Assembly (NCBI GenBank): GCA_015229165.1
Contig: JADGCD010000001.1
Location: 1 to 48,456 of the forward strand
Length of the DNA: 48,456 nt
Origin: Nitrospinota bacterium
Lineage (GTDB): Bacteria > Nitrospinota_A > UBA7883 > JADGGD01
Reading direction: 5' to 3'
Shown: in pieces, positions 1 to 48,456 of the stretch
Position numbering within the stretch: position 1 is the first letter of the stretch
Layout: each line of letters opens with the position of its first letter
Notes under the pieces: generated by a model
Seen by the model: only the letters and a program-made list of their open reading frames with translations
Database searches by the model: none
Told to the model about the DNA's origin: nothing
Position numbers and translations under genes: made by a program

Positions 1-772
1 TTTTCGCCATCCTGATGACCCCCCGTGAAGAGAATCCGCAGATCGTGGTGCCGGGGGAGAGGGGCTCTTCCGGGGTCAGTCCCAGCAGGGCGGCGAGCCG
101 CTCCAGCGCGCTCTGCCGCTGGGCGCGGGCCACATTCATCTCCTGCCGGACCCTGTCGTGGTTGATGGTCATGTCCAGACTGTCGGTCCGGTGGGCCAGT
201 CCGGCCTCTTCCCGGTCACCGGTTACTTTCATGCTCTCACGGGCCAGTTCGAGGCTCGCCTCCAGCGCCGCGACATTCCGGTCGGCCAGCCAAAGGGCCA
301 TCCACGCGTCGATGACCCGATAGACCAACTGGCTGCGGGCGCCCTGAGCCATGCTTTCGGCGGCATGGGCGTCGGAGCGGGCGGCCTTGAAACCGTAGTA
401 AATCTGCCCCCCGGCGAATATCGGCTGACGGACCGCGAGGGTGGTTCGCCAGTTTTCGTACGAGTCGGGATTGTTCAGGCGGGCCGGATCAAAATCGGCC
501 TGCGTCACCGATTCCCGTTGGAGCCTCATGCCGAAGACATTGAGGGGGGAGTCGGTCTTGACGTAGCTCTCCGACACCGTGACTTCGGGCCCGAACTTTG
601 AAAGGGCGGAGCGCGAAAGGTAGCGGGCCGCCTCGCCGCGGGCGTCGGTCGCCAAAAGGTCTGGGTTGCGGGCGAGGGCGGTTTCAATGGCTTGGCCAAG
701 GGTCATGGCGTGGCCGACGTCGGCCGATGCCATCGACCCGAGCAGGAACACGAGCGTGATGACGGTTCGCAT
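1..772 (-). CDS. TolC/OEP-family outer-membrane efflux protein, N-terminal part (gene runs off the left window edge)
   Basis: Not in the ORF track because there is no stop inside the window. Hand translation of the minus strand from ATG (772-770) gives MRTVITLVFLLGSMASADVGHAMTLGQAIETALARNPDLLATDARGEAARY... This is a signal peptide followed by the LtLxxAixxALxxNPdl opening typical of outer membrane efflux proteins. The frame stays open to position 1. Confidence 0.7.
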   Translation of the reverse strand, partial: MRTVITLVFLLGSMASADVGHAMTLGQAIETALARNPDLLATDARGEAARYLSRSALSKFGPEVTVSESYVKTDSPLNVFGMRLQRESVTQADFDPARLNNPDSYENWRTTLAVRQPIFAGGQIYYGFKAARSDAHAAESMAQGARSQLVYRVIDAWMALWLADRNVAALEASLELARESMKVTGDREEAGLAHRTDSLDMTINHDRVRQEMNVARAQRQSALERLAALLGLTPEEPLSPGTTICGFSSRGVIRMAK

Positions 773-791
773 GGCAGCCCTTCGATAAAGG

Positions 792-1124
792 TTAGTCGGT
801 GACGGTGTCCAGGAGCTGGGCCAGAACCGGCTTCGGGACGGCGCCGACCACCTGGTCGACAGGAACGCCGTTGTGAAAGAGAATCAGCGTCGGGATCCCC
901 CTGATACCATACTTCGCCGGAACATGGTGGGCAGCCTCGGTGTCACACTTGGCGATCTTTACTTTGCCGACATATTCATCGGCCAGTTGGTCGATTGTCG
1001 GCGCCACCATCCGGCAGGGGCCGCACCATTCGGCCCAGAAATCGACCAGCACCGGCAGGGAAGATTCGATGACTTCCTTCTGGAAATTGGCATCGTCCAC
1101 ATGGACAACGTTTTTGCTCGCCAT
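792..1124 (-). CDS. trxA: Thioredoxin
   Basis: 110 aa with the WCGPC active site (DFWAEWCGPCRMVAP) and thioredoxin-length fold signature (GIRGIPTLILF). Confidence 0.93.
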   Translation of the reverse strand: MASKNVVHVDDANFQKEVIESSLPVLVDFWAEWCGPCRMVAPTIDQLADEYVGKVKIAKCDTEAAHHVPAKYGIRGIPTLILFHNGVPVDQVVGAVPKPVLAQLLDTVTD

Positions 1125-1140
1125 GGCATCATTCTCCCGT

Positions 1141-1359
1141 TCAGTTAGAGGTGGTAAGAGACACGTCGCACGAGGAGCGCATCCCGAGCTTTTTCAAGAT
1201 AACGGTCATGGGGCAAAATCGGGTGAAACCGTACTGAAACAGGTTCAACCCGACAAAGGCGGTCAGGAAGAGCCAGTAGGGGTGGTGAAACACTCCCAAC
1301 GCCAGCGAACCCATGATGAAAAAACCGGCCATAACGTGAACCATATCTTCAGCGCGCAT
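1141..1359 (-). CDS. DUF2892 (YgaP-like) small inner-membrane protein
   Basis: Two hydrophobic helices and the C-terminal GLNLFQYGFTRFCPMTVILKKLG motif typical of DUF2892. I prefer the ATG at 1359-1357 (MRAEDMVH...), which lies 6 nt after GGGAG, over the track start at 1383. Confidence 0.7.
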   Translation of the reverse strand: MRAEDMVHVMAGFFIMGSLALGVFHHPYWLFLTAFVGLNLFQYGFTRFCPMTVILKKLGMRSSCDVSLTTSN

Positions 1360-1488
1360 CGGATACTCCCAGTTGCAAGTCAATAGCTACACGCTTGTCC
1401 TTCAAAATGCGGGCCAAAGGGTGTACTTAGATAAGATGATGAAAAATAATGCGAATAATGATGCGCACCTTTGGTGAGACAGATGTCC

Positions 1489-1536
1489 GCGTTGCAATAA
1501 AACAATTCTGTCCAGCAACATGCATCATTATGCAAC
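1489..1536. promoter_or_regulatory. Candidate operator words GCGTTGCA (1489-1496) and TGCATCATTATGCAAC (1521-1536) in an AT-rich divergent intergenic region
   Basis: The same words recur fused as GCGTTGCATCATTGCAAC at 4474-4491. They lie in the 370-bp AT-rich gap between the DUF2892-trxA operon and the 1752 gene. Confidence 0.3.
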
Positions 1537-1751
1537 GATGTACATGCCTTGGAGCCGCATTCAGTGGGAAGCGACGGTAAGGAAGGCGGGAAGATGCTCT
1601 CTGCGGGGCAGGCGGAACGGGGTAACAGGCATGCGATGATGCGTCAGATAGTTTACATAATATATCTTATCGGAATATGCGTTTTGGGGGCATTCCTTGA
1701 CTTTGACGGCTTATCCTACTATTTATAGTGAACTTAATCGTGGAGCGCCTG

Positions 1752-2081
1752 ATGGATCAATTGAAATATTTCTGGAACACGTACGATTTCGACCGGGTGA
1801 TGAGCTGGATCGGAACTGCCCTGCGCGATCCGCTGGGTACTCTCATGAATCCGTGGATTCTTGCGCCCATCGTGATCATTATCGGGCTCTTCGTTAATCA
1901 GAAGACCGCCGGTCTCGGACAAAAGCTCATTATTGGCGTCCCGGCCATCGGTTACCTCTTTATCACGCTGACTGTTCTGCACAACGACTCGATCTCGCAA
2001 CCGGGTCCGTTCATGATGGGCTTGGGCGCCATGTTGATTATCGTCGGATGGTTCATATGGGACCGCCTGATGAAAGGCTGA
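1752..2081 (+). CDS. Hypothetical small integral membrane protein
   Basis: ORF 1728-2081. I prefer the ATG at 1752, which has GGAG 6 nt upstream. The GTG at 1728 sits inside a sigma70-like TTGACT(1697)-17-TATTTA / TATAGT(1724) element. Three hydrophobic segments and high GC3. No family recognised. Confidence 0.55.
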   Translation: MDQLKYFWNTYDFDRVMSWIGTALRDPLGTLMNPWILAPIVIIIGLFVNQKTAGLGQKLIIGVPAIGYLFITLTVLHNDSISQPGPFMMGLGAMLIIVGWFIWDRLMKG

Positions 2082-2089
2082 GATTTGGC

Positions 2090-2608
2090 TTACTGATCCA
2101 TTTTGCCGAAATCTGACGGTCGAATATCGTCCAGCCATCTCTTGAACTGCTCTTCATCCTCCGGCGGTTGAACGGCGCCCTGCTTGTTCAATTCGCTGTT
2201 GTTCTTCGCCTCTTCCAGCACCGATGCCCGGACGTAGATCGGGCAACCAACCCGTAACGCAATGGCGATGGCGTCCGATGGCCTCGAATCGACTTCAATC
2301 TCCCCTGTTTCGACTTGCAATGAAAGCTTTGCGTAAAACGTATTGTCTTTCAAATCATTAACGGTGACGTGCTGAAGTGTCGCTTTAAGCGCATCCAGCA
2401 GGTTCTTGATCAGGTCGTGGGTCATCGGACGGGGGGTGACGACCGTCTCCATTTCCAGTGCGATGGCGGTCGCCTCAGGGTAGCCGACCCAGATCGGAAG
2501 GGAGCGCCCTCCGGCTTCGTCTTTGAGGATGATGATCGGCGTGTTGCTCAGGGGGTCGAAGACAAGCCCGTCCACTTTCATTCTTACCCGCTCGTCTGCT
2601 TGGCTCAT
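2090..2608 (-). CDS. Bifunctional nuclease family protein (BFN / DUF151 DNase-RNase domain)
   Basis: LPIWVGYPEATAIALE...RPMTHDL...TFYAKL...DSRPSDAIAIALR matches the DUF151/BFN signature. The start ATG at 2608-2606 (MSQADERV) overlaps the miaB stop as ATGA. Confidence 0.8.
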   Translation of the reverse strand: MSQADERVRMKVDGLVFDPLSNTPIIILKDEAGGRSLPIWVGYPEATAIALEMETVVTPRPMTHDLIKNLLDALKATLQHVTVNDLKDNTFYAKLSLQVETGEIEVDSRPSDAIAIALRVGCPIYVRASVLEEAKNNSELNKQGAVQPPEDEEQFKRWLDDIRPSDFGKMDQ

Positions 2609-3990
2609 TCCCTCACTCCTTGCAAGGCCAGTGACGACCGCTCCGATATGCCGCTCGTGTCCGATTCTCCTTCGAGGCTGAACTGTCGGCTCGCCACGAT
2701 CCGGACCGGAACGAACTGCCCCGTCAAATCGCACGCACTGGTGATGTTGACGGTAATGTTCTGCGGGGTCCGTCCGGCATAGCGATGATCGTCCTTCCGG
2801 CTGGGGCCGTCGACCAGGATAACGGTCTCCTCCCCTACCCGCGCCGCGAGCCGCTGGCCGGTGATTTCCTTTTGTCGTCGCTGAACGATCTCGAATCGTC
2901 GCTGGGCGACGTCGGGGTCGACCGCCTCCGGCAGCGTGGCCGCCGGGGTCCCTGGACGGGGCGAATACTTGAACAGGTAGATGTTGTCGAACTGCGCCCG
3001 GTCAAGCGCTACCAGTGTCGCCTCGAACTCTGAATCGCTCTCGCCCGGAAAACCGACGATGACATCGGCGGTTAGCGAAAGATCGGGGACCGCTCGCCGC
3101 AGACGTTCGACCCGGTTGAAATAGTGCTGGACCGTATAGCCCCGGTCCATGGCGGCCAGTATCCGGTCGGCGCCTGACTGGATCGGCAGATGGAGCGCCG
3201 GGGTCACCGACCGGAGCGACCCCATGGCGTCGATGAGCCGGTCGGAGAGGTCTTTCGGATGGGAGGTCATGAAGCGGACCCAGGGGATCGACGATTCGCT
3301 GTCGATACGGGCCAGCAACGTGGCAAAGTCGGCGGTGGGAACGAGCCCTTTGCCGTACGAGTTGACGTTTTGCCCCAATAACCAGATTTCCTTGTACCCC
3401 CGCTCGCCAAGCTCCACCGCCTCCCGCACCACGGTATCCATGGGTCGGGACTGCTCGGCGCCACGGGTCGTGGGGACGATGCAGTAGCTGCACCGGTTGT
3501 CGCACCCTCGCATGATGGAGATCCAGCCGGTGACGGCGGAGCTGCGACGCATGGGATAGTCGTCGTAATCGTCGCTCTCACCGACGTCGATTTGCCGGTG
3601 GCCGGTCTCCTGATAGGTTTTCAGAAGTGTCGGGAAACGGTCGATGGCCCGGGTGCCGAAGACCACATCGACTAGGGGGGCGCGGCGGACGATGCCGTCG
3701 GCCAATTCCTGCGCGATGCAGCCGCCGACGCAAAGGGTCATCTGGGGATTTTTCGACTTCATCGGGCCGAGCCGCCCCATCAGGGAGAAGAACTTTTGCT
3801 CCGCCTTGTCCCGCACGGCGCAAGTGTTCACCACCACCACGTCGGCCCCCTCCACCGTGTCGGTGTAGTCGTAATCGTCCGCCAGCAGCCCCGAGACCCA
3901 CTCGGAGTCGGACCGGTTCATTTGGCAGCCGAGGGTGATGATGGCCAGTTTCTTCTTCACGGTATCCTGCGGTCTTGGACCATCTCCCAA
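2605..3990 (-). CDS. miaB: tRNA-2-methylthio-N6-dimethylallyladenosine synthase (radical-SAM methylthiotransferase)
   Basis: 461 aa. N-terminal UPF0004 motif (IITLGCQMNRSDSE), radical-SAM CDNRCSYC, and a C-terminal TRAM-like region. Confidence 0.9.
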   Translation of the reverse strand: MGDGPRPQDTVKKKLAIITLGCQMNRSDSEWVSGLLADDYDYTDTVEGADVVVVNTCAVRDKAEQKFFSLMGRLGPMKSKNPQMTLCVGGCIAQELADGIVRRAPLVDVVFGTRAIDRFPTLLKTYQETGHRQIDVGESDDYDDYPMRRSSAVTGWISIMRGCDNRCSYCIVPTTRGAEQSRPMDTVVREAVELGERGYKEIWLLGQNVNSYGKGLVPTADFATLLARIDSESSIPWVRFMTSHPKDLSDRLIDAMGSLRSVTPALHLPIQSGADRILAAMDRGYTVQHYFNRVERLRRAVPDLSLTADVIVGFPGESDSEFEATLVALDRAQFDNIYLFKYSPRPGTPAATLPEAVDPDVAQRRFEIVQRRQKEITGQRLAARVGEETVILVDGPSRKDDHRYAGRTPQNITVNITSACDLTGQFVPVRIVASRQFSLEGESDTSGISERSSLALQGVRE

Positions 3991-4061
3991 GTATACCTCC
4001 CTTTTTCGAAGGTCGGTAGCGGTCCTCCCTCTTTGGTTACGGTTGTGTTAGAGTCGCTTCG

Positions 4062-4466
4062 ATGAGCGCCTACAGCCTGCTCCCCGGCTTCCCGCCGGTC
4101 ATCGGTGTGACCTGTGGCGAAGGGCATTTCCGGAAGAGCCGTCGTCGGCTTGCTTCTCCCCTCTTCCCGGTCGGCCTCGCCACCCTCGGCTGTATCGTCG
4201 ATTTTTTCTGGCTCTTGCCCGACGCCGTCGTTTCACTCTACCTCCCCGTGGGGCTTTTCAACGTGGTCGCCGCATGGGGGGTGACCGTCTTCACTGCACG
4301 ATTACGCGACCGTCTTTTCCCGCTTCCCCGCCGCTGTCCGACCTGCCAAGGCCGGCTCGAACAATTCCGTGCGACCACAGACGAAGTGGGTGGCCCGACG
4401 GTTGTCGAAATAGTGTCTGCAGGAATCTTTGTTATTCCACATCTTGCGATGTTGTTCTTAATCTAG
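4062..4466 (+). CDS. Hypothetical membrane protein with CPTC motif
   Basis: The only sizeable ORF in a 495-bp gap. It has hydrophobic segments and moderately high GC3. No family recognised and no clear RBS. Confidence 0.3.
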   Translation: MSAYSLLPGFPPVIGVTCGEGHFRKSRRRLASPLFPVGLATLGCIVDFFWLLPDAVVSLYLPVGLFNVVAAWGVTVFTARLRDRLFPLPRRCPTCQGRLEQFRATTDEVGGPTVVEIVSAGIFVIPHLAMLFLI

Positions 4467-4473
4467 TCTCTAT

Positions 4474-4491
4474 GCGTTGCATCATTGCAAC
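4474..4491. promoter_or_regulatory. Palindromic operator-like site GCGTTGCA-TCAT-TGCAAC
   Basis: GTTGCA/TGCAAC is a perfect 6-bp inverted repeat with a 4-bp spacer (4476-4491). It lies 21 nt upstream of the ATG (4512) of the sigma54 activator gene and shares words with 1489-1536. Confidence 0.35.
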
Positions 4492-4511
4492 ATAGCGGCT
4501 ACCATAAGGCT

Positions 4512-5861
4512 ATGGAGCGCGAATCGTTCGAAACATGCTTGGCCTACAAGGAAAATCTTGAGGCGGTCTTCAACGCCGTCTATGACGGAATCGTTTCGCT
4601 GACCCCCGAGCTGGCGGTGGTCAACATGAACGAGGCTGCGGAAACGTTCTTCGGCGTCACCCGGGAGCAGGTGAAGGGGCGCTCCTGCTTCTGCGAGGAG
4701 ATGCTCCCCGACCTGCGGGACATACTAGTGAACGCTCTCACCCGTGCGACCCCCATAAAGAATTTCTCCATCCGGTTCACCGACCGGACCGGCGACGACC
4801 GGACCGCCATCATCTCCACCGCCCTTCTCCACGACCAGAAAGGGGCGGTCAACGGCATTGTTCTGATCCTCCACGACATTTCGGAGATTCGCAGGCTCCA
4901 GATGCGTTTCGAGGAGCATCCCGCCTACCACCGTCTCATCGGGCGCAACGGGCGGATGCAGGAAATCTACACCCTGATACGCAAAGTCGCCTCCGCCGAA
5001 GCGCCGGTGCTGATCGAAGGGGAATCGGGCTCGGGCAAAGGGCTCATCGCCGAGGCGATCCACCACCTCTCCAGCCGACGCGACGGCCCCTTTGTGAAGG
5101 TCAACTGCGCCGCGCTGTCGGAGTCGCTGCTGGAGTCAGAGCTGTTCGGCCATGTGAAAGGCGCCTTCACCGGCGCCATTCGGGACCGGATCGGCCGGTT
5201 CGAAGTGGCCAACGGCGGGACCATTTTTCTGGACGAGATCGGTGAGATTCCCCCCGCCACCCAGATAAAACTGCTGACCACCCTCCAGGACAAGATTATC
5301 GAACGGGTCGGCGACACCGCACCGGTCAAGGTGGACGTTCGGATCGTCTCCGCGACGAACCGGCGGCTCAGAGAGTTGGTGGAGGAAAAGGTTTTTCGTG
5401 AAGACCTCTATTACCGACTGAAGGTGGTTCGCATCGAAGCCCCTCCCCTGCGCGAGCGGGCCGATGACATTCCGTTGCTCGTCTCCTATTTCGTCGAACG
5501 GCAACGCAAGGAGACCGGCAAGAGCATCACCGCCGTCACTGACGAGGCGATGCGCCGTCTGGTCCGCTACCGGTGGCCGGGGAACGTTCGGGAGCTGGAA
5601 AACGCCATCGCCCAGGCGTTTGTGCTGGCGGAGCGGGAGGTGATCACCCCCGACGACCTGCCGGAAGAGGTTCTGGCCTCCCCTCCCCTCGCCCCGTCAA
5701 CGCCCGATCGGTATGCGCAGGCCGTCGTTCTCCCCGACGACCGGACGGCGATCGTCGAAGCCCTCCAGCGCGCCGGGGGAAAGAAGGGGGAGGCGGCCCG
5801 TCTCCTCGACATGGACCGGACGACGTTGTGGCGGAAGATGAGGCGCTACGGGCTGGATTGA
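4512..5861 (+). CDS. Sigma-54-dependent transcriptional activator (PAS - AAA+ - Fis-type HTH), no receiver domain
   Basis: Walker A GESGSGKG, the GAFTGA loop ([10 protein letters not shown]), ESELFGH, and a C-terminal HTH ([13 protein letters not shown]). The N-terminal ~130 aa are PAS-like. The track start at 4485 is TTG, and I prefer the ATG at 4512 (MERESFE). Confidence 0.9.
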
Positions 5862-5866
5862 AGCGC

Positions 5867-5893
5867 GGGGCGTGGTCGGTCGATGACCGCCCC
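5867..5893. terminator. GC-rich imperfect hairpin between convergent genes
   Basis: GGGGCGTGGTC...GACCGCCCC sits in the 32-nt gap between the activator stop (5861) and the parE stop (5894). No U-tract. Confidence 0.3.
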
Positions 5894-7807
5894 TCAGATG
5901 TCCAGTTCGCCCCCCGACGAGACGAAGGCGGCGGAGTTTTGCTCCAGAAACTCGTAGCGGGCGGAGGCGTCTTTTCCCATCAGGCGGCTGAAGGCGGCGT
6001 CGGCGGCAAGGGCGTTCTCGACGGTCACCTGTAACAGCCGCCGTCTGCTCCGGTCCATGGTGGTTTCCTTGAGGATGTTCATCGGCATCTCGCCGAGCCC
6101 CTTGAACCGGGAGATCTGCGGCTTCACGTTCCCCGGCGCGTCGGCCAGTATCCGGTCCCGCTCGGCGTCGTCGAGGGCGTAGCGAACGTCTTTGCCCAGC
6201 TCGATCTTGAAAAGGGGCGGCTGGGCCAGGTAGATATGCCCCTTCTCTACCAGCTTAGGCATGAAGCGAAAGAAGAACGTCAGCAGCAGCGCGGAGATGT
6301 GGGCGCCATCGACATCGGCGTCGGTCATGATGACGATCCGGTCGTAGCGGAGCTTGCTGTAGTCGAATTCTTTTCCCATCCCGGTGCCGATGGAGATGGT
6401 CAACGATTTCACTTCGTTGTTGGCGGCCAGTTTCTCCGCCGTGGCGTTCTCGACGTTCAGGATTTTCCCCCGCAACGGCAGCACCGCCTGCGTGCGCCGG
6501 TCCCGGGCTTGTTTCGACGATCCCCCCGCCGAGTCCCCTTCGACGATGAAGAGTTCGGTTTCCGACGGGTCGGTGGAGGAGCAGTCGGCCAGCTTTCCCG
6601 GCAACGTCAGCCGGTGGGAGATGGCGGTCTTTCGCATGACCGAATCTTTGGCCGAGCGACTGGCCATCCGGGCCTGCGCCGCCAGCGCCACGCGCGCCAT
6701 GATCTCTTCGCCGGTGGTCGGCTGCTCCAGCAGGAACCGCTCGAAGGCCGTGCGAACGGCGTTATCGACCCAGGTGGCCGCTTCCGGGTTGTTGAGTTTC
6801 TCTTTGGTCTGTCCCTGGAACTGGGGGTTTGAGAGATAGACCGAGAGGACGGCGACGAGCCCCTCTTTCACATCCTCGGCGGTGGCGGCGAGGTTCTTGT
6901 ACTTCGCGCTACGCCCCATGTGTGTGCGCAACGTCTTGGCCAGCGCCGCCCGGAGGCCGTTTTCGTGGGCGCCCCCTTCGGAGGTATAGACCGAGTTGGC
7001 ATAGGAGAACACCGACGTTTCGGTCTGCTCGGTCCACTGGAGAGCCACCTCCACCGCCATCCCGTTCTTGTCGGCGAAATGGAACGCCCCTCCCCCCACC
7101 GGCTTTCGCCCCTTGAGCAATTTGGCGAGGTAGTCCTTCACCCCGTTGGGATAGTGAAAGGTATGTTTCTCCTGCGTCCGCCGGTCGATGACGTCGATGG
7201 TAAGGCGGGCGTTCAGAAAGGCTTTTGTCTCCGCCCGCTCCAAAATCGACTTCAACGTGAAGGTGGTGCGGGGGAATATCTGACTGTCCGGCAGGAAGGT
7301 GACGGTGGTGCCGTGTACTCCCTTCGCCACGTCTCCCAGCCGTTTCAACTTCCCGACCGTCAGCCCCCGGGAGAACTCCATCATGAAGTGTCCCCCGTCG
7401 CGGCGGACGTCGATGACGGTCTTTTCCGATAGGGCGTTGACGACCGATACGCCGACGCCGTGCAGGCCGCCGGAGGTGTTGTAAGTTTTGTTCGAGAACT
7501 TGGCGCCGGAATGGAGCGTGGTGAGAATCACCTCCAACGCCGGTTTGTTGTACTTCGGATGCTTGTCCACCGGGATGCCCCGCCCGTTGTCATCCACCGA
7601 GCAGGTTCCGTCCTCGCCGAGGGTGACGACGATATGGTCGCAGTAGCCGTTGACCGCTTCGTCCACGGCGTTGTCGAGCGCCTCCCACACCAGATGGTGC
7701 AGACCGTTGGTGTCGGTGCCGCCGATGTACATGCCGGGGCGGACCCGGACCGGCTCCAGCCCTTCGAGGACTTCGATATGTTTCGCCGAGTAGCCTTGAT
7801 CGGACAT
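5894..7807 (-). CDS. parE: Type IIA DNA topoisomerase B subunit, ParE-like (topoisomerase IV subunit B)
   Basis: 637 aa containing GLEPVRVRPGMYIG, GAKFSNKTYNTSGGLHGVG (the ParE-type KFSNK.Y rather than the GyrB KFDD.SYK), the Toprim motif EGDSAGG, and PLRGKILNVE. Confidence 0.75.
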   Translation of the reverse strand: MSDQGYSAKHIEVLEGLEPVRVRPGMYIGGTDTNGLHHLVWEALDNAVDEAVNGYCDHIVVTLGEDGTCSVDDNGRGIPVDKHPKYNKPALEVILTTLHSGAKFSNKTYNTSGGLHGVGVSVVNALSEKTVIDVRRDGGHFMMEFSRGLTVGKLKRLGDVAKGVHGTTVTFLPDSQIFPRTTFTLKSILERAETKAFLNARLTIDVIDRRTQEKHTFHYPNGVKDYLAKLLKGRKPVGGGAFHFADKNGMAVEVALQWTEQTETSVFSYANSVYTSEGGAHENGLRAALAKTLRTHMGRSAKYKNLAATAEDVKEGLVAVLSVYLSNPQFQGQTKEKLNNPEAATWVDNAVRTAFERFLLEQPTTGEEIMARVALAAQARMASRSAKDSVMRKTAISHRLTLPGKLADCSSTDPSETELFIVEGDSAGGSSKQARDRRTQAVLPLRGKILNVENATAEKLAANNEVKSLTISIGTGMGKEFDYSKLRYDRIVIMTDADVDGAHISALLLTFFFRFMPKLVEKGHIYLAQPPLFKIELGKDVRYALDDAERDRILADAPGNVKPQISRFKGLGEMPMNILKETTMDRSRRRLLQVTVENALAADAAFSRLMGKDASARYEFLEQNSAAFVSSGGELDI

Positions 7808-7822
7808 GTTCTCTTTCGTTTC

Positions 7823-10195
7823 CTATGACCGGGCCAGTCCGAAAATCTTCTTCTTGGGGGCGCCGACCTTTTTCCCCACCTGCCCCCGCTCCCCTTTGGG
7901 GAGTTCGGAGAACTTGAGGGTATCGTCCTTCCCCGCCTGATACATCAGGGTCACCTTGTCGTTCTTCGCCAGCAGCCGCGCCGCAAGTACCCGCTCGCCG
8001 TCATGAAGTTTGACCAGCCGCGCGCCCAGCCCCGGCCCGGAGAGTTGCGGTACCTGCTCCACATCGTACAGGAGCCCGTAGCCGTCGCTCGACAGGAGGA
8101 AAAGATTTCGCTTGGCCCCGATCAGCGTGACGGAATAGGCGGCGTCGTCCTCCCGCACGTTGGCGAGCTTGCGGCCGTTCCGGTTGGTGGCGCCCAGCGT
8201 CTCCACCGGGAAGCGGAATCCCATCCCCTGTTCGGAGACGAAAAGCAGCTCCCCTCTGCCGTCGAGGATTTCGCCGTAGATGCCGCCCACATCCTGATCT
8301 TTAAGCTGGTCGAAAAGCCCCCGCTGGGCCCGCAGGTTCGCCTCGTCGCTCTCTTTCCCTTTTTCGACCGGCGTCAAAAGTCCCATGACGGCGATGATCC
8401 GCTCCCCGTCGGAGAACTTGAAGGCGGCCTGCACCGGCTCGCCGAACCCGGTGGTCGGAGTCAAGTCGAGGGCGCGGCTCGAGTAGAACTTCCCGGCGGA
8501 GGTGAAGTAAAGCACCAGATCGCGGGTGTTCAGCGGGAGCCACGCCAGCAGCGAGTCCCCTTCCTTGAACCGGAGCGATTCGGGATTGCTCACCTGTTTC
8601 ATCCGGCGGACCCACCCCTGCCGCGAGACGATGACGTGGGTGTCTTCGTGCTGGATGAACTCCTCGGCGTCGTATTCCGGCACCACCTTCTCCGACGCCA
8701 CGATCTTCGAGCGGCGCTTGTCGCCATAGGTGGTCTTGATATCGATCAGCTCTTTGCGGACCAGGCGCCACATCAGCTTTTCGGAACCGAGCACCCGCTG
8801 AATCTCCTCCCGCTCGGCCTCTTTCTCCGCCTTTTCCTGACGGATCTTGTTGATCTCCAGCCCCACCAGCGCCGCCAGCCTAAGGTCGAGGATGGCGTTG
8901 GCCTGAATCTCGTCCAGCCCGAAATGGGCCATCAGCCCCTTGCGCGCCTCGTCCCGGGTTTTGGAGTGGCGGATGATCTTGATGGCGGTGTCCAGATCGT
9001 CGTAGATCTTCGCCAACGCTTCGAGGATGTGGAGCCGCTCCTTAATGAGTCGCAGGTCGTAGGTGAGGCGACGACCCACCACGTCGTAGCGAAAGTCGAG
9101 AAAGGCCCGGAGCATCTGCACCAAGTTGTGCCGCACCGGCGTCGCCTGCGCCGTCAGGGCGGTCAGGTTCACCGGGAAACTGTACTGAAGCTCCGTATGC
9201 TTGAAGAGATAGGCCATGAGCCGGGCCGGATCGACATTCTGCGACCGGGGCTCCAGCACGACCCGGATCTCCTCGGTCGACTCGTCGCGGACATCGACGA
9301 GATCGGGCATCTTCTTGTTGATGATCAGCTCGGCGATCTTTTCGATCAGCTTGCTCTTGTTGACCGTGTAGGGGATGGAGGTGACGACGATCTGCCATTT
9401 CCCCCGCTCCAGTTCCTCCCTGCTCCACTCGGCCTGGACCTTGACCGCGCCGCGACCGGTCTCGTAAATCTCGCGGATTTCCCGCTTGGTGGCCACGATC
9501 TCGGCCCCGGTGGGAAAGTCGGGCCCCTTGATGTGGCGCATCACGCCGGTCAGGTCGATGGTCGGCTCTTCGATCATCGCCACCAGCGCGTCAATCACTT
9601 CGTTCAGGTTGTGGGGGGGGATGTTGGTGGCGAGCCCGACGGCGATGCCGGAGGAGCCGTTGACCAGAAGGTTCGGGAACCGGGCCGGAAGGAGTTTTGG
9701 CTCCTTGTTCTGCTGGTCGTAGGTGTCGGTGAAGTCGACCGTCTCCTGCTTGAGCTCCGTCAGCAATTCGCCCGCCAGCGCCGTCAGCCGGGCCTCGGTG
9801 TACCGCATGGCCGCCGCCGAATCGCCGTCGATGTTGCCGAAGTTCCCCTGCCCGTCCACCAGCGGATAGCGCAGGGAAAAATCCTGCGCCAGACGGACCA
9901 TCGTCTCGTAGATCGCCGTATCGCCGTGGGGATGGTATTTACCGATGACGTCACCGACCACGGTGGCCGATTTCCGATAGCGGGCCTCGTGTCCCAGACG
10001 GAGCTGATGCATGGCGAAGAGGACCCGACGGTGGACTGGCTTCAGGCCGTCCCGCACGTCGGGCAAGGCGCGGGAAACGATGGTCGACAGGGCATAGGAG
10101 AGGAACCGGTTCTCCAACTCGTACTGGATATCGGTAGGGACGATCTCCCCACCGGGGCCGTCGTCGGTGTCGCTTCCTCGTCTCTTTCGTGCCAT
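7823..10195 (-). CDS. parC: Type IIA DNA topoisomerase A subunit, ParC-like (topoisomerase IV subunit A)
   Basis: Contains [23 protein letters not shown] and [10 protein letters not shown]. The C-terminal domain reads [11 protein letters not shown]...FKEGDS...GFGEP, like E. coli ParC (SQMGWVRSAK...YKAGDS...GQGEP), and has no GyrA box (QRRGGKG). Start taken at ATG 10195 (MARKRRGS), not 10297. Confidence 0.75.
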
Positions 10196-10382
10196 CGTGT
10201 TGTGCCGGTCGTTGGGTCGTAAGTGGAGGCTCAATATATACAAGTCAATGGACAGAGGCAATAACGACCCTGCCGCTCTTTTCGGAAAAACGGACAAACG
10301 ATTGATTCCACGCCCTGCATGGGCGATTATCTACGGGGGATCGTATCCCCTTGTCCATCAACCTACGAGGCGCCACACCTGT

Positions 10383-10877
10383 ATGAGCGGCATTCGCATC
10401 GGTCACGGCTTCGATGTCCATCGCCTCGTTTCCGGAAGGAAGCTGATCCTCTGCGGCGTTCCGGTTCCCCACGAAACCGGTCTCGACGGCCACTCCGACG
10501 CCGACGTGGCGACCCACGCCCTGTGCGACGCCCTGCTAGGGGCGGCGGCCCTGGGCGACTTGGGGAAACATTTCCCCGACACCGACCCGGCCTATCGGGG
10601 GATTTCGTCCCTCAATCTTCTTTCGACGGTCAGCCAGCGGGTGCGGGACATGGGGTACGCCGTCACCAACATCGACGTCACCATCGCCGCCGAAGCGCCG
10701 AAGCTTGCGCCCCATATCGCCGCCATGCGGCAGAATCTCTCTTCCGCGCTCGGCGTGGACATCGAGCAGGTCTCCGTCAAAGCCACCACCACCGAAGGGC
10801 TCGGCTACACCGGTCGCCGGGAAGGGATCGCCGCTTGGGGGGTCGCCCTTATCGAGACGGTAGGGAGCGGCATCTGA
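10383..10877 (+). CDS. ispF: 2-C-methyl-D-erythritol 2,4-cyclodiphosphate synthase
   Basis: MSGIRIGHGFDVHRL...GHSDADV..HA..DA..GA motifs. 164 aa from the ATG at 10383. The upstream part of track ORF 10167 is non-homologous. Confidence 0.92.
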   Translation: MSGIRIGHGFDVHRLVSGRKLILCGVPVPHETGLDGHSDADVATHALCDALLGAAALGDLGKHFPDTDPAYRGISSLNLLSTVSQRVRDMGYAVTNIDVTIAAEAPKLAPHIAAMRQNLSSALGVDIEQVSVKATTTEGLGYTGRREGIAAWGVALIETVGSGI

Positions 10878-10881
10878 CCCC

Positions 10882-12243
10882 ATGTCAGTTCGCGTTCGTT
10901 TCGCCCCCTCCCCCACCGGCGCCATGCATGTGGGGAACCTTCGCACCGCCCTCTTCAACCGGCTCTTCGCCCTCCGCCACGGCGGAACCCTGATCCTGCG
11001 GATCGAAGACACCGATCGGGCGCGCCACGACCCGCTGGCCGAGCGGACGATTCTCGACGCCCTCACCCGACTCGGCATCGGCTGGGACGAAGGCCCCTAC
11101 CGGCAGAGCGAGCGGCTCGACCTCTACCGGGACGCCGTCGAAAGGCTGGCCGCCGACGGGAAGGTCTACCGCTGCTTCTGCACAGAAGGGGAATTGGAGT
11201 CCGACCGGGCCGCCGCCGTCGCCGCAGGCAAGCCCCCCCGCTATTCCGGTCGTTGCCGCACGACGCCCCCCTCCAACGTCGGCGACGCCCCCTTCGTGTG
11301 GCGGTTCATGACCGGCGACCGTCCCGTCAGCTTTGACGACGGGGTGCGGGGAAACGTGACCTTCTCCTCCGCCGACTTCGGCGACTTCCCGGTGGCCCGC
11401 TCCGACGGTTCGCCACTTTTTCTGTTCGCTTCGGCGGTGGACGACGCCGAGATGCGCATCACCGACGTCATCCGGGGGGAGGACCACCTCTCCAACACCC
11501 CTCGCCAGCTCATGCTGTTCGAGGCGCTGGGCGTACCGGCGCCCCGTTACCATCACCTGCCGATCATCGTCGACGACGAGGGGAAAAAACTTTCGAAACG
11601 GAAGGGCGCCATCGACCCGGCGGCCTTGCTGGACGAAGGATTCCTGCCGGAGTCGATCGTCACTGGCGTGGCGTTGCTCGGCTGGGCCGGGATCGACGGG
11701 AAAGAGGCGCTGAACATCGAAGAGATGGCTACCCGGTTCGACATCGGCGCCGTCTCCCGCTCCCCCTCCCGCTACGACTTCCCCCGGATCGATCATCTGA
11801 ACGTCACCTTGCTGAAGGAGACCGGCGGCGCGTCGCTCGTCCCGCTGTTTGCGGCGCATGGTCTGACCTTCGGTGGCATCGACCCGGTGACGGTGGCCCG
11901 TCTGGTGGCAGGGACCGTCAAGCGGACCGACGAGGCGATTCCCTTCGCGCTACAGTTCGCCCGTCCGCTCCCCCCCGACGACGAGGCGGCGGCGTTGCTT
12001 GCGGATCCGGCGGCGCGGGGGGTCGTCGAAGCGGCGCTGGATGCGGTCGGCGGCGGTTACGACGCTGTGATAGAATCATCCCGCTCGAAGACCGGCGCAA
12101 AAGGGAAAGCCCTTTTTGCGCCTCTCCGGGCGGCCCTGACCGGTCGTTTGACCGGCCCCAACCTCAAAGATCTGTTCGACACGCTCGGATCGGCCGCGCT
12201 GGCTGAACGGCTCTCTCTCACGGTGAACCGATGGCGCTCGTAG
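10882..12243 (+). CDS. gltX: Glutamate--tRNA ligase
   Basis: Opens with RFAPSPTGAMHVGNLRTALFN (HIGH region), followed by RIEDTD and KLSKRK (KMSKS). Confidence 0.92.
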   Translation: MSVRVRFAPSPTGAMHVGNLRTALFNRLFALRHGGTLILRIEDTDRARHDPLAERTILDALTRLGIGWDEGPYRQSERLDLYRDAVERLAADGKVYRCFCTEGELESDRAAAVAAGKPPRYSGRCRTTPPSNVGDAPFVWRFMTGDRPVSFDDGVRGNVTFSSADFGDFPVARSDGSPLFLFASAVDDAEMRITDVIRGEDHLSNTPRQLMLFEALGVPAPRYHHLPIIVDDEGKKLSKRKGAIDPAALLDEGFLPESIVTGVALLGWAGIDGKEALNIEEMATRFDIGAVSRSPSRYDFPRIDHLNVTLLKETGGASLVPLFAAHGLTFGGIDPVTVARLVAGTVKRTDEAIPFALQFARPLPPDDEAAALLADPAARGVVEAALDAVGGGYDAVIESSRSKTGAKGKALFAPLRAALTGRLTGPNLKDLFDTLGSAALAERLSLTVNRWRS

Positions 12244-13679
12244 TTTTCAATACCCTGACCCAGAAAAAAGAACCGTTCGTTCCGCTTAATCCCCCCAAGG
12301 TGGGGATGTATGTCTGCGGCGTCACCGTCTACGACCTCTGCCACATCGGGCACGCCCGGGCTGGGGTGGTTTTCGACGTGATCTCCCGCTACCTGCGGTT
12401 CTCCGGTTACGACGTCACCTATGTCCGCAACATCACCGACATTGACGACAAGATCATCCAGCGGGCCAACGAACGGGGCGTGTCGTGGGACGGTCTGGCC
12501 GCCACCTTCACCGACGCCCTGCACGACGACATGGGAAAGCTCGGCATGGCCGACCCGGACATCGAGCCGAAGGCGACCGACCATATCGTCGAGATGCTGG
12601 CGATGATCGGAACCCTGGTCGAAAAGGGACACGCCTACGAGAGCGGCGGATCGGTCTGGTTCGCCGTGAAGAGCTTCGCCCCCTACGGGGTCCTCTCCAA
12701 GCGGGAGCTGGACGACCTGATGGCGGGCGCCCGTGTCGATGTCAACGAGGCCAAGCACGACCCGCTCGACTTCGTCCTCTGGAAGGGAAGCAAGCCGGGC
12801 GAACCGTCGTGGGAATCCCCCTGGGGGCCGGGGCGACCCGGCTGGCACATCGAATGCTCCGCCATGGGGAAGAAGTATCTGGGCGAGATCTTCGATATCC
12901 ACGGCGGCGGCAAGGATCTGGTCTTCCCCCACCACGAGAACGAGATCGCCCAGTCCCACGCCTGCTCCGGCGTGGCTCCGGTCCGCTACTGGCTCCACAA
13001 CGGCTTCGTGACCGTCAACGAAGAGAAAATGAGCAAGTCGCTGGGGAACTTCTTCACCATCCGCGACCTGATGGCCAACCACGACCCGGAGGCGCTGCGC
13101 TTCTTTCTGCTGGGCGCCCATTACCGGAGCCCGATGGATTTCGCCGACCGGTATCTGGTCGAGTCGTACAAGAGCGTGGCCCGGTTCTACGACCTCTTCG
13201 CCGCCATCGACACTATGGATGAGTCTTCGGCGGGGGACGACGCAGGGATGGTGGACGCCTTCACCCGGGCCATGGACGACGATTTCAACACCGCCACCGC
13301 CGTGGCCCTGCTCAACGGCGAGCTGCGCCGCCTCAACACGCTCCGGTTCGACCTGCCGAAGATGAAGAAGAAGCCGGACCAATACCGGATGGGGCTGGAG
13401 AGCCTGTTGGCGGGGACCGCCACGGTGCGCCGTCTCGGCGGCGTGCTGGGGCTGTTCACACGCAAGGCCGCCGATTTCGTGGCCGAAGCCAAAGCGAAGA
13501 AGCTGGTCGAGGCGGGTCTTTCCGCAGACGAGCTGGACGGTATGCTGGTCGCCCGGACCGCCGCCAGGGGGCGGAAAGATTTCACCACCTCCGACCGGAT
13601 CCGGGACGAACTGGCCGCCAAGGGGATTCTTCTCCAGGACGGCCCCGCCGGGACCGACTGGTCGGTTTCGTTCGAGTAA
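12231..13679 (+). CDS. cysS: Cysteine--tRNA ligase
   Basis: MYVCGVTVYDLCHIGHAR, GWHIECS and KMSKSLGN. It overlaps the gltX end by 13 nt. Confidence 0.93.
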   Translation: MALVVFNTLTQKKEPFVPLNPPKVGMYVCGVTVYDLCHIGHARAGVVFDVISRYLRFSGYDVTYVRNITDIDDKIIQRANERGVSWDGLAATFTDALHDDMGKLGMADPDIEPKATDHIVEMLAMIGTLVEKGHAYESGGSVWFAVKSFAPYGVLSKRELDDLMAGARVDVNEAKHDPLDFVLWKGSKPGEPSWESPWGPGRPGWHIECSAMGKKYLGEIFDIHGGGKDLVFPHHENEIAQSHACSGVAPVRYWLHNGFVTVNEEKMSKSLGNFFTIRDLMANHDPEALRFFLLGAHYRSPMDFADRYLVESYKSVARFYDLFAAIDTMDESSAGDDAGMVDAFTRAMDDDFNTATAVALLNGELRRLNTLRFDLPKMKKKPDQYRMGLESLLAGTATVRRLGGVLGLFTRKAADFVAEAKAKKLVEAGLSADELDGMLVARTAARGRKDFTTSDRIRDELAAKGILLQDGPAGTDWSVSFE

Positions 13680-13804
13680 GGGGGCGCCATGAGTCAGGAC
13701 AAACGCCGCAAGCCGTTCCGGGGCGCCAAGAAAAAGCCGGGAGCCGCCATGCGGGCCGCCATCGAAAAATCGACCCTCCCCATCAAGGGGATCCCCGGCG
13801 CCCA

Positions 13805-13814
13805 GGGGGGGGGG
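13805..13814. repeat. G10 homopolymer at the frame break of rlmB
   Basis: Read directly: ccca GGGGGGGGGG agc. Frame-0 ORF 13689-14033 and frame-2 ORF 13841-14545 meet here. Confidence 0.95.
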
Positions 13815-13840
13815 AGCTTCTCTACGGGGTCAACCCGATC

Positions 13841-14545
13841 ATGGAGGCGCTCAAGGCGGGCCGCCGGAAGTTCTTCCGGATCGTGGTCAAGGAAGGGCCG
13901 ATCAAGAGCCCCCAGATCAAGGAAGTCTTGGAAGAGGCGCTGCGCCGCCATGTGCCGCTGGTGGAAGGGTCGATGGAGGAGATCGCCCAGACCGTCGGCG
14001 CCGAGGGGCATCAGGGGATCGTGGCGCTGGTGACCTCCCTTCCCTACACCCGGTTCGACACGCTGGAGGAGCGGCTGGAAAAGCTCGACGACCCCTTCGT
14101 GGTCCTGCTCGACGGTGTCACCGATCCGCGCAACTTCGGCGCCGTCATCCGCTCGGCGGAGGCGATGGGCGCCGAAGCGGTCATCTTCCCCGCCCACCGG
14201 GCCGCCTCCTACACCCCCACGGCGGCCAAGACCAGCGCCGGGGCGGGCGAACGGATGACGCTTGTGCAGGTTCCCAACATCGCAGAGGCGGTCCGAAAGC
14301 TCCGGGAGGAATCGGGGTTCTACGCGGTCGCCTTCGAGGGAGACGCGGGAGAGAGCGTCACCCGGCTGCCGTCGGGGAAGCTTGCCATCGTGATGGGGGA
14401 CGAAGGGACCGGCGTCCGCCCCCTGACCCGCAAGCGGTGCGACGCTCTGGTTTCCATACCGATGAAAGGGACCGTCGGGTCGCTCAACATCGCCTCCGCC
14501 GCCTCCATCGCCTGTTTTCTCGCCTCTACCCGGTCGAAAGGGTGA
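13841..14545 (+). CDS. rlmB: 23S rRNA (guanosine-2'-O)-methyltransferase RlmB / SpoU-TrmH family. This is the largest intact ORF, and the true gene probably starts at 13689 with a frame shift at 13805-13814
   Basis: Contains LLDGVTDPRNFGAVIRSAEAMG, IVMGDEGTGVR and IPM.GTVGSLNIASAASI. The conserved N-terminal LYGVNPIMEALKAG motif begins upstream of the first in-frame start codon. Confidence 0.85.
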   Translation: MEALKAGRRKFFRIVVKEGPIKSPQIKEVLEEALRRHVPLVEGSMEEIAQTVGAEGHQGIVALVTSLPYTRFDTLEERLEKLDDPFVVLLDGVTDPRNFGAVIRSAEAMGAEAVIFPAHRAASYTPTAAKTSAGAGERMTLVQVPNIAEAVRKLREESGFYAVAFEGDAGESVTRLPSGKLAIVMGDEGTGVRPLTRKRCDALVSIPMKGTVGSLNIASAASIACFLASTRSKG

Positions 14546-14568
14546 CCGGGCCCACCGTCCGGTTGGCG

Positions 14569-14574
14569 TATAAT
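14569..14574 (+). promoter_or_regulatory. Perfect TATAAT box 8 nt upstream of the ATG at 14583 (possible leaderless transcript)
   Basis: gcgTATAATaagacgttATG. There is no Shine-Dalgarno sequence between the box and the start, and I see no convincing -35. Confidence 0.3.
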
Positions 14575-14582
14575 AAGACGTT

Positions 14583-14900
14583 ATGAAGGTAAGGCCCATC
14601 ATCGTCGCCCTGTGGCTTGTCGCCGCTTCAGCGACCGGGTGTGACGTCCACGGCGCCACGGAGAGCCCGCCTGCCGAGGCCGGGTTCTGCGGCGGCTCCA
14701 CCGACGACGCCTGCGCCACGGATGACGATTGCCTGGCCGCCGGATGCTCCGGCCAACTGTGCCAGTCGGCGGCGCGGGAACAGCCCGCCACGACGTGTGA
14801 ATGGAAAGAGTGTTACGACGCCTCCCGCTACGGGCTGTCCTGCGGCTGCGACGCCGGGGCCTGCCGGTGGCACGGAGACGGGGAAGGAACCGCGCCATGA
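14583..14900 (+). CDS. Small secreted Cys-rich lipoprotein (eight-cysteine-cluster-like)
   Basis: Signal peptide with lipobox (LVAASATGC). The mature part carries 10 Cys in the pattern FCGG...[18 protein letters not shown]...TTCEWKECY...CGC..GACRW. Its stop overlaps the nadA ATG as ATGA (14897-14900). Confidence 0.65.
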
Positions 14901-15832
14901 GCAGTATCGTGTCAGACGAAATCGCCGAATATCAGGGCAAAATCCGCTCGTTGCTGAAGGAACGCAACGCCATCCTGCTGGCACACAACTACCAGCGGGA
15001 CGAGATTCAGGAGGTCGCCGACATCGCCGGCGACTCGCTGGAGCTCTCCCGCAAGGCGGCCGAAACCGACGCCGACGTTATCGTTTTCTGCGGGGTTCAT
15101 TTCATGGCCGAGTCGGCGGCGATCCTCTCGCCGCAGAAGACCGTCCTCCTCCCCCGGATGGAGGCAGGATGCCCCATGGCCGACATGATCACCCCCGAGA
15201 AGCTGCGGCGAAAGCGGGAAGAACTGGGGCCCGACGTTCCGGTGGTCACCTACGTCAACTCTTCGGCGGCGGTGAAGGCCGAGTCGGACATCTGCTGCAC
15301 CTCTGCCAACGCAGTGGCGGTGGTCGAGTCCCTTTCCGCCGACCGGGTCTTCATGACCCCCGACCAGAACCTGGCCAAGTATGTGGCCCGGTTCACGAAA
15401 AAGCGGGTCGACTACTGGAAAGGCTTCTGCCCCACCCATCACCTGCTGAAACCGTCGCAGGTTCTGGCCGCCCGGGCGGCGCTGCCCGACGCAAAGGTGG
15501 TGGCCCATCCCGAATGCCCGCCGGAGATCATCGACATGGCCGACCATGTCACCTCCACCTCCGGCATGTACCGCTACGCCACGGAGTCGGGGGCGAAGCG
15601 GTTCATCATCGCCACCGAGAGCGGCATCATGTACCGGCTGCGGAAGGAGAACCCCGACAAGGAGTTCCTCCACGTCTCCGCCGACATGATCTGCCCCAAC
15701 ATGAAAGTCACCTCCATCGAGGATGTCTACGACGCCCTGCTGGAGATGAAGGAAGTGATCACCGTCCCGGAGGACATCCGGGTGCGGGCGAAAGTAACGC
15801 TGGAGCGGATGCTCGCCATTCCGAGAGGTTGA
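14897..15832 (+). CDS. nadA: Quinolinate synthase
   Basis: [33 protein letters not shown]...[10 protein letters not shown]...CPNMK matches type-II NadA. 311 aa from the ATG at 14897. Confidence 0.92.
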
Positions 15833-15840
15833 CGTTTTCC

Positions 15841-16536
15841 ATGAGCCGAACCGTCATCAGGTTCACGCCGTCCGAACGGTGGTTCCACAACTCCGTCATG
15901 TTCACGTTCGTACTTCTGCTGGTCACCGGTCTGGCCATGGCCTATTTCAACCTGAAGGGGGGGGACCGGGAAGCGCACAACTTCCTGACCGACATTCACG
16001 AGATCGCAGGGGTCCTCTTCATCGCCGTGCCGCTCATCCTCTTTCTGACGGCGCGCAAGGGGGTGTGGGGGGAGAACTGGTCGGTGATCCGCCACTTCAA
16101 CCGGACCGACATCAAGTGGCTCGTAAAAAAGCCGATCAGCAGCTTCAAGCGGGGGATCGACCTCCCCGAAGAGGACAAGTTCAACCCCGGCCAGAAGGTC
16201 TGGATCTATGTCGCCCTCGGCGGCTCGTTCGTCCTCGCCTCCACCGGGGTCTACATCTGGATCAACCACTCGGCCATTCTGGCCCTCTTCATGCACACCG
16301 CCACCGCCCTTTTCATGACGCCAGCGCTGTTGGGACACATGTTCATGGCGCTGGTCAACCCCGAAACCCGCGCCGGCGTCACCGCCATCATCGACGGGGA
16401 GGTCGACGCCGAGTGGGCCATGGAGCATCACCCCCTCTGGATGGAGCGGCACGCCAGGGAGCGGGTGGCGACTTTGGCCCGTCAGAACCGGGCGTTGGGG
16501 GATGAAGACGATCCCCCTACGCAAAGGGATCTCTGA
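15841..16536 (+). CDS. FdnI-like b-type cytochrome (formate dehydrogenase gamma / Ni-Fe hydrogenase cytochrome b family)
   Basis: Four TM helices with conserved His residues (WFHNSVM, DIHEIAG, FMHTAT, LLGHMFMA), plus KFNPGQK and GEVDAEWAMEHHPLW, as in E. coli FdnI. This is the C-terminal third of the composite track ORF 14617-16536. Confidence 0.8.
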   Translation: MSRTVIRFTPSERWFHNSVMFTFVLLLVTGLAMAYFNLKGGDREAHNFLTDIHEIAGVLFIAVPLILFLTARKGVWGENWSVIRHFNRTDIKWLVKKPISSFKRGIDLPEEDKFNPGQKVWIYVALGGSFVLASTGVYIWINHSAILALFMHTATALFMTPALLGHMFMALVNPETRAGVTAIIDGEVDAEWAMEHHPLWMERHARERVATLARQNRALGDEDDPPTQRDL

Positions 16537-16646
16537 TCCTCCGCCCGGGGGCTTAACGACCGTCCCGCTTCATTGCGCAGGGGGTGAAAAGAACATCCCC
16601 CCCGGGAATACCGCAGGGGGGACGGCCACCCGTCGTCATCGGCGGG

Positions 16647-17930
16647 TCAGATGATGGTCCCCGGCGGAATGTGGGCGTTCTTGGGGATGATGACGATCCC
16701 CTCCCGGATGTAGTAGTTCTCTCCGTCTTCGGAATCGACGTTCTTGGCGTTGACGATCTTGGCCCCGTCGCCGATGGAGACGTTCTTGTCGATGATGGCC
16801 CGTTTGATCATCACCCCCGCGCCGATGCCATGCTCCGACCGGTGGTCCCCCGGCGGACGCTCGTAAAAGTCGGCGCCCATGACGATGCTTTCGTCGATGT
16901 TGGCCCCTTTGCCGATGCGGGAACGGATGCCGATGACCGACCGGTTGATCGATGTCCCCTGGCAGATGACGCAGCCGTCGGATATGACCGACTCGGTCAC
17001 ATGCGCCCCGCCGAAGCGGGAAGCCATCAGGAACCGCTGGTTGGTGAAGATCTTTTCCGCGTCGGTTCCGTAGAAGTCAAAAGGCGGGTTGGCCGCGCCG
17101 AGGGCGAGATTGGCCTCGAAGAACGACTTGATGGTTCCGATGTCTTCCCAGTAGTCGTTGAAGAGGTGCGACTGGGTTTTATACTTGGTGAGGGCGTCCG
17201 GGATCACGTCCTTGCCGAAGTCGACCTTTCCCTGCTCCTTCAGGATTTCGATGAGCGCCTTCGTCTCGAAAACGTAAATACCCATTGAGGCGAGCCATTC
17301 CTTGCCGGTGCCCGCAACCCCCTGCCCGGCGGCCCACTCTTTTGTAATGCGCAACGATTCGACCACGGCGTCCGTCTTCGGCTTCTCGACGAACTCGGTG
17401 ATCGCCCCGCTCTGGTCGATCCGCATGATGCCGAACCCTTCCACGTCCTTTCGCTCCACCGGCAGGACGCCGATGGTGATGGCGGCTTTGTTCGCCTCGT
17501 GGGTCTGAAGCATGTCGTTGTAGTTCATCTTGTAGAGCTGGTCGCCCGACAGGATGACCACCCGCTTGTAGCGGGCGATGTTCGCCCACGACATGCATTT
17601 GCGGATGGCGTCGGCGGTTCCCTGGAACCAGTCGTCCTGCTCGCCGGTCTGCTGCGTCGCCGCCAGCACCGAGACGAACCCTTTGCTGAACACGTCCATG
17701 ACGTACGCCTGGGCGATATGCTGGTTCAGCGACGCGCTCATGTACTGCGTCACCACGTAGACGTGCCGCAGGCCGGAGTTGATGCAGTTGCTGATCGGCA
17801 CGTCGATGAGGCGGTACTTCCCCCCCAGCGGAACCGCCGGTTTGCAGCGTTCTTCGGTCAGGGGGAACAGACGGGAGCCTTTGCCGCCGCCGAGGATGAT
17901 GGCCAGCGTATCGGGATGGGGCGTACTCAT
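16647..17930 (-). CDS. glgC: Glucose-1-phosphate adenylyltransferase
   Basis: LAIILGGGKGSRLFPLTEERCKPAVPLGGKYRLIDVPISNCINSG and a C-terminal left-handed beta-helix region. Start ATG at 17930 (MSTPHPD). Confidence 0.9.
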   Translation of the reverse strand: MSTPHPDTLAIILGGGKGSRLFPLTEERCKPAVPLGGKYRLIDVPISNCINSGLRHVYVVTQYMSASLNQHIAQAYVMDVFSKGFVSVLAATQQTGEQDDWFQGTADAIRKCMSWANIARYKRVVILSGDQLYKMNYNDMLQTHEANKAAITIGVLPVERKDVEGFGIMRIDQSGAITEFVEKPKTDAVVESLRITKEWAAGQGVAGTGKEWLASMGIYVFETKALIEILKEQGKVDFGKDVIPDALTKYKTQSHLFNDYWEDIGTIKSFFEANLALGAANPPFDFYGTDAEKIFTNQRFLMASRFGGAHVTESVISDGCVICQGTSINRSVIGIRSRIGKGANIDESIVMGADFYERPPGDHRSEHGIGAGVMIKRAIIDKNVSIGDGAKIVNAKNVDSEDGENYYIREGIVIIPKNAHIPPGTII

Positions 17931-18074
17931 GGGGTACCTGCTGCGTGTGAGGGTGATGCGGATACGCCCACTATAAATCGGCGCACGGCTTCTCCGCAAG
18001 CCTCATCGGCTCTGCTTATGTTAAGAAATCACAAGAAGATAGGGCGCCGCCGACCAGCGCGGGCCACGAGCGAC

Positions 18075-18704
18075 CTATGCCACCGGGGGGGGCGTCGTTC
18101 TTCCTACCGTTTCAGAGATCCGGGAAGCGTTCGCCCCCGCAAGATGCTCCTGATACGCCACCGCCACCGCCAGAATCGAGACCGGAATGGTGACCAGAAG
18201 TCCGAGCCCCAGCATCAAAGCGCCAAGAAAATTGACCAGCGTGAGGATCAGGGCAAAGACGAACACCCCCACCTGGTTCTGGAAACCGAACGAGCGGGAA
18301 CGTTCCATCGCAGGCCAGAAGGCGGCGCCGGTATCGATGGCGATCAGATAGGAGAACATGTACCAGCCGAAGACCAGAATCCCGGGGATCACCAGCAACA
18401 GGGTACCGATGGCGCCGAAAACCCCGGTCACGATGCCGATCAGCGCCGTCGGGACCAGATATTCCGTCACCCCCGCCAGACGACCGATCTCCGGCTTGCC
18501 GCCGCGGACGGCGTCCAACGCCATGAGCGAAAGCCCGGCCAGAAGAGGACCGGAGACGATGAAGGAGGCGAACGGAATGAGGCTGGCCACCACGCTGATC
18601 AGAAGGACGACCAACGTCGCCACGGCGAAGTTGACCCCGTTCTCCTTGAAGAGCCGCCACCCTTCACCCAAGTAGCGTGCCGCGTCCAGATTGGCGTTAG
18701 CCAT
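18075..18704 (-). CDS. Hypothetical polytopic membrane protein
   Basis: ATG at 18704 (MANANLDAARYLGEGWRLFKEN) preceded by GGAAGGGA. It has 5-6 hydrophobic helices. Family not confidently recognised. Confidence 0.6.
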   Translation of the reverse strand: MANANLDAARYLGEGWRLFKENGVNFAVATLVVLLISVVASLIPFASFIVSGPLLAGLSLMALDAVRGGKPEIGRLAGVTEYLVPTALIGIVTGVFGAIGTLLLVIPGILVFGWYMFSYLIAIDTGAAFWPAMERSRSFGFQNQVGVFVFALILTLVNFLGALMLGLGLLVTIPVSILAVAVAYQEHLAGANASRISETVGRTTPPPVA

Positions 18705-18797
18705 GATTCCCGTCCCTTCCTGTGAAGTCAAAATAGTAATGTTGTGCAGTATAGATGCGCCGCTGGCGCTACGCAAAGGGTAAGTTGTCGGTACGCC

Positions 18798-19814
18798 CTA
18801 CGCTTCTTCCAACACTTTCTCGGCGATCTGTACCGCGTTGAGGGCCGCCCCTTTGCGGATGTTGTCGGAGACGATCCAGAGATTGAGGCCGTTCTCCACC
18901 GACTCGTCCTTGCGGATGCGGCCGACGAAGGTATCGTCCTTCCCGGCGGCGTCAATGGCGGTCGGGTACTCTTTGGCGGCGGGATTGTCGACCACCGATA
19001 CGCCGGGAGCGCTCCGCAGAAGCTCCCGCGCCTCGTCGGGCGACAGGGGCCGCTCGAACTCCACGTTCACCGATTCCGAATGGGCGTGGAACACCGGCAC
19101 CCGCACGGCGGTGGCGGTCACCCGGATGGAGTCGTCCCCCATGATTTTCTTTGTTTCATTGACCATCTTCATCTCTTCTTTGGTATAGCCATTCTCGATG
19201 AAGACGTCGATCTGGGGGATGCAGTTAAAGGCGATCTGCCGGGGGAATTTTTCGCACACGACATCTCTGAACGAAAAGAGGTCCTGGGTTTGGCGCGACA
19301 GCTCCTCGATGGCCCGCTTCCCGGCGCCCGACACCGCCTGATAGGTGCTGACGACGATCCGTTTGATCCGGGCGGCGTCGTGCAAAGGCTTCAACGCCAC
19401 CAGCATCTGGATGGTGGAGCAGTTCGGGTTGGCGATGATCCCCCGGGGGCGGTTCCTGATCGCGTGGGCGTTCACCTCCGGCACCACCAGCGGGACGTCG
19501 GCGTCCATGCGGAAGGCGGAGGTGTTGTCGATGACCACCGCGCCCGCTTTCGCCGCCGACGGGGCGAACTCCTGCGATACCGATCCCCCTGCGGAGAAAA
19601 GGGCGATGTCGATGTTCTTGAACGAGTCGTGTGTCAATTCCTCGACCTCGTATTCCTCCCCCCGCCAGGTGATCTTCTCCCCGGCGCTGCGGGCCGAGGC
19701 CAGCGGCAGGAGATTCCCCACCGGGAACTCCCGCTGGGCCAGAATCTTGAACATCTCTTCGCCGACGGCGCCGGTGGCGCCGACGACGGCTACGTGGACC
19801 GGTCTTTTTCTCAT
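18798..19814 (-). CDS. asd: Aspartate-semialdehyde dehydrogenase
   Basis: VAVVGATGAVGEEM, active-site IANPNCSTI, and 338 aa from the ATG at 19814. Confidence 0.92.
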   Translation of the reverse strand: MRKRPVHVAVVGATGAVGEEMFKILAQREFPVGNLLPLASARSAGEKITWRGEEYEVEELTHDSFKNIDIALFSAGGSVSQEFAPSAAKAGAVVIDNTSAFRMDADVPLVVPEVNAHAIRNRPRGIIANPNCSTIQMLVALKPLHDAARIKRIVVSTYQAVSGAGKRAIEELSRQTQDLFSFRDVVCEKFPRQIAFNCIPQIDVFIENGYTKEEMKMVNETKKIMGDDSIRVTATAVRVPVFHAHSESVNVEFERPLSPDEARELLRSAPGVSVVDNPAAKEYPTAIDAAGKDDTFVGRIRKDESVENGLNLWIVSDNIRKGAALNAVQIAEKVLEEA

Positions 19815-19858
19815 GATTCCTGTCTGTGTTTTACGGGAAAGGGAGCGCCCCTTTCGTT

Positions 19859-20926
19859 CTACGCGATGGCTTCGGCCACCAGTTCGCCCATGCGGCGGCA
19901 CCCGACGAGGCTCATCCCGGCCGACATGATGTCGCCGGTCCGGTACCTCTGGTCGAGAACCTTTGTCACCGCCTGCTCAATGTCGGCGGCGGCGTCGAGG
20001 CGTCCGAAGGAGTATTGCAGCATCATGGCCACCGAGAGGATCGTCGCCAGCGGGTTGGCCTTGTCCTGTCCGGCGATGTCGGGCGCGGAGCCGTGGACCG
20101 GCTCGTACATCCCCTTCGTCCCCGACAGCGACGCCGACGGGAGCATGCCGATGGAGCCGGTCAGCATGGCGGCGCAGTCGGAAAGAATGTCGCCGAACAT
20201 GTTGGTGGTCACGATGACGTCGAACTGTTTCGGCCACCGGACAAGCTGCATTGCGGCGTTGTCGACGTACATGTGCGAGAGGGCCACGTCGGCGTAGTCC
20301 TTGTGAACCTTGGTCACCACCCGGCGCCACAGTTCGGTGCATTCCAGCACGTTGGCCTTGTCCACCGAACAGACCTTGCTTCCCCGCTTGCGGGCGACAT
20401 CGAAGGCGACCTTGGCGATCCGTTCGATCTCCGGGGTGGTGTAGGTCAAGGTGTTGAAACCCCGCTCGGTCCCGTCGGGCAGGGTCTCGACCCCTTTGGG
20501 CTTGCCGAAGTAGATCCCCCCCACCAGTTCGCGCACCACCATGATGTCGATCCCCTCCACCACCTCGCGTTTGAGGGACGAAGCGTCCACCAGCGCCGGA
20601 TAGATTTTCGCGGGGCGAAGGTTGGCGTAGAGGTCGAGCTCGGCCCGCAGGCCGAGCAACGCCCGCTCCGGGCGCACCGCATAATCGAGCGGTTCCCATT
20701 TGGGGCCGCCGACGGCGCCCAGGAGAACCGCGTCGGCCTCCTTGGCAAGTTTCAACGTCGCGTCGGGTAGAGGGGTACCGCTCTCGTCGTAGGCGGTTCC
20801 GCCGACATTGGCTTTTTCCGTTTCAACTTTCAGCCCGTATTTCCGGTCGATCTTTTCAAGGACGGAAAGGGCCGCGACGACCACTTCCTGGCCGATCCCA
20901 TCTCCCGGCAGAACCGCAATCTTCAT
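19859..20926 (-). CDS. leuB: 3-isopropylmalate dehydrogenase
   Basis: [25 protein letters not shown] and NMFGDILSD motifs. 355 aa. Confidence 0.93.
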
Positions 20927-21065
20927 CGCTTGGTGCGCTCCAGAATGGCAAGGGTAAATGAAGCGAGCATATTAGACGGATGGGGCGTCCCGTTCAACCA
21001 TATTGTTGGCCATCGAAGCGACCGGCGGAAAAATCAGACCTTTAACGCACAATAAATGATCTATT

Positions 21066-21076
21066 TGCGCCAATTA
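21066..21076. promoter_or_regulatory. Left arm of an 11-bp inverted repeat TGCGCCAATTA (partner at 21569-21579)
   Basis: tttGCGCCAATTAcctg compared with the reverse complement of 21563-21579, tatGCGCCAATTAggtg, gives 14/17 identity. A degenerate third copy, GACGCAAATTAGG, lies at 21109-21121. Confidence 0.3.
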
Positions 21077-21223
21077 CCTGCAATTGTTCTATAACTTTAC
21101 TTTAAGTTGACGCAAATTAGGTTGCAGTTTCGGTTCTTTTGGTCTAACCTTTTGTCAGTGGTCAATTGTCCGGTACATGCGAGAAATCGTCAAGGCGCAT
21201 CTGTGGCTCAACCAGTGAATGAA

Positions 21224-21427
21224 ATGAAGACTCCCAATCACGTCAAGGAGTATCGGGACAATCTGATGATGTCCAAGGCCGAGCTTGCGCGCAAGGCCGG
21301 AATCTCGGTTCAGACCCTCAACCGGATCGAACGGGGCGAGGTATGCCGCGTAGACACCCAGCGGAAGATTCTTGAAGCCCTCGGGCTGACCGTCGAAGAC
21401 AAAGACAAAATTTTTACCCCTGCCTGA
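21224..21427 (+). CDS. Small XRE-family helix-turn-helix transcriptional regulator
   Basis: 67 aa. MSKAELARKAGISVQTLNRIERGE is a classic HTH_3 motif. It lies in a visibly AT-richer stretch (about 20930-21590). The start could also be the GTG at 21215. Confidence 0.75.
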   Translation: MKTPNHVKEYRDNLMMSKAELARKAGISVQTLNRIERGEVCRVDTQRKILEALGLTVEDKDKIFTPA

Positions 21428-21456
21428 CCTCCCCCCTTTCTCTATATCCCTCCCCG

Positions 21457-21462
21457 TATAAT
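21457..21462 (+). promoter_or_regulatory. TATAAT box within CCCTCCCCGTATAAT
   Basis: The same C-rich context plus CGTATAAT recurs at 23985-24001. It lies 123 nt upstream of the 21585 start. Confidence 0.3.
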
Positions 21463-21568
21463 TGCGGGATAGTTCCGTCCTGTCCCATGCTCTGACCAAA
21501 TATCGCCTGCGCCAAAGAAATGACTTGCGGCATCATCGTAATAGATGTAAATTTATCTAAATTTCACC

Positions 21569-21579
21569 TAATTGGCGCA
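21569..21579. promoter_or_regulatory. Right arm of the inverted repeat TAATTGGCGCA
   Basis: Exact reverse complement of 21066-21076. It ends 5 nt before the ATG of the lytic transglycosylase gene. Confidence 0.3.
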
Positions 21580-21584
21580 TAATT

Positions 21585-23900
21585 ATGGGCGCATATCCCT
21601 GCCGGAATGCCTTTGCGACCGTCTGCCTCCTCGTCCTCGCGGCGACGGTAGGTTCCGAAGAGGCCTTTGCCCGCCCCGCTCCGGAGGAGCAGGGACAATC
21701 GTCAACCGCCCCCGGATTCCTTGCCGGACGGGAAATGACCATCCCCGATTCGGGGGTTTTTAAGGTCGAACCGGCGCTTCGCCCTCGAGTCGAGTTCTGG
21801 AAAGGGATCTACAGCCGCTACACCACCGGCCAGGTGGTGATCCACGACCGTGACAACATGGGGGTCACCTTCGAGGTTGTCGATCTCAAGGGGCCGGGGA
21901 ACCGTGGGCGGCGCCATCTGGTGCGCGACCGGGTCGCCTACTACCGCCGCATTCTTACCCATCTCTGGAAAGAGAAAGGGGAAGCGAACACTCCCGAAGA
22001 ACGACGGATCGTGGCCGCCTACGCCGAAGTCCCCGGCAGCTATCACAAGTATAAGCGGGCCGCCGACAACATTCGGGGCCAACTCGGTCAGGCCGACCGT
22101 TTCCGCGAAGGGCTTATCCGCTCCGGGCGTCACTTGGCCCACATCCAGAGCGTCCTCAAATCGTACGGCGTGCCGGTCGAACTGTGCGCCCTTCCCCATG
22201 TCGAGTCATCGTTCAACTACAAGGCCTACTCCTCCGTCGGCGCCGCCGGTATTTGGCAGTTCATGCGGGGGACCGGTCGTCTCTTTATGCACGTCGATTA
22301 CAGCATCGACGAGCGGCGCGACCCGATCATCGCCACCGAGGGGGCTGCCCGCCTGCTCAAGAGCAACTACGCGGAGCTGGGCTCCTGGCCGTTGGCTATC
22401 ACCGCCTACAACCACGGTGTCAACGGCATGAAGCGGGCCAAGAAGCGATATGGCGACGATATCGCCACGATCATCGACCAGCACCAGAGCCGTGCGTTCG
22501 GTTTCGCTTCCAAGAACTTCTACACCGAATTTTTAGCCGCCCTCGATGTCGCCCGCAACTACAAAGAACATTTCGGCGACCTTGCCTTCGAACCCCCCTT
22601 TGTCTATGACGAGGTTCGGCTCGACCGGCACATCCCCGCTCGCGCTATCACCACCGTCGCCGGCATCGACACCGATACCCTGCGTGAATACAACCTCGCC
22701 CTGCGCGACCCGGTCTGGAGCGGTTCCCGCCACATTCCTAAAGGATATGTTCTCAAGGTTCCCGCCGGGCGTGGGGACACGGTCGTGGCTTCACTCTCGA
22801 ACCTTCCTTCCAGCTACGCTGCGGCCTCGCCCAAAGGGGGCGGCTCATCGCATGTTGTTAGGCGGGGAGAGTCACTTTCCACCATCGCCGCCCGCTATCG
22901 GGTGTCGGTCGCCTCTCTGAAAGCGGCGAACCGGCAGAAGAAGAACTCCATTCGGATCGGCCAAAAGCTTCGCATTCCTGGCGACAACGGCAATGTCGAG
23001 CAGGCGGTCTACGTCGCATCCACGAGAACCGAATCGGCCCCGGCCCCGGTCGCTGAACAGGTCGTCGCGCAGAACGTGACCCACCCTGCCCTGATGGAGA
23101 CTGCGCAGACCGGCGCGGCTGTCCATGTGGTCCGTCGCGGGGAGACCCTCTATCGGATCGCCCGCGCAAACAAGATGTCGGTCGCCCGCCTCAAAAACCT
23201 GAACAGCCTTTCGCGGGGAACGATTTATCCCGGCCAGCGTCTGGTCATCGACGGAGACGCCCCCCTGCCGAAGGTGGCGTCGGTCGCCCCGGTGGCGGTC
23301 AAAGTGCCGCCCCTTGACACCCGCACCGAGGAATCGGCGTCCGGCGCCGAAGGGGATGCGCTCGATCCCAAGTTGACCGAAGCGGCCACCGCCGGGGACC
23401 AATCGCCGGTCATCGACCGGGACGGGGAGTTCGTCGAAATCAACGGGCGCCGCTTGCAGGTTTCCCGTGGCGACTACATTGTCCGTTCCGTCAAGGGGCG
23501 GACCGGAGAGATTGTCATCGACGCCGAAGAGACCCTCGGCCATCTGGCGGAGTGGCTTGAAACCAGCGGCACGGCCATACAGCAGCTCAACCGCTCCAAC
23601 CTGCGCCGCAGCATGCGGATCGGGATGCGGGTCCGCATCCCCTTGGGGAAAGTTTCGGCGGAGACCTTCACCGCCCGGCGGCTGGAATACCACATGCAAT
23701 TGCTCGAAGACTTCTTCCAGGCCTACAAGGTCGGGGGGGAGAAAACCGTCAAGATCCGGCGCGGCCAGTCCCTCTGGGAGCTGTGCCAGAACGAGGAAGA
23801 GACTCCCCTGTGGCTGGTCCGGCTCTACAACCGCGAGGCCGACCTGAACAGCCTTCGTCCGGGAGACACCCTGACCATCCCGGTGGTGGAGAAAAAATAG
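21585..23900 (+). CDS. mltD: Secreted lytic murein transglycosylase with LysM repeats (MltD-like)
   Basis: Signal peptide, an SLT catalytic region (ESSFNYKAYSSVGAAGIWQFM...ITAYNHG), and at least three LysM modules (HVVRRGESLSTIAARY..., HVVRRGETLYRIARAN..., VKIRRGQSLWELC...). Confidence 0.85.
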   Translation: MGAYPCRNAFATVCLLVLAATVGSEEAFARPAPEEQGQSSTAPGFLAGREMTIPDSGVFKVEPALRPRVEFWKGIYSRYTTGQVVIHDRDNMGVTFEVVDLKGPGNRGRRHLVRDRVAYYRRILTHLWKEKGEANTPEERRIVAAYAEVPGSYHKYKRAADNIRGQLGQADRFREGLIRSGRHLAHIQSVLKSYGVPVELCALPHVESSFNYKAYSSVGAAGIWQFMRGTGRLFMHVDYSIDERRDPIIATEGAARLLKSNYAELGSWPLAITAYNHGVNGMKRAKKRYGDDIATIIDQHQSRAFGFASKNFYTEFLAALDVARNYKEHFGDLAFEPPFVYDEVRLDRHIPARAITTVAGIDTDTLREYNLALRDPVWSGSRHIPKGYVLKVPAGRGDTVVASLSNLPSSYAAASPKGGGSSHVVRRGESLSTIAARYRVSVASLKAANRQKKNSIRIGQKLRIPGDNGNVEQAVYVASTRTESAPAPVAEQVVAQNVTHPALMETAQTGAAVHVVRRGETLYRIARANKMSVARLKNLNSLSRGTIYPGQRLVIDGDAPLPKVASVAPVAVKVPPLDTRTEESASGAEGDALDPKLTEAATAGDQSPVIDRDGEFVEINGRRLQVSRGDYIVRSVKGRTGEIVIDAEETLGHLAEWLETSGTAIQQLNRSNLRRSMRIGMRVRIPLGKVSAETFTARRLEYHMQLLEDFFQAYKVGGEKTVKIRRGQSLWELCQNEEETPLWLVRLYNREADLNSLRPGDTLTIPVVEKK

Positions 23901-23906
23901 CCCCGT

Positions 23907-23932
23907 AGTCGGGGGAGCCGTCTCCCCCGACT
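23907..23932 (+). terminator. Perfect 10-bp GC-rich hairpin just after the 23900 stop
   Basis: AGTCGGGGGA-gccgtc-TCCCCCGACT, extendable by flanking pairs. No U-tract follows. Confidence 0.4.
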
Positions 23933-23995
23933 GCGTGCAACAACGCGGCGGTCTCTTTCAACCAGCGGTTGCTCCCCTTTCCTCCCCTCCCCCCG

Positions 23996-24001
23996 TATAA
24001 T
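23996..24001 (+). promoter_or_regulatory. TATAAT box within CCTCCCCCCGTATAAT
   Basis: Lies 35 nt upstream of the ATG at 24037. Confidence 0.3.
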
Positions 24002-24036
24002 GCCTGAATCGTCCACACCGACAATTCCGTAAACCG

Positions 24037-25863
24037 ATGCCCGAAACGTTTCTCGATGCGATCCGCTCCCGCGTACTCGTCGGTGACGGCGCCACCGCCA
24101 CCATGTTTTACGAGAAGGGAGTCCTGATCAACCGGTGCTATGAAGAGCTCAACCTGACGCAGCCCGACATGGTGCGCGATCTCCACCGGGAATACATCAA
24201 GGCGGGCGCCGACCTGATCCAGACCAACACCTTCGCCGCAAACCGGTTCAAGCTGCGCCGGTTCGGGCTCGAAGAAAAGGTGGGCGAGATCAACAAGGCT
24301 GGCGTCGCCCTCGCCCGCGAAGAGTCGCGGGGCGCGGTCTTCGTCGCCGGCGACGTCGGCCCTTTGGGGCCATCGCTCGAGCCGATCGGCATAGTGACGC
24401 GGGACGTCGCCCGGGACGCCTACCGGGAGCAGATCGGCGCCCTTCTCGAAGGGAAACCCGATCTTCTGGTTTTCGAAACCTTTCACGACGTTGACGAACT
24501 GGAGTTGGCCATCGGCGTCGCCCGGTCGATCGATCCGGCCATAGCCATTGTCGCCCAGGTCGCTTTCGAAGAAGGGGGCGCCACGCTGCTGGGAGCGACG
24601 CCGGAGCAGGTGGCCATCCGACTGGAGGCCGCCGGAGCCGATGTCATCGGCGCCAACTGCTCCACCGGTCCCTCGCACATGCTGGCCACGGTGGAGCGGA
24701 TGATCGCCGCCACCCGCCTCCCGGTCTCCGCCCAACCCAACGCCGGGATGCCGGAGCGACTCGACGACCGGCTGGTCTACCTGACTACCCCCGAATACCT
24801 GATGACCTTCGGCAAACGGTTCATCCGGGCCGGGGCGCGGCTGGTCGGCGGATGTTGCGGCACCACCCCCCGTCACATCGCCCTGCTCAAGGGGGCGGCG
24901 TTGGCCCTCTCCCCGTCCCGCGTGGAGGTCAAGGAGCGCAAAGACGACCCCCTCTTGTCCGAAGCGGTCGCCCCGGTTCCGACCGCCGAAAAGAGCCCCT
25001 TCGCAGCGAAACTGGCCGAAGGGCGCTGGGTCCAGTCGGTGGAGCTGTTGCCGCCGAAAGGGGCCGACCCGGAAAAGATCATCATCGCCGCCCGGACCCT
25101 CCATGCGGCGGGGATCGACTGCATCAACATCCCCGACGGTCCCCGGGCCATGGCCCGGATGAACCCCCTCTCGCTAGCCATTCTCCTGCGGCAGGACCCG
25201 GGAATCGAACCGATCATCCACTACACCTGCCGGGACAAGAACCTTCTCGGCATGCAGTCGGACATCCTGGGCGCCCACGCCGTCGGCGTCCGGAACATCC
25301 TCGCCATCACCGGCGATCCCCCCAAACTTGGCAACTATCCCGACGCCACCGCCGTCTACGACGTCGACGCCATCGGTCTGGTCAAGATGATCCGCAATCT
25401 CAACCGGGGGCTTGACATCGTCGGCAACCCGATTCAGGGGCAGTCTGCCATTCACATCGGCGTCGGCGCCAATCCCGGCGCCCTCAACTTCGACGAGGAG
25501 ATTCGCCGCTTCGAACAAAAGGTCGAGGCGGGCGCCGAATACTGCATGACCCAGCCGGTATTCGAGCTTCCCCTGCTGGAGAAGTTCCTCAGGCGGATCG
25601 AGCCGTTTCGCATCCCTGTGCTGGTGGGAATCCTGCCGCTGGCCTCCTACCGCTCCGCCGAGTTTCTCCACAACGAAGTTCCCGGCATGCAGATTCCCGA
25701 AGCGATCCGCGCCCGGCTCAGGGACGCCGGAGAGGGGGCCCGCTCCGTCGGTGTGGAGATCGCCCGCAACGCGCTGGACGCCTGTCGTTCATCGGTGGAG
25801 GGGGTCTACGTCATGGCGCCGGTGGGGGGCGCCGCCACCGCCCTAGCGGTGCTGAATCCGTAA
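24037..25863 (+). CDS. Bifunctional homocysteine S-methyltransferase / 5,10-methylenetetrahydrofolate reductase (YitJ-like)
   Basis: N-terminal Hcy-binding domain (VLVGDGATATMFYEKG...IQTNTF...GGCCGTTPRHI) and a C-terminal MTHFR domain (SVELLPPKG...HYTCRD...ITGDPP). 608 aa. Confidence 0.88.
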   Translation: MPETFLDAIRSRVLVGDGATATMFYEKGVLINRCYEELNLTQPDMVRDLHREYIKAGADLIQTNTFAANRFKLRRFGLEEKVGEINKAGVALAREESRGAVFVAGDVGPLGPSLEPIGIVTRDVARDAYREQIGALLEGKPDLLVFETFHDVDELELAIGVARSIDPAIAIVAQVAFEEGGATLLGATPEQVAIRLEAAGADVIGANCSTGPSHMLATVERMIAATRLPVSAQPNAGMPERLDDRLVYLTTPEYLMTFGKRFIRAGARLVGGCCGTTPRHIALLKGAALALSPSRVEVKERKDDPLLSEAVAPVPTAEKSPFAAKLAEGRWVQSVELLPPKGADPEKIIIAARTLHAAGIDCINIPDGPRAMARMNPLSLAILLRQDPGIEPIIHYTCRDKNLLGMQSDILGAHAVGVRNILAITGDPPKLGNYPDATAVYDVDAIGLVKMIRNLNRGLDIVGNPIQGQSAIHIGVGANPGALNFDEEIRRFEQKVEAGAEYCMTQPVFELPLLEKFLRRIEPFRIPVLVGILPLASYRSAEFLHNEVPGMQIPEAIRARLRDAGEGARSVGVEIARNALDACRSSVEGVYVMAPVGGAATALAVLNP

Positions 25864-26102
25864 GAGAATCGCTTCCCAAGGGGAGGCGGCTGTGGTATAA
25901 ATATCCACCGGGTTGGACAGGGGATTACCCCCCGTTGTTCCGACGATTCCCCGTTGCACACGACCGCCCCCTTCCCGACCACAGACCGGTCGGAACAGGT
26001 ACGGTCATCACGATCTCTCCCGCACGCGACGAGAGATTCCCTTGCGCCCCCGCCCCGAAGGACGGGGGCCTCCATCAACGCGATGAAGGACGAATAAACG
26101 GC
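25864..26102 (+). promoter_or_regulatory. Long C-rich leader upstream of rho (candidate autoregulatory or rut-like region)
   Basis: 239 nt with GGTATAAAT near 25904-25912, followed by C-rich tracts (ccccccgttgttccgacgattccccgttgcacacgaccgcccccttcccgacc). Confidence 0.3.
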
Positions 26103-27221
26103 ATGGCTGAACTGACACCCGTCAGCGGCGTACTCGACATCACCGACAAAGGGTTCGGCTTTCTGCGCTCCCTCGACCGTGGGCTTGGCATCAACCCCGA
26201 AGACCCTTATGTGGGGCAGAACATCGTCCGCAAGTTCAAGCTCCAGCAAGGGATGTTCATCGTCGGTCGGGGGGCGAAAAAGAGTGAGAAGCAGTCCAAC
26301 CTCGCGTTGGAAGTGATCGAGACCATCGACGGCCTCACACCGGAGGCGTCGATGCAGCGGCGTCCCTTCAACAAACTGGTGGTGGTCGACCCCACCCAGA
26401 AGCTCAAGCTCGAAACCGGAAAGAAACCCCTCACCACCCGGGTCATCGACCTTTTCGCCCCCATCGGCAAGGGACAGCGGGCGCTGATGGTCTCGCCCCC
26501 CAAGGTCGGCAAGACCACCTTTCTCGAAGACATCGCCAAGGCGGTCAAGGCCAACCATCCCGAAACCCATGTCATCATCTACCTCATCGACGAGCGCCCC
26601 GAAGAGGTGACCCAGTTCAAGCGCGGCGTCGGCGGCGAAGTGATCGCCACCAGCTTCGACTCCTCCCTCACCGAGCAGATCCGGGTCTCCGAGCTGGTGC
26701 TGGAGCGGGTGCAGCGGCTGGTGGAGGCCGGGTCCGACGTGGTCCTCATCATGGACTCCATCACCCGGCTCGGACGGGCCTTCAACAAGGCCGCCGACGG
26801 CAAGGGGAAGACGCTTTCCGGCGGCGTGGCGGCCAACGCTCTGGAGTTCCCCCGCAAGTTCTTCGGCGCCGCCCGGAACATCGAAGACGGCGGGTCGCTG
26901 ACCATCATCGGCACCTGCCTCGTCGACACCGGCAGCAAGATGGACGAGGTGATCTTCCAAGAGTTCAAGGGGACCGGCAACACCGAACTGGTGCTGGAGA
27001 AACAACTGGCCGAAGAGAGGATATTCCCCGCCGTCAATCTCTCCATGTCCGGCACGCGCAAGGAGGAAAAACTCCAGAGCGAAGCCGATCTGAAAAAAAT
27101 CTGGACCCTCATGCGGGCCGTGGCCAACGACCGGAATTTCCAGAAGTACAAGGCCATGCTGGAGCGGATGGAGCAGTTCGAGACCAACGCCGCCTTCCTC
27201 GACTCCATCCCTTCACGCTAA
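26103..27221 (+). CDS. rho: Transcription termination factor Rho (short form lacking the N-terminal helix bundle)
   Basis: Starts directly at the OB/CSD-like primary RNA-binding domain (GVLDITDKGFGFLRS). Also has Walker A PPKVGKTTFL, LIDERPEEVT, and GGSLTIIGTCLVDTGSKMDEVIFQEFKGTGN. Confidence 0.9.
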   Translation: MAELTPVSGVLDITDKGFGFLRSLDRGLGINPEDPYVGQNIVRKFKLQQGMFIVGRGAKKSEKQSNLALEVIETIDGLTPEASMQRRPFNKLVVVDPTQKLKLETGKKPLTTRVIDLFAPIGKGQRALMVSPPKVGKTTFLEDIAKAVKANHPETHVIIYLIDERPEEVTQFKRGVGGEVIATSFDSSLTEQIRVSELVLERVQRLVEAGSDVVLIMDSITRLGRAFNKAADGKGKTLSGGVAANALEFPRKFFGAARNIEDGGSLTIIGTCLVDTGSKMDEVIFQEFKGTGNTELVLEKQLAEERIFPAVNLSMSGTRKEEKLQSEADLKKIWTLMRAVANDRNFQKYKAMLERMEQFETNAAFLDSIPSR

Positions 27222-27229
27222 GGGGTTAC

Positions 27230-28684
27230 GTGAGCGGACGACCGTTCGAACCGGACGGCGCCCACTCCCCCGTCGAGAATGTCCCTGCCCCGCTGGACGC
27301 CGTGGTCCGGCGGGTCGCCACCCTTTTCCCCGGCAGCTTTCTGGTCGGCGGGGCCGTGCGCGACCTTCTTATGGGCCGCATTCCTGAGGATTATGATCTG
27401 GCCGTCGCGGGCGACCCGGTCGAGCTTCTGCGTGAAGAGGCCGCCAGCCACCGCCTCGGCTTCGTCCTGCTGGACCCGGATCGGCGCATCGCCCGGATTG
27501 TGGTGAAAGAGCCCCGTCTGACCCTTGACGCCGCGCCGATGGAGGGGGGGAGCGTGGCCGTCGACCTCGCCCGACGCGACTTCACCGTCAACGCCATCGC
27601 CCTGTCATTGCGGGACGGAACCGTCACCGACCTTTTCGGGGGCGTCGACGACCTCCGCCAACGGAGCTTGCGCCCGGTGACAACGGCGATTTTCGCCGAC
27701 GATCCGGCCCGTCTTCTGCGCCTCTACCGTCTGGCGGTCACGCGCGATATGCGCCCCAACGACGATGCGCGACGGATGGCGCGGGAGCAGGGGGCGCTGA
27801 TCGACAGCGTTCCCGCCGAGCGGTTATGGCAGGAGTTGGCGCGGCTCTTCGCCCTCCCCTGCGCCGGGGCGGTCCGTCTGATGGCCGACGACCGGATCCT
27901 CGACCGCCTCTTTCCGGCGCTCTCAATGGGTCGGGGCATGTCCCAGAACCGGTGGCATCACCTCGACGTTTTCGAGCATTCGTTGGCGACCCTGCAAGCG
28001 CTCGACGAGATACTCGCCGATCCGTCGCCGCTGGGGCTGGCGCCTCCCCAACTGGCCGCCCGCCTCGCCGCAGAGATCGCCCACGGCGTTCCCCGCTCGG
28101 TTCCGCTACGGCTAGCGGCGCTGTTGCATGACATCGGCAAGCCCCTCTGTCGAAGTGTGCAGGATGGGGTCGTCCGTTTCTTGCGGCACGACGAGGTGGG
28201 CGACCATCTCGCTTCGCGACGACTACGTGAGCTTGCGGCGCCCAATACCGTGGTAGAGGGGGTCTCCCTGCTGGTCCGAAACCACCTTCGCCCCCTTAAC
28301 GCCCTCCACGAGGGAGCGCTGACCCGTCGCGCCGCGTGGCGGTACGGGCAGGTGATGGGGGCGATGCGGACGGAGGGGGCGTCGCTGGCCTGGGCCGACG
28401 CGCTGGCGACCGGCGGGCCGGCGGTGACCGCCGAGCGACGGGAGCAGGAGCGTCAGGCGTTGAGCGCCCTTTTGCGGGAGGATGAGGCCGCTCCACAGCG
28501 GAAACGGTTTCTCGACGGTCACGCAGTGATGGACCTGACCGGTCTTGCGGAAGGGAGTGCGGTGGGGAGACTCCTTGCGGCGCTGGAAGAGGCGGTCGGC
28601 GTCGGCGAGGTGACGTGCCGTGGGGAGGCGATTGTCTTTGTCCGTACGCTGGCGGCGCAGGAGGCCGGGAAGGATCGCCGTTGA
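27230..28684 (+). CDS. cca: CCA-adding tRNA nucleotidyltransferase / poly(A) polymerase family protein with HD domain
   Basis: GGAVRDLLMGRIPEDYDLAV and RDFTVNAIA (nucleotidyltransferase head), plus HHLDVFEHS...LLHDIGKP (HD). GTG start. Confidence 0.8.
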   Translation: MSGRPFEPDGAHSPVENVPAPLDAVVRRVATLFPGSFLVGGAVRDLLMGRIPEDYDLAVAGDPVELLREEAASHRLGFVLLDPDRRIARIVVKEPRLTLDAAPMEGGSVAVDLARRDFTVNAIALSLRDGTVTDLFGGVDDLRQRSLRPVTTAIFADDPARLLRLYRLAVTRDMRPNDDARRMAREQGALIDSVPAERLWQELARLFALPCAGAVRLMADDRILDRLFPALSMGRGMSQNRWHHLDVFEHSLATLQALDEILADPSPLGLAPPQLAARLAAEIAHGVPRSVPLRLAALLHDIGKPLCRSVQDGVVRFLRHDEVGDHLASRRLRELAAPNTVVEGVSLLVRNHLRPLNALHEGALTRRAAWRYGQVMGAMRTEGASLAWADALATGGPAVTAERREQERQALSALLREDEAAPQRKRFLDGHAVMDLTGLAEGSAVGRLLAALEEAVGVGEVTCRGEAIVFVRTLAAQEAGKDRR

Positions 28685-28708
28685 GGGAGTGAGGTTCTTT
28701 TCCTTCCC

Positions 28709-28741
28709 GTCCGCCCCCCATAGCACCGGCGCGGGGCGGAC
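28709..28741. terminator. 9-bp GC-rich hairpin between convergent cca and cheD-REC
   Basis: GTCCGCCCC-15 nt-GGGGCGGAC sits in the 66-nt gap. No U-tract on either strand. Confidence 0.35.
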
Positions 28742-28750
28742 CTTCGTCCG

Positions 28751-29686
28751 TCAGATGTTGGCGATCTCGCTGGCGTCCCTTTTCTTGACATGGGCGATGG
28801 CGGCCAGCTTGATCTTTGGCCCAAGAATCTTGTTGACCGTGTCGAGCCCCTGATAGAGCTTCAGGTCCTCCTTGTCCACCACGTCGACGGCGCCGATCTC
28901 CTGCGCCCGGAAGCGCATCTTGCTCCCCTTTTGCGCCACTGACGAGACGATGATCACCGGTTTGGGATAGTGGACCATCAGCTTCTTGAGAAACGAGACC
29001 CCGTCCATTTTCGGCATGATGATGTCGAGCGTGATCACGTCCGGGTCGAGTTCGAGTATCTTCGTGCGGGCCTCGAAGGGGTCTTCCGCCTCCCCCACCA
29101 CTTCGATCTCCGGGTCGAGGGAGAGGGCCTTGCGCAGCACCCCCCGGACCGTGGCGGAGTCGTCGACGATCAGCGTCCGGATGCGCCGCCCGGCCAGATC
29201 CCTTTTCTTTGCCTCCTGATGGAGTTTGGTCTCCGACTTGGCGATGTCGCGCACCTGAACAACGCCGGTGTCGTTGTCGAAGTAGATCTTTCGTCCCCCG
29301 CCGCCGACCTGTTGTTCGACGACCGCGACCCCCAGCTCCTTGAGCGTCCGCAAGGCCATCTCGACGTTCTGTTTCCCGAGGTTCTCCTTTTCGAGGCTTC
29401 CGGCGGTCGAGTCTCCCCCACCGTAGATTTTCGCTTCGAGAACGGCGGTGTTCCGGTCGACCTTGAGCATCGCCTCCACCAGCTTGCGGGTGGCGACATC
29501 CCCCGCCTTTCCCGGCGCGTCCCCCGGCGCCCCGGTGGGAAGGAGAAAGTGGTTCATGCCGCCGAACTTTTTGTCCTTGTTGAACAGGCATACCGCCACC
29601 GAGGACCCGAGGAGGGTTGAGATGACGGTCGGTTGCCGGGTGACAGTTATCTCACCGGGCAAGAGAAACACCTGCTTCTTTTCCAT
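28751..29686 (-). CDS. cheD: CheD-like domain fused to a C-terminal CheB-type receiver (REC) domain
   Basis: Residues 1-~148 align with CheD (VISTLLGSSVAVCLFN...GGMNHFLLP...AKIYGGG...). Residues ~168-285 form a receiver very like the CheB N-terminus (IRTLIVDDSATVR, DPFEAR, LDPDVITLDIIMPKMDG, IIVSS, GAVDVVDK). Confidence 0.85.
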   Translation of the reverse strand: MEKKQVFLLPGEITVTRQPTVISTLLGSSVAVCLFNKDKKFGGMNHFLLPTGAPGDAPGKAGDVATRKLVEAMLKVDRNTAVLEAKIYGGGDSTAGSLEKENLGKQNVEMALRTLKELGVAVVEQQVGGGGRKIYFDNDTGVVQVRDIAKSETKLHQEAKKRDLAGRRIRTLIVDDSATVRGVLRKALSLDPEIEVVGEAEDPFEARTKILELDPDVITLDIIMPKMDGVSFLKKLMVHYPKPVIIVSSVAQKGSKMRFRAQEIGAVDVVDKEDLKLYQGLDTVNKILGPKIKLAAIAHVKKRDASEIANI

Positions 29687-29695
29687 CAGATAATC

Positions 29696-31849
29696 CTATC
29701 GCTGAAATTGCTGGACGACGCCGTCGATGGAGAGGATAAGCGCCATATTCCGGCCGTCCAGAATGGAGACGCCGTCGAAGGCCGAAGGCTCCTTCGTGCG
29801 GAGATTGAGCTGCTTGTAGACGATCTGCCGCTGCCCGATCAGCTCGTCCACCACCAGGCAGGCGACGGTTCCTTTCGACTCCACCAGCAGGCAGATGGCC
29901 TCGGTGATGTCGGGGAAGCGGGGGGGGATGTCGAACAGCCGACTCAGGCGGATCACCGGATAGATGTTCCCCCAACGGCGGACCACTTCGCCCTTCCCTT
30001 CGACGGTGGAGACATCCTCCCGCTTGACCCGGAACGACTCCCGCACCTGCTCGGCGGCCACCAGAAAGACCGATTTGCCCAGGGCCAGCGTCAGCCCCAG
30101 CTTGATCCGCGTGGTATAGGCCAGCGGCAGGCGGATTTCGATCTTGAGACCCCCGGTCCGCTTGTTGGAAAGGGAGAGGCTCCCCCCCATCTCCTTGACC
30201 GACGAGAGGAGGACATCCATGCCGACCCCACGGCCGGAGGTCTCGGTGATCTGGGCCGCCGTGGAGAAGCCGGGAAGCAGCATCAGCTCAAGCACCTCCC
30301 GTTCGGCCATCATGCCGCATGCCTCGCGGGAGACGAGCCCCTTCTCCACCGCCTTGTCGCAGATCCGGGTCGGGTCGGCGCCCCGCCCGTCGTCTTCAAC
30401 CACCAGCAGCACCTGGTTGTCCCGGGCGATGGCGGAGATCGAGATTCGTCCTTCCGCCGGCTTTCCCTTTTCCATCCGCTCGTCCGGGGTCTCGATGCCG
30501 TGGTCGCAGGAGTTGCGGACGCAATGGACCAGCATGGTCTCGATCTTGTCCAGCAGGCTCTTGTCGACCTCGGTGTCACCGCCGGTGGCGGAGAGGGAGA
30601 TTTCCTTGCCGCTGTTCTTGGCGATCCCCCGCACGATGGAGGGAAGCTTCGAGTAGGCCCGCTCGAAAGGGGCCTTGCGGATCTGGTAGAGGACGTGCTG
30701 GAGTTGGGTCGACAGCTCGCCGAACGCCTGGTTGGTGTTCTTCAGGTCGGTGGTGAGCCCTTCGGTCTGCTTCTGTTCGAGCTTGCGCTGGATGATGTTG
30801 AACAGTTCGTTTATAGTGATCAGCTCGCCCACATGATCGATCAGCTCGTCGAGGAGCGACTCGTTGATCCTTACCGTCTTTGTCTTTACCGCCGATTCGC
30901 CGCCGGTTGTGGCGCTTTTTCCCTCTTCGACCCGGGCGACGGGAGGGGGGGCTTTCTGTGGTTGCACTTCCGACAAGCCGCTGTCGGCGTAGACCTGCAG
31001 GGCCTCTTCGATGGAGATCACCATCATTTCGTCGATGCCGATCTCGTCCTGATAGAACATCTCGAAGTCGTCTTTGAACTCCTGCAATCCTTCCACCGGG
31101 TCTTCCAGCTCGGCCGACAGGTGTTTTGAAAGGAGCCCGTTGACGGCGTTCATGATCCGTTCGAAGGGGTTGTCGACGAAGGCGCCAGACTTCGCCTCCT
31201 CCACCACCGCCCGCAGGTCGGCGTACTCCTCGGTGACGTCCAGCGTATCGAAGATCCAGCGGACGCCACCTACGGACGCCCCTTTCTTCTGCTCCCGCAC
31301 CAGATCGGGGGCGTAACGGTTGATCAGCTCGTACAGCTCCTTCACCGGATGGTCGGTCTCTTCGAGGAGCCCTTCCTCCCGCATCCGCGCGAAGTAGGAG
31401 ATCAGCTCCCCCCGGAGAACCTCCATCTTGCTTTCGTCGGAATGGACGACGGTCTTGCTTTGCAGTTGTTCGAAGTAGGCCTGCTCATCGTCCCGGATCG
31501 CCACCCCCATCCCTTCGACCCGCAGTCGCCCGGTGATGGCTTTCAGGAAATCGGCGCCGTCGAGAATGAAGTGGACCAGGTCGCGGTCGACGGCGATGGT
31601 TCGTTCGCGGACGAGGTCAAGGAAGCTTTCGAACTGGTGGCAAAAGGTCTGGACCTGGGTAAGGCCGAAGAAGGCGGAGTTTCCCTTGATTGAGTGGGCG
31701 CACCGGAAGATGCCGTGGATGGCCTCCATGTCGTTGGGGTTGGACTCCAACGAAATGGAGAACTGCTCCATCTCGGAGATCATCTCTTCCGATTCTTCGA
31801 GGAACTCCTGATAGAGCTCTTCTTTCGAATCGTCGTCGGTGTCGGACAT
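29696..31849 (-). CDS. cheA: Chemotaxis histidine kinase CheA (P1 Hpt - long atypical linker - P3/P4 - P5 CheW-like)
   Basis: Hpt FRCAHSIKGNSAFFG (His codon 31696-31694), the HATPase G-boxes (GRGVGMDVL...GGSLSL), and a C-terminal CheW-like domain. Start taken at ATG 31849 (MSDTDDD). The track start at 31954 is a GTG that would read through the promoter-like AT box. Confidence 0.9.
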   Translation of the reverse strand: MSDTDDDSKEELYQEFLEESEEMISEMEQFSISLESNPNDMEAIHGIFRCAHSIKGNSAFFGLTQVQTFCHQFESFLDLVRERTIAVDRDLVHFILDGADFLKAITGRLRVEGMGVAIRDDEQAYFEQLQSKTVVHSDESKMEVLRGELISYFARMREEGLLEETDHPVKELYELINRYAPDLVREQKKGASVGGVRWIFDTLDVTEEYADLRAVVEEAKSGAFVDNPFERIMNAVNGLLSKHLSAELEDPVEGLQEFKDDFEMFYQDEIGIDEMMVISIEEALQVYADSGLSEVQPQKAPPPVARVEEGKSATTGGESAVKTKTVRINESLLDELIDHVGELITINELFNIIQRKLEQKQTEGLTTDLKNTNQAFGELSTQLQHVLYQIRKAPFERAYSKLPSIVRGIAKNSGKEISLSATGGDTEVDKSLLDKIETMLVHCVRNSCDHGIETPDERMEKGKPAEGRISISAIARDNQVLLVVEDDGRGADPTRICDKAVEKGLVSREACGMMAEREVLELMLLPGFSTAAQITETSGRGVGMDVLLSSVKEMGGSLSLSNKRTGGLKIEIRLPLAYTTRIKLGLTLALGKSVFLVAAEQVRESFRVKREDVSTVEGKGEVVRRWGNIYPVIRLSRLFDIPPRFPDITEAICLLVESKGTVACLVVDELIGQRQIVYKQLNLRTKEPSAFDGVSILDGRNMALILSIDGVVQQFQR

Positions 31850-31903
31850 CGGTGTCGGGGAGACCTTTGAAGCGGCAGTGGGGAATACGTCGCGATCCGC
31901 AAA

Positions 31904-31911
31904 ATTATAAT
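31904..31911. promoter_or_regulatory. ATTATAAT element readable as TATAAT on both strands in the cheA/tat divergent region
   Basis: aaaATTATAATac. TATAAT is at 31906-31911 on the plus strand and at 31909-31904 on the minus strand. Confidence 0.3.
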
Positions 31912-31985
31912 ACACTTGGGTGACAAGTGAAACGATGGTGACGCGCCCCCCCACGCAGGGCCCCCTTTCCGCAAGGAGTCAAGCG

Positions 31986-32282
31986 ATGTTCGGAATCGGC
32001 ATGCCGGAGCTCTTGGTGATTCTCGCCATCGCCCTGGTGGTTCTCGGACCTGACCGGATACCAGAGGTGGCCCGGACCTTGGGGAAGCTCTATGCGGAGC
32101 TGACCCGTTCGATGCGCGATATGCGGTCGTCGGTTCCCGACCTGGGGCGGGAGTTCCGGGAGGGGGCCGAGACGATCCGCCACCCGGTGAAGGCGGTGGG
32201 CAGGAAAATGGCCGAGTCGCTGCTGGATGAGGAAGAGCCGAAGGCGTCCCCCGGCGATGAGGGGGGCGAGCCGAAAGAGTAG
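31986..32282 (+). CDS. Twin-arginine translocase TatA/TatB-family subunit (TatB-like LGPDRIP hinge)
   Basis: MFGIGMPELLVILAIALVVLGPDRIPEVARTLGK followed by an amphipathic helix and an acidic tail. AGGAG RBS before the ATG at 31986. Confidence 0.85.
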   Translation: MFGIGMPELLVILAIALVVLGPDRIPEVARTLGKLYAELTRSMRDMRSSVPDLGREFREGAETIRHPVKAVGRKMAESLLDEEEPKASPGDEGGEPKE

Positions 32283-32286
32283 CAGA

Positions 32287-32622
32287 TCACCCGACGGAGG
32301 AGACCTGCCCTCCCTTGTCGGAGACCTGGGCCTGAAACTGTCGGGTCAGTTCGGCGCTCTGGGTCTTGGCGGTCTGGCGTACCTTGCTGGCGGAGGCCCG
32401 GTTGCCGTCGGCGAGTTGGTCCACCGGCGAGTTCACATCGCCGACGTTGGTCTGTTTGAGCACGCCGCGGGCGCCGCCGCTGATGATGGCGCCGTCGATT
32501 CCGGGGGTCTTGGCCCTTCCCACCGGTCCCCGCTTTTCGGCCTGCGCGGGGGTGCGGGCATAGGTCGAGGCCTTTGCGATTCGTTCAGTGTCTCCCTGTT
32601 CGCTGATACCAACCTTTGCCAT
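32287..32622 (-). CDS. Hypothetical small hydrophilic, low-complexity protein
   Basis: 111 aa, strong RBS (AAAGGAG 8 nt upstream), high GC3, and a TATAAT (minus strand, 32659-32654) upstream. No family recognised. Confidence 0.5.
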   Translation of the reverse strand: MAKVGISEQGDTERIAKASTYARTPAQAEKRGPVGRAKTPGIDGAIISGGARGVLKQTNVGDVNSPVDQLADGNRASASKVRQTAKTQSAELTRQFQAQVSDKGGQVSSVG

Positions 32623-32653
32623 TTCCTCAACTCCTTTCGCTCATCCGCGACCC

Positions 32654-32659
32654 ATTATA
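32654..32659 (-). promoter_or_regulatory. TATAAT box (minus strand) upstream of the 32622 ORF
   Basis: The reverse complement reads gcgcggTATAATgggtcg and lies about 32 nt upstream of the ATG. Confidence 0.3.
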
Positions 32660-32762
32660 CCGCGCCACGTCGCGCCGAACCTTATCTGTCGTATCGGATG
32701 ATTTCTTCACATCTTGAGCGAGGAACGGAAGATTTTTTGAAAAACATGGACGGCATGTGAAA

Positions 32763-34595
32763 TCAGGGCTTTAAGTCAGCCCTGCAATGGTCGCCGCTCC
32801 GCTTTCCTTCATGACCGAACGGATTATTGTTCAACTCTACCCCCGGATCGCGCTCGAAGCTGGCGCATTCGGCGAAGACGAATTCAGGGCAGGAGCGGCA
32901 TCGCTTGGCGGAAATGTGACCGAGGATGAACGAGAGGGCCTCCGATTTCGAGCAGAAGATGTTCTCGACCCCCACTTGGGCAAGATAACCGCCCCGTAGC
33001 AGAACCCTGCGCACGTCTTCCTTGACGCCGTACAGATAGAGCCGCCCCCCTTTGGCCCGCAACCGGGCGGCTTCGTGGGCCAGCATCTCCCCCCCCGCCA
33101 CGTCGATGAAGTTGACGCCGCTCATGACGATCAGCTTGTGGATTTGATCCGGCTCCCACTCGTCCACCGATTGGAGGACCGACTCCACATGGTTGACCGA
33201 GCCAAAATAGATCGAACCGTCGATGCGCAAAATCTTGACCTGCGGACATTCGGGCAGGTCGGGATCGGTGTAAAAGGGGCGCCCCGGCTGGAACGGATCG
33301 GGAATCCGGGGAACGATCCGGGGCTTGCTGGTCCGGTTCAGATAGAGGATGAGAGACAGCAGAACGCCGACATAGATGGCGAATTCGAGCTCAACGAAGA
33401 GGGTCGAAATAAAGGTGGTGACCAGGACCGCCGCGTCCCCCTTCTCGGCCTTCAGGATAACGTTGATGTGGTGGAAGTCGATCAGGTTGTAAGCCACCAG
33501 CATGACGATCCCCCCCATCGCCGGGATCGGCAGGTAAGCGGCCAGCGGGGCCACCAGCAGCAGGATCACCGCCAACGAGAGGGCGGCGAAGACCGCCGCC
33601 ATGGGGGTGTGGGCGCCGACCGAGTAGTTGAGCCCCGACCGGGTGAAGGAGCCGGAGGAGGCGTAGGAGGAGAAGAACGCCCCGATGATGTTCGAGAGCC
33701 CCTGCCCGATAAACTCTTGGTTTCCGTCGATCCGCTGTCCCGACCGGGTGGCGATGGAGCGGGAGATGGAGACGGCCTCGATGAGCCCAAGCATCGCCAC
33801 GGCGATGGCGCCCGGCGTCAGCTCGCGCAGCGCCTTGGCGGAGAACTCCGGGACCGAGAAGGGGGGGAGGCTGCTGGGGATGGCGCCGACCAGCGCGATC
33901 CCCGTCTCTTCCGGCCCGATGAGTGAGGCCGCCACGGCGCCGACTACCATGGCGATCAGCATGGCGGGCCATCGGGGTTTCCACTTCTTGAACAGGACCG
34001 CCACCGTCAGGGTAAGGATGGCGACAAACAGAACCCAGAGGTTGGTGTCGGCGATCTGGGAGAGAATCTGGACCCATATGTGGAGGAACGACTCTCCCGA
34101 GGGGATCGGCAGTCCCAGGACATGCTTGAGCTGGCTGGTGGCGATGAGGATGGCCGCCCCTGCGGTGAAGCCGACCACCACCGAGTGGGAAATGAAGTTG
34201 ACCAGCGCCCCCATTTTCGCCATACCGAGCGCCGCCTGAAACAACCCGGCCAGCAGGGTCAGGGTCAGGGTCAGGGCGACGAAGGCCTCGGTTCCCGCCT
34301 CCGCCATGGGGGAGATGGTCGAAAAGACCACGATGGAGATGGCGGTGGTCGGCCCGGAGATCAGGTGGCGGGACGAACCGAAAAGCCCGGCGATGATCGG
34401 CGGAATGATGGCGGTGTACAACCCGTAGGCCGGGGGGAGTCCGGAGATCATGGCGAAGGCCACCCCCTGCGGCAGAACCACCACGGCGTTGGTGATCCCG
34501 GCGAACAGGTCGTCCTTCAGGGTCGTCCGGGTGACCAGCGGCCACCAGAGGAGGAACGGGAAGTAGCGGGCAAATGCGGGAGCGTTGCGTTTCAA
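32763..34595 (-). CDS. SulP-family anion (sulfate/bicarbonate) transporter with C-terminal STAS domain
   Basis: DLFAGITNAVVVLPQGVAFAMISGLPPAYGLYTAI..., about 11 TM helices, a STAS region (ILRIDGSIYFGSVNH...), and a Cys-containing tail. The apparent start is TTG. Confidence 0.9.
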   Translation of the reverse strand: MKRNAPAFARYFPFLLWWPLVTRTTLKDDLFAGITNAVVVLPQGVAFAMISGLPPAYGLYTAIIPPIIAGLFGSSRHLISGPTTAISIVVFSTISPMAEAGTEAFVALTLTLTLLAGLFQAALGMAKMGALVNFISHSVVVGFTAGAAILIATSQLKHVLGLPIPSGESFLHIWVQILSQIADTNLWVLFVAILTLTVAVLFKKWKPRWPAMLIAMVVGAVAASLIGPEETGIALVGAIPSSLPPFSVPEFSAKALRELTPGAIAVAMLGLIEAVSISRSIATRSGQRIDGNQEFIGQGLSNIIGAFFSSYASSGSFTRSGLNYSVGAHTPMAAVFAALSLAVILLLVAPLAAYLPIPAMGGIVMLVAYNLIDFHHINVILKAEKGDAAVLVTTFISTLFVELEFAIYVGVLLSLILYLNRTSKPRIVPRIPDPFQPGRPFYTDPDLPECPQVKILRIDGSIYFGSVNHVESVLQSVDEWEPDQIHKLIVMSGVNFIDVAGGEMLAHEAARLRAKGGRLYLYGVKEDVRRVLLRGGYLAQVGVENIFCSKSEALSFILGHISAKRCRSCPEFVFAECASFERDPGVELNNNPFGHEGKRSGDHCRADLKP

Positions 34596-34617
34596 GGGGA
34601 CTCGCTGTTGCGTTTCA
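34584..34617. repeat. 11-bp direct repeat GTTGCGTTTCA x2 (34584-34594, 34607-34617) spanning the SulP start
   Basis: Read directly. The proximal copy contains the TTG start and codons 2-4. Confidence 0.9.
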
Positions 34618-34690
34618 GTCGGAAGTGAATGACAATTCGATGCCTGTCCCGAAAAATCGATTCCCCTGCGGGGGGCGATCTTTCGCTTTA

Positions 34691-34705
34691 CATACGGCCC
34701 GTATG
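34691..34705. promoter_or_regulatory. 15-bp palindrome CATACGG-C-CCGTATG upstream of argS
   Basis: Perfect 7-bp arms, ending 38 nt before the argS ATG, in the SulP/argS divergent region. Confidence 0.25.
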
Positions 34706-34743
34706 GCCGTAGCTTTATCTATTTAGCGTAGCCGAAAGGACCG

Positions 34744-36405
34744 ATGAAAGAGGACGTCGCACAGAAGGTCGGCCAGGCGGTGGCCGAAGCCGTCGCCGAG
34801 GCGGGTTTGCACGAATCGTTTGACGGGTCGATCGAAATTCTCCTGCCCAAAGAGGAACGGTTCGGCGATTTCTCAACCAATGTAGCCATGATCCTCGCCG
34901 CGCGGCTCAAAAAGAACCCCCGCCAGATCGCCGACGCGATCGTCGCCCGCCTGGCGGCCGATCCGCTGTTCACCGAGGCGTCGGTCGCCGGTCCCGGCTT
35001 CATCAACCTGCGGGTCGCCCCTGCCGCCTGGATCGCCCGACTGGGCGACCTGAGCCGGGCGGGAGAGACCTGGGGCCGCTCCGCCGCCGGAGGGGGCGAG
35101 AAGGTCATGGTCGAGTTCGTCTCCGCCAACCCCACCGGCCCCTTGCATATCGGCCACGGACGGGGCGCCGCCGTGGGGGACGCCATCGCCCGGATTCTCT
35201 CCGCCGCCGGATACGATGTCACCGCAGAATATTATATCAACGACGTCGGGCTCCAGATGGACAACCTTGGGCGCAGCCTTCTGGTTCGGGCCCGGGAGTT
35301 GACCGGACGCCCCGTGGAGGAGGAGCCGACGTACAAGGGGGACTATCTCAAGGAGACCGCCCGCGCCTTCCTTGAAGAGAAGGGAGCGGAACTGCTTGAC
35401 CTCCCCGCCGACGAGCTCCTGCCGGTGGCCCGCGATTATGCCGCCATCTCCATCATGGACGGCATCAAGGAGGATCTGGCCGATTTCCGCGTCCGGTTCG
35501 ACACCTGGTTCTCCGAAGCGACCCTGCACGCCGCCGACGAGGTGGAGCGGACCATCGAAGCGTTTCAGGCGGCAGGCCGCCTCTACGAACATGAGGGCGC
35601 CCTCTGGCTCAAGACCGCCGATTATGGCGACGAGAAGGACCGGGTCGTCCGCCGGGGAAACGGCGGCCCCACCACCTATCTGGCGGCCGACATGGCCTAC
35701 CACAAGAACAAGTTCGACCGGGGTTTCACCACCGTGGTCGATATCTGGGGCGCCGACCACCACGGCTACATCCCCCGGATGAAGGCGGTCATCGGCGGCT
35801 TGGGTCACGATCCCGAGGCGCTGAAGGTGTTGCTGGTGCAAATCGTCAACCTGAAGCGGGGGGGGGAGCTGGTGGCCATGTCGACCCGGTCCGGCGTCTT
35901 CACCACCCTCCGGGAGATCATGGACGAAGTCGGCGTCGACGCCACCCGGTTCTTTTTTCTCATGCGCTCCTCCGACAGCCAGCTCGACTTCGACGTCGAT
36001 CTGGCCAAGTCCCAGTCCGACGAAAACCCGGTCTACTATGTCCAGTACGCACACGCCCGCTGCGCCAACATCTTTCGCAAGGCGGCGGAGGAAAGGGTGC
36101 AACCGGTCCCCTTCGACCAGATCGACCCGGCGTTCCTGGATGAGGAAGACGCTCTGCGCCTGATCCGCAAGCTTGCCTCCTTTCCCGAGCAGGTCGTCTC
36201 GGCGGCCCGCCATTTCGCACCCTGGTTCATCACCCAGTACCTGATGGAGACCGCCACCCTCTTCCACCGGTTCTACAAGAACCACCGGGTCGTCACCGAA
36301 AATATTCCCCAGTCGCAGGCCCGTCTGGCGCTGGTTTCGGCGGTTCGGACGACCCTTGCCAACGGACTGGGGCTCCTTGGCATCACCGCCCCCGACAGGA
36401 TGTGA
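34744..36405 (+). CDS. argS: Arginine--tRNA ligase
   Basis: SANPTGPLHIGHGRGAAVGD (HIGH), and a C-terminal DALR anticodon-binding region ending in ...RM. 553 aa. Confidence 0.93.
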   Translation: MKEDVAQKVGQAVAEAVAEAGLHESFDGSIEILLPKEERFGDFSTNVAMILAARLKKNPRQIADAIVARLAADPLFTEASVAGPGFINLRVAPAAWIARLGDLSRAGETWGRSAAGGGEKVMVEFVSANPTGPLHIGHGRGAAVGDAIARILSAAGYDVTAEYYINDVGLQMDNLGRSLLVRARELTGRPVEEEPTYKGDYLKETARAFLEEKGAELLDLPADELLPVARDYAAISIMDGIKEDLADFRVRFDTWFSEATLHAADEVERTIEAFQAAGRLYEHEGALWLKTADYGDEKDRVVRRGNGGPTTYLAADMAYHKNKFDRGFTTVVDIWGADHHGYIPRMKAVIGGLGHDPEALKVLLVQIVNLKRGGELVAMSTRSGVFTTLREIMDEVGVDATRFFFLMRSSDSQLDFDVDLAKSQSDENPVYYVQYAHARCANIFRKAAEERVQPVPFDQIDPAFLDEEDALRLIRKLASFPEQVVSAARHFAPWFITQYLMETATLFHRFYKNHRVVTENIPQSQARLALVSAVRTTLANGLGLLGITAPDRM

Positions 36406-36408
36406 CCG

Positions 36409-37221
36409 ATGGTTGAACAGCACCGCCGCAGCCGTCCCGAGAAAAGCCCCTCCAACGAGCCGTCCGGCCCCAGCAAGGCGACGCTCCTGATGGTTAGCGT
36501 CCTCCTTGTGGGGCTCCTCTCCTTCGTCCTCGGCTACCTTACCCGCGGTTCGTCCGACGAAGCCCCCACCGAGGGGAAGGAAGAGGCGCGGCTGGTGATG
36601 GACACCCAGGCGACCACCCTCGACTCGGCCCACATTCTGGAAGCCACCGGCGCCGCCGCGCCGACCACGACCCCCACCCCGGAATTTCTCTTCCCCAAGA
36701 CCCTTTCGGAGGAAACCGCCGACCAGGCGCCCGTGCCACGGTCGGACGCCCCTCCCGCACCGCCGGTTCCCACCGCCGCCATGACCGTCACCCCCACTCC
36801 GCCGCCGACGGTCGTCCCTACTCCCACGCCGACTCCGGCCCCCGTCCGGAAGGAGTCAAAACCGGCGGTCAAAGCAAAACCGGCGTCCCAAGCCGAAGCA
36901 AAGAAGCCTCCCGTGGCCAAGTCCGCCACGGTCCCCACTGCGGCGCCAAAAGAAGTGGTCAAGACCAAGGACGCTCCCGGCGCCGTCTACTCGATTCAGG
37001 TCGCCGCCATCAGCGACCGGAACGAAGCGGCCAAATTGCGCATCCAACTGGGCAACAAAGGGTACCCGGCCTATGTGGTCCCTTTCACCAAAGGGGGGAG
37101 CGCCTACTACCGGGTCCGGGTCGGACCTTTCAGCAACCGGGAGGCGGCCGTGCGCGAGGCGGAAAAGCTGAAAACCCGGGACGGTTACACGAACACGCTG
37201 ATCGGCGTCGATCAGCGATAA
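36409..37221 (+). CDS. SPOR-domain (septal peptidoglycan-binding) membrane protein
   Basis: N-terminal TM helix, a Pro/Thr/Ala-rich linker, and a C-terminal SPOR domain (YSIQVAAISDRNEAAKLRIQLGNKGYPAYVVP...YYRVRVGPFSNREAA). Confidence 0.85.
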   Translation: MVEQHRRSRPEKSPSNEPSGPSKATLLMVSVLLVGLLSFVLGYLTRGSSDEAPTEGKEEARLVMDTQATTLDSAHILEATGAAAPTTTPTPEFLFPKTLSEETADQAPVPRSDAPPAPPVPTAAMTVTPTPPPTVVPTPTPTPAPVRKESKPAVKAKPASQAEAKKPPVAKSATVPTAAPKEVVKTKDAPGAVYSIQVAAISDRNEAAKLRIQLGNKGYPAYVVPFTKGGSAYYRVRVGPFSNREAAVREAEKLKTRDGYTNTLIGVDQR

Positions 37222-37239
37222 CGGTGGCAGGAGTATCCC

Positions 37240-37734
37240 ATGCTGACCTTTGTCAAATATGTCCATCTTCTCTCGCTGGTGACCTGGCTCGGGTCGATGA
37301 TCTTCTTCTCGTTTGTGGCGGCGCCGTCGATCTTCAAGGAATTCGAGCGTAAGCAGGCCGGCGATATCGTCGGCGCCCTGTTCCCGAAATATTTCCTGCT
37401 TGAAGAAATCTGCGTGGTGGCGTCGGCGGGTACCCTCCTCCTTCTCGGCGCCAAGGTCGGCTTCGGCGGAGGGGTAAAGGTCGGGCTGGTGTTGCTCGCC
37501 CTCATGGGGGGGATGGTCTTCTACTCCGGCATGGTCAACGGCCCCCGCGCCCGGGAGGTCAAGATCGAGATCCGCGCCGCCGAAGGGGACGAAGCCAAGG
37601 TGGCTGCGCTCCGGAAAGAGTTCGGCAGACTCCACGGCGTATCGGTGATCGTCAATCTGGCCATACTGGCTCTTGGATTGGGTCTGCTCTACGTCGCCCT
37701 TGGCTATCTTTCACTGCTTCCGAAGATCGCCTGA
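37240..37734 (+). CDS. DUF4149-like membrane protein
   Basis: Four TM helices, with an opening HLLSLVTWLGSMIFFSFVAAPSIF resembling DUF4149/TMEM205-like proteins. Confidence 0.65.
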   Translation: MLTFVKYVHLLSLVTWLGSMIFFSFVAAPSIFKEFERKQAGDIVGALFPKYFLLEEICVVASAGTLLLLGAKVGFGGGVKVGLVLLALMGGMVFYSGMVNGPRAREVKIEIRAAEGDEAKVAALRKEFGRLHGVSVIVNLAILALGLGLLYVALGYLSLLPKIA

Positions 37735-37757
37735 AACGTTCCCACAGGAGAAGCGCG

Positions 37758-39008
37758 ATGCGACCCTCTCATCCCGCCGAAAGCGACGCCCCTTCGCGGG
37801 AGGCGTTGCTGGACGACATCGCCGAGGCGCTTGCCTCTCTAAACGGGGGCGCCCTTCCGCTGGAGAAACGGCTCGACCTCCTCTTGCGCCAGACCCTTTC
37901 GGCCCTCGGCGCCGAACGGGGGTCCATCATGCTTCTGGAGGGGGATCGTCTGGTCGTCCGGGCGGCCACCGATCCTGCGCTGATCGGCGTCGGGCGCACG
38001 CTTGACGAAAGCGCCGTATCGGCCACCGCCCTGCGGGAGCGGAGGGCGCTCCTCATCGGCAAGATCGACGAAGAGAGCAGGGAGATCGATTTCTACACCG
38101 ACGGCCGCTACAAGACCGCCACCCTGTTGACCCTGCCGATCCTCTTCCAAGACGAGCCGTTGGGAGTCATCAACGTCACCGACAAGGTAAGCCGCCGCTC
38201 CTTCCGCAAGAGCGACGAAACAATCCTCTCCATGTTCGCCGGGATGACCCTTGCCGCCCTCATGGGGAAAGAGGCCCGTGAGCAACGGGACGCCCTGGCC
38301 CGCGCCAACGAAGAGCTGACCCGGATGCAGGCCTTCAGGGAGCAGTTGATCTCCATGATCGTCCACGACCTGAAAGGGCCGACCGGCGAGATCATCGCCA
38401 ACCTGAACATGCTGGCCGACGCTCCGCTGGACGAGTTCGGCAAAGAGCTATTGGACAACTCCACCGCCGCCGGAGAGAGCCTGCTCCGGATGATCATGAA
38501 CATTCTCGACGTCGGCAAGATGGAAGAGGGACGCTTCGTTCTCAACCGGTCGGTGGTCGAACTGACCCCCTTCCTCTCCGACGCTGCACGCCGTCTTGCC
38601 CTCATGGCCCGGCGGGAGGAAAAGCAGGTCGACACCCGTCTGCCCGACGCCCCCCTCACGGCGCTGATCGACCGGCAGGTAGTCGAACGGGTTCTCTGGA
38701 ACCTTCTTTCCAACGCCAACAACCACACCGGTTCCGGGGACCGGATCACCCTTTCGGCGGAAGGGGACGAGCGGACCGTCGTCTTCCGGGTGAGCGACAG
38801 CGGCGCCGGAATCGAAGCCGACGACCTCCCCCACCTCTTCGACCGCTACTACCGGGGAAAAGGCTCCGGTCGCTACAGCGTCGGGCTGGGGCTTGCCTTC
38901 TGCCAGATGGCGGTGGAGGCCCACGGCGGAAGCATCACCGTCGAGAGCCGCCGGGGAGAAGGGGCCACCTTCATCGTCACCCTTCCGTCCAACCCGGATC
39001 ATCCGTGA
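37758..39008 (+). CDS. Cytoplasmic GAF-domain sensor histidine kinase
   Basis: GAF-like N-terminus, H-box ISMIVHDLKGPTGEI, N/G boxes (LLSNANNHT, DSGAGI, GLGLAFC). No TM segment and no adjacent response regulator. Confidence 0.88.
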   Translation: MRPSHPAESDAPSREALLDDIAEALASLNGGALPLEKRLDLLLRQTLSALGAERGSIMLLEGDRLVVRAATDPALIGVGRTLDESAVSATALRERRALLIGKIDEESREIDFYTDGRYKTATLLTLPILFQDEPLGVINVTDKVSRRSFRKSDETILSMFAGMTLAALMGKEAREQRDALARANEELTRMQAFREQLISMIVHDLKGPTGEIIANLNMLADAPLDEFGKELLDNSTAAGESLLRMIMNILDVGKMEEGRFVLNRSVVELTPFLSDAARRLALMARREEKQVDTRLPDAPLTALIDRQVVERVLWNLLSNANNHTGSGDRITLSAEGDERTVVFRVSDSGAGIEADDLPHLFDRYYRGKGSGRYSVGLGLAFCQMAVEAHGGSITVESRRGEGATFIVTLPSNPDHP

Positions 39009-39439
39009 CCTTGACCCCGTTTCTCGCCGAAAGCCCCGACGCCACATTCCGGGCGGGGAGGGAACTGGGCGCCCGCCTTCGCGGGGGGGAGACCCTCCTC
39101 CTTGTCGGACCGCTGGGCGCCGGGAAAACCACCTTCACACAGGGGCTCTGCCGGGGGCTTGGCCTCGACGAACGCACGCCGGTCCGCTCCCCCTCCTTCG
39201 CCCTCGTAAACGAGTACCGTGGGGGACGGTTACCCATCCGCCACGCCGATCTCTATCGGCTGGACGACCCCGGCGAGATGGCCGATCTGGGGCTCTTCGA
39301 CGAGACCGACGACACGGTCGTCATCGTCGAGTGGGCCGACCGGCTCGGCGTCCCCCCGGGGGGAAAGCTGATCCGGGTCCACATCGCCATCGGCGAAGGG
39401 GAAGGACGCATTATCACCATCGACGAAGGGGACGCATGA
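39005..39439 (+). CDS. tsaE: tRNA t6A37 biosynthesis ATPase TsaE
   Basis: LLLVGPLGAGKTTFTQG, SPSFALVNEY, HADLYRL. The GTG start overlaps the kinase stop as GTGA. Confidence 0.88.
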   Translation: MTLTPFLAESPDATFRAGRELGARLRGGETLLLVGPLGAGKTTFTQGLCRGLGLDERTPVRSPSFALVNEYRGGRLPIRHADLYRLDDPGEMADLGLFDETDDTVVIVEWADRLGVPPGGKLIRVHIAIGEGEGRIITIDEGDA

Positions 39440-39993
39440 GAGCCCTTCTGCTGGCCCTGATCGCCGGAGTGGCCGGATTCACCCTCTGGTGGCTTCTTGC
39501 CAACGGCCCCGAGGAGACACCCGACGGGCCCGGTATCCCGGCGCCGGTCCAAAACGGCGCGGGGGGGATCTCGCTGGGGGAGATCCGGATTGTCGAGCGG
39601 CGGGAGAGCCGCATCCTGTTCGAATTGATGGCAAGCTCCGCCTCCATCAGCGATGATCAGACCGACGCCTCGCTCTTCATGTTTTCCCTGCTCGCCTACC
39701 CCGAGGGGGGGGAGCCGCTTACGATCGTGGCCAATGTGGGGGAGCTGCGCAACAACCGCACCGAAATCGCCGCCAAAGGAAACGTCCTCGTCACCGACGG
39801 GCAGGGGCGGGCGTTACTGACCGAGTCGATGGTCATGTATGGCCGGGGGGAGCGGTTCGAGACCGATGACCGGGTTCGGGCGCTCGGTCCCAACTTTGTC
39901 ATCACCGGCGTCGGTATGGTGGCGTATCCGGCCAGGAAAACAGTAGAATTGAAGTCCGACGTTACAGCAGTCTTCATGCCGGAGAATCAATGA
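39436..39993 (+). CDS. lptC: LPS export system protein LptC
   Basis: N-terminal anchor helix plus a beta-jellyroll-like region. It sits immediately upstream of lptA-lptB and is ATGA-coupled on both sides. It is the C-terminal half of track ORF 38893-39993. Confidence 0.72.
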   Translation: MRALLLALIAGVAGFTLWWLLANGPEETPDGPGIPAPVQNGAGGISLGEIRIVERRESRILFELMASSASISDDQTDASLFMFSLLAYPEGGEPLTIVANVGELRNNRTEIAAKGNVLVTDGQGRALLTESMVMYGRGERFETDDRVRALGPNFVITGVGMVAYPARKTVELKSDVTAVFMPENQ

Positions 39994-40865
39994 ACCGTCT
40001 CGCCCGCCTCCTGACTGGCCTCGGGCTGGCCGTGTTGTCGCTCTCCGGAGTTCCCGCCCACGCCGTCGGTGCGACCCATAACGACACGGCGTCGCTGGTG
40101 GACGCCGACGACGAAAAGGCCCCGCTCAAAGTCACCGCCGACCGGATGGTCTCCGACCGGGAGAAGGGGGTCATCGAGTTCACCGGCTCGGTTGACGCCG
40201 TCAAGGGAAGCCTTCGGGTGGTGGCCGACAAGATCCTGGTCTTCGCCGACGACGACGGGAGCGACTTCACCCAGATCAGGGCCACCGGGTCGGTACGGAT
40301 CACCAAGGGAAACAAGGTCGCCACCGGCGAACAGGCTGACTATTTCCGTGAACGCAAAACCATCATCCTGACCGGCGCCCCCACCCTCGACGACGGCAAG
40401 AGCGTCGCCACCGGCGAAAAAGTGGTCTACAACTTCCTCACCGAAGAGATGACCCTGCTGGGGGGGACCGGGGTCGGCGGACAGAACGGTCGGGCCACCG
40501 TCACCCTGTTCGCCACCAAGGACAACCAGATCGTGCCGGGGCCGACGCCCCCTCCCCCGTCACCGAAGCCGACTCCGGCGCCGGTGGCGGTCAAACCGGC
40601 GCCCCCGGTGGCTTTGACGCCGGGCTATACCGTTCAGGTGGCCGCCTTGCGGGACAAGGCGCAGGCCCGGCGGTTCGTCGACCGGCTATTGTCCAAGGGA
40701 TATGACGCCCGTCTCCTCACCGACCAGAGCCGGGGGACCGCCGTTCACCGGATTCGGGTGGGACGATTCGCCACCGAAAGCGAGGCACGGATGATGAGGG
40801 AGCGGCTGCTGGCCGAAGAAGGGATCGAAGGGCTCACCCTCCGCTGCGAGAACGGCTGTGATTAA
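39990..40865 (+). CDS. lptA: LptA (OstA-like periplasmic LPS transport protein) fused to a C-terminal SPOR domain
   Basis: Signal peptide and OstA_N-like repeats ([11 protein letters not shown]...[23 protein letters not shown]...ATG..ADYF...IILTG). These are followed by a Pro-rich linker and SPOR ([30 protein letters not shown]...[14 protein letters not shown]). Confidence 0.8.
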
Positions 40866-41586
40866 AACCCTCAGAGCGGAAGACATTTCCAAGAGCTACA
40901 AAGGACGGACCGTCGTCAATCAAGTCTCCTTCGCCATGACCAACCGGGACATCGTGGGGCTGCTCGGCCCCAACGGCGCCGGGAAGACCACCACGTTTTA
41001 CATGGTCGTCGGCCTTACCCCCTGCGACCGGGGAGGGGTCTATCTGGACGATCTGGACATCACCCATCACGCCATGTACCAGCGCGCCCGGATCGGCATC
41101 GGCTATCTGCCGCAGGAAGCCTCCATCTTCCGCAAGTTGACGGTCATGGAGAACCTCCTCGCCATTCTTGAGACCATGCCGCTGACCCGTTTCGAGCGGG
41201 AGACCCGTGCGAAGCAGTTGCTGGACGAATTCGGCATTCTTCACTTGGCCGACAACAAGGCCATGGCCCTCTCCGGCGGCGAACGGCGGCGGCTGGAGAT
41301 CGCCCGCACTCTCTCCACCGAACCATCCTTTGTCCTGCTCGACGAACCGTTCGCTGGAATCGACCCGATCGCCGTGGCCGACATCCAGAGCCTGGTGCTG
41401 GCCCTGCGGGAGCGGGGTATTGGCATTCTTATCACCGACCACAACGTCCGGGACACCCTGGGCATCTGCGACCGGGCGTACATTCTCAGCGCGGGGAGCA
41501 TTATCGAGGAAGGAACCCCCGAGATGATCGCCTCCTCGGAACGGGCCAGAAATATCTACCTTGGCGAGAATTTTACGTTAAAATGA
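40858..41586 (+). CDS. lptB: LPS export ABC transporter ATP-binding protein LptB
   Basis: [40 protein letters not shown]. 242 aa with a GTG start overlapping the lptA end. Confidence 0.92.
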
Positions 41587-41636
41587 GCTTGCAAGGATCG
41601 TGCGAACCATAATTAGCGAAGGATAGTACCGGCCCC

Positions 41637-43163
41637 ATGGGTATGGAAATGAAGTTGCAGATGCGCTTGTCGCAGCGTCTGGTCATGACGCCGATGTTGC
41701 AACAGGCCATAAAGCTCCTTCCCATGACGCGGCTCGAACTTGTTCAGGCCATTCGGCAGGAACTGGAAGAAAATCCGATGCTTGACGAGCTTCTGGAAGA
41801 TGACCAGGAGCAGGACGCCGAACGGGAAGAGCGGGACGACCAGGACGACGAGTCCGACCCGGGGGACAACATGGTCGATACCCTCGACCGGCAGGACGGC
41901 GTCACCACCGACCCACCCGAGACAAAGTTCGAAGAAGACTCATCTCTCGGTGACAAGAACGACACCGACACCCGCGACGAAATCGATTGGGACGCCTATT
42001 CCCAAGAAGATCTCTACGAAGGGGGAACCGGTGAGGGGTACGAAGAGCGCCCCTCCCTCGACAACACCCTCAAGCAGGGAGAAGGGCTCGAAAGCCATCT
42101 GATGTGGCAACTTTCCTACTCGGCCGTCACCGACGAGGAGCGCCGTCTGGGGGAGATCATCATCGGCAACCTGAACGACGAAGGGTATCTGGCCTCCGAC
42201 CTTGCGTCGCTCGCCGACGCCGCCGGAGTCTCCACCGAAGCGATGGAGGATGCCCTCATCCTCGTCCAAAGCTTTGATCCTGCTGGGGTGGCAGCCCGCG
42301 ACCTGAAGGAATGCCTCCTGATCCAGGTCATCGCCAACGGCTTCAAAGGCTCCATCGTCCACGAGCTGGTCCGGGACCACCTGGAGCATCTGGATGAGCG
42401 CAACTTCCCCAAGTTGGCGAAACAACTGGACTATGAGATCGACGACATCGTCGACGCCATCAGGACCATCCGGGAGTTCGATCCGAAACCGGGCCTCCCC
42501 TATTCCTCGGAAGCCCCCCACTACATCACGCCGGACCTCTTCGTGGTCAAAGTGGACGACGATTATCAGGTCTTCCTGAACGACGAGGGGATGCCCCGCC
42601 TCAGGATCAATCCGGTTTACCAGACGATTCTCAAGAACAAAGATACCCGCAGCGAAACCGAAAAACAGACCCGGGAGTACCTCGACAACAAATACCGCTC
42701 CGCGCTCTGGATGATCAAGTCGATCGAGCAACGCCGCCAGACCATGCTGAAAGTCGGGCGGTCCCTCTGCACGTTTCAGCGCGAATTCCTGGACAAGGGG
42801 ATCAACTACCTGAAGCCACTGATACTCAAAGACGTAGCCGACGATATCGGCATGCACGAGTCGACCATCTCCCGCGTCACGACCAACAAATACATTCACA
42901 CTCCCCAGGGACTGTTCGAGTTGAAGTTCTTCTTCCACTCGTCGGTCGGTTCCTATCTGGGGAACGACATGTCTTCGGTCCGGGTCAAGGAGATGATCAA
43001 ACAACTGGTCAAGGACGAGGATTCGGCAAAGCCTCTCACCGACGACCAGATTGTCGCCGCCCTCATGGCAAAGGATGTGAAAATCGCCCGCCGAACCGTG
43101 ACGAAGTATCGAAAAGAGTTGAATATCTCTTCCACTTCCAAACGCAGGAAGCTATACTTATAA
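41637..43163 (+). CDS. rpoN: RNA polymerase sigma-54 factor
   Basis: Region I LVMTPMLQQAIKLL, an acidic region II, and the RpoN box ARRTVTKYR near the C-terminus. Confidence 0.95.
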   Translation: MGMEMKLQMRLSQRLVMTPMLQQAIKLLPMTRLELVQAIRQELEENPMLDELLEDDQEQDAEREERDDQDDESDPGDNMVDTLDRQDGVTTDPPETKFEEDSSLGDKNDTDTRDEIDWDAYSQEDLYEGGTGEGYEERPSLDNTLKQGEGLESHLMWQLSYSAVTDEERRLGEIIIGNLNDEGYLASDLASLADAAGVSTEAMEDALILVQSFDPAGVAARDLKECLLIQVIANGFKGSIVHELVRDHLEHLDERNFPKLAKQLDYEIDDIVDAIRTIREFDPKPGLPYSSEAPHYITPDLFVVKVDDDYQVFLNDEGMPRLRINPVYQTILKNKDTRSETEKQTREYLDNKYRSALWMIKSIEQRRQTMLKVGRSLCTFQREFLDKGINYLKPLILKDVADDIGMHESTISRVTTNKYIHTPQGLFELKFFFHSSVGSYLGNDMSSVRVKEMIKQLVKDEDSAKPLTDDQIVAALMAKDVKIARRTVTKYRKELNISSTSKRRKLYL

Positions 43164-43169
43164 GCTTCC
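43147..43169 (+). other. Hairpin spanning the rpoN stop codon
   Basis: GGAAGCT-atacttata-AGCTTCC with 7-bp arms. The TAA stop (43161-43163) spans the loop/right-arm junction. Confidence 0.25.
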
Positions 43170-43189
43170 GATTCACAAGGGAGTTGATT

Positions 43190-43516
43190 ATGCAGATCAC
43201 CATCACCGGCCACAACATTGAAGTTACCCCGGCCTTGCGCGAGTACACGGAAGAAAAAGTCGCCCGCGTCCGCCGGTTCCTGAATACCACCCTCAGCGCC
43301 CACGTTATCCTGAAGGTGGAAAAGCTCGACCAGATCGCCGAGGTCTCCATCCACGCCAACGGCGCCGACCTGCACGGCACGCACAAGGACGAGAACATGT
43401 ACGCCGCCATCGACACGGTGATGGACAAGATTGACCGGCAGGCGAAGAAGATCAAGGGAAAAGGTGAAGCCAAGAAAAAAGGGGCGCCCTCGGCCTCCGA
43501 AGCTCTCGGCTCGTAA
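43190..43516 (+). CDS. hpf: Ribosome hibernation promoting factor (short HPF/YfiA type)
   Basis: MQITITGHNIEVTPALREYTEEKV...MYAAIDTVMDKIDRQ. GGGAG RBS before the ATG at 43190. Confidence 0.9.
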   Translation: MQITITGHNIEVTPALREYTEEKVARVRRFLNTTLSAHVILKVEKLDQIAEVSIHANGADLHGTHKDENMYAAIDTVMDKIDRQAKKIKGKGEAKKKGAPSASEALGS

Positions 43517-43546
43517 GACGGACCGGTTGCGCCGCCTGGCGGACGA

Positions 43547-44011
43547 ATGAGAATTCTCGATTTTCTCGCGCCTGAGAACGTGGTCGCCCCGCTGGCGGCC
43601 ACCGACAAGGAGGGGATCCTCCGGGAGCTGTGCGCCACCCTGACCCGCAACGGGGCGCTCGAAAATCCCGACATGGCGCTCGAGGCGGTCATGACCCGCG
43701 AGCGGCTCGGTTCCACCGGCATCGGCGAGCAGGTCGCCATCCCCCACGCCAAGACCCGGGGCGCCTCCCGCCTGGCGGGCGCATTCGGGTTGACCTCCGA
43801 CGAGGTCGATTACGATGCGGTCGACGACCAGCCGGTTCGGCTGGTCTTTCTGCTAGTCGCCGGGGAAGACGCCACCAGCGCCCACCTGAAGGCCCTCGCC
43901 CGCATCTCCCGCATGCTCAAAAACCGCTCGTTCCGGGACCGGGCGCGCGAAGCGACCTCCGCCGAGCAGCTCTTCGCCCTGGTGCGGGCCGAAGACGAGG
44001 CGCTGGGGTAA
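43547..44011 (+). CDS. ptsN: PTS EIIA-Ntr
   Basis: RERLGSTGIGEQVAIPHAK with the phosphorylatable His. 154 aa, in the canonical position after rpoN-hpf. Confidence 0.9.
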   Translation: MRILDFLAPENVVAPLAATDKEGILRELCATLTRNGALENPDMALEAVMTRERLGSTGIGEQVAIPHAKTRGASRLAGAFGLTSDEVDYDAVDDQPVRLVFLLVAGEDATSAHLKALARISRMLKNRSFRDRAREATSAEQLFALVRAEDEALG

Positions 44012-44024
44012 AGGAGAACGAACG

Positions 44025-44471
44025 ATGCCCGCTCCCTCCCACGACCGGCAGACCGGCTACCTGATCATCGCCCACGGCGCGTTGGCGCAGGAGTTTCTCG
44101 CCTCCCTTCGCTTTATCGCCGGCGGCGACGTCTGCCGCAACTTCCGGGCGGTGGCCATCGACCATGCCGTCGATGTCGACCGGGCCCGGGCGATGGTAGA
44201 CGAGGCGGTTCGGCAGATCGCCGGACCGGACGGAACCATCATTCTCACCGACCTCTTCGGCGGCGCCCCCTCCAACATCGCCCTCTCGCTTCCGGCCGGA
44301 ACGCCGGTCGAGATCGTCGCCGGAGTCAACCTCCCCATGCTCCTGAACGCGACCATTATCGACGACCGGCTCTCCCGCCTCGAGAAGGCCCAGCGCCTGA
44401 AGGCCTACGCCCAGAACAACATCTTCTTGGCCAGCGACGTTCTGGCGGGAAGAGCGGCCAAGAACGGATGA
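44025..44471 (+). CDS. PTS EIIA component, mannose/fructose family
   Basis: GYLIIAHGALAQEF (active His), LTDLFGGAPSN and IVAGVNLPMLL match the ManX N-terminal IIA domain. Confidence 0.8.
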   Translation: MPAPSHDRQTGYLIIAHGALAQEFLASLRFIAGGDVCRNFRAVAIDHAVDVDRARAMVDEAVRQIAGPDGTIILTDLFGGAPSNIALSLPAGTPVEIVAGVNLPMLLNATIIDDRLSRLEKAQRLKAYAQNNIFLASDVLAGRAAKNG

Positions 44472-44785
44472 CCACAGCGATCATGAGCGGCGACGCCCGG
44501 CAACGCGTGACCGTGGTCAACCCTTGGGGATTGCATGCCCGTAGCGCCATGCGGTTCGTCAAGGCCGCCCTCCCCTATAGCGCCTCCGTCACCGTTTCCT
44601 GCGACGGATTGGAGCCGGTCGATGGCAAGGAGGTCATGTCGTTGCTGACCCTTGGCGCCCCCTGTGGTTCGGTCCTGACCATAACCGCCTCCGGCGCCGA
44701 CGCCGACGCCGCCGTCGAAACCCTGGCCGGTCTCGTCGAGGACGGGTTCGGCGAGATGCGGCCCGAGAGGGACGAACGGCCATGA
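44468..44785 (+). CDS. ptsH: Phosphocarrier protein HPr/NPr
   Basis: NPWGLHARSAMRFV (His15 equivalent) and GKEVMSLLTLGA. ATGA-coupled on both sides. Confidence 0.85.
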   Translation: MTTAIMSGDARQRVTVVNPWGLHARSAMRFVKAALPYSASVTVSCDGLEPVDGKEVMSLLTLGAPCGSVLTITASGADADAAVETLAGLVEDGFGEMRPERDERP

Positions 44786-46590
44786 ACGACGCCCCCCAGC
44801 CCCGTAACGTCTATCAGGGAATCCCCGCCTCTTCGGGGATCGTCATCGGCAAGGCCTACGTTCTCGACCCCCACCTCATTTGCGTCCTTAAGCGCGACCT
44901 CGACGGACCGGCCCAGATCGACGCCGAGATCGAACGCTTCCGCGAAGCGGTGGAGCGCTCCGCCGAGGACATGGCAAGCCTGACCGACCGGGCGCTGGCG
45001 GAGTTCGGCGACGACGTTCCCAACATGATATTCGAGACCCACGTCCAGCTCCTGCGCGACCCGTCGCTCGTCAAGGAGGTGGAGACCCACATCGAGACGC
45101 AGGCGCACAACGCCGAGTGGGCGCTCAAAGTCCTGATGGAAAAGTATCAGGCCCGTTTCTCCCGCTTCAAAGACCCCTACTTCCGCGAGCGGCTCGAAGA
45201 CATCGAACAGGTGGTCACCCGGCTCCAGCGGCGGCTTTCGGGGGGGGGCGACCAGTCGGGCTTCGATCAGCTCACCGAACCGGTGGTCATCGTGGCGCAC
45301 GACCTCTCCCCCGCCGACACCATGCTCTTCGACCCCCGCAAGGTCATCGGCTTCGCCACCGACTCGGGGGGGAAGACCTCGCACGCCGGTATCCTCGCCT
45401 CCTCCATGGACATTCCCGCTGTGGTGGGGCTCAAGGGCGCCTCCTTCGACATCCGTTCCGGCGACCCGATCATCGTCGATGGCAACACTGGCGTGGTCAT
45501 CCACCGCCCCACGATGTCCCAGTTCCAGACCTTCAACCAGCGGCGCCAGCGATGGCTCTATCTGGACAAGGCGATCCACGCCGAGAAGGGAATGGAAGCG
45601 GTCACCACCGATGGCGTCCGGGTGCAGGTCATGGCCAACATCGAGTCGTCCCTCGACCTGGCCCATCTGAAAGAGCACGGCGCCGAAGGGGTCGGCCTCT
45701 ACCGGACGGAGTACCTCTACATCAACCGCCCCAAGTGGCCCGACGAGGACGAGCAGTTCGAAGACTACAAGCGGGTCGCCGAGTCGGTGGCGCCCCACTA
45801 CGCCGTCATCCGGACGCTCGACATCGGCGGGGACAAGCTGCCGGTCGCCTCCCCTTTCACAAGCCGGGAGGCCAACCCGGCGCTGGGCCTTCGCGCCATC
45901 CGGTTCTGCCTGCAACACCGCGACATATTCCGCACCCAACTGCGGGCCATCCTCCGGGCGTCGGCCTTCGGGAAACTGCGGATCATGTACCCCCTCATCA
46001 CCACCCTGCGCGAGGTGCGGGAGGCCAACGCCTTTCTCGACCTGTGCCGCGCCGAACTGGACGCCGAAGGGATCGCGTACGACCGGGACATTCCGGTGGG
46101 GATCATGATCGAAACCCCCTCGTCGGTCATGCAGGCCGACGAGTTGGCGAAGAACTGCTCGTTCTTCTCCATCGGCACCAACGACCTGATCCAGTACACC
46201 ATGGCCATCGACCGGGTGAACGAACGGGTGGCCTACCTCTACCAGCCCCTGTCGCCCGCCATCATCCACATGATCCACCAGGTGATCACCGCCGCCCAGC
46301 GGCGCGGGATCGACGTTTCGGTCTGCGGCAAGATGGCCGGCGATCCGGCCTACGCCATGCTCCTGCTCGGCATGGGGGAGGCCCGCTCCCTCTCCATGGA
46401 CGTCCATTCGATCCCCCGGCTCAAGAAATTCATCCGCCACCTCTCCCTGGAAGACTGCAAACAGGTGGCTCGCACGGCGCTGTCGATCCACGACGACGAC
46501 GAACTGCTTGCCTACATGAAGGAAGCGATGGCCGCCCGGCTGGTGGACGGTGTCACCTCCGATCTGGTGGGGAATGTCGACGACGTCTGA
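44782..46590 (+). CDS. ptsI: Phosphoenolpyruvate-protein phosphotransferase (PTS enzyme I)
   Basis: GGKTSHAGILASSMDIPAVVG (phospho-His), GLYRTEYLY and FFSIGTNDLIQYTMA. No N-terminal GAF domain. Confidence 0.92.
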   Translation: MNDAPQPRNVYQGIPASSGIVIGKAYVLDPHLICVLKRDLDGPAQIDAEIERFREAVERSAEDMASLTDRALAEFGDDVPNMIFETHVQLLRDPSLVKEVETHIETQAHNAEWALKVLMEKYQARFSRFKDPYFRERLEDIEQVVTRLQRRLSGGGDQSGFDQLTEPVVIVAHDLSPADTMLFDPRKVIGFATDSGGKTSHAGILASSMDIPAVVGLKGASFDIRSGDPIIVDGNTGVVIHRPTMSQFQTFNQRRQRWLYLDKAIHAEKGMEAVTTDGVRVQVMANIESSLDLAHLKEHGAEGVGLYRTEYLYINRPKWPDEDEQFEDYKRVAESVAPHYAVIRTLDIGGDKLPVASPFTSREANPALGLRAIRFCLQHRDIFRTQLRAILRASAFGKLRIMYPLITTLREVREANAFLDLCRAELDAEGIAYDRDIPVGIMIETPSSVMQADELAKNCSFFSIGTNDLIQYTMAIDRVNERVAYLYQPLSPAIIHMIHQVITAAQRRGIDVSVCGKMAGDPAYAMLLLGMGEARSLSMDVHSIPRLKKFIRHLSLEDCKQVARTALSIHDDDELLAYMKEAMAARLVDGVTSDLVGNVDDV

Positions 46591-48181
46591 TCCCGCCTCC
46601 CCCACGCCCCAACGATCCGCCAAGGAATCGGTCACCCGCGCCGCCGGAGTGGTCGGATTCGCCACGCTCCTTTCCCGCATCCTCGGCTATGCCCGGGACA
46701 TGATCATCGCCGACCTGTTCGGCGCCAAAGCGGCCGCCGACGCGTTCTTCGTCGCCTTCCGGATACCGAGCCTCCTGCGCCGCCTGACCGCCGAAGGCGC
46801 CCTCTCCGCCGCCTTCGTGCCGGTCTACACCGAGACCAGGGCCACCGGAAAGGGCGCGGAAGCCTTCCTGCTGGTCAGCAACATCTTGACCATCCTGACC
46901 ACCCTCCTCATCGGCGTCACCCTCGTCGGGGAGTGGTTCGCCCCCGAGTTGGTTACCCTCATCGCCCCCGGCTTCACCGACGACGAGGAGACCTTCGCCC
47001 TCACCGTCACCCTGACCCGGATCACCCTCCCTTACATCATCTTCATATCGATGGCGGCGGTGGTCATGGGAACGCTGAACGCCCATGGACGCTTCTTCGC
47101 CCCCGCAGCGGCTCCGGCGCTCCTCAACGTCGCCATTATCGCCTGCGCCTATCTGCTGGCCGACCGGCTCGCCCACCCGGCCATGGCGTTGGCGGTGGGT
47201 GTGGTGATCGGCGGCATGCTTCATCTGGGGGCGCAGTTGATACCCCTCTTCCGCCTCGGCTACCGCTACCGTCCCCGGTTCGACCTGAAAGACGCCGCGA
47301 CCCGCAAGATCGGCCTCTTGATGGGGCCGGGCGTCGCCGGGCTGGCGGTGGCGGAGCTGAACGTCATCGTCGATACCCTGCTCGCCTCACTCCTTCCGCA
47401 AGGGGCGGTGTCGTATCTTTACTACGGCAACCGGATCACCCAGTTCCCCACCGGTGTCTTCGGCGCCGCCATCGGGGTGGCGGCCCTCCCGTCCATGGCG
47501 TCGGCGATGATGGCGGGAGGCGCGGAGAAATTGCGCGAATTGGTCTCCCATACGGTGCGCCTGTCGATGTTCGTCTCCATCCCCTCAACGGTGGGGCTGA
47601 TCGTTCTGGCCGAGCCGATCATCAACGTCCTCTTCGAACGGGGCCAGTTCGGCCCGGCGGACCGGGCCGGGGCGGCCTCGGCGCTGATCTGCTACAGCGT
47701 CGGGCTGGTGGCTTTCTCGGGGGTCAAAGGGCTGGTGGCCGCCTTCTACGCCCTCAAGGATACCGCCACGCCTACGAAGATCGCCTCCCTGTCGATGCTG
47801 GTCAATATCGGCCTCAATCTGCTGCTGATGGGGCCCATGGCCCACGGAGGGCTGGCGCTGGCGACTTCCCTTGCGTCGTTCCTGAACATGGGGCTTCTGG
47901 CCCTGCTGTTGCGGTGGCGCATCGCCGGGATCGACGGTCGGCGCATCGCCCTGTCGACCCTGCAAATGTCCCTGGCCGCCGTACTGATGGGGGGGGCGGT
48001 CTACGGCTATATCACCCTGTTCTATGTCTACGACGCCCCGGCGCTGGCGCGCGCCGGTCATCTGACGCTATCGATCATGATCGGCCTTGTCGTCTACTAC
48101 TACGCCGCCGTTTTGCTGGGATGCCGGGAGGCCCATGCCGTGCGCGACCGGCTAGGGGCCCGCTTGCGCCGCAAGAAATGA
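46574..48181 (+). CDS. murJ: Lipid II flippase MurJ (MviN)
   Basis: [41 protein letters not shown] and about 14 TM helices. Start taken at ATG 46574, overlapping the ptsI end by 17 nt. Confidence 0.9.
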
Positions 48182-48456
48182 TCGCCCTGCTGCAGCGGGT
48201 GAGCGAAGCCTCGGTGACGGTGGACGCAGCCGTCGTCGGCGCCATCGGCAAGGGGCTGCTGGTCTATCTCGGGGTCGTGGAGGGGGACACGGAACGGGCC
48301 GTCGATGCGCTGGCCGAGAAAATCGTCCACTTCCGCATATATCCCGACGATGCGGGACGGTTCGACCGCTCGCTCACGGACGTGGGGGGCGAGATCCTGC
48401 TGGTGAGCCAGTTCACACTGGCCGGATCGTGGCGCAAAGGGCGACGGCCCGGCTTC
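48178..48456 (+). CDS. dtd: D-aminoacyl-tRNA deacylase, N-terminal part (runs off the right window edge)
   Basis: Not in the ORF track. Hand translation from ATG 48178 (ATGA overlap with the murJ stop) gives [37 protein letters not shown]...[20 protein letters not shown], which is the Dtd signature. Confidence 0.85.

Follow-up and report, generated by a model that had tools for sequence, protein, structure and literature searches.

The locus described here raises the question of how CheD, to our knowledge the least understood of the chemotaxis adaptation proteins, is regulated. Control of CheD by CheC and CheY~P is, as far as we know, documented only in Bacillus and Thermotoga, and we know of no account of how it is regulated in the many bacteria that have CheD and no CheC. 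In the window analyzed, a 48,456-nucleotide stretch of a Nitrospinota genome, a cheA gene is followed by a gene whose product joins a CheD domain to a receiver (REC) domain. A family that couples CheD directly to a receiver of the CheB type, with a CheA of its own, suggests a simple candidate answer, namely, direct phosphorylation.

Both genes lie on the minus strand (Table 1). The open reading frame spanning 29696..31954 includes the cheA ATG at 31849 and ends in a TAG at 29698-29696, after which 9 nt (GATTATCTG) precede the cheD-REC ATG at 29686, the spacing given in a preliminary description of the locus. An AGGA ribosome-binding site overlaps the cheA stop, which suggests that the two genes are translationally coupled. 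The promoter candidate upstream of cheA is a consensus match only (10/12), found once versus 0.4 times expected in shuffles. At the other end, the cheD-REC stop is 66 bp from the end of a convergent cca on the opposite strand. Pfam searches identify the window neighbors as rho, cca, tatA/B, and SulP, in agreement with earlier assignments, and tRNA and Rfam scans over the window returned no matches. In the model that we favor, cheA and cheD-REC would form a bicistronic operon encoding a dedicated chemosensory-type kinase and response-regulator pair.

Table 1. Features of the cheA/cheD-REC locus (positions in the window)
Feature	Coordinates	Strand	Description
Candidate sigma70-like promoter TTCACT-16-TATAAT	31904..31931	-	~55 nt upstream of cheA ATG 31849
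cheA	29696..31849	-	717 aa; P1-P3-P4-P5; 215-aa P1-P3 spacer, residues 105-320, no detectable P2
CheA P1 (Hpt)	31562..31819	-	aa 11-96; phospho-His52, codon 31696-31694, in CAHSIKG
CheA P3 dimerization domain	30689..30880	-	aa 324-387 (Pfam H-kinase_dim)
CheA P4 ATPase domain	30119..30538	-	aa 438-577 (Pfam HATPase_c)
CheA P5 CheW-like receptor-coupling domain	29708..30097	-	aa 585-714 (Pfam CheW)
cheA stop TAG + 9-nt spacer	29687..29698	-	AGGA ribosome-binding site overlaps stop
cheD-REC gene	28751..29686	-	311 aa + stop; ATG at 29686
CheD domain	29222..29686	-	aa 1-155; Thr24 + His46 kept, Ser29 in place of Cys
Helical interdomain linker, conserved	29186..29233	-	aa 152-167; S151, K160, K161, R167 nearly invariant
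CheB-type receiver including alpha5	28775..29185	-	aa 168-304; D175, D176, D221 (codon 29026-29024), S248, K272
Conserved C-terminal tail [ED]-[IVL]-x-x-I + stop codon	28751..28774	-	without esterase remnant

The kinase has all of the parts attributed to it previously, from the P1 (Hpt) domain with its phospho-accepting His52 to P3, P4, and P5, and its Hpt, H-kinase_dim, HATPase_c, and CheW matches all exceed the Pfam gathering cutoffs. PDB entries for CheA match residues 11-103 and 324-712, and the protein scores below the NCBIfam equivalog cutoffs (311.8 versus 950 and 307.8 versus 793). The spacer where P2 would be expected (residues 105-320) matches nothing in PDB or Pfam and is only moderately conserved within Nitrospinota.

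The second protein was likewise read correctly as an N-terminal CheD followed by a CheB-like receiver. Residues 55-146 match Pfam CheD (PF03975; 59.5 bits, cutoff 25) and residues 172-273 match Response_reg (PF00072; 69.9 bits, cutoff 30.2), while the CheD half misses every NCBIfam CheD equivalog cutoff (e.g., 109.8 versus 223). The top NCBIfam match is the CheB N terminus, with residues 168-304 aligned to positions 3-139 of a 357-position profile (E 7e-41). Among PDB sequences, CheB (6ymz/1a2o) matches residues 167-305 and Thermotoga maritima CheD (2f9z_C) matches residues 10-152. Both domains are confidently modeled by AF2 (pLDDT 87), and Foldseek superimposes the CheD half on 2f9z_C (TM 0.86, rmsd 1.8 A) and the receiver half on the CheB receiver 3t8y (TM 0.90). 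For the receiver half, CheB receivers are the best matches in both sequence and structure. At a pTM of 0.55, the model does not fix the geometry between the domains and gives no structural backing to a specific regulatory mechanism such as active-site occlusion.

Homologue searches yielded at least 120 full-length CheD-REC proteins of 303 to 326 aa with a common end point. Asp221 aligns with the CheB phospho-acceptor, and D175, D176, D221, S248, and K272, which supply the acidic pair, phospho-acceptor Asp, Ser/Thr, and Lys expected of a PF00072 receiver, are invariant across 120 homologues. The architecture had been presumed unusual; it is not rare, as there are 172 matching stretches in species-representative genomes, and the top 150 representatives fall into 46 clusters at 50% identity. 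The 80 loci that we inspected, all in species-representative genomes, belong to Nitrospinota, Omnitrophota, Planctomycetota, Hydrogenedentota, Lentisphaerae, Desulfarculia/Adiutrix, and others. As single-linkage clustering of neighboring open reading frames was merged by receiver domains into one cluster, targeted HMMs were used instead. At ~58 of the 77 informative loci, across at least 8 phylum-level labels, the gene immediately upstream and in the same orientation is CheA-like, bearing out the pairing proposed from the single locus, and ~19 loci have a CheD-REC gene without an adjoining cheA. The flanking genes vary between loci, indicating that the cheA/cheD-REC pair is the conserved unit. 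The CheD-REC fusion is conserved in many uncultured phyla.

How this architecture relates to known systems is best seen from its sister proteins of ~520 aa, which read CheD-REC-CheB-methylesterase. These tri-domain proteins have the same order of CheD, linker, and CheB-type receiver, with 35 to 43% identity over residues 4-300, and conserve the Cys/His/Thr and receiver residues; their gene, too, follows cheA in a compact operon. In Bdellovibrio bacteriovorus, for example, it belongs to a cheA-cheW-cheD/cheB operon, and its product is annotated only as "CheB." The window protein, in contrast, stops at the end of receiver alpha5 and lacks the methylesterase, and the di-domain proteins form a group separate from the tri-domain proteins in a distance tree. 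Judged by sequence, the 311-aa protein has a CheD-CheB fusion architecture minus the esterase, in keeping with the earlier suggestion that CheD takes the place of the esterase of a CheB.

CheB itself (1a2o, 6ymz, 3t8y) provides the closest receiver by sequence and fold, with ~43% identity and alpha5 included, and follows the same logic of receptor modification under phospho-control; CheD-REC is presumably phosphorylated by CheA likewise. It differs from CheB in that its effector is N-terminal and of an unrelated fold, CheD. The 311-aa protein lacks the CheB_methylest catalytic domain: Pfam gives no PF01339 match, and the coding sequence stops after residue 311, with 66 bp left to the neighboring gene. 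Given the missing CheB_methylest and the N-terminal CheD effector, the JGI name "CheB" is wrong for it.

Stand-alone CheD (B. subtilis and T. maritima; 2f9z) shares the fold of the N-terminal half, with 36% identity and the Thr and His kept. The B. subtilis protein binds receptors and activates CheA, and its removal, via CheC, depends on CheY~P, which places it in a phospho-feedback loop (PMC3513319). CheD-REC, in contrast, carries its phospho-sensor in cis, has no CheC nearby, does not keep the "MF" segment, and, in the window copy, has Ser at the nucleophile position. A parallel drawn previously was to CheV (CheW-REC), a CheA substrate that serves adaptation, which likewise places a receiver C-terminal to a chemotaxis accessory domain. 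Whereas CheV has a CheW adaptor at its N terminus, CheD-REC has a CheD enzyme, and its receiver is CheB-type and not of the CheV type. A MiST rule exists for CheV (PMC2808908).

Our preferred model, held with moderate confidence, is that cheA and cheD-REC form a dedicated pair giving phospho-feedback on receptors via CheD-REC. CheA would couple through P5 to chemoreceptors, which, like CheW, would be encoded elsewhere, and would autophosphorylate on His52. The phosphoryl group would pass to Asp221 of CheD-REC, and receiver phosphorylation would act through the linker helix to alter how CheD engages the receptor signaling domain. This could affect Gln deamidation/Glu demethylation, where the Cys-His-Thr triad is present (117 of 120 members), and/or kinase-activating binding as described for B. 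subtilis CheD. The outcome would be direct phospho-feedback on receptors, parallel to that of CheB and CheV, with one polypeptide doing what CheC and CheY~P do for free CheD. The invariant receiver residues, the 9-nt proximity to cheA, the conserved upstream CheA, and the tri-domain relatives argue for this model; Ser29, the pTM of 0.55, the loss of "MF," the ~19 CheA-less loci, and the absence of MCP, CheW, and CheR genes nearby argue against it.

Ser29 bears most directly on the enzyme. The catalytic triad of T. maritima CheD is C27/H44/T21. In the window copy, the position of the nucleophilic Cys is occupied by Ser29 (codon TCG, 29602-29600), a substitution that the preliminary description missed. 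Thr24 and His46 are invariant across 120 homologues, and Asn45 is also kept in the window copy. The nucleophile position is Cys in 117/120 homologues and Ser in 3/120, so that the Cys-His-Thr triad is present in the family and incomplete in the window copy. The CheD half has 73% identity to its closest relative versus 96% for the receiver half, with dN/dS values in the Ser lineage of 0.17 and 0.03, respectively, the former being 2 to 3 times that of Cys-bearing pairs. The replaced Cys and the higher dN/dS of the CheD half make deamidase activity of the window copy doubtful. Of the proposed CheA-controlled CheD, the control thus gains from gene adjacency and invariant receiver residues, whereas the deamidase is in doubt for this copy.

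These same features, the Ser at the nucleophile position and a fast-evolving CheD half next to an extremely conserved receiver, would be expected if the CheD were dead and the CheA-associated receiver drained phosphoryl groups or structured the array, comparable to extra CheYs or CheV and with no regulated receptor modification. We consider such a phosphate sink or scaffold unlikely. The CheD half of the Ser lineage remains under purifying selection, a dN/dS of 0.17 being strong constraint; Thr24, Asn45, and His46 are retained, and a Ser beside a His can serve as a nucleophile; and as 117 of 120 relatives have Cys, the family at large is more than a sink. The "MF" segment of canonical CheD, the CheC interface that is not kept in CheD-REC, is required for CheD activity in B. 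subtilis, where binding is more important than deamidase activity (PMC3513319). Returning to the phospho-feedback model, the window copy, with Ser29 at the nucleophile position, probably exerts its effect chiefly by binding in a regulated manner, or functions as a Ser-His hydrolase with much slower turnover.

The other question is whether receptors are involved at all. As noted previously, no other che gene lies in the 48-kb window: none was found by Pfam among ~40 likely genes, and local HMMs for MCP, CheW, CheR, the CheB catalytic domain, CheX, and REC, applied to six-frame open reading frames of at least 70 aa, matched only CheD-REC, the sole receiver in the window. CheC is likewise absent from the window, and the MCP-CheW-CheA-CheY core is incomplete there, lacking MCP, CheW, and CheY. 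Nor were MCP, CheW, or CheR genes found within 10 kb of the pair at ~20 Nitrospinota loci with an adjoining cheA. Such isolation among variable housekeeping flanks would suit a repurposed, MCP-independent two-component system in Nitrospinota whose CheD deamidates or binds a non-MCP target, as would the CheA-less paralogues, which adjoin CheR-like methyltransferases with STAS and other kinases and not MCPs. However, we know of no non-MCP substrate of CheD, the receptor-coupling P5 domain of CheA is conserved in Nitrospinota, and in other phyla the pair is embedded in MCP-containing clusters, which together render this explanation improbable. In Omnitrophota, a P5-less CheA' and CheD-REC occur within a CheY-MCP-CheW-CheA-...-CheR-CheD-CheB-CheY-CheX cluster, a context that ties the pair to MCP-based signaling, and in Omnitrophota, Planctomycetota, and Lentisphaerae the pair lies within or beside complete che clusters. 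The "orphan module" of the preliminary description therefore holds positionally, within the window, but not for these other phyla. Some Nitrospinota metagenome-assembled genomes have further che genes near CheD-REC paralogues. In addition, che genes are often scattered in genomes. The Nitrospinae core genome reportedly encodes flagella and chemotaxis genes (PMC5029188).

An assembly or frameshift artifact joining cheD to a truncated cheB, prompted only by the unusual architecture and by sister proteins that do have the esterase, can be set aside as exceedingly improbable, given at least 120 independent full-length homologues of 303 to 326 aa, from many samples and assemblers, that all end alike, the presence of the gene at 80 loci of species-representative genomes, a conserved C-terminal tail, only 66 bp to the convergent cca (too little space for an esterase remnant), and an 84%-identical gene whose syntenic neighbors are the same on another, independent contig.

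The CheD-REC fusion is thus genuine, and seemingly unstudied. A full-text literature search returned no paper on the architecture, in line with the earlier impression that no characterized example exists (a mention in Wuichet & Zhulin 2010 is possible), and no functional study of the di-domain or tri-domain form. The only literature lead is an isolated cheA adjoining a cheD in Thiomicrospira crunogena (PMC2829493). The fusion is a variant built from known chemotaxis components and not a new kind of system. Tentatively, and with less confidence than in the phospho-feedback model itself, CheD-REC with its dedicated CheA may constitute a third, so far unrecognized phosphorylation-dependent branch of receptor adaptation beside CheB and CheV, replacing CheC/CheY~P control of CheD, over at least 8 mostly uncultured phyla. 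In Nitrospinota, the pair may even work as a minimal unit of two genes, away from the classical che clusters. The di-domain, tri-domain, and Cys-to-Ser forms amount to a natural experiment that could separate the enzymatic role of CheD from its binding role. As these proteins are labeled "CheB," "response regulator," or "CheD" in databases, chemosensory censuses miscount adaptation enzymes, which concerns Nitrospinota, Planctomycetota, Omnitrophota, and Bdellovibrionota.

cheA and cheD-REC are co-directional on the minus strand of a complete 48,456-bp contig from a Nitrospinota (Nitrospinae) metagenome-assembled genome. An AGGA sequence overlaps the cheA stop, which fits translational coupling of the two genes. 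A longer cheA ORF begins at GTG 31954, an unlikely start because a sigma70-like motif falls inside it, upstream of ATG 31849.

The 311-aa product had been described from its sequence as a CheD domain joined to a CheB-like receiver with Asp221 as phospho-acceptor, and this description is correct on both counts, as domain, structure, and fold matches agree. Pfam places CheD at aa 55-146 and Response_reg at aa 172-273; the top NCBIfam match (E 7e-41) is to CheB over its N-terminal 139 residues, with the CheD equivalogs ranking next, below their cut-offs. In PDB searches, residues 10-152 align to Thermotoga maritima CheD (2f9z_C), and residues 167-305 align to CheB (6ymz and 1a2o) through helix alpha5. 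In an AlphaFold2 model (49 homologues, mean pLDDT 87), Foldseek matches the CheD half to 2f9z_C (TM 0.86, rmsd 1.8 Å) and the receiver half to 3t8y, the CheB receiver of T. maritima (TM 0.90), while a pTM of 0.55 leaves the mutual orientation of the domains undefined. CheD-REC is a bona fide response regulator. It lacks the esterase and so is not a CheB; nor is it a canonical CheD equivalog, given its scores below curated cut-offs, changed nucleophile, loss of the 'MF' segment, and fused receiver. The identical (100%) NCBI entry is named 'response regulator [Nitrospinae bacterium]'; MiST rules would label the protein simply 'CheD'.

All four CheA domains score above the Pfam cut-offs, and PDB CheA structures align to residues 11-103 and 324-712. 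The 215-residue P1-P3 spacer (residues 105-320) shows no detectable P2 domain and gave no hit in either PDB or Pfam; its conservation within Nitrospinota is only moderate.

Features of the cheA/cheD-REC pair in the window and of related loci (L handles, CheD-REC loci in other genomes)
Feature	Position	Strand	Remark
cheA	29696-31849	-	717 aa counted from ATG 31849
cheA stop TAG	29698-29696	-	
sigma70-like TTCACT-16-TATAAT	31931-31904	-	within GTG-31954 ORF, ~55 nt upstream of ATG 31849
cheD-REC	29686-28751	-	start 9 nt past cheA stop
CheD-REC linker helix	29186-29233		
CheD-REC C-terminus	28751-28774		
CheA Hpt	aa 11-96		His52 in CAHSIKG
CheA dimerisation domain	aa 324-387		
CheA ATPase	aa 438-577		
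CheA CheW-like P5	aa 585-714		
Short CheA-like kinase, L035	8463-9995		
Short CheA-like kinase, L028	8375-9991		
Short CheA-like kinase, L034	8353-9918		
Short CheA-like kinase, L038	8409-9971		
Short CheA-like kinase, L063	6315-7895		
SVCGNGV CheD, L035	11819-12319		
SVCGNGV CheD, L028	11845-12381		
SVCGNGV CheD, L029	4084-4599		
SVCGNGV CheD, L038	11819-12331		

The T. maritima CheD nucleophile, Cys27, aligns with Ser29 of the window protein, whose codon (TCG) would need two changes to encode Cys; Thr24 and His46 are retained. Cys occupies this position in 117/120 homologues; the three with Ser are the window protein, the relative 84% identical to it, and the distant homologue P0077, and a CheA partner is still present beside each. 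Between the window protein and that relative, the CheD half is 73% identical (dN/dS 0.17) and the receiver half 96% (dN/dS 0.03), compared with CheD-half values of 0.05-0.09 for three Cys-bearing pairs. The CheD half of the Ser copy remains constrained, although its dN/dS is two- to threefold that of the Cys-bearing pairs. A dead CheD domain, with the protein serving as a phosphate sink or scaffold, is unlikely. As the deamidase activity of B. subtilis CheD adds little to chemotaxis relative to its binding functions (PMC3513319), it is plausible that the window CheD is binding-only or weakly active.

That the window holds no further che gene, as the preliminary description had it, was confirmed twice: Pfam finds none across about 40 likely genes, and home-built HMMs run on six-frame ORFs of ≥70 aa detect no MCP signalling domain, CheW, CheR, CheB esterase, or CheX, the receiver of CheD-REC being the only one across the 48 kb. 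Around the pair lie rho, cca, tatA/B, SulP, and argS. Scanning a single genome for each GTDB species gave 172 matching stretches, of which the best 80 loci were inspected, with taxa read from record titles. About 30 are from Nitrospinota; the others include Omnitrophota, Desulfarculia, Adiutrix, Thermodesulfobacteriota, Planctomycetota (Phycisphaerae, Sedimentisphaerales), Hydrogenedentota, Verrucomicrobiota, Lentisphaerae, and Bdellovibrionales. The pairing extends to related genomes: of the 77 loci with sufficient upstream sequence, about 58 have a CheA-like gene directly upstream in the same orientation. As the surrounding genes vary from locus to locus, the gene pair is the conserved unit. 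It mostly stands alone in Nitrospinota. In Omnitrophota it lies within a full cluster, CheY-MCP(CZB)-CheW-CheA(855 aa)-CheA'(510 aa, no P5)-CheD-REC-CheR-CheD-CheB-CheY-CheX, and in Planctomycetota and Lentisphaerae it is found beside MCP, CheW, CheR, CheB, and a second CheA.

CheD-REC is paired with a dedicated CheA; its receiver is intact, its other half has the CheD fold, and the linker helix between them is conserved (S151 in 119/120 homologues; K160, K161, and R167 nearly invariant). MCP systems stand alongside it in other phyla. We propose that CheA~P would phosphorylate Asp221, which would switch the action of the CheD domain on chemoreceptors, be it modification or kinase-activating binding. 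Such phospho-feedback within one polypeptide, analogous to that of CheB and CheV, would take the place of the CheC/CheY~P route; the linker helix may transmit the signal, and the conserved C-terminal tail is a possible docking peptide. Genes for the receptors and CheW would lie elsewhere; flagellar and chemotaxis genes are reported in the Nitrospina/Nitromaritima core genome (PMC5029188), and N. gracilis has 97 genes of the COG 'cell motility' class (PMC3578206). Weighed with the solitary Nitrospinota pairs and the MCP-bearing clusters of other phyla, a repurposed, MCP-independent module is somewhat less probable still than a phosphate sink. CheD-REC combines familiar parts with a predictable logic.

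A word-indexed search recovered at least 120 full-length homologues (49-84% identity), every one CheD plus Response_reg, mostly from Nitrospinota metagenome-assembled genomes and from many independent metagenomes. An assembly artefact is practically excluded by the narrow size range (303-326 aa) and common end point of these proteins, their conserved [ED]-[IVL]-x-x-I tail (last residue Ile in 98/120, acidic residue at -5 in 114/120), the mere 66 bp between the cheD-REC stop and convergent cca, and the identical argS-SulP-tatA-cheA-cheD-REC synteny of the 84%-identical relative on an independent contig. The family is widespread and conserved, frequently mis-annotated, and apparently uncharacterised; our full-text search, whose scope did not include Wuichet & Zhulin 2010, turned up no publication in which a CheD-receiver or CheD-CheB fusion is named.

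Searched exhaustively with HMMER, 1.84 billion cluster representatives yielded 146 matches at E ≤1e-30. Sorted by local HMMs, the top 150 include 46 CheD-REC, 58-59 CheD-REC-CheB_methylest (500-545 aa), and one REC-CheB_methylest-CheD protein. Pfam verified the three domains in 5/5 tri-domain proteins tested, and the tri-domain proteins retain the Cys/His/Thr and receiver residues; P0137, P0140, P0154, P0166, and P0209 are tri-domain homologues of about 520 aa. Such proteins, annotated only 'CheB', are common in Bdellovibrionota, including Bdellovibrio bacteriovorus and relatives. In B. bacteriovorus CP160490.1 (L086, 7504-11560) the tri-domain gene comes last in a compact cheA(578 aa)-cheW-like(254 aa)-cheD/cheB operon, and neither MCP nor CheR occurs within 10 kb; this CheA is far shorter in total than that of the window. 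Given these relatives, the window protein, which stops exactly at the CheB receiver/linker boundary, looks like a CheD-CheB fusion minus its esterase. In a neighbour-joining tree most di-domain proteins form their own group beside the tri-domain group, and any direction of change between the two is one we infer.

The distance tree of CheD-REC proteins tracks phyla, with a duplication specific to Nitrospinota leading to CheA-less paralogues (L006, L013, L014, and L015), some adjoined by CheR-like genes. A divergent 377-aa CheR-domain protein (8748-9881) lies near the L013 copy, and a CheY-CheA-(REC protein)-CheX group (11953-16050) lies 1 kb downstream of the L014 copy. At L041 (2768-3943, 9259-9741), a further CheA-less Nitrospinota locus, CheR-STAS-metallo-beta-lactamase/HisKA kinase precedes the copy and a stand-alone CheD follows it directly. 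The kinase just upstream of CheD-REC in Omnitrophota-type clusters is CheA-like and 510-540 aa long; that of L035 has Hpt and ATPase without P5 (Pfam), and alignment finds the P5 region missing in L028, L034, L038, and L063. A full-length CheA (855-889 aa) adjoins it in all of these except L063, where the neighbouring CheA-like ORF is 607 aa. The stand-alone CheD of such clusters reads SVCGNGV at the site of canonical TLLGSCV, with Gly at the nucleophile position and Cys two residues earlier; within these clusters the canonical triad is kept by the fused CheD alone.

Elsewhere in the window, a GAF-HisKA-HATPase histidine kinase (37758-39008), with no response regulator for it in the window, has a stop overlapping the tsaE start (39005-39439). 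G+C falls from about 0.63 to 0.51 at 940-2138, with two ORFs lacking Pfam matches (940-1386, +; 1734-2138, -), and to 0.54 at 20926-21585, a gap of 660 bp that precedes a LysM/SLT transglycosylase gene; neither stretch has a tRNA or Rfam family. Positions 39439-44471 hold lptC-lptA-lptB-rpoN-ptsN(EIIA-Ntr) in the usual order, then EIIA-Man and PTS enzyme I, and LptA (39990-40865) carries a C-terminal SPOR domain, atypical for LptA.
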